The position numbers were made by a program, and so were the translations under genes. Of a DNA stretch of 32,000 nucleotides, positions 1 to 32,000 are shown piece after piece. Under the pieces are notes generated by a model that was given only the letters and a program-made list of their open reading frames with translations, did not search any database and had not been told where the DNA came from. Every line of letters begins with the position of its first letter. Position 1 is the stretch's first letter. Source of the stretch: Andreesenia angusta. GTDB lineage: Bacteria > Bacillota > Clostridia > Tissierellales > Gottschalkiaceae. The stretch spans positions 365,448 to 397,447 of the forward strand of contig NZ_MKIE01000001.1 in the NCBI RefSeq assembly GCF_001855385.1. Reading direction: 5' to 3'.

Positions 1-921
1 GCTGATATAGACTTTGGAAAGATAAAGCTGTTTGTAGGAAACTACGACTTCTGGTACGAGTCGAGCCAGCTGGCGCTTCAGATGATGAAAGACCAAAATA
101 AGAAAAAGGAAGAAAAGGTAAAGCAACTTCAGGAGTTCATAGCTAGATTCAGCGCCAATGCCTCTAAGTCCAAGCAGGCCACTTCGCGTAAGAAACTGCT
201 AGACAAGATAACGCTAGACGACCTACAGCCTTCAACTAGAAGATATCCTTTCGTGGGCTTCAATATCGAAAGAGAAGTCGGAAAAGAGATACTGAGCGTA
301 GAGAAGCTCTGCAAGACTATAGACGGGGTCAAAGTGCTTGACGACCTTAGCTTCACAGTGAACAAAGACGACAAGATAGCGCTTGTCTCGGAAAACGAGC
401 TTGCCAACACTACTCTTTTAAAGATACTTTCCGGGGAGCTTGAGCCTGACAGCGGATCTTTCAAATGGGGTGTGACTATAACTACTTCTTACTTCCCTAA
501 AGACAACTCAGCTTTCTTTGAAGGAAGCAAGCTCAACCTCATAGACTGGCTAAGACAGTACTCTGAAGAGAAGTCTGAAAGCTACCTAAGAGGATTTTTG
601 GGAAGAATGCTCTTCTCGGGTGAAGAGGCACTTAAAAACGTAAGCGTGCTGTCTGGAGGAGAGAAAGTGAGATGTATGCTGTCTAAGATGATGCTTTCCA
701 ACTCCAATGTGCTTATGCTGGACCAGCCTACAAACCACTTGGACCTTGAGTCTATAACTGCTGTAAACAACGGGCTTAGAGACTACAAGAGCGTGCTGCT
801 ATTTACATCTCATGACCACCAGTTTATACAGACTATAGCTAATAGGATAATCGACATACGCCCTGACTCTGTGCTTGACAAGATGATGGAGTACGATGAG
901 TTTATAGAGAAATATAAATAG
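1..921 (+). CDS. ABC-F family ATPase (YbiT-like), C-terminal part; the 5' end lies outside the window
   Basis: Frame 1 is open from nt 1 (ADIDFGKIKLFVGNYDFWYESSQ). It has the ABC-F linker motif FIARFSANASKSKQATSRKK, then a second NBD with the LSGGEK signature and SHD H-loop. Stop TAG at 919-921. Confidence 0.85.
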   Translation, partial: ADIDFGKIKLFVGNYDFWYESSQLALQMMKDQNKKKEEKVKQLQEFIARFSANASKSKQATSRKKLLDKITLDDLQPSTRRYPFVGFNIEREVGKEILSVEKLCKTIDGVKVLDDLSFTVNKDDKIALVSENELANTTLLKILSGELEPDSGSFKWGVTITTSYFPKDNSAFFEGSKLNLIDWLRQYSEEKSESYLRGFLGRMLFSGEEALKNVSVLSGGEKVRCMLSKMMLSNSNVLMLDQPTNHLDLESITAVNNGLRDYKSVLLFTSHDHQFIQTIANRIIDIRPDSVLDKMMEYDEFIEKYK

Positions 922-933
922 AAAAATTTAATT

Positions 934-978
934 AAATCGCCTCCGCAAGTGGTATAAAGACTACAGGAGGCGATTTTT
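934..978 (+). terminator. Rho-independent terminator-like hairpin after the ABC-F gene; its 3' arm carries the SD of the next gene
   Basis: AAATCGCCTCC (934-944) pairs with GGAGGCGATTT (966-976) across a 21-nt loop, followed by a T-run. The next ATG is at 979. Confidence 0.5.
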
Positions 979-1896
979 ATGTTTATCAAGAGATTTAACT
1001 ATCAGCCTGGATGTGAGTGTTCTAATTTTGAGAATTCTGTATTCTACGAAGATTCTTTCAAAGGACTCGAAAAATACAAAGTGAATATACTGTACTACAC
1101 CGATCCAATGTGCTGCGCCTGCTGGGCCATGGAACCGGTGCTCAGAAAATTAACAGAGGAGTACGGGAATCATTTCAACCTCGTGCTCAAGATGGGCGGG
1201 CTCTTAGAGGACTGGAACTGTGTTTCGGATTCAGATTTTTCAAAGCCTGAAGATCTGGAATCCCATTGGAAAGAGGTGGGGGATATGTACGGGATGCCTA
1301 TAAGCGGTGCTGTATGGAGAAACGATCCACTTCACTCCTCTTACCCGCCGTCTCTGGCCTATATAGCCGCAAAAAAGCAAGGCGAAACACTGGCTCGCGT
1401 CTTCTTTAGGAAGTTGAGAGAATCTCTCTTCATATACGACGTAAACATATCCCTAGAGGAGAATTTGCTGGAAATAGCTTCGCTCTCGGGACTGGACGAA
1501 TCCAGGTTTCTTTCAGATTTCAGAAACCCCAGGACGAAAGAGTCTCTGCACTCAGAGATCGCCGAGTCAAGGGCCTTGGGAATAAATACCTTCCCCACGC
1601 TTGTATTCATAGGTGACGATGACCGGAGCCACTCTATAAGTGGAGTGCGCCCCTATGAAACATATGTATTCCTGCTCAAGGAGATTATGGGATATCTGCC
1701 TGAAAAGAGGCGGCTCAACTACTCTCTCTCTGAGCTGTTTGAAAAGTACGACCTTCTCTCTCTCAGGGAGATCTCGTGTCTTACAGATCTGCCTATGCAG
1801 AGCGTGACTTCTGAGCTGGGCGACCTAGTCGTCAGGAAGGCTATAGAGCCTGTAAAGGTCCACTCTTCTTTTTACTGGAAAAAAGCCTCCTCTTAA
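979..1896 (+). CDS. DsbA-family thioredoxin-fold protein (SpxH/YjbH-like architecture)
   Basis: 305-aa ORF. N-terminal DPMCCACWAMEP is a CxxC motif in DsbA-like context, and the C-terminal ~70 aa is helical. SD GGAGG lies 8 nt upstream. Confidence 0.65.
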   Translation: MFIKRFNYQPGCECSNFENSVFYEDSFKGLEKYKVNILYYTDPMCCACWAMEPVLRKLTEEYGNHFNLVLKMGGLLEDWNCVSDSDFSKPEDLESHWKEVGDMYGMPISGAVWRNDPLHSSYPPSLAYIAAKKQGETLARVFFRKLRESLFIYDVNISLEENLLEIASLSGLDESRFLSDFRNPRTKESLHSEIAESRALGINTFPTLVFIGDDDRSHSISGVRPYETYVFLLKEIMGYLPEKRRLNYSLSELFEKYDLLSLREISCLTDLPMQSVTSELGDLVVRKAIEPVKVHSSFYWKKASS

Positions 1897-1909
1897 AGAG
1901 GAGGTTTTT
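1880..1909. terminator. Bidirectional terminator between convergent genes
   Basis: CCTCCTCT (1886-1893) pairs with AGAGGAGG (1897-1904) across a 3-nt loop. An A-run lies on the left and a T-run on the right. Confidence 0.55.
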
Positions 1910-1911
1910 CT

Positions 1912-2760
1912 CTACCAGTCTTTCAGATCCGCTATCTTCTTCTTGTTTCTGAGCTTCCAAAGTGCCTTGGCCTCTATCTGCCTTATGCGCTCTCTAGTCA
2001 GGCCGTACTTCTGTCCTATCTCCTCAAGCGTCCTTTCATTCCCGTCTTCTATGCCGTATCTGAGTTTAAGTATATCTGCCTCCCTCTCCGACAGAGCCCT
2101 CAGTCCGAGCATTATATTCTCTCTGAGCAGGTTTATGGCTATCTCGTCAAACACTATGTCCTCAGAGTCGTCGCTCGATATTATATCCGAAAGCGATATG
2201 CTGTCCTCTTCCCCGATCTCTATGTCCAGAGAAGTCAGCCTTCCCCCGAATAGTTTCTCGTAGTCCTTTATCTCATTGTACCTGTCTCTGTCTATGTCCA
2301 GCTTCTCTTCTATCAAGTTCGCCTTCTCTTCTTCACCTATGTCCTCGTCAAGATCTTCCTCGAACTTTCTAAGCTTCAGCATCTGTTCCACCATGTATAC
2401 AGGGATTCTTATTGAGTTGTTCTTGTTTGAGATCTCCCTCGTCATGCTCTGTTTTATCCAGTATAGCGCATAGGTAGAAAAGCTGTTGTTCTTAGATATG
2501 TCGAACTTCTCTATAGCCCTCATAAGCCCTATATATCCCATCTGGATCAAGTCGTCCTCGCTAAGGCAAGAGCCCTCTATTACCCTTGCATACTTTCTAG
2601 CCTGCTTTTTTAGCAGACTGTAGTTGACTATTATTATTATCTCCAGTATGTCCTTGTCCCCTGTCCGCTTATACTCTCTGATCAAATCTATATTATCCTT
2701 GAAAGTATAGTTTTCATAGTCTGCCTCTCTCATTCTGTTTATATAAGCATCTGAGCTCAT
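1912..2760 (-). CDS. Sigma-70 family RNA polymerase sigma factor (regions 2, 3 and 4 present, no region 1.1)
   Basis: Region 2 motifs DLIQMGYIGLMRAIEKFD and FSTYALYWIKQ; region 4.2 LTRERIRQIEAKALWKLR. The ORF is open to 2811, but ATG 2760 (MSSDAY) follows the SD AGGTGATAGGA. Confidence 0.8.
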   Translation of the reverse strand: MSSDAYINRMREADYENYTFKDNIDLIREYKRTGDKDILEIIIIVNYSLLKKQARKYARVIEGSCLSEDDLIQMGYIGLMRAIEKFDISKNNSFSTYALYWIKQSMTREISNKNNSIRIPVYMVEQMLKLRKFEEDLDEDIGEEEKANLIEEKLDIDRDRYNEIKDYEKLFGGRLTSLDIEIGEEDSISLSDIISSDDSEDIVFDEIAINLLRENIMLGLRALSEREADILKLRYGIEDGNERTLEEIGQKYGLTRERIRQIEAKALWKLRNKKKIADLKDW

Positions 2761-2807
2761 TCCTATCACCTGCCTTCTAGTATATATACCCTTTATTTTT
2801 ATTTTTC

Positions 2808-2840
2808 CCAAAAAATAAATAAATCGCAGAATATCTGCGA
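2808..2840 (-). terminator. Weak terminator after the membrane-anchored protein gene
   Basis: On the minus strand, TCGCAG-ATATT-CTGCGA forms a 6-bp stem, followed by TTTATTTATTTTTT. Confidence 0.4.
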
Positions 2841-3506
2841 CTATTTATTCATATACACTATTTCTCTGCCGGATATATTGGATTCTATCCAGGACTCCAT
2901 CCTAGAACCCTTCATGATTTTTCCGGAAAGTTCTCTGTCATTGGTGTAGTAGAGCAGCTTGTCTTCGTATATATAGGCAACGTACATATCTCCGGTTTCA
3001 TTTAGCTGCATTATGCCTGCGAGCTTTCCCTTTAAGTTAGATATGTTTCCCTCTATGGAGTGAAGACTGTTGCTGTTGTCTAAATCGACTCTCTTGGCAT
3101 TCGGTATGCTCTTCACAAAATACGAATAACCTTCAGCACCTAAGAGATACCTCATGTTCCTGACTATGTCTCTGTCTCTTAAAATTGTACTGTAAGGATT
3201 TTTCCCTAAATAGCCCTTTAAGTTGGGGTACGCTATGACTTCTTCGGAGTCGGCAGCTTCTGATCCAGTCTGCTCTTTTTCCTCAAGCTTCTCGCTTTCC
3301 CCACTATCTTGATCCTTCGTGCCCTCTGCGTCCTTTTCGGTTGAAATCGCCGCACTTAAACTCTGTCCAGCTTTCTTCAGATCTTCTAGGTACTGCCCGA
3401 AGTCAAAGAAACCTCTAGAGGAAAACCTATAGCTAAACAGAAAAGACCCTACAAACACTACTGCCACCAGAATCGCCAGTGAAATGCCTGCTTTTCTATA
3501 TCTCAT
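2841..3506 (-). CDS. Hypothetical membrane-anchored protein: N-terminal TM helix, acidic linker, globular C-terminal domain
   Basis: ORF 2841-3542. The likely start is MRYRKAGISLAILVAVVFVGSFLF (a single TM). It has an E/D/S-rich linker. I recognise no family motif. Confidence 0.5.
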   Translation of the reverse strand: MRYRKAGISLAILVAVVFVGSFLFSYRFSSRGFFDFGQYLEDLKKAGQSLSAAISTEKDAEGTKDQDSGESEKLEEKEQTGSEAADSEEVIAYPNLKGYLGKNPYSTILRDRDIVRNMRYLLGAEGYSYFVKSIPNAKRVDLDNSNSLHSIEGNISNLKGKLAGIMQLNETGDMYVAYIYEDKLLYYTNDRELSGKIMKGSRMESWIESNISGREIVYMNK

Positions 3507-3542
3507 AATTATCTCTCTTTCTAGATATCTTCTGAATCTCAA

Positions 3543-4142
3543 CTATATCTTGGTCTCGTTGAGCACCTTGCTGAGCATCTCGTTGAGTCTTAGACACATT
3601 ATGTCTTCATATCTGTATATCAGCATCTCGTCTTCATAAGTCTCCACCCTGTGCCTGAATATGTCCAGATTGTTTTCAAGCTTCTCTATCTCTGAATCTA
3701 AAAACTCAGGCGTTATATCTTCTTGTATGTCGTAGAAAGCCACTTTTCCCTCTCTAGAGTCTATGGCACTGACTTTTTCAAACTTGTCTTCTCTGTCGTT
3801 TACCATCAGGTCTATCTTAAAGCTCATCCACTGGTCCCCTGAAGTCACTATAAAGTGTATATAGTCAGCTATGTACAGCCGAATATGGTGTGAGTTAAGC
3901 TCGCAGTAGAAAGTCTCGTTCATCCTGTCGTTGTCGTACGACTGAGCTGGATAGTACTCTTTCTCGTCTAGATACTCCTTTATGACGTCTTTCTTTGTCA
4001 TAAGGAAATCATGCTTTCTGCTTGAAATCTCTTTTAGAAGAGTGTCCCTCTCCTCTAGACCTCTTTTCAGCCTCATAAGCTTCTCTCTTATGTCATCATC
4101 ATAGTCATTTATATATATTGTTGTAAGTTTATTCAAATTCAT
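3543..4142 (-). CDS. Hypothetical protein, 199 aa, predicted cytoplasmic and helix-rich
   Basis: ATG preceded by the strong SD GAGGAGGAG. Its stop abuts the downstream ORF. No motif recognised. Confidence 0.5.
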   Translation of the reverse strand: MNLNKLTTIYINDYDDDIREKLMRLKRGLEERDTLLKEISSRKHDFLMTKKDVIKEYLDEKEYYPAQSYDNDRMNETFYCELNSHHIRLYIADYIHFIVTSGDQWMSFKIDLMVNDREDKFEKVSAIDSREGKVAFYDIQEDITPEFLDSEIEKLENNLDIFRHRVETYEDEMLIYRYEDIMCLRLNEMLSKVLNETKI

Positions 4143-4195
4143 CTCCTCCTCGATATGTTAAATATACCCCAAATACTGCTCTATGAACAGTGAAT

Positions 4196-4540
4196 TTACA
4201 TATTTTCTTTGAGCTCTTTGTCTAGAAAATAGGATATAAAAGTCCTTATTACCACTATGCTTGCAAGCCTTATCATCTCTTCAGACGTAGGGTTCGCTAT
4301 AGTCTCTATTATATCTGCCGCTATCAGAACCTCTAGCCCTAAAAGCAGATGTCCCCCTAGCCTCTGTCTTATATCCCTTCTCTTGGTCTGGGACGCTTCG
4401 CTGTGTAGATCTCGCTTTATCTCGTTTTTTATAAATCCTGTGAGCGCTACTGCCACTCCCCATATTATTATCATGGAAGCTGCCGCCCCTATTATTTCAG
4501 ATATATGAGTCAAAATCTGCCTAGTAACTACCTCTATCAA
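4196..4540 (-). CDS. Small integral membrane protein, DUF1622-like
   Basis: TTG start 7 nt after the SD GGAGGG. Contains hydrophobic segments plus the motif RLGGHLLLGLEVLIAADIIET, which I associate with DUF1622. Confidence 0.55.
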   Translation of the reverse strand: MIEVVTRQILTHISEIIGAAASMIIIWGVAVALTGFIKNEIKRDLHSEASQTKRRDIRQRLGGHLLLGLEVLIAADIIETIANPTSEEMIRLASIVVIRTFISYFLDKELKENM

Positions 4541-4561
4541 GCCCTATCCCTCCATATACGC

Positions 4562-4590
4562 GAAAAAATAAGTGCTTTCGCACTTATTTT
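4562..4590 (-). terminator. Rho-independent terminator after the OsmC-family gene
   Basis: On the minus strand, AAAATAAGTGC-GAAA-GCACTTATTTT is followed by TTTTC. Confidence 0.55.
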
Positions 4591-4983
4591 CTATAGTAGT
4601 TTCATCTCAAAGCTTGGCGGATTGGCCAGATGCTTCTTGACTGTGCAAAGCTCCATAGACTTCTGTATTGCATTTTTATACTTGTCTGGGAATCCCTCTG
4701 GAAGAGTCAGACTAAGTGTCATGCTGCCTATTAGTCCTGTCTCGGAGTCTCTTTCTCCGTCTAGCTCAAGCTTAAGACCTTCGGTACTCAGCTCCTTGCT
4801 TTGACAAAAGCTCACAGCGTATATGCCTGCGCAAGTCGCTATGGAAGCCAGGAAAAGGTCAAACGGCGACGGAGCCGAGTTCTCTCCTCCACCAGCCACA
4901 GGCTGATCTGTATTGATTGTAAACCCCTTAGTATGGGCATCCACTTTCTTCCCTCCAGGGAAGCTAACTTCTACCATTGCCAT
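4591..4983 (-). CDS. OsmC/Ohr family peroxiredoxin-like protein
   Basis: 130 aa. The two family cysteines sit in IATCAGIY and MELCTVKKHL contexts. SD GAGGTGA upstream. Confidence 0.8.
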   Translation of the reverse strand: MAMVEVSFPGGKKVDAHTKGFTINTDQPVAGGGENSAPSPFDLFLASIATCAGIYAVSFCQSKELSTEGLKLELDGERDSETGLIGSMTLSLTLPEGFPDKYKNAIQKSMELCTVKKHLANPPSFEMKLL

Positions 4984-5163
4984 ATAATCACCTCTATTTC
5001 AATTTTATATCTGTATAATACTATACCCATAATCCATGGCTTTTACCCGAATTTAGAATTTAACTTTCTCTTAATATAAACTTAATCTGAATCTGTTATA
5101 TTCTTTTTAACAGACAAGCTAACGACTAAATTTTGAATATATACTCCTAAGAGGGAGAGCCAA

Positions 5164-5877
5164 CTATCCAGCTCTCTCTCCTCCTTTTTTTGAGATGCCT
5201 TCATAAAAAGCCTCTAGGTAGAATTCATCCTCCGTTGTCAATTCAAGCTGGCACTCCGACTTAAGCTCTTCTAGCGAACCGTATTTTTCCGAAGTCTCTC
5301 CAAGCTCTATCATTCTGTAGAGCATGTCTTCCATCTCGGCTCTGCTGTAGGGGTCCTTGTGCGAAGTCACATATAATTCGCAGTCATAGCTCAGGATTCG
5401 ATCTGATATTCTGCGCACGTTCTCAAGCGAATGGTACCTTCTCTCACCCCAGAAACCTCTGTATGTAGCATCCCCAAGAAACATTATCTTTTCATTCTCT
5501 ACATATACAAGCGACGAGTCGTCCGAGTGATCTCCGCCTATATGCTCTACGATGCATTTCACTCCTCCTAGATCCAACTTAAGCTTTTTTTCAAAGCCTA
5601 TATCAAGACCTGCTTGCTCCTGTGTTTTGCAAGATCCTAATGAGATCAAGTTCAAATATGGTATTCCACTTATATGGTCCCAGTGGTGATGCGTTATCGC
5701 CAAATACTTTATATTTTTGACGCCCATAGAATTTGCACATTCCAGAAACTCCTCAGCGTGATCTACAGAGCTGCCTGCATCTACCATAAGACTGCACTTC
5801 TCGCCTACAACAAGTCCAAGAGTTGGTCTAGCGCCGCTGTACTCCATGTAGTGAACTTTTCTGCTGTATGATTTCAT
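5164..5877 (-). CDS. MBL-fold metallo-hydrolase
   Basis: ITHHHWDHISG (HxHxDH zinc motif). The SD AGGGGTGA overlaps the ung stop. Confidence 0.8.
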   Translation of the reverse strand: MKSYSRKVHYMEYSGARPTLGLVVGEKCSLMVDAGSSVDHAEEFLECANSMGVKNIKYLAITHHHWDHISGIPYLNLISLGSCKTQEQAGLDIGFEKKLKLDLGGVKCIVEHIGGDHSDDSSLVYVENEKIMFLGDATYRGFWGERRYHSLENVRRISDRILSYDCELYVTSHKDPYSRAEMEDMLYRMIELGETSEKYGSLEELKSECQLELTTEDEFYLEAFYEGISKKGGERAG

Positions 5878-5887
5878 AACTTCACCC

Positions 5888-6565
5888 CTAAATATTCTCT
5901 ATCTGCCAGTCTATCTCGTCTCTCCCGGCCGATTTCAAGAAGCTGTTCGCCCTTGAAAAAGGCTTCGATCCAAAGAACCCCCTGTGTGCTGAAAGAGGGC
6001 TTGGATGTACCGACTCTATGACTAGATGTCTAGCTGTGTCTATTAGACTCTTCTTGGCCCTGGCGTTGTTGCCCCAGAGTATGAATACCATGGGATCCTC
6101 TCTCTTGCTTAAAAGCTCTATAATCTTGTCTGTGAGTATTTCCCAGCCTTTTCCGCGGTGGGAGTTGGCTTCTCCCGCCCTGACGGTGAGCACGGCGTTT
6201 AGCAGTAACACACCTTGATCTGCCCACTTCTTGAGGTATCCGTTGTTTGGAACGTAACAGCCCAGATCGTCTTCAAGCTCTTTGTATATGTTCTTGAGGG
6301 AAGGGGGAGTTGCAACCCCTTCCTTCACTGAAAAGCTGAGCCCGTGAGCCTGACCTTCCCCGTGGTAAGGGTCCTGTCCAAGTATTAGAACCTTTGTATC
6401 GCTGTAAGAGGTGTAGTCTAGTGCGCTGAATATGTCGTACATGCTTGGATATACAACATGATTTCTGTACTCTGATTTGAGGAACTCCCTCAGCTGGAGA
6501 TAGTAGTCTTTTTCAAACTCCTCTCTCAGCATCTCGTTCCAGTCGTTTTTCAATTTCACTGCCAT
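5888..6565 (-). CDS. ung: Uracil-DNA glycosylase, family 1
   Basis: Catalytic motif [20 protein letters not shown] and C-terminal HPSPLSA. The ORF is open to GTG 6583, but ATG 6565 (MAVKLKNDW) matches the usual N-terminus. Confidence 0.9.
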
Positions 6566-6593
6566 TTCATCACTCTCTTTCACTATTTCTTCT

Positions 6594-7403
6594 CTAGAAA
6601 GACAGAGACTCTGTAAACACCTTTACAGGGTACCATCTGTAGTGCTTAAAAGTAGTGTAGCCTAGCTTTTTGTAGAGATGCTCTCCTGCTTCTGAAGCCT
6701 GTAGAACTACAGCACTAGCCCCTCTGTCAAATCCTTCGTTTGTGGCTGATTGGACTATGTAGGCTCCAAGTCCCTCTCTTCGCTTCTCTTCGACTACGCC
6801 TACCCAATATATCCCGGCCATGTCTCCTGAGAGCACTGTGAGCGCCGAGGCCACTGGCTTCTCGCCTTCGTATATCAGCTTTGCGCTTACGTCCTGGGAC
6901 TTAAGAGTCTCTATTTTTCCAAACATATGCTCTGCAAGCTCGATGTCTTTTTCAAAAGAACCAGAAACCACCTTCGCAAAGTCCAGCCTGTCTAGATCCG
7001 ACTCCACCGATTTTATGGAATAGCCTGATTTAAGCTCTACACCTTCTATCTTCCTGTCTATGACCATGGCCGCCGAGCCAGGCTCTCTCTTTGGAGCGTA
7101 TCCGCTCTGCTTAAGCAAATTCTCCAGCTTCTTGTTTTCTGATCCACTGACCCAGAACACGTAGTTCCGCTCGAGCGAATTGAAGTAGCTTTCCGCAGCC
7201 CTCATGGTTTCCGCCGCATATGAGTCGTCCAGGCAAATAGCCCCGTTTAAATGACCGTCCTCGCTGTCTTTCCCTATGGTGAATAGTACATATTTTGAAT
7301 TCTCCACCACATCCCCTTCAGGCAGCACCGCGGCCCTAGATTTTATGGCCTGTATCAGGTTTTCATCTGCTTTCTTTGAAACCTTCTCTTTTTCCATTTT
7401 CAA
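6594..7403 (-). CDS. GNAT family N-acetyltransferase
   Basis: C-terminal acetyl-CoA motif [12 protein letters not shown]...[16 protein letters not shown]. The start is either TTG 7403 or ATG 7397. Confidence 0.75.
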
Positions 7404-7416
7404 TCCCTACTTCCCC

Positions 7417-8175
7417 CTATTTCATATCCAATTTCAGTGTGACGGGACAGTGGTCGCTTCCCATGACTTCAGAGTCTATTCCCGCACAAGCTATATGCTC
7501 TTTCAGCCTATCTGAAACCAAAAAGTAATCGATTCTCCACCCGGCGTTGTTCTCTCTGGCCTTTCTCATATAAGACCACCAAGTGTATGCTCCTTCTTGC
7601 TCAGGATACAGCTTTCTAAAGCTGTCGGTGAATCCTGACTCTATTAGCTCTGTGAGCTTTCCCCTCTCGTCGTCTGTAAATCCGGCGTTTTTTCTGTTGC
7701 TCTTCGGATTTTTCAGGTCTATCTCGTTGTGGGCTACGTTTAAATCCCCGCAGATCACAACCGGCTTTATCTCGTCATATGATTTCACATGCTTCCTGAA
7801 TATGTCTTCCCATACCATCCTGTAGTCCAGCCTTGCCAGCTCTCGCTGGGAGTTCGGAGTGTATACATTCACAAGGTAGAACGCTTCGAATTCAAGCGTT
7901 ATTATTCTCCCCTCCAGCTCGTTCTCTGTTTCTCCAATTCCGTAGCTTACACTCAAGGGCTCCGCTTTTGTAAATACAGCTGTCCCAGAGTAGCCCTTCT
8001 TCTCTGCATAGTTCCAGTACTGAAAATACCCGTCCAACTCCAGATCTATCTGACCTTCTTGAAGCTTTGTCTCCTGAATACAGAATACGTCTGCATCCGC
8101 AGCTTCAAAGTAGTCCATAAAACCTTTTTTAACGCACGCCCTCAGGCCGTTTACATTCCAAGATACAAATTTCAT
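7417..8175 (-). CDS. xth: Exodeoxyribonuclease III (AP endonuclease)
   Basis: MKFVSWNVNGLRA N-terminus, CIQETK, GDLNVAH and SDHCPV motifs. ATG 8175 follows the SD GGAGGA. Confidence 0.9.
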   Translation of the reverse strand: MKFVSWNVNGLRACVKKGFMDYFEAADADVFCIQETKLQEGQIDLELDGYFQYWNYAEKKGYSGTAVFTKAEPLSVSYGIGETENELEGRIITLEFEAFYLVNVYTPNSQRELARLDYRMVWEDIFRKHVKSYDEIKPVVICGDLNVAHNEIDLKNPKSNRKNAGFTDDERGKLTELIESGFTDSFRKLYPEQEGAYTWWSYMRKARENNAGWRIDYFLVSDRLKEHIACAGIDSEVMGSDHCPVTLKLDMK

Positions 8176-8231
8176 AACATCCTCCATCTTTCGTTCTAGC
8201 TTTGCTTCTCATTCTACCAGATTTTCCAGGA

Positions 8232-10769
8232 CTAGAGGTATTCGTTTGCGGAAAATTTAAGCCTTTCTATGGAAAAATTGCATTCAGCCAGTATCTCCGG
8301 CCAAATCCTGACCATCTCCTTGACTTTCTCCTTTATAGCTCTAGAGATTTCCTCCCAAGGGACCAGTTCCGGATCTGTCTTTTTCTCGCTGTCTTTCACC
8401 TCTCCATATGACCATCCAGTCTCTTTCTTGTGGTAGTACCATCTGTTGTGCTCGTACTCGGCCAGTATTTCAAGCTCGTTTTCAGTGAACTTTATCGGCC
8501 TAGGGTTTTCCTTTACATAGGATATGTCGTAGTGGACTGTGAGCAGAGCATTTGTGATATGCTTGGCCTGGTCTCTGCTCGAATTCTTGAGCTCCTCGTC
8601 CAACTCGTCCCATGGCTTTAGAAACTCCGGGTTTATGTCCTTGTTTATAAGCCTGTACCTCTCGTGTATCTCCATGGCTATCCTCTCCAGCTTTTCACTG
8701 TAGAAAGCGTCGTGCATCAGATGCCTGAGGAACTGGTCTTCGTCCACATGGAGCTTTAACTGCTCTTTTGAAGGAAGCTGGGACTGTCCCCATTTCTTGG
8801 CGTTAGTCAGCATGCTCATGTCAAGTATGGCCTCTATCGACCTGGACTCGTGCTTGTACCTCGAAACCTTCAAGAGCGCTCTAAGCACTCCGCTGTCTAT
8901 CTTGGCCTTTCCGTTTTCCTCTAGCAGGTGTGGAGCTTTTAGCTCTATAAGCGTTCTGAGTATCACAGCCCTTCTTATTATATAGAGCTGGTCATATGAG
9001 TCGCTCACCTTGTTAGGCCCGAGTATGTTTACGTAACCCCTGAGCCTGCTCACAAAGTCAGGACCTTTTGCGTCCCTGAACTCCGAACCCTCCTCGCAGA
9101 ATTCATCGTATGTGCTGCTTGTCCCTCCTGCAAACACGAATATAGCTCTGCCTATAGGGTGGACCGAGTCTCCATCCCTGAACTCCCCGTCCTGCATCGG
9201 AGCCAGCAGGTATTTCAGCCATCCCAGCTTCCCTCCGAAAGCCGAGTCGAATTCGTCAAAGAACACCAGCGGTATCTTCTGCTGAAGCGACAAGTCTCTC
9301 ACCTTATGAAAGGCTTCCGCCAGATTGTCTATGTCCCTGAACTGCGAGAGATTAAAATTCAGCTTCTCTATCCTGTTCGGGGCGATGCTCTTGGCTATCT
9401 CCGTGACCCCGAAAGACTTTCCAGATCCAGGTGTTCCAAATACCGCTATAGAGAGCGGCCTTGCCACCGACTTGCTGGAGATATACTCCTCCATGAGGTT
9501 CTTTATGCTTCTGTAGCTCTCTATCTCTGTCCTGTCCACAGATTTCAGATTCCCAAACTTGGATACAGGTACAAACTTTAATACATCCTTGTCTCCGCAT
9601 TTGACTATATCCTGAGCTATCTGGGCTATGCTCGCAGAGCTCTTATCTTTCAATATATACCAGTCTAGGTATGAATCCATGTCCATGTAGTTTGGGATTC
9701 TCACGTCCTGAACATGCTCTTTCAGCACGTAGTCCGACTTTGCGCTCCTGAATATCTCGGGGCTCGGAAAAGGGCAGTCTTTGCACATGCTTCCGAAGCC
9801 TTCTACGTAGTATTTATTGGAGGCCACCATCCCAAGCCTTATCCCCTCGTCTATGGCCATGTCCAAGCTCTCCTTGTTGTAGTTCATCTCCAGTATGCTC
9901 TTCGAGAGTCCGGAGACAAAACAGGAAGTCAAGCCGTAGATTTTGCCTCTCTCTTCCCTTATAGTCTCGCCTTCAAAGGCGTAAGGCAGGAAGTAGAGCT
10001 TGTACTCCACGACGCTCTCATTCCTGTAGTATATGGCCCCTTCAAGCCCAAATGGAACTACAAGGTGTTTGCAGTTCAGCAAAAAAGAAAGTCTGGGGTT
10101 GTTGTTCAGCTGCCATACGAAGTCCTGTGAAGTCTTCTCCCAAGACAGACTCTTGCTTATGTTGACGCCTTTCAGTCTCAAGTCGTCGCTGTTTATGACT
10201 ATGACCGTATTTTCCAGATGGTTCTTCTCCAAGTGCTTCCAGAGGGGATTCGAGTCTATGGGGTTGTTCATCTTGTATATTATGGTAGGACGCTTCCCCT
10301 CTGTGACTATGCCCTCTGGCCAGTACTCCGGCGACTCGTTGAATCCGTTGTTCTCGTCGTCTATTATTATCAGCTTTGAATCCGGGTCATCCTGCTCTAT
10401 CTTCAAGAGCTTTGGCCTGCCGCCGAAGGGCTCGGAGAACCCTAGAAATCGCTTCACTCTGTAGACTTTTTTCTTGGGCGTCTTGGGGTGCTTTGGGTAC
10501 TGCTCCAGCTCCGCCGTAGAGCTCAGGAACTCCCCAAGGCTGTCAAAGTCTATTTCGTCGAGTTTGGGCGAAACCACGTTTGCCCCGGTGGATATGCCCA
10601 CAAACTTTGCAAGCAGCAACGACTCTCCAGGCCTAGAAACGCTGTGGACATGCGAGTAGCCTTCCCAGTTATGCCCGTGTATCTCCTTGGGCTTTGTGAT
10701 CCACTGCGTTCTATTTATGCTTATGTCACCTGAAACCACTATGTTGAAATTGCCGTAGTTTCGCTCCAT
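8232..10769 (-). CDS. 845-aa multidomain protein: degenerate ribokinase/PfkB-like N-terminal module, AAA+ ATPase, tandem RyR domain; function unknown
   Basis: Walker A GTPGSGKS (aa 445-452, nt 9414-9437); Walker B LVFFDEFD; sensor-1-like FAGGTSS; Arg-rich FVSRLRG. RyR repeats are IAMEIHERY...PWDELDEELKNSSRDQA and LAEYEHNRWYYHKKETGWSYG...LVPWEEIS. The N-terminal ~345 aa follows PfkB motif order but has GLTS where PfkB has GAGD. Confidence 0.85.
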   Translation of the reverse strand: MERNYGNFNIVVSGDISINRTQWITKPKEIHGHNWEGYSHVHSVSRPGESLLLAKFVGISTGANVVSPKLDEIDFDSLGEFLSSTAELEQYPKHPKTPKKKVYRVKRFLGFSEPFGGRPKLLKIEQDDPDSKLIIIDDENNGFNESPEYWPEGIVTEGKRPTIIYKMNNPIDSNPLWKHLEKNHLENTVIVINSDDLRLKGVNISKSLSWEKTSQDFVWQLNNNPRLSFLLNCKHLVVPFGLEGAIYYRNESVVEYKLYFLPYAFEGETIREERGKIYGLTSCFVSGLSKSILEMNYNKESLDMAIDEGIRLGMVASNKYYVEGFGSMCKDCPFPSPEIFRSAKSDYVLKEHVQDVRIPNYMDMDSYLDWYILKDKSSASIAQIAQDIVKCGDKDVLKFVPVSKFGNLKSVDRTEIESYRSIKNLMEEYISSKSVARPLSIAVFGTPGSGKSFGVTEIAKSIAPNRIEKLNFNLSQFRDIDNLAEAFHKVRDLSLQQKIPLVFFDEFDSAFGGKLGWLKYLLAPMQDGEFRDGDSVHPIGRAIFVFAGGTSSTYDEFCEEGSEFRDAKGPDFVSRLRGYVNILGPNKVSDSYDQLYIIRRAVILRTLIELKAPHLLEENGKAKIDSGVLRALLKVSRYKHESRSIEAILDMSMLTNAKKWGQSQLPSKEQLKLHVDEDQFLRHLMHDAFYSEKLERIAMEIHERYRLINKDINPEFLKPWDELDEELKNSSRDQAKHITNALLTVHYDISYVKENPRPIKFTENELEILAEYEHNRWYYHKKETGWSYGEVKDSEKKTDPELVPWEEISRAIKEKVKEMVRIWPEILAECNFSIERLKFSANEYL

Positions 10770-10770
10770 C

Positions 10771-11160
10771 TTAATCTTCCTCTGCCCTTATCATCTCCAC
10801 TCTGTAGCCGTCAGGATCTGTCACAAAGTAGAATGTCGGCGGAGTTCCCGGAAGCCCGCTTAAGTTTGTAACACTGTATCCCATCTTTTCATGCTTCTCT
10901 CTCGCGCCTTCAAGGTCTTCAACTTCCACTGCTACATGGCTGTATCCATTTCCTATGATGTACGGCTCTTTCTGATCGTAGTTGTAGGTAAGCTCCAGCT
11001 CGTACTTTCTGTCTTCGTCGCTCAAGTACACCAGTGTAAATCCATGTTCGGGGAAATCCTTTCTCCTGGTCTCCACTAGCCCTATGGCGTTTTTGTAAAA
11101 CTCAAGTGATTTCTCTAAATCCATAACTCTTATGCATACGTGCAGCATCTTAACTTTCAT
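10771..11160 (-). CDS. gloA: Lactoylglutathione lyase (glyoxalase I, VOC superfamily)
   Basis: MLHVCIRVMDLEKSLEFYK, ELELTYN, YSHVAVEV and DPDGYRVEMI place the four metal ligands as in GloA. SD AAAGGAG upstream. Confidence 0.75.
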   Translation of the reverse strand: MKVKMLHVCIRVMDLEKSLEFYKNAIGLVETRRKDFPEHGFTLVYLSDEDRKYELELTYNYDQKEPYIIGNGYSHVAVEVEDLEGAREKHEKMGYSVTNLSGLPGTPPTFYFVTDPDGYRVEMIRAEED

Positions 11161-11294
11161 ATCTGTTCATCTCCTTTAATTCTTACTTACTCAATATTAT
11201 ACCCTCTCAATAAAATTATATTGGTCTATCGGGAGAAATTACTCCTCATTTTATTGTATAATGTCTAAAAGAAGATTTATAGGTGGTGTTTTTC

Positions 11295-12365
11295 ATGTTT
11301 GAAAACTTGTATTCTGAACTTCTAGAAGCTCTAAGCCATGGCGAAGAAGTCGCACTGGTAAGCTATATGAACCCTGAAAGTCCAAATTCAGGCTCTATCG
11401 TAGGCAAGAAGCTAGTCTCCCGTGCCCAGTTAAAAAACGGACCAGGTGAGTCGGGACTATCCCCTGAAGCAGAGCTTATATATGAAAGCTTCAACACAGG
11501 TGTTCCTCAGTCCAGAAATATAGATGGAAGATTTATAATGGTAGAGCCTTATTTCCCTAAGCCAAGGCTTATAGTCTTTGGAGGTGGCCATATAGCAAAG
11601 CCCCTTTCAGAGCTTGCAGCTAAGTCGGAGTTCGACGTCACAGTTGTAGACGACAGGCCTATGTTTGCCAACAGCGGCCGATTTCCAGAAGCCCAAAATG
11701 TGATCTGTAAGAGCTTTGAAAACGCTTTCGACGAGCTAAAGCTCAGAAGCTCGGACTTTGTGGTGATAGTCACTAGGGGCCATGTGCACGACGGAATCTG
11801 CATAAGAGAAGCTCTAAACCACGAGCTATCATATCTCGGCATGATCGGCTCTAAGCGAAGGGTCAAGGGCATGATGGACACACTGAGAGAAGAAGGCTAC
11901 TCCGAGGAAAGGCTTACATCTGTTTCTTCTCCTATTGGGCTTGATATCGGCGCTGTAACCCCTTTTGAGATAGCTGTGTCTATAATCGCGGAGGTCATAG
12001 AGTACAGACGGCTCCGAAACGGTGGAAGAGACAGTGCCAGAAACAAGAAGTTCAACTGGCCCGAGTTTGATAGAGAGGTGCTTGAGACCATGTGTGCTCC
12101 AGATAAAAACAGAGCGCTTGTGACCATAATCTCGTCTAAAGGCTCTGTGCCTAGAAAGGCCGGAGCCAAGATGGTAGTCTACCTCGATGGAAGACTGCTT
12201 GGAAGCATAGGAGGTGGCTGCAGCGAAGCCGGTGTAATAACTCTTGCAAGGGATATAATAAGAGACAAGGGCTACTGCATATCATCTGTAGATATGACCG
12301 GTGAAGTGGCCGAAGAGCTGGGCATGGTCTGTGGCGGAGTTATGGACGTATTGATAGAGTCATAA
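11295..12365 (+). CDS. XdhC/CoxI family molybdoenzyme maturation accessory protein
   Basis: Rossmann segment RLIVFGGGHIAKPLSELA...VTVVDDRP. The canonical XdhC_CoxI motif SSKGSVPRKAGAKMVV...GSIGGGCSE sits at the C-terminus. ATG 11295 follows the SD AGGTGG. Confidence 0.75.
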   Translation: MFENLYSELLEALSHGEEVALVSYMNPESPNSGSIVGKKLVSRAQLKNGPGESGLSPEAELIYESFNTGVPQSRNIDGRFIMVEPYFPKPRLIVFGGGHIAKPLSELAAKSEFDVTVVDDRPMFANSGRFPEAQNVICKSFENAFDELKLRSSDFVVIVTRGHVHDGICIREALNHELSYLGMIGSKRRVKGMMDTLREEGYSEERLTSVSSPIGLDIGAVTPFEIAVSIIAEVIEYRRLRNGGRDSARNKKFNWPEFDREVLETMCAPDKNRALVTIISSKGSVPRKAGAKMVVYLDGRLLGSIGGGCSEAGVITLARDIIRDKGYCISSVDMTGEVAEELGMVCGGVMDVLIES

Positions 12366-12439
12366 TTTAATCCGACAAAGACATTCTGTGATATAATATT
12401 AATTACAAAAACTTAATTCAATATATTGGAGTGATTTCT

Positions 12440-13462
12440 ATGAGCAATACGGTAAACATCGACTGGGATAAACTTGGATTTGACTACATCAAAACAGAGT
12501 ATCGCTATATATCTGTCTGGAAAGATGGAAAGTGGGACGAAGGAACTCTTACAACAGACAATACGCTTCACATAAGCGAGGCCTCCACTGCACTTCACTA
12601 CGGACAACAGTGTTTCGAAGGTCTCAAGGCCTATAGAAGAAGCGACGGAAAAGTACAGCTCTTCAGACCTGACGAAAATGCCAAGAGAATGAACAGAAGC
12701 GCTGAAAGGCTTCTGATGCCGGAGGTTCCTGTTGAGAAGTTCATAGATGCCTGCAAACAGGTTGTAAAGGCAAACGAGGGATATGTTCCGCCATACGGAA
12801 CTGGAGGGACTCTATACCTCAGACCTTTCCTTATAGGTGTTGGAGACAATATAGGGGTCAAAGCGGCTCCGGAGTATATTTTCTCTGTGTTCTGCGTGCC
12901 AGTTGGCCCTTATTTCAAGGGCGGAATGACTCCTGTAAACTTCCTTGTTTCAGACTACGACAGAGCTGCTCCTTACGGAACTGGGGCGGCCAAGGCAGGC
13001 GGAAACTACGCGGCCAGCCTTTATCCTCTTTTGAAAGCGAAGGAAGCTGGTTTTGCAGACTGCATCTACCTAGACCCTGCTACGCATACTAAAATAGAGG
13101 AAGTTGGATCTGCCAATTTCTTTGGAATAACAAAAGACGACAGGTTTATAACGCCTGCTTCTCCGTCCATACTCAGAAGCATCACTAGGATATCCCTTAT
13201 GGATATAGCCCGCGACTATCTGAAGCTGGAAGTTGAAGAGCGCGACGTGCCTATAACCAGCCTTTCAGACTTCAAGGAGGCTGGAGCTTGCGGCACTGCG
13301 GCAGTTATCACTCCTATAGGTGGAATAAAGCACGGTGACGACTTCCACGTGTTCTACAGTGAAGAGGAAGTTGGGCCTGTTACAAAGAAGCTATACGAGA
13401 CGCTTTGCGGAATTCAGTTTGGAGATATCGAAGCTCCTGAAGGCTGGATATTCGAGGTTTAG
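12440..13462 (+). CDS. ilvE: Branched-chain amino acid aminotransferase (class IV)
   Basis: [19 protein letters not shown] and [11 protein letters not shown] motifs. ATG 12440 lies 8 nt after GGAG. Confidence 0.9.
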
Positions 13463-13467
13463 AATTC

Positions 13468-13500
13468 AAAAGACGGACCCTGATGGGGTCCGTCTTTTTT
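13468..13500. terminator. Bidirectional terminator between convergent ilvE and bioA
   Basis: AGACGGACCC (13471-13480) pairs with GGGTCCGTCT (13486-13495). An A-run lies on the left and T6 on the right. Confidence 0.7.
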
Positions 13501-14872
13501 ATGCTCCGAAGTGCTCTTTTATCGAATTTGCTGCCACGTCTGTCATAAAGTCCATGTCATCTTGATCCACAACATACGGGGGCATAAAGTATATTATATT
13601 TCCCAGCGGCCTAAGCAGCACGCCTTTCGTGACTGCTCTCTTGTATATCTCGTACCCCACTCTCAGATTGGGGTCGAACCCTAGCTTGTTCGCCCTGTCT
13701 GATACAAGCTCTATGGCCCCTATCATCCCTAGCTGGCGGTATTCGCCTACCTGCTCTATGTTTTTTATCTTCTGGGTCACCATATCGTACATAGCCTTGG
13801 ACTTTTCCCGGTTTTTATCTAGTATGAATTCGTCCTTGAATATATTAAGCGACTCCACCCCAACTGCACACGAAAGCGGATTTCCCGTGTAGCTGTGGGA
13901 GTGTAGAAACGACTTCATCTTGTCGTAGTCATCGTAGAAAGCTCTGTATATCTCGTCTGTGGTGACTGTCAAGGCCATGGGAAGGTACCCTGCCGTAAGC
14001 CCTTTCGACAGGCAGACTATATCAGGCACTATTTTGGCATGGTCTATTCCAAACATCTTCCCTGTCCTTCCAAAGCCCACCGCTATCTCATCTGCTATAA
14101 GGTTTATTCCGTAGCAAGTGCACAGCTTCCGCAGCTTTTCAAGGTATTTAGGGGAGTATATATTTATTCCCCTTGCACACTGCACCATGGGTTCCACTAT
14201 TATCCCGCTTATATCCTTATGCTCTCTTGAAACCCTCTCTTCCATAAGCTCAAAGCACTCGGCCTCACAGCTCTCTCTTCTAAGCCCGTATCTGCACCTG
14301 TAGCAGTCCGGCCCTTCCACTCTTTTCACGTCTAAAAGCATGGGGCTGTATATGTCGCTGTAGAGACCCACTCCGCTTACAGACAGCGCCCCTATAGTCT
14401 CGCCATGGTAGGCCCCCTCCAGAGACAGAAACTTTGTCTTTCCGCTCTGGCCAGTCTGCATATGGTATTGAAAGCTCATCTTGAGCGCGATCTCCACAGC
14501 AGAAGAGCCGTTGTCGCTGAAGAAGACCTTGGAAAGCCCGTCCGGCAATAGCTCAACCACCATCTCAGACAGCTCTATTGCGGGGCTGTGCGAAAAATTG
14601 GCGAATATCGCATGCTCCAGCTTGTCCACCTGAGCTTTCAGCGCCTCGTTTATCCTCTTGTTCGAATGTCCAAACAGATTCACCCACCATGAGGACACAG
14701 CGTCTAGATAGCTTTTCCCGTCCACGTCGTAGAGATAGGCCCCCTCCCCTCTCGCCAGCACTATCGGAGGGAAGTCCTCGTAGTCCTTCATCTGCGAGCA
14801 AGGATGCCATATATGTTTCAAGTCCCTCTGCTGAAGCGATTTCATTTCATCGCTGTAAAAACAGTTTTTCAA
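13499..14872 (-). CDS. bioA: Adenosylmethionine-8-amino-7-oxononanoate aminotransferase
   Basis: HIWHP N-terminal motif and class-III aminotransferase motifs (DEIAVGFGRTGKMF). TTG 14872 lies 6 nt after the SD AGGGGGTGG. Confidence 0.9.
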   Translation of the reverse strand: MKNCFYSDEMKSLQQRDLKHIWHPCSQMKDYEDFPPIVLARGEGAYLYDVDGKSYLDAVSSWWVNLFGHSNKRINEALKAQVDKLEHAIFANFSHSPAIELSEMVVELLPDGLSKVFFSDNGSSAVEIALKMSFQYHMQTGQSGKTKFLSLEGAYHGETIGALSVSGVGLYSDIYSPMLLDVKRVEGPDCYRCRYGLRRESCEAECFELMEERVSREHKDISGIIVEPMVQCARGINIYSPKYLEKLRKLCTCYGINLIADEIAVGFGRTGKMFGIDHAKIVPDIVCLSKGLTAGYLPMALTVTTDEIYRAFYDDYDKMKSFLHSHSYTGNPLSCAVGVESLNIFKDEFILDKNREKSKAMYDMVTQKIKNIEQVGEYRQLGMIGAIELVSDRANKLGFDPNLRVGYEIYKRAVTKGVLLRPLGNIIYFMPPYVVDQDDMDFMTDVAANSIKEHFGA

Positions 14873-15461
14873 CGTCTTCCACCCCCTTGAATTCAGTTAT
14901 GACCTCTAGTCCAGTGTACGCCTCTACGACTCTCTTGTTGTCTTGCTCAAACTCGCTGCCTGCATATCTATTCGCAAATATTGACCTTACCTCTATTCCC
15001 TTTGACTTCAGGAATTCATAAGACAGCAGCGTGTGGTTTATTCCACCTACCCTCAGCTCGGTCACGAGTAGCACCGGGACTCCCAGCTCAAGCATCATCT
15101 GCCACATGTAGTACTCTCCCCTTACGATCGGAACCACAATGCCTCCAGCGCCCTCTACAATTATGTAGTCGGCATTTTCCGCCATATGGTTGTAGTCGTC
15201 AAGTATCTTTGCTCTCGATATCTCGACTCTTTCCAGCTCAGAAGACAGATGCGGAGAGCAGGGCTCCTTCATGGTGTAGCTGTTGGCCACTCTGATCCCG
15301 CAGCCTGACAATTCGTCTGTGTCTCCGTATCCTCCACTCTGCACAGGCTTGTAGTATACGGCGTGCTTTCCTGATTCTACTAGCTTCTCTGAGATAGCTC
15401 TAGAGACTACAGTCTTTCCTATGTCTGTATCTGTTCCCGTTATAAATATAGACTTCTTCAA
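14847..15461 (-). CDS. bioD: Dethiobiotin synthase
   Basis: P-loop ITGTDTDIGKT. TTG start follows the SD GGAGAGGTGAGGA. Confidence 0.9.
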   Translation of the reverse strand: MKKSIFITGTDTDIGKTVVSRAISEKLVESGKHAVYYKPVQSGGYGDTDELSGCGIRVANSYTMKEPCSPHLSSELERVEISRAKILDDYNHMAENADYIIVEGAGGIVVPIVRGEYYMWQMMLELGVPVLLVTELRVGGINHTLLSYEFLKSKGIEVRSIFANRYAGSEFEQDNKRVVEAYTGLEVITEFKGVEDVEKLFLQR

Positions 15462-15465
15462 TTCC

Positions 15466-16275
15466 TCACCTCTCCACAGTTACGTAAATGCAGTGGTAAC
15501 TGGCTCTTATCTTTTCTTTTTCCCTGTAGCTTTGATCGTATATCTCCATTGTGCGCTTTATAATTCCAGGGCTGTTTGTAAGCATGTCGCTTTTGCTGTT
15601 GGCGCCTATCTTCTTTATGGAGTGGAGAAATTCTTTCGACGAATCAAAGTACTCGTACTCCATCTTCTCTTCTAATTTTATTTTGCATTTAAGCCCGATT
15701 GACTTGGCGCTGCGCTCAAGCATCAGTTTAAGTTCTGGCAAACTGTAAAAGCTCTGTCCCAGTCTCGCTCCGTCGAACGAGTTTTTTTCTAGTCTTGCCT
15801 TCTTGAAAGCTTCGTTTAGCTCCCAGAAGTTCTTTTCCCCAAAAGTCGAAAACGTCATGAGCCCTCCTGTCTTCAAGCATCCAGTCAGCTTGGAGAACGT
15901 GGACTCTATTTCATTTAACCACTGAAATGTGGCGTTTGAAACGATCAAGTCGTATTCGCATTCAAAGTTGGCACTCTCTACATCTTCACAGCGAAACTCG
16001 ACTATCTTGCCAAACTTCTTGCTTGACTCTTCTATCATCCCCGGGGCTATGTCTAGAGCGTGTAACTTAGGATTTTCAAGCTCTCGCAAGAGGAGTCCTG
16101 TCAGATACCCTGTGCCGCAGCCTATCTCCAGTACATCCAAGTTGCTCTGTTTTTTTGCAGCAGCTTTCACTTCCCCGATCAGCTTCTGAGACATCTTCTT
16201 CTGCACAAGAGCGTAGCTGTCATAGCTGGATGCGCTTGCGCTGAACCGCCTGCGCAGAGAATTTTTGTCTATCAT
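15466..16275 (-). CDS. bioC: Malonyl-ACP O-methyltransferase
   Basis: SAM motif VLEIGCGTGYLT. Its position in the bio operon supports the call, and its ATG overlaps the bioH stop (ATGA). Confidence 0.85.
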   Translation of the reverse strand: MIDKNSLRRRFSASASSYDSYALVQKKMSQKLIGEVKAAAKKQSNLDVLEIGCGTGYLTGLLLRELENPKLHALDIAPGMIEESSKKFGKIVEFRCEDVESANFECEYDLIVSNATFQWLNEIESTFSKLTGCLKTGGLMTFSTFGEKNFWELNEAFKKARLEKNSFDGARLGQSFYSLPELKLMLERSAKSIGLKCKIKLEEKMEYEYFDSSKEFLHSIKKIGANSKSDMLTNSPGIIKRTMEIYDQSYREKEKIRASYHCIYVTVER

Positions 16276-17012
16276 GCGTCATCTCCCCTATCCATAAACT
16301 CCTCTATATACTTAAAGCAAAGCTCCTCTTCAGTCAAGAAAGGGACATGCCCACATCTCTCTATAGTCTTTAACTCAAAGCTGTTCATATTTCTCTCCGC
16401 CATGTACTTTGACGCCTCTACTGGCACTATCATATCCGCTTCACCGTGCACCATCAGCGTAGGGACGCTTAAACCCTGAACGATCTCCCTCAAGTCTGTT
16501 TTTTTGAGGTATTCGAGCCCCAGTTTAAGCTGCTCTATATCTTGAGCCTTCAAGTTATCTAGCCCTGACTTGTCCAAGTTTCTCTCTATTTCGCTTTCAG
16601 AGAAAAGACTGGATCTGAACGAGCTCACTGTCTCCTCGCCTCTCAAGTCCAGATTCCTTATCATCCTGTCCAGAACCTTGGCTCCCCATCCCGCCCTGTA
16701 CCCACTCTCTTTGTCTTGGGTAAACCTAGAGGTGGGTGATATCAGTATCAGCCGGTCCAAGGGCTTATATAGCTCTGCCGCAAGTTCAAGGGCCACAATC
16801 GCACCTAGCGACCACCCCAGTAGACTTACACTTCTAGCTCCTGCTTTTGAGATATGTTCACTCACCCTGTCTTTGAAGGATTCTGTAGAGCAAATGCCCT
16901 CCCAGTCCAGATGCTCTATTTGAAATCGACCTGAAAGCGAATCCGAGAAACTCCCCCAGATATTCTTGTCCATGCTCCACCCCGGAAGCATTATCAGATA
17001 CGGCTTATCCAT
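16272..17012 (-). CDS. bioH: Pimeloyl-ACP methyl ester esterase (alpha/beta hydrolase, BioH-type)
   Basis: Nucleophile elbow LLGWSLGA and C-terminal CGHVPFL. It lies between bioF and bioC. ATG 17012 follows the SD GAGGAG. Confidence 0.7.
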   Translation of the reverse strand: MDKPYLIMLPGWSMDKNIWGSFSDSLSGRFQIEHLDWEGICSTESFKDRVSEHISKAGARSVSLLGWSLGAIVALELAAELYKPLDRLILISPTSRFTQDKESGYRAGWGAKVLDRMIRNLDLRGEETVSSFRSSLFSESEIERNLDKSGLDNLKAQDIEQLKLGLEYLKKTDLREIVQGLSVPTLMVHGEADMIVPVEASKYMAERNMNSFELKTIERCGHVPFLTEEELCFKYIEEFMDRGDDA

Positions 17013-18189
17013 CTGCACCAACTCCTCTTGTTATTCCAAGCTCTGCTCCTAAATCTTTCAAAACCTCCAGCGCCCACTCCAGTTCTTCTCTCTTGTGGGT
17101 CGCCATTATTGTCACCCTCAGTCTGCTTGTGTTTTTAGGAACCGTAGGCGGTCTAATGCACGGTATGTAGATTCTGCTCTCCATAAGCCTCCGGCTGAAC
17201 TCCATCCCCAGGTCTGAATCTCCCACCAGTATGGGTATTATAGGTGTAACTCCATCTGGAACTGAAAAGCCCATAGCCTGAAGTTCAGCCCTGAACCATG
17301 CGCTGTCTATCCTTAGCTTCTCTCTTGAAAAGCTTTCGCTTTCCACTATAGATATGGATGCTAGCGCTGTAGCCAATGTGGCAGGGGACAGCGCTGTAGA
17401 GTAGACGAAGCTCTTGGCCCTATGCCTCAGGTATTCCACTATCTCTTTTCTGGAAGCTATAAATCCCCCTTCTCCCCCCAGCGCCTTGCTGAGCGTCCCC
17501 ATCTGAATGTCCACTTCTCCTTCCAGCCCCAAATACTCCTCTGTGCCTCTTCCATGCTTTCCTATGACACCTGTGGCGTGGGCGTCGTCAACCATAGTCA
17601 TAGCCCCGTGACGCTTGGCTATGCGCAGTATGTCTTTAAGAGGGGCTATGTTCCCATCCATGCTGAAAACTCCGTCTGTGACCACAAGGTTGTTTTTGCC
17701 CTTGTACCGTTTCAGTTTTTTCTCCAGGTCCTTTATGTCGCAGTGTTTGTAGACCACGAATTTAGCTTTGCTCAGCCTGCACCCGTCCACTATGCTTGCG
17801 TGGTTCAGGCGATCCGAGAACACTGTCCAGCTCTCGTCTGTAAGGCCAGATATAGTCCCTAGATTCGCCATATATCCGGTGTTGTAGACCATGCCACACT
17901 CTCTTTTTTTGAAGCTTGCTATCCTCTCCTCAAGCTCCCTGTGGAGTGCCATGCTTCCCGTGGTCAGCCTGGACCCTCCACTCCCTACACCGTACGTTTT
18001 TACGGCCTCTATTGCAGCTTCTTTCAGCCGCTCGTCATTGCACAGCCCCAGGTAGTTGTTAGACGAAAGCAGTAGCACTCTTCTCCCGTCTATTACTGCA
18101 CTGGAGCCTTGCGCCGAATTTATATACCTTAGCTCCCGATATCCTCCGCTTCGCTTTATATTTTCAATCTTCTGCCCTATCGAATCCAT
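17005..18189 (-). CDS. bioF: 8-amino-7-oxononanoate synthase
   Basis: PLP-lysine motif GTLSKALGGEGG and DDAHATG. ATG 18189 follows GGAGGA; the ORF is open to TTG 18201. Confidence 0.9.
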   Translation of the reverse strand: MDSIGQKIENIKRSGGYRELRYINSAQGSSAVIDGRRVLLLSSNNYLGLCNDERLKEAAIEAVKTYGVGSGGSRLTTGSMALHRELEERIASFKKRECGMVYNTGYMANLGTISGLTDESWTVFSDRLNHASIVDGCRLSKAKFVVYKHCDIKDLEKKLKRYKGKNNLVVTDGVFSMDGNIAPLKDILRIAKRHGAMTMVDDAHATGVIGKHGRGTEEYLGLEGEVDIQMGTLSKALGGEGGFIASRKEIVEYLRHRAKSFVYSTALSPATLATALASISIVESESFSREKLRIDSAWFRAELQAMGFSVPDGVTPIIPILVGDSDLGMEFSRRLMESRIYIPCIRPPTVPKNTSRLRVTIMATHKREELEWALEVLKDLGAELGITRGVGADG

Positions 18190-18248
18190 CTTTTCCTCCA
18201 AAACAGCTATGTAGTTAGAATAAAATAAGTCTATTTTAAAAACCAGTC

Positions 18249-18282
18249 ATTGTCAACCTATTTTATTATTTAAGTTGACAAT
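18249..18282. promoter_or_regulatory. BirA-type biotin operator (bioO) overlapping the bio promoter -35
   Basis: Perfect 9-bp inverted repeat: ATTGTCAAC (18249-18257) and GTTGACAAT (18274-18282), separated by 16 AT-rich nt. This matches the TGT(T/C)AAC-N-GTT(A/G)ACA operator pattern of Firmicute BirA. On the minus strand, TTGACA-17 nt-TAGACT follows. Confidence 0.6.
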
Positions 18283-18328
18283 CATTTTTGATATAATGTA
18301 CTTATCAATTATATCGGAGGTGCTTGGA

Positions 18329-18820
18329 ATGAATTATGCTTTTAGCTATTCTACTTGCGCAGGTGATGTGGTGATTGTGGAAGACGGCAGCTCTGTAACA
18401 TCTATCTTTTTCGGAAACGACATTCCCCCAGACGCAGTCTATTCCGAAACCCCTCTCTTGAAAAAAGCCTTCAACCAGGTACAAGAATACCTGCGAGGCG
18501 ACAGGAGGGAATTCAGCTTACCAATAAAGCTTGAGGGAACCGACTTCCAGAAAGCTGTGTGGGACGCTCTCCTATCCATTCCATACGGCGAGACGAAAAG
18601 CTACAGCGAAATAGCTTCAGCTGTTGGGAATCCACGTTCTCAAAGAGCTGTAGGCTCTGCTTGCTCTAAAAACCCCATTCTCTTGGTGGTCCCTTGCCAC
18701 CGTGTAGTGAGCTCATCTGGAGCCACTTCAGGGTATGCGGCAGGAGTGGCTTTAAAAGAGAAGCTCCTGGAACTTGAAAAAAGAATTTCTCAAAGTTTTG
18801 ATTCAAGTCACATAGTATAG
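18329..18820 (+). CDS. ogt: Methylated-DNA--protein-cysteine methyltransferase
   Basis: Active site VPCHRVV and YGETKSYSEIA. ATG 18329 follows the SD GGAGGTG. An extended -10 TGATATAAT lies upstream. Confidence 0.85.
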   Translation: MNYAFSYSTCAGDVVIVEDGSSVTSIFFGNDIPPDAVYSETPLLKKAFNQVQEYLRGDRREFSLPIKLEGTDFQKAVWDALLSIPYGETKSYSEIASAVGNPRSQRAVGSACSKNPILLVVPCHRVVSSSGATSGYAAGVALKEKLLELEKRISQSFDSSHIV

Positions 18821-18868
18821 GTATATTTAGTAATATAATGTATCTATATTGATATGGAGGGGATAATC

Positions 18869-19588
18869 ATGAGTGAAGAAAACAGAACGAGTATAGACAC
18901 CTCTCTTTCCCTTGGAGAGATAGTGCTGAGTTTTCCGGATTCTGTAGAGCTATTCAACATGTACAAGCTGGACTACTGCTGCGGAGGTGACCAGAAGCTT
19001 TCGGAAGCTTTCGAGGATTTGAAGGGCGAAGGCGTGGACACAGATAAGCTGCTTGAAGAGCTAAACAGAAAGTACAGCGCTTTTCTTGAAAAGAAAGAAG
19101 AGATAAGAGACTGGAGAAGTGAAACTCCATCGGGCCTTATAGAGCATATACTGAACACACACCACGTATATACAAAAAAGACGTTGCAAGAGCTCGACGA
19201 CATGGTTTTAAAGATCTTGAAGGTTCACTTCAAGGATTATAGCGAAGAACTTCTAGTGGTTCACTCTCTCTTCGGTTCTCTGAAGACAGAACTTGAAGCT
19301 CATCTCATAAAAGAAGAAGAACAGCTTTTCCCAATGATCTTGAGCTATGAAAGCAGCAGCGACGAGTCTCTGCTCTCAGATATAAGAAAGTTCATCTCTG
19401 AAACCGAGTCAGAGCATGACGCTGCAGGGGATATTCTAAAGGAGCTTGAAGAGGTGACAAGAGACTTCACTCCACCTGATGGAACCTGCACCACTTTCAA
19501 GAGGGCTTATATGACTCTTGATGACTTGGAAAAAGATATCTTTACACATATACATCTCGAAAACAGCGTGCTTTTCAAGATGTTTTAG
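18869..19588 (+). CDS. ric: Iron-sulfur cluster repair di-iron protein (RIC/ScdA/YtfE family)
   Basis: N-terminal LDYCCGG (ScdA_N) and hemerythrin-like H/E motifs (HHVYTKK, HLIKEEEQLFP, SEHDAAG, HIHLEN). ATG 18869 follows GGAGGGG. Confidence 0.85.
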   Translation: MSEENRTSIDTSLSLGEIVLSFPDSVELFNMYKLDYCCGGDQKLSEAFEDLKGEGVDTDKLLEELNRKYSAFLEKKEEIRDWRSETPSGLIEHILNTHHVYTKKTLQELDDMVLKILKVHFKDYSEELLVVHSLFGSLKTELEAHLIKEEEQLFPMILSYESSSDESLLSDIRKFISETESEHDAAGDILKELEEVTRDFTPPDGTCTTFKRAYMTLDDLEKDIFTHIHLENSVLFKMF

Positions 19589-19636
19589 AAAGCCAGACAT
19601 AGAGACAAAGCTCTATGTCCGGCTTTCTTGTTTTCA
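19588..19636 (+). terminator. Rho-independent terminator after ric
   Basis: GAAAGCCAGACATAGAG and CTCTATGTCCGGCTTTC form a 17-bp stem with one mismatch and a 6-nt loop, followed by TTGTTTTC. Confidence 0.65.
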
Positions 19637-19659
19637 ATTTTTCTAAAGGAGGAGATTTT

Positions 19660-20490
19660 TTGTTGAAAATAGGATGCCACCTGTCCACTTCCAAAGGCTT
19701 TAAAGCCATGGGAGTTCAGGCGCTCAACATAGACGCAAACACGTTTCAGTTTTTCACCAGAAACCCAAGAGGAGGTAAGGCAAAGGCCATAGACGAATCC
19801 GATGTAGAGTCTCTGCTTGAGATAGTCTCAGAGCATGAGTTTGCATCTCTGCTGGCTCACGCACCGTATACGCTAAACCCCTGCTCCAACTCTGAAAGCA
19901 CAAGGGAGTTTGCGCTTCAGGTCATGGAAGACGACCTTCGCCGTATGGAGTACCTTCCTGGAAACCTCTACAATTTTCACCCTGGAAGCCATGTGAAGCA
20001 AGGTGTAGATCTGGGCATAGAGCTTATAGTTGAGACGCTGAACAGCGTGCTTAAGCCCGAGCACAGGACGACCGTACTGCTGGAGACCATGTCGGGAAAG
20101 GGTACAGAAGTCGGAAAGACTTTTGAAGAGCTCAAGAGGATTATAGACGGTGTAAAGCTCTCAGACAAGATGGGAGTCTGCTTAGACACCTGCCATGTCT
20201 ACGATGCCGGCTACGACATAGTGAACGACCTAGATGGAGTTCTAGCTGAGTTCGACAGCATCATAGGGCTTGAAAAACTTAAAGCCATTCACCTAAATGA
20301 CAGCAAGAACCCGTTCAAGAGCCATAAAGACCGCCACGAAAAGATAGGAGAAGGCCATATAGGCTTTGAAGCAATAGAGAGAATTGTGAACCACTCTGCT
20401 CTTCGCGATCTGCCGTTTTTCCTTGAAACCCCAAATGAGATACCTGGATACGCCGACGAAATACGTGCGCTTAGAAGCGTATATCGCTAG
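19660..20490 (+). CDS. nfo: Endonuclease IV (deoxyribonuclease IV)
   Basis: (M)LKIGCHLS N-terminus like Nfo, with [19 protein letters not shown] and HLNDSK metal-ligand motifs. TTG 19660 or 19663 follows the SD AAGGAGGAG. The upstream ATG 19615 lies inside the terminator. Confidence 0.9.
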
Positions 20491-20501
20491 GGACGGATAA
20501 T

Positions 20502-22097
20502 ATGAGACTCTATTTTCTGATAATGGCCCCTATCTTCCTAGGCCTTTTTATGTATGTCCACCCTCTTAGAAAGCTACAGAATGCCACTATCTTGGTGCAG
20601 TCAATTATGCTCTGGGTAGCTTTCGGGAACTTCTTTTCCATAAAGATGTCTGGATCTCCTATTACAGCTAGTCTAGGGGATGACAGTGTGCTTGGGATAG
20701 CCCTTCAAAGCGACCTTGTCTCGTCAGTATTTGTCATACTTATAACAGCGCTGTTCTTGATATTCAGCATATACCTCTACGACAGCTTGCTTGAAAACGA
20801 GATGTTCCTCTTTCTCTTTTTCTCAGTCGAAAGCATGATAATACTGACTTTCCTTTCTTTGGACCTTTTTAATGTTTTTTTGGCAATCGAAATTTCGACC
20901 ATACTCGCCGCGCTTCTCATAACTCTAAAGCGAGAGCGGCGCTCCATGTATGACGGAATGATTTTTCTGATGACCAATACAGTGGGAGCCCTGTTCTTCC
21001 TCCTGGGAGTCGCAATGCTCTACAAGACTTTCGGAGTTTTAGACATATTCGAGATAAAGAAGCTTATGTACGGTGTTTCTCCGCGAGCAGTTTTGATTCC
21101 ATACTCGCTTATAATGACAGGGATTTCTGTCAAATGCGCTTTTATGCCTGTGTTCAGCTGGCTTCCAAAAGCACATGGAACTCCTGGAGCTCCGCCTGTA
21201 GTGTCCGCTATGCTCTCTGGAGTTTATATAAAAAGCGGACTATATATCTACATAAAGCTGAGGGACATGTTTCTTCCGGCCGTGGATATGGACGAGTTCT
21301 TTATTCTAGTCGGACTGCTGACTTCTGTGCTGGGAATTGTATTCGCACTTATGCAGGTCGACATGAAGCTGATACTGGCTTACTCCACCATATCCCAAAT
21401 GGGGCTTATACTTGTGGCCGTATCTATAAGCGACAGCTACACCAAGGCTGGAGGTCTTCTTCACATAATGAACCATGCCATGTTCAAGTCGCTGCTCTTT
21501 ATGGCCTCTGGGATGATAGCCTATCAGTACAAGACACGGAATATAAACAAGATACGCGGTGTCTTCAGAAAGCTTCCTATCACCAGCTTCGCCATGATAT
21601 TTGGGATACTTGGAGTGACCGGTGCCCCGCTTCTAAACGGAAGTCTCTCTAAGTACTTTATACAGTCCGGCATAAAAGGCGCTTGGATAGAGTCTTTTAT
21701 GGTGTTCATAAACTTCGGGACAATGCTCTACTTTGTGAAATTTGGAACTATGCTGATACCAAAGCCAATCTGCAATACCACTGAAAGCGAAAACCCTTAC
21801 AGAGAGCTTGCGCTGGGGCTGCTTGGGATGGCTTGCCTCTTAACAGGACTTGGGGCGTCGTTTATCTCTAGCTATTTTCTAGACATACATGTAGAAGTGG
21901 ATATCTACTCTTATCTAGAGAAAGTCGCCCTATGGATAGTTCTAATAGTGATTAGCTTGATAGTATACTCTTTATTTGTGCACAAGAGACCATTTTTTGA
22001 GGAATCCCCAAGAATAGACCTTTCTTTTAACAATATCTCACTTTCAATAGTGATACTGTTTTTTGTAATTCTAGGTTCGGCATACTTTACAATATAA
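20502..22097 (+). CDS. Complex I subunit 5 / Mrp antiporter subunit D-like proton-conducting membrane protein (orphan)
   Basis: 531 aa, polytopic. Proton_antipo_M hallmarks are present: NVFLAIEIST (TM5 Glu), SVKCAFMPVFSWLPKAH (TM7 Lys) and NHAMFKSLLFMASG (TM12 Lys). Confidence 0.8.
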   Translation: MRLYFLIMAPIFLGLFMYVHPLRKLQNATILVQSIMLWVAFGNFFSIKMSGSPITASLGDDSVLGIALQSDLVSSVFVILITALFLIFSIYLYDSLLENEMFLFLFFSVESMIILTFLSLDLFNVFLAIEISTILAALLITLKRERRSMYDGMIFLMTNTVGALFFLLGVAMLYKTFGVLDIFEIKKLMYGVSPRAVLIPYSLIMTGISVKCAFMPVFSWLPKAHGTPGAPPVVSAMLSGVYIKSGLYIYIKLRDMFLPAVDMDEFFILVGLLTSVLGIVFALMQVDMKLILAYSTISQMGLILVAVSISDSYTKAGGLLHIMNHAMFKSLLFMASGMIAYQYKTRNINKIRGVFRKLPITSFAMIFGILGVTGAPLLNGSLSKYFIQSGIKGAWIESFMVFINFGTMLYFVKFGTMLIPKPICNTTESENPYRELALGLLGMACLLTGLGASFISSYFLDIHVEVDIYSYLEKVALWIVLIVISLIVYSLFVHKRPFFEESPRIDLSFNNISLSIVILFFVILGSAYFTI

Positions 22098-22129
22098 AAA
22101 ATCCAGCTCAATGCAAGCTGGATTTTTTA
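22096..22129. terminator. Bidirectional terminator between convergent genes
   Basis: ATCCAGCT (22101-22108) pairs with AGCTGGAT (22116-22123) across a 7-nt loop. A5 lies on the left and T6 on the right. Confidence 0.7.
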
Positions 22130-22140
22130 CATGCTCTTAG

Positions 22141-24960
22141 CTATTTAATTGAAAAGTAAATCATCTTTGCAACTTCCGACCTTTGAGCGCTGTTCCCCGG
22201 TCTGAAAGTCTTGTCGTCATACCCGTTTACTATTCCCTTCTCCACAGAAAGCGCCACATATGGAGCTGCCCACTCCGGTATGCTGTCTTTGTCAGCAAAG
22301 TCCACCGGGTAGCTAGAATCCTGCTTTAAGCTTCGTCCTATTATGGTTACTATCTCGGCCCTGCTTATGTTGGCCTTTGGATTAAATCTCTTGTTTCCAT
22401 CTTCGTCTACATATCCTTCTATTATGCCTGCCTCGTAGGCCGCATATACATATGGCTTAGCCCATTCGTCTATATAGCTGTCGTCTGCAAACTTAAAGCT
22501 GCTGTTTGAAACTATGTCTATGTTCTGCGAAGCCACTATCAGCTTTGCGAACTCCTGTCTAGTTATATTGCTTTCAGGATAATATCTGCGAGCTCCGCTT
22601 CCGTCTATCGAGCCGCTTACAACTCCCATCTCATAGAGCTTCATGACGTACTCTTCACTCCAGTTACCCTTCAAATCCTTGAAGACAGATTTGTCTTCCA
22701 CAGGTTTTTCTGGTTCTTCTCCTGGGTCGACTACAATGTTTCCGTAGATTGCAGTTATATCGTCTATATAGATTGCGCCTGCTCCCTTTTTGCTGGTGCT
22801 CGTCTCCATATACCTCACGATTAAGTCTAGTTTTATAGGAGCCACCTTGCCTTCAGGAATCTTTGCCTCCACGTACTTCCAGCCTGTCCAGTCGACTCCT
22901 GGACTTGAAGTTGTAAAGTCCACTGTAAATGGTTCGTTGTTGCCGTCTCTAAATTGAGATCGAAGCCAATGTCCTTTTCCGTCCCCATATACCCACATGC
23001 CGACTTTAGTTGGGTATTCAGGTATATCTATATAGCTTTTGGCCTTGGCGTAAACGCCTGAAGTCCCCGGCTTGCCCGTGAAGTCGTAGGATATTTTCAT
23101 CGAGCTGTTTCCACTTCTCACCGGCGCTCCTGAAGCTTTAGACGCAAGTGATAAGTCTATGCTGTTGTACTCTGCGCCGGCTTTTATCCACTTGTCGACT
23201 CCGCTTTCAAACCCCTCCAGCGAAACCGGCAGCTTTCCAACGCTCACCTTAACTTCTGTTTTGACGCCTCCAATCGTCGCGACTACCTTCCCATTTAATC
23301 CCGATTTGTCTTTGGCCGTAAAAACTCCGTTTCCATCCACTGTGCCTATATCGCCTTCGACAGTCCAGGTAAAGGAGCTGTCGCTTACAACCACTTTTTT
23401 GCCGTCAACATAGGCCTCTGCATTCAAGTCTATTTTCTTTCCAGGGTCTACAGATACAGAGCTGTGAGACAGCTTTATCTCGTCTACCTTTGAAACTACC
23501 TCTACAGGTATCTCTCCGGCCGCTCCGCCACTTAGCGCTTTTATCTTTCCGCTTGCACCTGAGCTTGAAGCCTTAAATCTACCCGTACTGCTTATCTCTC
23601 CTACTCCGCCTTCTGTAGCCCAGAACACAGTGTCGCTTATCTGGGCTGGATTGTAGTACTTATCCGCACCTTTCACGCTCAAGCTGTATTCACTTCCCGC
23701 GAATACTCTGAGCTTGGAAGGCGATATGACAAGTTTCTCAAGCGCGCCGCTAGGAGCTGTGCTTATAAATAAAAGCCCATTTGCGTTCGCTCTCTCTTTT
23801 CCGTCGGAAGGCCTGTTTACAAGCGATACACCTTCTTCACCAGGCTGTCTGGTGGCAAAAGTTGTAGATCCTCCTCCGTCAAGGTTCAGGGCGTTTACAA
23901 CTCCCATCTCCTTCATCATGACTGCCAGATCTCTAAGCGATATGCCCTCGCTGAATCCTGCTTGCCTTCCATCTACAGCCAGTGCAACTATCTTGCCGTC
24001 TGACTTTACACCTATTGCCGTTCTAGGATTTTTCGTATTGTCCAGCCCTTCTTGGACTACTCCATTTTTCAGAAGTATATCCCTTCCTCCAATGGCTTCA
24101 ACCGTGTTGGCCCACTGTCCATCTACCTTGAAGTCCATGCTGACTGTTTCGCCTACCTTCAGTTTTCTGAGCTTGTCTCTCTTTTCTCCATGCCCAGACA
24201 GCACCACAAATCCATCTCTAAGCGCGGCACTTCCTTTCTCGTCTATTATCTCCACTACCTCGGCCGTCATAGTCTTTCCAGCTTCTGGTCTGCCAGATAA
24301 GACTTTAAGCACCACTTCTGTTCCGTATTCATTTGTCCTCGTGTTCTCAGCGTATTTAGGAGTGTAGAGTATCAAGTCTGAGACGCTTCTATTTTTGTTC
24401 ACATGGTTTATCTTTACCTTCTCTGTCGCCATGCTGTCTGCCGAAAAGCTTATGTCAAACTCAGGCGTGCCTATGACTGTATAGTCGCTTTTGTTGAAGC
24501 CTATAGCATGCCAGTTAGATGAAGTGGCCACTATCTCGCCGTCCATTATCATCATGCCTATAGGTATGCCTGACGGGATATCGTAAAAGTCTCCATTTAT
24601 AGCTCCTACAACTGGGTTTCCGCCAGTGTAGAACGTGTTTGCCATTCCTGTAGTAGTCTGATGGCCTGCGAGCTTCCCGTTTGAAAGGCTAGTCGCCACC
24701 TTGAAGTACTCGTTGTAAGGGTCCATCTCCAGCTTGTACACTTTCTGGACTCCAGAGCTTCCTTCCACCTCGTATATAGTCTGATGCATATCGGGGCCTA
24801 TTGTCTTAGTGCTCTCGTCCACCACTCTCCCAATCGAAAGTGACTCTCCGGAAGCAAACGCCACCTCCTGTAAAACAGCTATATTTCCTGCACTTCCAAG
24901 CATAATTGCCGCTGAAAGAGCTACCGCAATACCTCTTTTAATCTTTATTCTAAAGCTCAA
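22141..24960 (-). CDS. Secreted SLH-anchored surface protein with phosphodiester glycosidase (NAGPA/DUF2233-like) domain and Big_2-like Ig repeats
   Basis: Signal peptide RGIAVALSAAIMLGSAGNIAV...AFA. INGDFYD and ALNLDGGGSTTFA motifs. Ig-like repeats are present. Three C-terminal SLH repeats: FKDLKGNWSEEYV, FADDSYIDEWAKPYV and FADKDSIPEWAAPYV. The TTG start overlaps the upstream stop (TTGA). Confidence 0.85.
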   Translation of the reverse strand: MSFRIKIKRGIAVALSAAIMLGSAGNIAVLQEVAFASGESLSIGRVVDESTKTIGPDMHQTIYEVEGSSGVQKVYKLEMDPYNEYFKVATSLSNGKLAGHQTTTGMANTFYTGGNPVVGAINGDFYDIPSGIPIGMMIMDGEIVATSSNWHAIGFNKSDYTVIGTPEFDISFSADSMATEKVKINHVNKNRSVSDLILYTPKYAENTRTNEYGTEVVLKVLSGRPEAGKTMTAEVVEIIDEKGSAALRDGFVVLSGHGEKRDKLRKLKVGETVSMDFKVDGQWANTVEAIGGRDILLKNGVVQEGLDNTKNPRTAIGVKSDGKIVALAVDGRQAGFSEGISLRDLAVMMKEMGVVNALNLDGGGSTTFATRQPGEEGVSLVNRPSDGKERANANGLLFISTAPSGALEKLVISPSKLRVFAGSEYSLSVKGADKYYNPAQISDTVFWATEGGVGEISSTGRFKASSSGASGKIKALSGGAAGEIPVEVVSKVDEIKLSHSSVSVDPGKKIDLNAEAYVDGKKVVVSDSSFTWTVEGDIGTVDGNGVFTAKDKSGLNGKVVATIGGVKTEVKVSVGKLPVSLEGFESGVDKWIKAGAEYNSIDLSLASKASGAPVRSGNSSMKISYDFTGKPGTSGVYAKAKSYIDIPEYPTKVGMWVYGDGKGHWLRSQFRDGNNEPFTVDFTTSSPGVDWTGWKYVEAKIPEGKVAPIKLDLIVRYMETSTSKKGAGAIYIDDITAIYGNIVVDPGEEPEKPVEDKSVFKDLKGNWSEEYVMKLYEMGVVSGSIDGSGARRYYPESNITRQEFAKLIVASQNIDIVSNSSFKFADDSYIDEWAKPYVYAAYEAGIIEGYVDEDGNKRFNPKANISRAEIVTIIGRSLKQDSSYPVDFADKDSIPEWAAPYVALSVEKGIVNGYDDKTFRPGNSAQRSEVAKMIYFSIK

Positions 24961-25457
24961 CTCTCCACATCCTCTCCGTTTATTTTCGCCTTCAATTTTT
25001 TTGCAAATATATCTATTTCTTTCTCGTTAAGAGTTGTATAGTCTTCTTTTATCTGAAAAACTTTTTTGAACAAGAGCTTTTTTATAAACCCAAGCTTCTG
25101 TAGATCTATCCCATGACCTAGATGTGCTGTGCAGAAACTGGTCTGTAAAAGGTCGAATCTAAAGTTGGCTGTAAAATATTTTTTAGAGTTGTCTCCTTCT
25201 TCTCTTGAGCAGATATAGACTCCATGGTTTCTCTTCATTATCTCCTCTAGGTTTTTCTCAATGAAGGACTTAAGCTCTTTTGAAACTTTCCCTGCATAGA
25301 TTCCCGAGCCCAGTATTATATTGTCATAGTTCTCTACATACCCCCGCTCCCTCTTTAAGTCTATCAAGTCCACTTCTCCGCCTATCTTCTTTTTGAGCTC
25401 TGTTGCCGCTTTTTCAGCAGTTCCATGCTCTGATGTGTAGAATATTCCTGTTTTCAT
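24957..25457 (-). CDS. Flavodoxin-domain protein (HemG-like short flavodoxin family)
   Basis: MKTGIFYTSEHGTAEKAA N-terminal FMN phosphate loop-like motif and ILGSGIYAGK. 166 aa. Confidence 0.65.
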   Translation of the reverse strand: MKTGIFYTSEHGTAEKAATELKKKIGGEVDLIDLKRERGYVENYDNIILGSGIYAGKVSKELKSFIEKNLEEIMKRNHGVYICSREEGDNSKKYFTANFRFDLLQTSFCTAHLGHGIDLQKLGFIKKLLFKKVFQIKEDYTTLNEKEIDIFAKKLKAKINGEDVES

Positions 25458-25469
25458 CTTTTTCCTCCT

Positions 25470-25937
25470 CTATATCTCCATATCTTCTCTTGGGCTTTTG
25501 ATTAGATTGTTGACTCCAAGCCCTATAATAGAGCCCATAAAAGTCTCCGTTATTCTTCTCAATCCATATATCCAGCCCGTGTTTGCATCGTTCAAATAGA
25601 CAACTGCAAAAAAAACTATACAGCCCGGAATTATCGATGGATGCTTCTTCAGCAGATTTATTATGTATATAACAGGGATAACTCCCAAGGCTTGAATGGC
25701 TACATTTTCTGTAAGAAAGGAAACCAGCATCCCAAATACCCCTCCTATAAATGTGCCTAAGTTCCTCATCAACGCAGCTTCAAAGGACTTCTCCATAGTC
25801 CTCTCCATAGATACAACCGCTCCTATGCAGGCGAAAAATGGCGTGTCCCTAACTACGTATTCCATAAAGACTGCCGATATTGCGACTGCTATGGCTGACT
25901 TTATAATCCTCATACCTATCGGCGGCAGGCTTCTCAC
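25470..25937 (-). CDS. Aromatic acid exporter (ArAE_1/FUSC-like) family membrane protein, short form
   Basis: IGMRIIKSAIAVAISA...PFFACIGAVVSM...RNLGTFIGGVFG matches the ArAE N-terminal pattern. GTG 25937 lies 8 nt after the SD GGAGGTG; the ORF is open to 25970. Confidence 0.6.
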   Translation of the reverse strand: MRSLPPIGMRIIKSAIAVAISAVFMEYVVRDTPFFACIGAVVSMERTMEKSFEAALMRNLGTFIGGVFGMLVSFLTENVAIQALGVIPVIYIINLLKKHPSIIPGCIVFFAVVYLNDANTGWIYGLRRITETFMGSIIGLGVNNLIKSPREDMEI

Positions 25938-25993
25938 TTTACCAACACCTCCTTTAAACTGGCATTCCATATCTATTATACCCCTTTACAGTC

Positions 25994-26022
25994 TAGACAG
26001 ACAAGTTTATATGAGCTAGAAT
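25994..26022 (+). promoter_or_regulatory. Putative sigma-A promoter for the MFS transporter gene
   Basis: TAGACA (25994-25999), a 17-nt spacer, then TAGAAT (26017-26022), about 38 nt upstream of ATG 26060. Confidence 0.35.
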
Positions 26023-26059
26023 GGGTTTGTCTTTGACTGTGCGAGAAAGGAGTTTTTGT

Positions 26060-27274
26060 ATGGATAAATCAAGTTCAACTCAGGATCTAAAGCTTACAAG
26101 AAGCCTTCTGCTTCTTATGGCGCTGACTTCCGGAGTTTCAATAGCAGGCGTAACATATAATCAGCCACTTCTGGAGTACATGGCTTCAAGCTTTTCTGTA
26201 CCCAGGAGCAGCATAGGGCTTGTGTCCACTTTCACCCAGATAGGGTATGGCTGCGGGATGCTATTCATAGTCCCGATGGGAGACATAGTGGAGAGGAAGT
26301 CGCTTATACTCAGGACTCTCTGTTTGTGCATGTTTTCACTTGCCGGACTCAGCCTCTCCATGAACTTCTACTGGCTGCTGGGGGCCAGCTTTCTAGTTGG
26401 GTTTTCCTCTATAATAACACAGCTTCTCGTTCCTCTTGCTGCGTCTCTCTCGGAGCCCGGCAGGCGCGGAAAAGCCATCGGAACTGTGATAAGCGGACTT
26501 ATAACAGGCATAATAGCCGCCAGGCTTGTAAGCGGATTTGTGGGACCTCGCCTTGGCTGGAGGGCTGTCTATATGATTTCCCCTGTCTTTATAGCGCTGC
26601 TGGCTTTCACGCTCAGGAAGTATCTTCCCAGGAGCGCTCCAAGCTCTGACGAAAGCTACTTTGAAATACTGAAGTCAATGGCAGGTGTGCTCAGAACCAA
26701 CCCTGTCGTCAGGTCTTCTTCCATGATAGGTCCATGCCTTTTCGCTTCGTTCCAGCTTTTCTGGACTTCCATAGTCTTTTTCTTGGAGTCTCCAGCATAT
26801 GGCTTTTCAAGTACAAGCTCGGAAATAGCGGGAAGGTTCGGTCTTGTCGGTATAGCCGGAGTCTTCCTTGTACCGATGATGGGTACGCTTAGCGACAGGA
26901 GGACTCCTCGCTTTGCCATAGGCCTGTCAGCTGCACTGGCTTTCTCAGCTTTTTTAATCATGACTGTTTTCGGAGAAAACATATTCGGGCTCGCCCTTGG
27001 TGTGATGATTTTGGACTTTGCGACCAATTCCTCTCAGGTCTCGAATCAGGCCAGGATAAACTCAGTAGAGTCTCCAAGGCAGAGCAGATTCAACTCTGTC
27101 TTTATGTCTATCTACTTTTTTGTAGGTGCCTTGGGCTCATATCTTGGCAGCTTCACTTTTAGCAAATTCGGCTGGACCGGAGTCTGTGCAACTGGACTTG
27201 TGTTTGTATCTATAGCGCTTTTAGCTCACTTCACAATAGGGAGAATAGATTACGCCCCTGATAGTGAATATTGA
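26060..27274 (+). CDS. MFS transporter
   Basis: 12-TM pattern with the MFS loop 2-3 motif GDIVERKS and a second-half repeat GTLSDRRTPR. ATG 26060 follows the SD AAGGAG. Confidence 0.85.
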   Translation: MDKSSSTQDLKLTRSLLLLMALTSGVSIAGVTYNQPLLEYMASSFSVPRSSIGLVSTFTQIGYGCGMLFIVPMGDIVERKSLILRTLCLCMFSLAGLSLSMNFYWLLGASFLVGFSSIITQLLVPLAASLSEPGRRGKAIGTVISGLITGIIAARLVSGFVGPRLGWRAVYMISPVFIALLAFTLRKYLPRSAPSSDESYFEILKSMAGVLRTNPVVRSSSMIGPCLFASFQLFWTSIVFFLESPAYGFSSTSSEIAGRFGLVGIAGVFLVPMMGTLSDRRTPRFAIGLSAALAFSAFLIMTVFGENIFGLALGVMILDFATNSSQVSNQARINSVESPRQSRFNSVFMSIYFFVGALGSYLGSFTFSKFGWTGVCATGLVFVSIALLAHFTIGRIDYAPDSEY

Positions 27275-27285
27275 GCTGAATGACA

Positions 27286-27316
27286 AAGAAGGGCCTGCTG
27301 AAAGCGCAGGCCCTTC
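27286..27316. terminator. Bidirectional terminator between the convergent MFS and EamA genes
   Basis: AGAAGGGCCTGC (27286-27297) pairs with GCAGGCCCTTCT (27305-27316) across a 7-nt loop. Confidence 0.7.
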
Positions 27317-28177
27317 TTATTTTGCTGTATTCTGCTTTAAAAGCTTTTTGGTGTAGAAATTCACAAAGCCGGCCGCAAGTATTGCAACTCCTCCTATCGC
27401 TGTGAGATAGTCTGGCATCTCTGAAAACAGCACTACACCTATTATCATAGAGTAGATTATGTCGGAGTAGGAGTATATTGAGACCTCTGAAGCGTCTGCA
27501 TACCTGTATCCGTAAGTCATAAATATCTGACCTGCCGTGGAAAAGACTCCAAGCCCAATGGCTTTGAGTATATCAAGTCCCCTTGGGACTATCCAGCCTC
27601 CTGAAAAAGCAAACGGAATCATACAGAGGCTCGTTATAAGCGTGAAGTAGAAGACTATTGTCTCTGGACTGTCGCTTTTTCTCAAGTAGCTCACTGTGAC
27701 ATAAGCCATTCCGGCGAACATTGAGGCCATAAGCCCTATCATAGCCGGTGCTATGTTGACGTTGAAAGTGGGCTTTGTGACCAGTCCTGCTCCTACTATT
27801 GCCAGAAAAAGCGCAATTATCTGTCCCTTCCCTATCTTCTCTTTGAGCATAAGCCAAGATAGAAGCACTACAAAGAAAGGCGCAAACTTGTTTATTATGA
27901 CTGCATCCGCCAAGTTCAAGTACTGGATTGAATAGAAATAGGCCGCAACCCCGAGCATCCCAAATACACTTCTAAGCACAAGTAGCTTCCTGTTATTACC
28001 TCTAAGACTTCCCCCGTTCCTCTTTACCATTGCAAAGGCGAACACAAAGCCTAAAAAGTTCCTAAAAAACATCTTCTCAGTGAGAGGATAGTCACCTAGT
28101 GACTTCACTGTAGCCGCCATAAGTGCAAAAAAGAAGGCCGAGAGCATCATCATTATTATTCCCTTTTTTCTGTCCAT
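27317..28177 (-). CDS. DMT superfamily EamA-type transporter
   Basis: 10-TM pattern with duplicated EamA halves. ATG 28177 (MDRKKGIIMMML) follows the SD GAGGTGA. The 37-codon upstream extension of the ORF runs through the promoter and hairpin. Confidence 0.85.
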   Translation of the reverse strand: MDRKKGIIMMMLSAFFFALMAATVKSLGDYPLTEKMFFRNFLGFVFAFAMVKRNGGSLRGNNRKLLVLRSVFGMLGVAAYFYSIQYLNLADAVIINKFAPFFVVLLSWLMLKEKIGKGQIIALFLAIVGAGLVTKPTFNVNIAPAMIGLMASMFAGMAYVTVSYLRKSDSPETIVFYFTLITSLCMIPFAFSGGWIVPRGLDILKAIGLGVFSTAGQIFMTYGYRYADASEVSIYSYSDIIYSMIIGVVLFSEMPDYLTAIGGVAILAAGFVNFYTKKLLKQNTAK

Positions 28178-28198
28178 AATATCACCTCGTCGGTATAC

Positions 28199-28207
28199 AT
28201 TATACCA
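28199..28207 (-). promoter_or_regulatory. Extended -10 promoter element for the EamA transporter gene
   Basis: Minus-strand TGGTATAAT (TGnTATAAT), 21 nt upstream of the ATG and immediately downstream of the hairpin/T-run. Confidence 0.45.
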
Positions 28208-28214
28208 TCTATTA

Positions 28215-28268
28215 CAAAAAATTATAAGGGACGGGTCATCTTGTTGTGATGAAAACCGCCCCTTATAA
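28215..28268 (-). terminator. Long hairpin plus T6, an intrinsic terminator or attenuator-like element between the repeat and the EamA promoter
   Basis: On the minus strand, TTATAAGGGGCGG (28268-28256) pairs with CCGTCCCTTATAA (28234-22), 13 bp including one G-U. An inner TCATC/GATGA 5-bp stem sits within it, and TTTTTT follows (28221-28216). Confidence 0.5.
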
Positions 28269-28303
28269 CAATGCTCTTCTCGATTCACTCATTCAATTAA
28301 ATC

Positions 28304-28434
28304 TCCTTACTTCTTACTTCTTACTTCTTACTTCTTACTTCTTACTTCTTACTTCTTACTTCTTACTTCTTACTTCTTACTTCTTACTTCTTACTTCTTA
28401 CTTCTTACTTCTTACTTCTTACTTCTTACTTCTT
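28304..28434. repeat. Heptanucleotide tandem repeat (TTCTTAC)n on plus, (GTAAGAA)n on minus
   Basis: 17 perfect head-to-tail copies span 28311-28429. They are flanked by imperfect copies TCCTTAC (28304-28310) and TTCTT (28430-34), giving about 18.7 units, and are entirely intergenic. Confidence 0.97.
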
Positions 28435-28625
28435 GTTGCCATAAAACTTTAAAGCCTTTTCCACAAAGGAAACTTCGTTTCGACATCCTTATCTCATCTC
28501 CATAATCTTCTGAAAAGTCTCCTATTGGATATGCACTACTCCAATTTCAACTATCCTAAAAGGAAATGTGCTGCGGGATATCTTGTCTTCCTTTGTTATT
28601 AGTTATATACCCCGCAGTTTTTGCT

Positions 28626-29807
28626 CTAAACAGTTTCTAAAAAAGTTTTTTTATTTTTTCCTATAAGTTTTTCCAGCTTCCCGTCCATAAAAAGCGATAA
28701 GAGCTCTGCGCTTGCCATAGGTATTTTCAATTCCTCGGCCTGCTTAAGCTTTCTAAGCGAACTTCGCATATCGCTTCCATGGTCAAATTCCACTATGAAA
28801 TCATGCCCTTGAATATCCGAAGAGGATTTATCCCCTGCTGACAGATTCCAGTCCAAACTCACTCCAGTGTATCGCTCAATTTTGCCATAAAGCAGTTTAA
28901 CCTTTTCTCTATCTAAATCCTCTTCGGAGCTACAGAAGAGAAATTTCGACTCATGGTCTATGCCTTCAAGTTTATCTATAGAGTCTAGAAAGTAGCGTAG
29001 GCTTCCATTGCCCTTGGAATTTATGGCCGAGACTGCAATCGCCCTTTTCCCGAGAACATCTATATCCACTTTCTCTATTTCACTGTCTTCTATAACAAGC
29101 AACTCGGAATCCTCGATCTCTTTTTCAAATGTAGATATACCTGAGAAGCTAAGAGCTACTCCGCCTGCCAGAGCTTCCTTTAGAATCTGGATATAAAGCG
29201 AATCTCTGTCTCCTGTTTCTAGAGCTTCTCTAGAGGATAGCAAGCATATTCTGTCCCCAGAGTTCGCCAACCCCTCCAGCATATTTTCGGCCTTGACCGC
29301 CTTTGAAAGCTCTTTCTCCATCAATAACTTCAGCATATCTATATCGTCCATGTTTTTTGCAGACATAAATGCAGCCTCTTGGTATCTCTTCTTGTACGTC
29401 TCCAAGGTATCAGGATTCACCTTGTCGGCCTTGTTGAATACAAGTATATGGGGAATACTGTAGCTCTCAAGCTTCTCTGTCAGCTCCAAGTACTGCTTCT
29501 CATCTATATCCTCGCTGTCCATTACGTATATCGCAAGATCCATATAGGCAAGCGTCCCTAGCGTCTTCTGAACCCTCTGAACCCCTACAACTCCAGAGTC
29601 GTCTATTCCCGCAGTGTCTGTAAGCACCACAGTGCCTAGATTCCCAAGCTCGAAAGACTTGCTCACAGGATCTGTTGTAGTCCCCTTCACTTTTGAAACC
29701 ACTGATATATCTTGACCTATTATATTGTTCATAAGTCTGGACTTGCCCGAGCTTCGCTTTCCGTATATACCTACACTGAGCCTGTTTCCCACTGTCTCTC
29801 TGTTCAT
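28626..29807 (-). CDS. HydF-like GTPase lacking the canonical Fe-S cluster cysteine motif
   Basis: G1 GKRSSGKS, G2 GTTTD, G3 DTAG and G4 NKAD are present. The overall length and order match HydF (GTPase, dimerisation and cluster domains). However, CxH is CSS (aa 292-294) and HCxxC is DHGSD (aa 342-346). SD GGAGG lies 7 nt upstream, 20 nt after panD. Confidence 0.8.
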   Translation of the reverse strand: MNRETVGNRLSVGIYGKRSSGKSRLMNNIIGQDISVVSKVKGTTTDPVSKSFELGNLGTVVLTDTAGIDDSGVVGVQRVQKTLGTLAYMDLAIYVMDSEDIDEKQYLELTEKLESYSIPHILVFNKADKVNPDTLETYKKRYQEAAFMSAKNMDDIDMLKLLMEKELSKAVKAENMLEGLANSGDRICLLSSREALETGDRDSLYIQILKEALAGGVALSFSGISTFEKEIEDSELLVIEDSEIEKVDIDVLGKRAIAVSAINSKGNGSLRYFLDSIDKLEGIDHESKFLFCSSEEDLDREKVKLLYGKIERYTGVSLDWNLSAGDKSSSDIQGHDFIVEFDHGSDMRSSLRKLKQAEELKIPMASAELLSLFMDGKLEKLIGKNKKTFLETV

Positions 29808-29827
29808 ACCGTTGCCTCCAGTAAAAG

Positions 29828-30211
29828 CTATTTTATCTCGCCGTGAACTTCTCTGTCCTTTATTTCAGCTATCCTGTTTTTCTCGTCTAAGAATAGAATC
29901 GACGGCTTGAAGCTCTCCGCCTCTTCTCTTGTCATCATGGCGTAGGCTATTATTATCACCTTGTCCCCTGGCTGCACAAGCCTCGCAGCAGCACCGTTTA
30001 CGCATATGACTCCGCTGTTCGGCTCTCCCTCTATGGTGTAGGTCTCAAATCTCTCCCCGTTGTTGTTGTTTACGACCTGAACTTTTTCACCCGGCAGTAT
30101 ATTGGCCGACTTCAGTAGTTCCGAATCTATCGTAATGCTTCCAACGTAGTTCAAGTTGGCCTCTGTGACTACAGCTCTGTGCAGTTTTGATTTAAACATA
30201 GTCAAGTACAT
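29828..30211 (-). CDS. panD: Aspartate 1-decarboxylase
   Basis: [29 protein letters not shown], including the GS self-processing site. Confidence 0.92.
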
Positions 30212-30213
30212 CT

Positions 30214-31065
30214 CTACACCTCCAGTAAGCAGTTGTCTATAAGTCTAGTCTTTCCAAACCTCACAGCCATTGCCATAAGAGCAGGGCCGTTCACTCTTTC
30301 TATATTCCCAAGAGTTCTGCTGTCTAGTATCTCTACGTATTCTACTTCTGCAATAGGGCTCTTTCCGATTTCCTCTAGAGCTATTTCTTTAAGCTTTTCC
30401 ACTCTGTGTTCCCCGCTTTCAAACTCTCTCTGCACTCTCAATATAGATTTGTACAGTACAGTAGCTTCACTTCTCTCCTGCGCTGAAAGGTATACATTTC
30501 TAGAGCTCATTGCAAGCCCATCGCTCTCCCTGAGTATTGGACATCTGACTATCTTCACCGGGAAATTCAGCTCTCTTACCATCTTCTCTATTATAGTCAC
30601 CTGCTGGGCGTCTTTCTGTCCAAAGTAAGCTCTGTCCGCTCCAACTATATTGAACAGCTTAGATACTACAGTCATAACCCCTCTGAAATGACCTGGCCTC
30701 GACTCTCCACACAGTTTTTCACCTATCTCACTTTCCAGGTCTACAAAAACCTCAGCCTTTTCAGGGTACATCTCCTCTACGCTTGGAGCGAACACTATAT
30801 CCCCTCCGCTAGATGAAACTATCTCTATATCCCTGTCTAAATCCCTTGGATAGGTTTCCAAGTCCTCGTTAGGCCCGAACTGGATCGGGTTTACAAATAC
30901 GCTCACAACCACTATGTCGTTTTCCTCTCTGGCCTTTTCTACAAGGGAGGCATGACCTTTGTGAAGGTATCCCATCGTAGGCACAAGCCCCACAGTCTTC
31001 CCATTGTACTCTTTGAGCTTTGCTCTAAGCTCGTCTATGCTCTTTACAACCAATACTTTCTCCAT
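30214..31065 (-). CDS. panC: Pantoate--beta-alanine ligase
   Basis: [14 protein letters not shown] (HIGH-like), [13 protein letters not shown] and FGQKDAQQ motifs. Its ATG overlaps the panB stop (TGATG). Confidence 0.92.
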
Positions 31066-31904
31066 CAGTAAATCCTCTCTATCTTCTCTAGTTCTGATTT
31101 TTCCAGCTTGAAAATGTGAACTTCCTCCGGAAATGCCCCAGACTTAACTTCATTATTGTATTCTCTAGCCATGGCCCTTATCTCTTCTCCAAGCTTTCCG
31201 TAACGCTTTACAAACTTGGGATGTATGTCCTCGGTTATTCCAAGCATGTCGTCCACTACCAAGACCTGTCCATCGCAGTGCCTCCCGGCTCCAATACCTA
31301 TAGTCGGTACGCTTACACTGTCTGTCACGTACTTGGCTATCTCCTCAGGAATGCACTCAAGCACTATAGCGAATACACCGGCATCCTGTAGTGAAAGCGC
31401 ATCTTGCAGTAGCTTCTCGCCTGCATCAGCAGATCTCGCCTGGACTTTAAATCCTCCAGTGGCGTTTACCGACTGCGGTGTCAGCCCAAGATGACCCATA
31501 ACCGGTATCTCCGAGTCCACCAGCTTTCTGACAACTTCAACTCTTTCTCTTCCGCCCTCTAGCTTCACGGCGTTTGCCTTTCCTTCTATCATTATCCTGC
31601 CCGCATTTCTGACAGACTCCTCTAAGCTTATGTGATAAGAAAGATATGGCATGTCTGTAACTATGAAAGATCGACTAGCCCCTCTCTTGACACTTCTCGT
31701 ATGGTATACCATGTCGTCTACGGTGACCTCTAACGTGTCCTCGTAGCCCAGCTTGACCATTCCAAGAGAGTCTCCGACTAAGAGTACGTCTACCTCCCCG
31801 TCCAGTAATTTTGCCGTCGGATAGTCATATGCTGTGAGCACCGATATCTTCTCGCCTGTTTTCTTTTTCTCTGCAAAAGATGTGATAGTAAATTTACCTT
31901 CCAC
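31065..31904 (-). CDS. panB: 3-methyl-2-oxobutanoate hydroxymethyltransferase
   Basis: LTAYDY, LVGDSLGMV, VTDMPF/Y, KLEGG and IGIGAG motifs. GTG 31904 lies 6 nt after the SD GAGGTG; the ORF is open to GTG 31913. Confidence 0.9.
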   Translation of the reverse strand: MEGKFTITSFAEKKKTGEKISVLTAYDYPTAKLLDGEVDVLLVGDSLGMVKLGYEDTLEVTVDDMVYHTRSVKRGASRSFIVTDMPYLSYHISLEESVRNAGRIMIEGKANAVKLEGGRERVEVVRKLVDSEIPVMGHLGLTPQSVNATGGFKVQARSADAGEKLLQDALSLQDAGVFAIVLECIPEEIAKYVTDSVSVPTIGIGAGRHCDGQVLVVDDMLGITEDIHPKFVKRYGKLGEEIRAMAREYNNEVKSGAFPEEVHIFKLEKSELEKIERIY

Positions 31905-32000
31905 TCTTTCCACCTCGATTTCATTTTAAAAGTAGTTGAGTATATCTCCTAAACTCAGGATGATATCACAACTATATTTTATCATATTCTGTATACATAT

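Follow-up and report, generated by a model that had tools for sequence, protein, structure and literature searches.

A predicted three-module protein of Andreesenia angusta that joins a ribokinase-like fold, an AAA+ ATPase and an R12-type RyR domain

An 845-residue open reading frame (ORF) of Andreesenia angusta raises the question of what a ryanodine receptor (RyR) domain does when it is joined to an AAA+ ATPase and a ribokinase-like fold. The ORF lies in a stretch of 32,000 nucleotides, referred to here as the window, and its features are collected in the table. The peptides quoted in the original prediction were recovered at their positions in the translation, and the observation of three modules in this ORF is confirmed. 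Comparison with a 97%-identical relative gives a dN/dS of 0.018 for the whole gene (PfkB-like module 0.022, AAA 0.007, RyR 0.028), and the ORF is under strong purifying selection. Together with the more than 900 full-length homologues found, of about 850–860 aa, this value indicates a real gene under selection.

In a survey the family formed 1,500 or more clusters at 50% identity, from many bacterial and some archaeal phyla. The distribution over these phyla is patchy, with members in only a few hundred out of 185,579 species representatives, and the family is cellular and essentially absent from viruses. The PfkB-like/AAA+/RyR architecture was found in no paper or defence database in the search, nor did it correspond to a characterised family or named defence system, in agreement with the earlier view that it is undescribed.

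Features of the 845-aa ORF and its immediate neighbours in the 32-kb window
Feature	Residues (aa)	Position in window	Strand	Basis or detail
Glyoxalase-family gene (gloA), upstream		10771..11160	(-)	Stop codon 1 nt before ATG of the 845-aa ORF
Complete ORF, pseudo-ribokinase + AAA+ ATPase + R12-type RyR module	1-845	8232..10769	(-)	845 aa, ATG start
PfkB/ribokinase-fold domain with beta-sheet lid	8-345	9735..10748	(-)	AF2 and Foldseek
PfkB GG-hinge position, SRPGESLLLAKF	45-56	10602..10637	(-)	End of lid strand/start of helix 1 in model; equivalence inferred
PfkB D-T-x-G-A-G-D equivalent, GKIYGLTSCFVSGL	275-288	9906..9947	(-)	hhalign; N-terminus of helix 280-297 in model
Alpha/beta linker closing with invariant DRxEIESYRSI helix into the ATPase	346-430	9480..9734	(-)	Alignment and model
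AAA+ ATPase core and helical lid	431-690	8700..9479	(-)	Pfam PF00004, alignment
Walker A GTPGSGKS	445-452	9414..9437	(-)	G448, G450, K451, S452 invariant
Walker B LVFFDEFD	501-508	9246..9269	(-)	D505-E506-F507-D508 invariant
Beta-hairpin ahead of sensor-1 strand (putative pre-sensor-1 hairpin type), PMQDGEFRDGDSVHPIGRAIFV	524-545	9135..9200	(-)	Full-length model
Sensor-1 region FAGGTSS	546-552	9114..9134	(-)	F-A-G-G-T invariant
Candidate arginine finger(s) R575/R577, GPDFVSRLRG	569-578	9036..9065	(-)	D571, F572, S574, R575 invariant; role inferred from position after sensor 1
Candidate sensor-2 R643 in lid, HESRSIEAI	640-648	8826..8852	(-)	R643, S644 invariant
R12-type RyR module	691-840	8250..8699	(-)	Pfam, PDB matches, tblastn, alignment
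EHNRW	773-777	8439..8453	(-)	H774 = RyDEP H75, W777 = RyDEP W78 (alignment)
Segment with D799 and V816	796-820	8310..8384	(-)	D799 in place of RyDEP H100, V816 in place of RyDEP D117 (alignment)
Exonuclease III gene (xth), downstream		7417..8187	(-)	44 bp from the 845-aa ORF, same strand

The N-terminal module had been read as ribokinase-like, and structural comparison bears this out. With the AF2 model of the domain (pLDDT 95, pTM 0.94), every one of the top 50 Foldseek matches in the PDB is a PfkB kinase (best E 8e-9), and 215 matches fall at E<=1e-3. TM scores against these kinases are about 0.50–0.56 (target-normalised) with a large rmsd. The full-length model also matches PfkB kinases. 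By sequence, the domain matches nothing in Pfam, NCBIfam, a phmmer search of the PDB or a search of PDB sequences with the family profile, and Pfam PF00294 (PfkB) gives no match at E<=1. A comparison by hhalign with five E. coli PfkB paralogues (RbsK, PsuK, FruK, PfkB, KdgK) reaches a probability of just 34% (E 4e-4), in a local alignment that takes in the G-x-x-G turn and the helix bearing the catalytic motif. At that probability, GLTS (279–282) falls onto RbsK A252–D255, as the original prediction had proposed for the GAGD motif. The segment K-I-Y-G-L-T-S is aligned to D-T-x-G-A-G-D, with S282 in the place of the catalytic D255 and T281 in that of G254 of the anion hole. None of the 26 diverse family members aligned has an Asp at the S282 column, and the PfkB C-terminal signature, the catalytic Asp with its GAGD anion hole, is missing across the whole family.

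The proposed location of PGES at the GG-hinge agrees with the secondary structure of the model and with the family consensus PGGAxLLA. There the window protein has P-G48-E49 where most of the family has GGA, an equivalence that is positional and not drawn from structural superposition. At the NxxE Mg/phosphate motif the window protein has N193-S-D-D196, of which N193 is not kept in the family; a D-L-R (D196, R198) is conserved nearby instead. The module shares the alpha/beta fold and beta-sheet lid of PfkB kinases such as RbsK, LacC, HldA, MjNK and KHK, but differs from them at the catalytic Asp, GAGD and NxxE and in the ~85 extra residues that join it to the ATPase. The model and alignments show a predicted PfkB/ribokinase fold without the residues for phosphoryl transfer.

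Eighteen residues of the N-terminal region are invariant across phyla (G14, D15, G48, R104, G110, D137, D138, W150, K166, L176, R198, S209, W210, E211, G244, E266, G313, W370), including five acidic (D15, D137, D138, E211, E266) and three basic (R104, K166, R198) ones. D15 comes immediately after strand 1 and the invariant DD after the strand at 133–138, places which we take to be those where ribokinase (RbsK) puts its ribose-binding residues. As so many of the invariant residues are charged, the kinase-like domain could serve either in sensing or in catalysis of a non-canonical kind. Of the earlier proposal that it is a sensor and not a kinase, the part concerning the replaced catalytic Asp and anion hole stands, while the choice of a sensor is one of two readings that the 18 residues fit.

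Sequence comparison shows the middle module to be a predicted AAA+ ATPase, as had been claimed, whose Walker motifs and candidate sensor and arginine-finger motifs are all conserved. Pfam PF00004 matches aa 443–514 at 25.1 bits (cut-off 21.2), and the core and lid retain 51–79% identity across phyla. The motifs GTPGSGKS, LVFFDEFD, FAGGTSS, GPDFVSRLRG and HESRS (640–644) are invariant or nearly so over the same range. T550, R575 (with R577) and R643 occupy the places expected of such residues in sequence and secondary structure, in a full-length model whose AAA+ part is of low confidence (pLDDT 50–75). In this low-confidence part, hairpin strands 529–532 and 535–538 precede the strand at 541–546, and the family alignment conserves PMQDG..F..G...HP.G in the hairpin region. 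A PDB profile search with the AAA+ part gave weak matches to Hsp104 NBD2, torsin, Rpt1, Vps4 and RFC. Among the extended alignments, the best span ~165 profile positions and match NBD2 of the Hsp104/ClpB type, with two P-loop-only matches ranking above them. Walker A and B, the candidate sensor 1, Arg finger and sensor 2, and the hairpin are all shared with pre-sensor-1-hairpin AAA+ proteins (ClpB/Hsp104 NBD2, ClpX, HslU, Lon). However, the module resembles these only weakly (E no better than 3e-3 across the ATPase core) and, unlike them, the window protein has no recognisable protease, substrate-binding N-domain or partner. Placement in the pre-sensor-1-hairpin clade is therefore tentative.

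The C-terminal module is shown by sequence comparison to be a predicted R12-type RyR domain, homologous to the phage protein RyDEP and to the R12 of animal ryanodine receptors. It consists of a short first repeat (692–745) and a full second repeat (762–836). The tandem RyR assignment of the original prediction agrees with a PF02026 match of 53 bits (cut-off 27.4) in two stretches, the best at 766–835. A phmmer search matches the module to repeats of RyR1/2/3, and Foldseek matches it to crystal structures of human RyR3 Repeat12 with ATP, ADP or AMP-PCP (E about 2e-6), with PDB entries 6uhh and 9l9b among the matches to the model. Despite this shared Pfam family, the animal R12 has a regulatory function at the periphery of a 5,000-aa Ca2+ channel, whereas the window protein has no channel, membrane segment or other RyR-specific domain, and its first repeat is truncated.

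The best phage match by tblastn is RyDEP itself (Mycobacterium phage DyoEdafos gp78; 33% identity over 130 aa), and in alignment the module is co-linear with one RyDEP protomer. RyDEP and the phage RyR sponges have the same R12-type fold, in which a short first half is followed by a complete second repeat (PMC13232231). RyDEP is a 138-aa stand-alone viral protein, in contrast to a module at the C-terminus of an 845-aa cellular ATPase. In RyDEP, H75 contacts ribose and acts as catalytic base, W78 stacks on adenine, H100 contacts phosphate and D117 is the catalytic acid (PMC13232231). The window protein keeps just two of this tetrad (H774, W777), and the catalytic acid is lost. With D799 and V816 in place of H100 and D117, the RyDEP glycosidase mechanism would be unavailable to it, and with half of the ligand residues gone the pocket may bind another ligand or none.

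The bacterial role of RyR domains had been called essentially unknown in the original prediction. No function was established before 2026, but one preprint from that year now reports binding or cleavage of 2'/3'cADPR, isomers made by TIR immune proteins, by R12-type RyR domains of phages (PMC13232231). In two further reports, the animal R12 is described as an ADP sensor and nucleotide-binding site (PMC13642953, PMC12627627). Because of this binding of cADPR by phage domains and of ADP/ATP by animal R12, the RyR module is most probably the nucleotide sensor of the protein, and not the adaptor that the original sensor-NTPase-adaptor layout made of it.

At the locus, a GAGGA Shine-Dalgarno sequence for the 845-aa ORF sits within the 3' end of gloA, and the two genes are probably co-transcribed and translationally coupled. 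Beyond xth follow GNAT, ung and MBL-fold genes with gaps of 10–13 bp. No convincing terminator or promoter was detected between the genes, and the ORF may form one transcription unit with xth and the three genes after it. The gloA-RyR-xth order recurs in the 97%- and 80%-identical relatives. Repair and detoxification genes are abundant in the window (ung, xth, ogt, nfo, OsmC and a RIC/ScdA-family gene). The 32 kb hold only ordinary chromosomal genes, with no defence or mobile-element genes and no TIR, SLOG, RSH or second RyR gene.

Across the family, flanking genes vary from genus to genus. Among distant members, SLOG(-SLATT), TIR(-STAND), RelA/SpoT-SLOG-RyR, TrkA_N-RyR or Nudix genes lie next to the family gene at ~37 of 50 loci, and their stop and start codons often overlap. 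This census relied on purpose-built HMMs from a few seeds. Pfam domains in these neighbours include TIR_2, RelA_SpoT, LSDAT_prok, SLATT_1, NACHT, TrkA_N and NUDIX; the small SLOG-like neighbours have no Pfam match and were called by motifs, weak DprA/deoxyribosyltransferase matches and SLATT fusion. The N-terminus and AAA core also recur in variants carrying TIR, RyR+TIR, RyR+Nudix or TPR. No SLOG-like, TIR, RSH or extra RyR neighbours occur at the ~34 Firmicute-clade loci (28 of them in the tree) or in the window. In the tree this solo clade is monophyletic and its sister lineages mostly have partners. Distant members have the full RyDEP tetrad HWHD in 26 of 45 cases and keep the Asp in 41 of 45, while the catalytic Asp is lost in ~32 of 36 solo-clade members, the window protein included.

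In C. bovifaecis, Dendrosporobacter and the remaining solo-clade loci (about 30) the neighbours are unrelated, such as ABC transporters, MCP-domain and HxlR/flavodoxin genes. The gloA/xth/ung neighbourhood is thus lineage-specific and not a family trait, and a family-wide functional link is unlikely. Of the two settings raised in the original prediction, defence islands are echoed by the TIR- and SLOG-type genes at distant loci, but the window lies in no island and the xth/ung partnership does not extend beyond its lineage. Likewise, a conflict or signalling role agrees with the neighbours and fusions of distant relatives, but less well with a solo gene whose RyR pocket is partly degenerate.

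The reading we favour, which is given about an even chance, is that the protein is a soluble stand-alone AAA+ switch regulated by nucleotides, from an undescribed three-module family with its origin in a conflict system. The RyR pocket, with His774 and Trp777, would bind a ligand of adenine-nucleotide type (ADP, ATP or an ADP-ribose derivative), and a ribosyl or phospho-sugar ligand may also fill the conserved pseudo-kinase cleft. Ligand occupancy would govern the assembly and/or ATPase cycle of an AAA+ ring, and the ring would give the output, either remodelling of some target or ATP consumption. The ancestral protein may have been a core part of TIR/SLOG/RelA-SpoT nucleotide-signalling conflict systems, with the full H-W-H-D tetrad. 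In the Firmicute clade the partner genes would then have disappeared, along with the catalytic Asp and the phosphate-binding His. What persists is a solo gene maintained by strong purifying selection and in this genome presumably co-transcribed with glyoxalase and exonuclease III genes. These losses make it likelier that the protein senses an endogenous nucleotide or the stress state, or acts as a defence protein on its own, than that it hydrolyses cADPR. No output or effector gene was identifiable in the solo clade.

A purely defensive role appears rather unlikely. Here a single-gene anti-phage protein of the abortive-infection type would bind infection- or host-derived nucleotides at the RyR or pseudo-kinase module, and the AAA+ module, once switched on, would exhaust ATP or put an essential complex out of action. 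The TIR, SLOG-SLATT, RSH and STAND surroundings of distant relatives, some of them fused to TIR or Nudix, would suit such a protein, as would the patchy spread, the changing flanks and the two divergent copies in some genomes (C. magnum L010 and L062; Clostridium sp. DJ247 P0005 and P0026). However, PADLOC-DB v2 returned no defence-model match, its sole match being P-loop-level to mad8 (E 0.005, 14 bits), and the window has no defence or mobile-element genes. Conservation is also very high, at 57–64% identity across Firmicute classes (70–79% in the AAA module) and with the low dN/dS; the residues for cADPR chemistry are lost from the RyR pocket and the locus offers no partner or effector. The gene order at the locus instead invites the idea of a lineage-adapted stress or DNA-damage/detoxification regulator that works jointly with the other products of its operon (glyoxalase, exonuclease III, GNAT, uracil-DNA glycosylase) and might, for instance, sense ADP-ribose or sugar-phosphate stress metabolites. 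The 1-nt spacing from gloA with its internal Shine-Dalgarno, the co-directional genes with 10–44 bp gaps and no detected terminator, the order kept in both relatives, the repair genes of the window and the strong purifying selection are consistent with this. It is nonetheless improbable given the loss of the gloA/xth association outside the narrow lineage.

The N-terminal domain may still catalyse a reaction through non-canonical residues, as a kinase or as some other enzyme of phosphoryl or glycosyl transfer, within a metabolic enzyme powered or gated by the AAA+ module. Its invariant charged residues, its dN/dS and the Asp and DD at the presumed ribose-site positions argue for this, but the family-wide absence of the catalytic Asp and GAGD, the unconserved NxxE, the failure of any PfkB profile to detect the domain and the lack of a conserved metabolic operon context make it quite improbable. 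Less probable again, with very little chance of being correct, is that the RyR module is a RyDEP-like 2'/3'cADPR glycosidase and thus a host-encoded terminator of TIR signalling. Homology and co-linearity with RyDEP and the kept H774 and W777 suit this, and it is plausible for the distant clade that retains H-W-H-D. Yet the window protein has Val816 for the catalytic acid and Asp799 for the phosphate-binding His, the window has no TIR gene, and even among eight phage homologues tested by the RyDEP authors six bound the signals and none cleaved them (PMC13232231).

Compared with known immune systems, the stand-alone switch that we favour resembles those in which a nucleotide-binding receiver is coupled to an output module. 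Burroughs et al. reportedly set out SLOG/SLATT nucleotide-sensing systems of this kind in 2015. Thoeris effectors such as ThsA are described as SLOG-SIR2 proteins (10.64898/2025.12.03.692087). Distant family members are encoded beside TIR, SLOG-like and SLATT genes, as in these systems. In contrast to them, the receiver here would be RyR and not SLOG, Macro or SAVED, and it is joined to an AAA+ module and a pseudo-kinase, not to SIR2 or a transmembrane domain. Nor does a TIR partner accompany the window copy.

A broader proposal, which is possible but doubtful, is that PfkB-like/AAA+/RyR proteins form a new widespread TIR-linked (Thoeris-like) branch with RyR (R12) as receiver or processor and as prokaryotic antecedent of the animal R12 that senses adenine nucleotides and cADPR. 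The Clostridial solo clade, with the present gene in it, would be a domesticated branch in which TIR partners and glycosidase residues are gone and an endogenous adenine nucleotide (ADP, ATP or ADPR) is sensed to drive the AAA+ motor. The family couples an RyR domain to such a motor and a disabled ribokinase fold, and does so in many phyla beside TIR, SLOG-SLATT, RelA/SpoT and STAND genes. If true, this would add a new receiver domain and a new class of effector or regulator to bacterial nucleotide immune signalling, and offer a concrete evolutionary route to the nucleotide-sensing R12 of animal ryanodine receptors. System-embedded members with an intact tetrad and solo members with a degenerate one would then form a natural contrast for studying the domestication of immune modules. 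For annotation, an architecture of three defined modules, with residues that can be tested, takes the place of the label 'RyR domain-containing protein'.

The minus-strand ORF studied here opens with an ATG and encodes 845 aa, in which a pseudo-kinase of the PfkB fold is followed by an intact AAA+ ATPase and then by a RyR module of the R12 type; its translation contains the peptides quoted in the original prediction. The stop codon of the glyoxalase gene lies 1 nt ahead of the ATG and a GAGGA Shine-Dalgarno sequence sits within the glyoxalase 3' end. Homologue searches returned >900 proteins, nearly all of 845–870 aa, with 57–64% identity across Clostridium, Oxobacter, Crassaminicella, Desulfosporosinus, Pelotomaculum, and Negativicutes homologues, annotated solely as "RyR domain-containing protein" or "hypothetical protein". 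Comparison with a 97%-identical relative gave a dS of 0.87 and a dN/dS of 0.018 (kinase-like module 0.022, AAA 0.007, RyR 0.028). These full-length homologues and this dN/dS show that selection acts on the ORF and that it is a genuine gene. The intact frame, invariant motifs, and low dN/dS also rule out a pseudogene or decaying remnant.

Features of the 845-aa gene, of the window, and of loci elsewhere that hold family members (L-numbers); motifs marked a are invariant or nearly so in cross-phyla alignments
Feature	Location	Strand	Motif or content
845-aa gene	8232-10769	-	pseudo-kinase, AAA+, RyR
Walker A (a)			GTPGSGKS
Walker B (a)			LVFFDEFD
Sensor-1 region (a)			FAGGT
Candidate arginine finger (a)			GPDFxSRLRG
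Candidate sensor 2 (a)			H-x-x-R643-S
Site lacking the insertion	aa 556-566 (about 9072-9104)	-	between sensor 1 and GPDF
Sigma-70-family gene	1912-2811	-	
233-aa and 199-aa ORFs	2841-4142	-	abutting at 3542/3543
Repair and detoxification genes	4591-11160		OsmC, MBL-fold hydrolase, ung, xth, glyoxalase
Repair and detoxification genes	18275-20490		ogt, RIC/ScdA hemerythrin, endonuclease IV (nfo)
Biotin-synthesis cluster	13499-18201	-	4.7 kb, between ilvE and ogt
SLOG-fused family member	L077:3288-6635		1,115 aa
TIR_2-SBP_bac_5 protein	L043:421-2733		Chloroflexota MAG
RelA/SpoT-LSDAT-RyR proteins	L035:10688-13267; L049:1459-4008		
RelA/SpoT-TPR protein	L045:10410-12476		
TrkA_N-RyR proteins	L076:10985-12817; L033:2394-4205; L081:11149-13140; L040:7672-9504		~600 aa
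MCPsignal gene	L010:6964-7923		319 aa
Viral-contig match	L093:8001-9956		IMG/VR UViG_3300048597_000653, 117 kb

The N-terminal module matched nothing in Pfam, NCBIfam, phmmer searches of the PDB, or searches of PDB sequences with a 26-sequence family profile, and because sequence searches failed at every level only structure prediction with Foldseek identified it. A first full-length AlphaFold2 model (mean pLDDT 70, mixed Foldseek matches) was superseded for this region by a domain-only AlphaFold2 model built on a deeper, diverse alignment of 82 sequences (pLDDT 95, pTM 0.94). The top 50 PDB matches of the latter are all PfkB-family kinases, including tagatose-6-phosphate kinase/PFK-2, HldA, ribokinases, the M. 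jannaschii nucleoside kinase, ketohexokinase, and PsuK (best E 8e-9; 215 matches at E≤1e-3; target-normalised TM 0.50–0.56), bearing out the ribokinase-like fold originally read from the translation. Mapping of the kinase motifs leans partly on a low-probability profile alignment, a local hhalign match of the family to five E. coli PfkB paralogues that is weak but informative (probability 34%, E 4e-4). It sets F-G-L-E-G on the L-G-S-R-G turn of RbsK and K276-I-Y-G-L-T281-S282 on RbsK D249-T-I-A-A-G254-D255. From the second placement, Ser would stand at the catalytic base and GLTS at the anion hole, in agreement with the earlier proposal that GLTS replaces GAGD and the catalytic Asp is gone. 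Among aligned family members none has Asp in this column, and the NxxE motif is not conserved. The window P-G-E-S lies in the model at the junction between the end of the lid strand and the start of helix 1, where the family mostly has G-G-A. Eighteen residues are invariant across phyla (G14, D15, G48, R104, G110, D137, D138, W150, K166, L176, R198, S209, W210, E211, G244, E266, G313, W370), which marks the domain as a module under constraint, either ligand-binding or catalytic in a non-canonical way, rather than a decayed relic.

The middle module is clearly AAA+, scoring 25.1 bits against a Pfam AAA cut-off of 21.2, and is 51–79% identical in alignments spanning many phyla. The classical core named in the original prediction is upheld by this match and by motifs that are intact and conserved across phyla. 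Solved AAA+ proteins resemble it weakly (Hsp104/ClpB-type NBD2, torsin, Rpt1, Vps4, RFC). The full-length model places a beta-hairpin ahead of the sensor-1 strand, and the module is tentatively assigned to the pre-sensor-1 hairpin group. The window protein lacks a ~20-residue insertion (consensus EDIxDExExKxFLxEF) that other Firmicute homologues carry, a likeness to the distant clade.

The C-terminus scores 53 bits in two stretches against the Pfam RyR family (PF02026; cut-off 27.4) and matches repeats of RyR1, RyR2, and RyR3 by phmmer. The full-length model matches human RyR3 Repeat12 crystal structures, including ATP, ADP, and AMP-PCP complexes, at E ~2e-6, so the RyR call also stands. Pfam and the full-length model reveal no RyR-specific domain in the protein besides this module. 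A membrane or channel protein is not supported by the Pfam scan, which contained no channel or membrane family, or by the model, which predicts three globular alpha/beta and helical modules.

The closest phage match to the C-terminal 156 aa is RyDEP, the 138-aa RyR-domain protein gp78 of Mycobacterium phage DyoEdafos, with 33% identity over 130 aa. The likeness is co-linear over the whole window module, in which a short half-repeat comes first and a complete repeat second. In RyDEP, H75 and D117 form a catalytic dyad, W78 stacks on adenine, and H100 contacts phosphates; adenine nucleotides and dantrolene are bound in human RyR3 R12 through these same residues, and phage RyR homologues other than RyDEP bind the 2'/3'cADPR signals at nanomolar affinity without cleavage (PMC13232231, May 2026 preprint). 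Another source (PMC13642953) describes RyR1 RY12 as a sensor of ADP. In the alignment, H75, W78, H100, and D117 correspond to window H774, W777, D799, and V816. Hence the ribose/adenine-contacting pair is common to both, but the phosphate-binding His and the catalytic acid are gone from the window module. The state of this tetrad tracks the split between two parts of the family, a distant clade (44% identity or less) and a Firmicute solo clade that includes the window gene. H-W-H-D is complete in 26 of 45 distant-clade proteins, and 41 of the 45 keep the Asp; about 32 of 36 solo-clade members have V, I, M, or L in its place.

The two clades also differ in their neighbours, as judged from a quick, home-made census and tree (ORFs called in 84 loci and clustered, with small HMMs built from seeds that were checked by Pfam). 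Distant members are embedded in conflict-type TIR/SLOG/RSH/STAND neighbourhoods, about 37 of 50 loci having at least one partner type. One type is a SLOG-like gene that directly follows the core gene, the stop and start codons often overlapping; its product is either a lone domain of ~190 aa or a fusion with a 2TM SLATT_1 domain (29.6 and 35.2 bits; cut-off 26.3). The small SLOG-like neighbours were identified by motif and fusion context, not by a curated model. The other partners are TIR_2 proteins (including TIR-STAND-TPR, TIR-x-RyR, and a TIR fusion to a solute-binding domain), RelA/SpoT-LSDAT(SLOG)-RyR proteins, TrkA_N-RyR proteins, NACHT/DUF4062 STAND NTPases, and small Nudix genes. None of these occurs within ~8 kb in the Firmicute clade (about 34 census loci, 28 in the tree), the window included. 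In the neighbour-joining tree the solo clade is monophyletic, and its sister group has partners in five of six lineages. At L076, in the distant clade, the PfkB-AAA-RyR gene is accompanied by SLOG-like, TrkA_N-RyR, and TIR genes, and at L043 by TIR-SBP and SLOG-like genes.

Two family members, the L077 protein and P0232 (1,089 aa), carry a SLOG-like domain fused to their own C-terminus, after RyR. This fusion is evidence that the core protein and the small SLOG-like gene downstream of it are functionally linked. In the L043 protein, adjoining a family member, an N-terminal TIR_2 precedes an extracellular solute-binding domain of family 5. TIR proteins are seldom paired in this way, and this one could be a ligand-sensing signal generator. 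In the L035 and L049 proteins, beside PfkB-AAA-RyR genes, a RelA/SpoT nucleotide pyrophosphokinase is joined to a prokaryotic LSDAT (TRPM-type SLOG) domain and, at the C-terminus, to RyR; a single bacterial polypeptide thus contains both TRPM SLOG and RyR R12, each the nucleotide-sensing domain of an animal Ca2+ channel family. The L045 neighbour has RelA/SpoT and TPR repeats with a weak LSDAT match only and no RyR. Proteins with an NAD-binding TrkA_N Rossmann domain and a C-terminal RyR recur beside the core gene in several phyla; Pfam found both domains in three of the four tabulated, the L040 protein matching on its RyR tail only.

The family itself is widespread. The N-terminal 420 aa retrieved 1,536 cluster representatives at 50% identity, 196 of them at E<1e-30 and most of 840–930 aa, and at least 330 relatives were confirmed when GTDB species were scanned with a single genome each. 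Among the matches listed are Bacillota, Chloroflexota, Acidobacteriota, Planctomycetota, Gemmatimonadota, Chlorobi/Ignavibacteria, Thermodesulfobacteriota, Actinomycetota, Verrucomicrobiota, several candidate phyla, and methanogenic or Methanomassiliicoccales archaea. Architectures, surveyed on subsets of a 96-sequence alignment, include a few variant C-termini (TIR replacing RyR, RyR+TIR, RyR+Nudix, TPR). The family is essentially absent from viruses, and a phage origin or counter-defence role is ruled out by a Foldseek search of BFVD that found no structural match for the N-terminus and by only three weak or partial matches among 2.9 million IMG/VR contigs. The sole substantial viral-contig match (43% identity over residues 176–685) leaves out both the beginning of the kinase-like domain and the RyR module; it may be a piece of host DNA, cargo of a prophage, or a variant architecture.

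Our preferred reading makes the window protein an AAA+ switch regulated by nucleotides, whose role is endogenous or self-contained. A cADPR hydrolase and a classical defence-island system are less favoured, because glycosidase residues, partners, and a recognisable effector are absent and purifying selection is very strong. The RyR module would be the nucleotide receiver, and ligand in its pocket, possibly also in the pseudo-kinase cleft, would gate the AAA+ cycle; the Firmicute clade would be a derived, decoupled version of the family. A RyDEP-like terminator of signals is a very poor prospect for the window copy, with V816 at the catalytic acid, and has a better chance in the distant clade, where that Asp is mostly kept. 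That the N-terminus is a non-canonical active enzyme seems distinctly improbable; its invariant residues are compatible with such a role, and the Asp of the catalytic column is missing throughout.

Single-gene abortive-infection defence is unlikely but carries some weight, given the company of the distant relatives. The 32-kb window yielded neither defence genes nor any integrase or transposase, and PADLOC was negative; PADLOC and PHROGs gave nothing past P-loop and RyR-repeat matches. The remaining genes are ordinary chromosomal ones: ABC-F ATPase, DsbA-like protein, sigma factor, OsmC, MBL-fold hydrolase, ung, GNAT, xth, glyoxalase, XdhC, ilvE, a biotin cluster, ogt, a RIC/ScdA-family gene, nfo, Mrp antiporter subunit, SLH wall protein, flavodoxin, several transporters, GTPase, panC, and panB. 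A lineage-specific function in a stress or DNA-repair operon is improbable. It would suit the co-directional array of glyoxalase, the 845-aa gene, xth, GNAT, ung, and MBL (gaps of 1, 44, 13, 10, and 10 bp), in which a promoter/terminator scan gave a signal no better than shuffled sequence. The gloA-RyR-xth order is retained in the 97% and 80% relatives, and gloA-RyR-xth-GNAT-ung in three close relatives (L090, L091, L092). In other genera the flanks are unrelated: C. bovifaecis has ABC transporter and radical-SAM genes, Dendrosporobacter has TonB and MacB genes, eight Clostridium loci have an MCP-domain gene, and five have HxlR with a flavodoxin-like gene. As synteny is confined to close relatives, adjacency to xth/ung, raised earlier as a possible family trait, did not hold and a family-wide functional link to these genes is ruled out.

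Coupling of a nucleotide-sensing domain to an NTPase is a known arrangement in conflict or signalling. The module combination seems new, as does the use of RyR as the domain shared within a multi-gene system. Neither the three-module architecture, which the original prediction had not recognised in any characterised family, nor the RyR-TIR-SLOG gene association was found in the literature outside subscription journals, including large comparative-genomic conflict-system surveys, a 2025 TIR-system survey, and the RyDEP preprint.

Further observations concern the window and the solo clade. DNA-repair and detoxification genes are unusually concentrated in two stretches of the window. The biotin cluster encodes a BioA-like aminotransferase, a BioD-like AAA_26 protein, a methyltransferase, an alpha/beta hydrolase, and a BioF-like class I/II aminotransferase; it is absent from the contig of the 97%-identical relative (L090), where ilvE adjoins ogt, and is thus an insertion/deletion difference between close relatives. 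The 233-aa and 199-aa ORFs, without Pfam matches at E≤1e-5, lie just upstream of the sigma-70-family gene and could be anti-sigma or regulatory partners. In eight Clostridium loci, including L010, the solo-clade gene is immediately preceded by the methyl-accepting chemotaxis (MCPsignal) gene, which may reflect plain synteny or a signalling link. Solo-clade genes are also present in C. beijerinckii (P0043) and C. butyricum (P0044). Two full-length solo-clade copies are present both in Clostridium magnum (L010 and L062, near-neighbours in the tree) and in Clostridium sp. DJ247 (P0005 and P0026).
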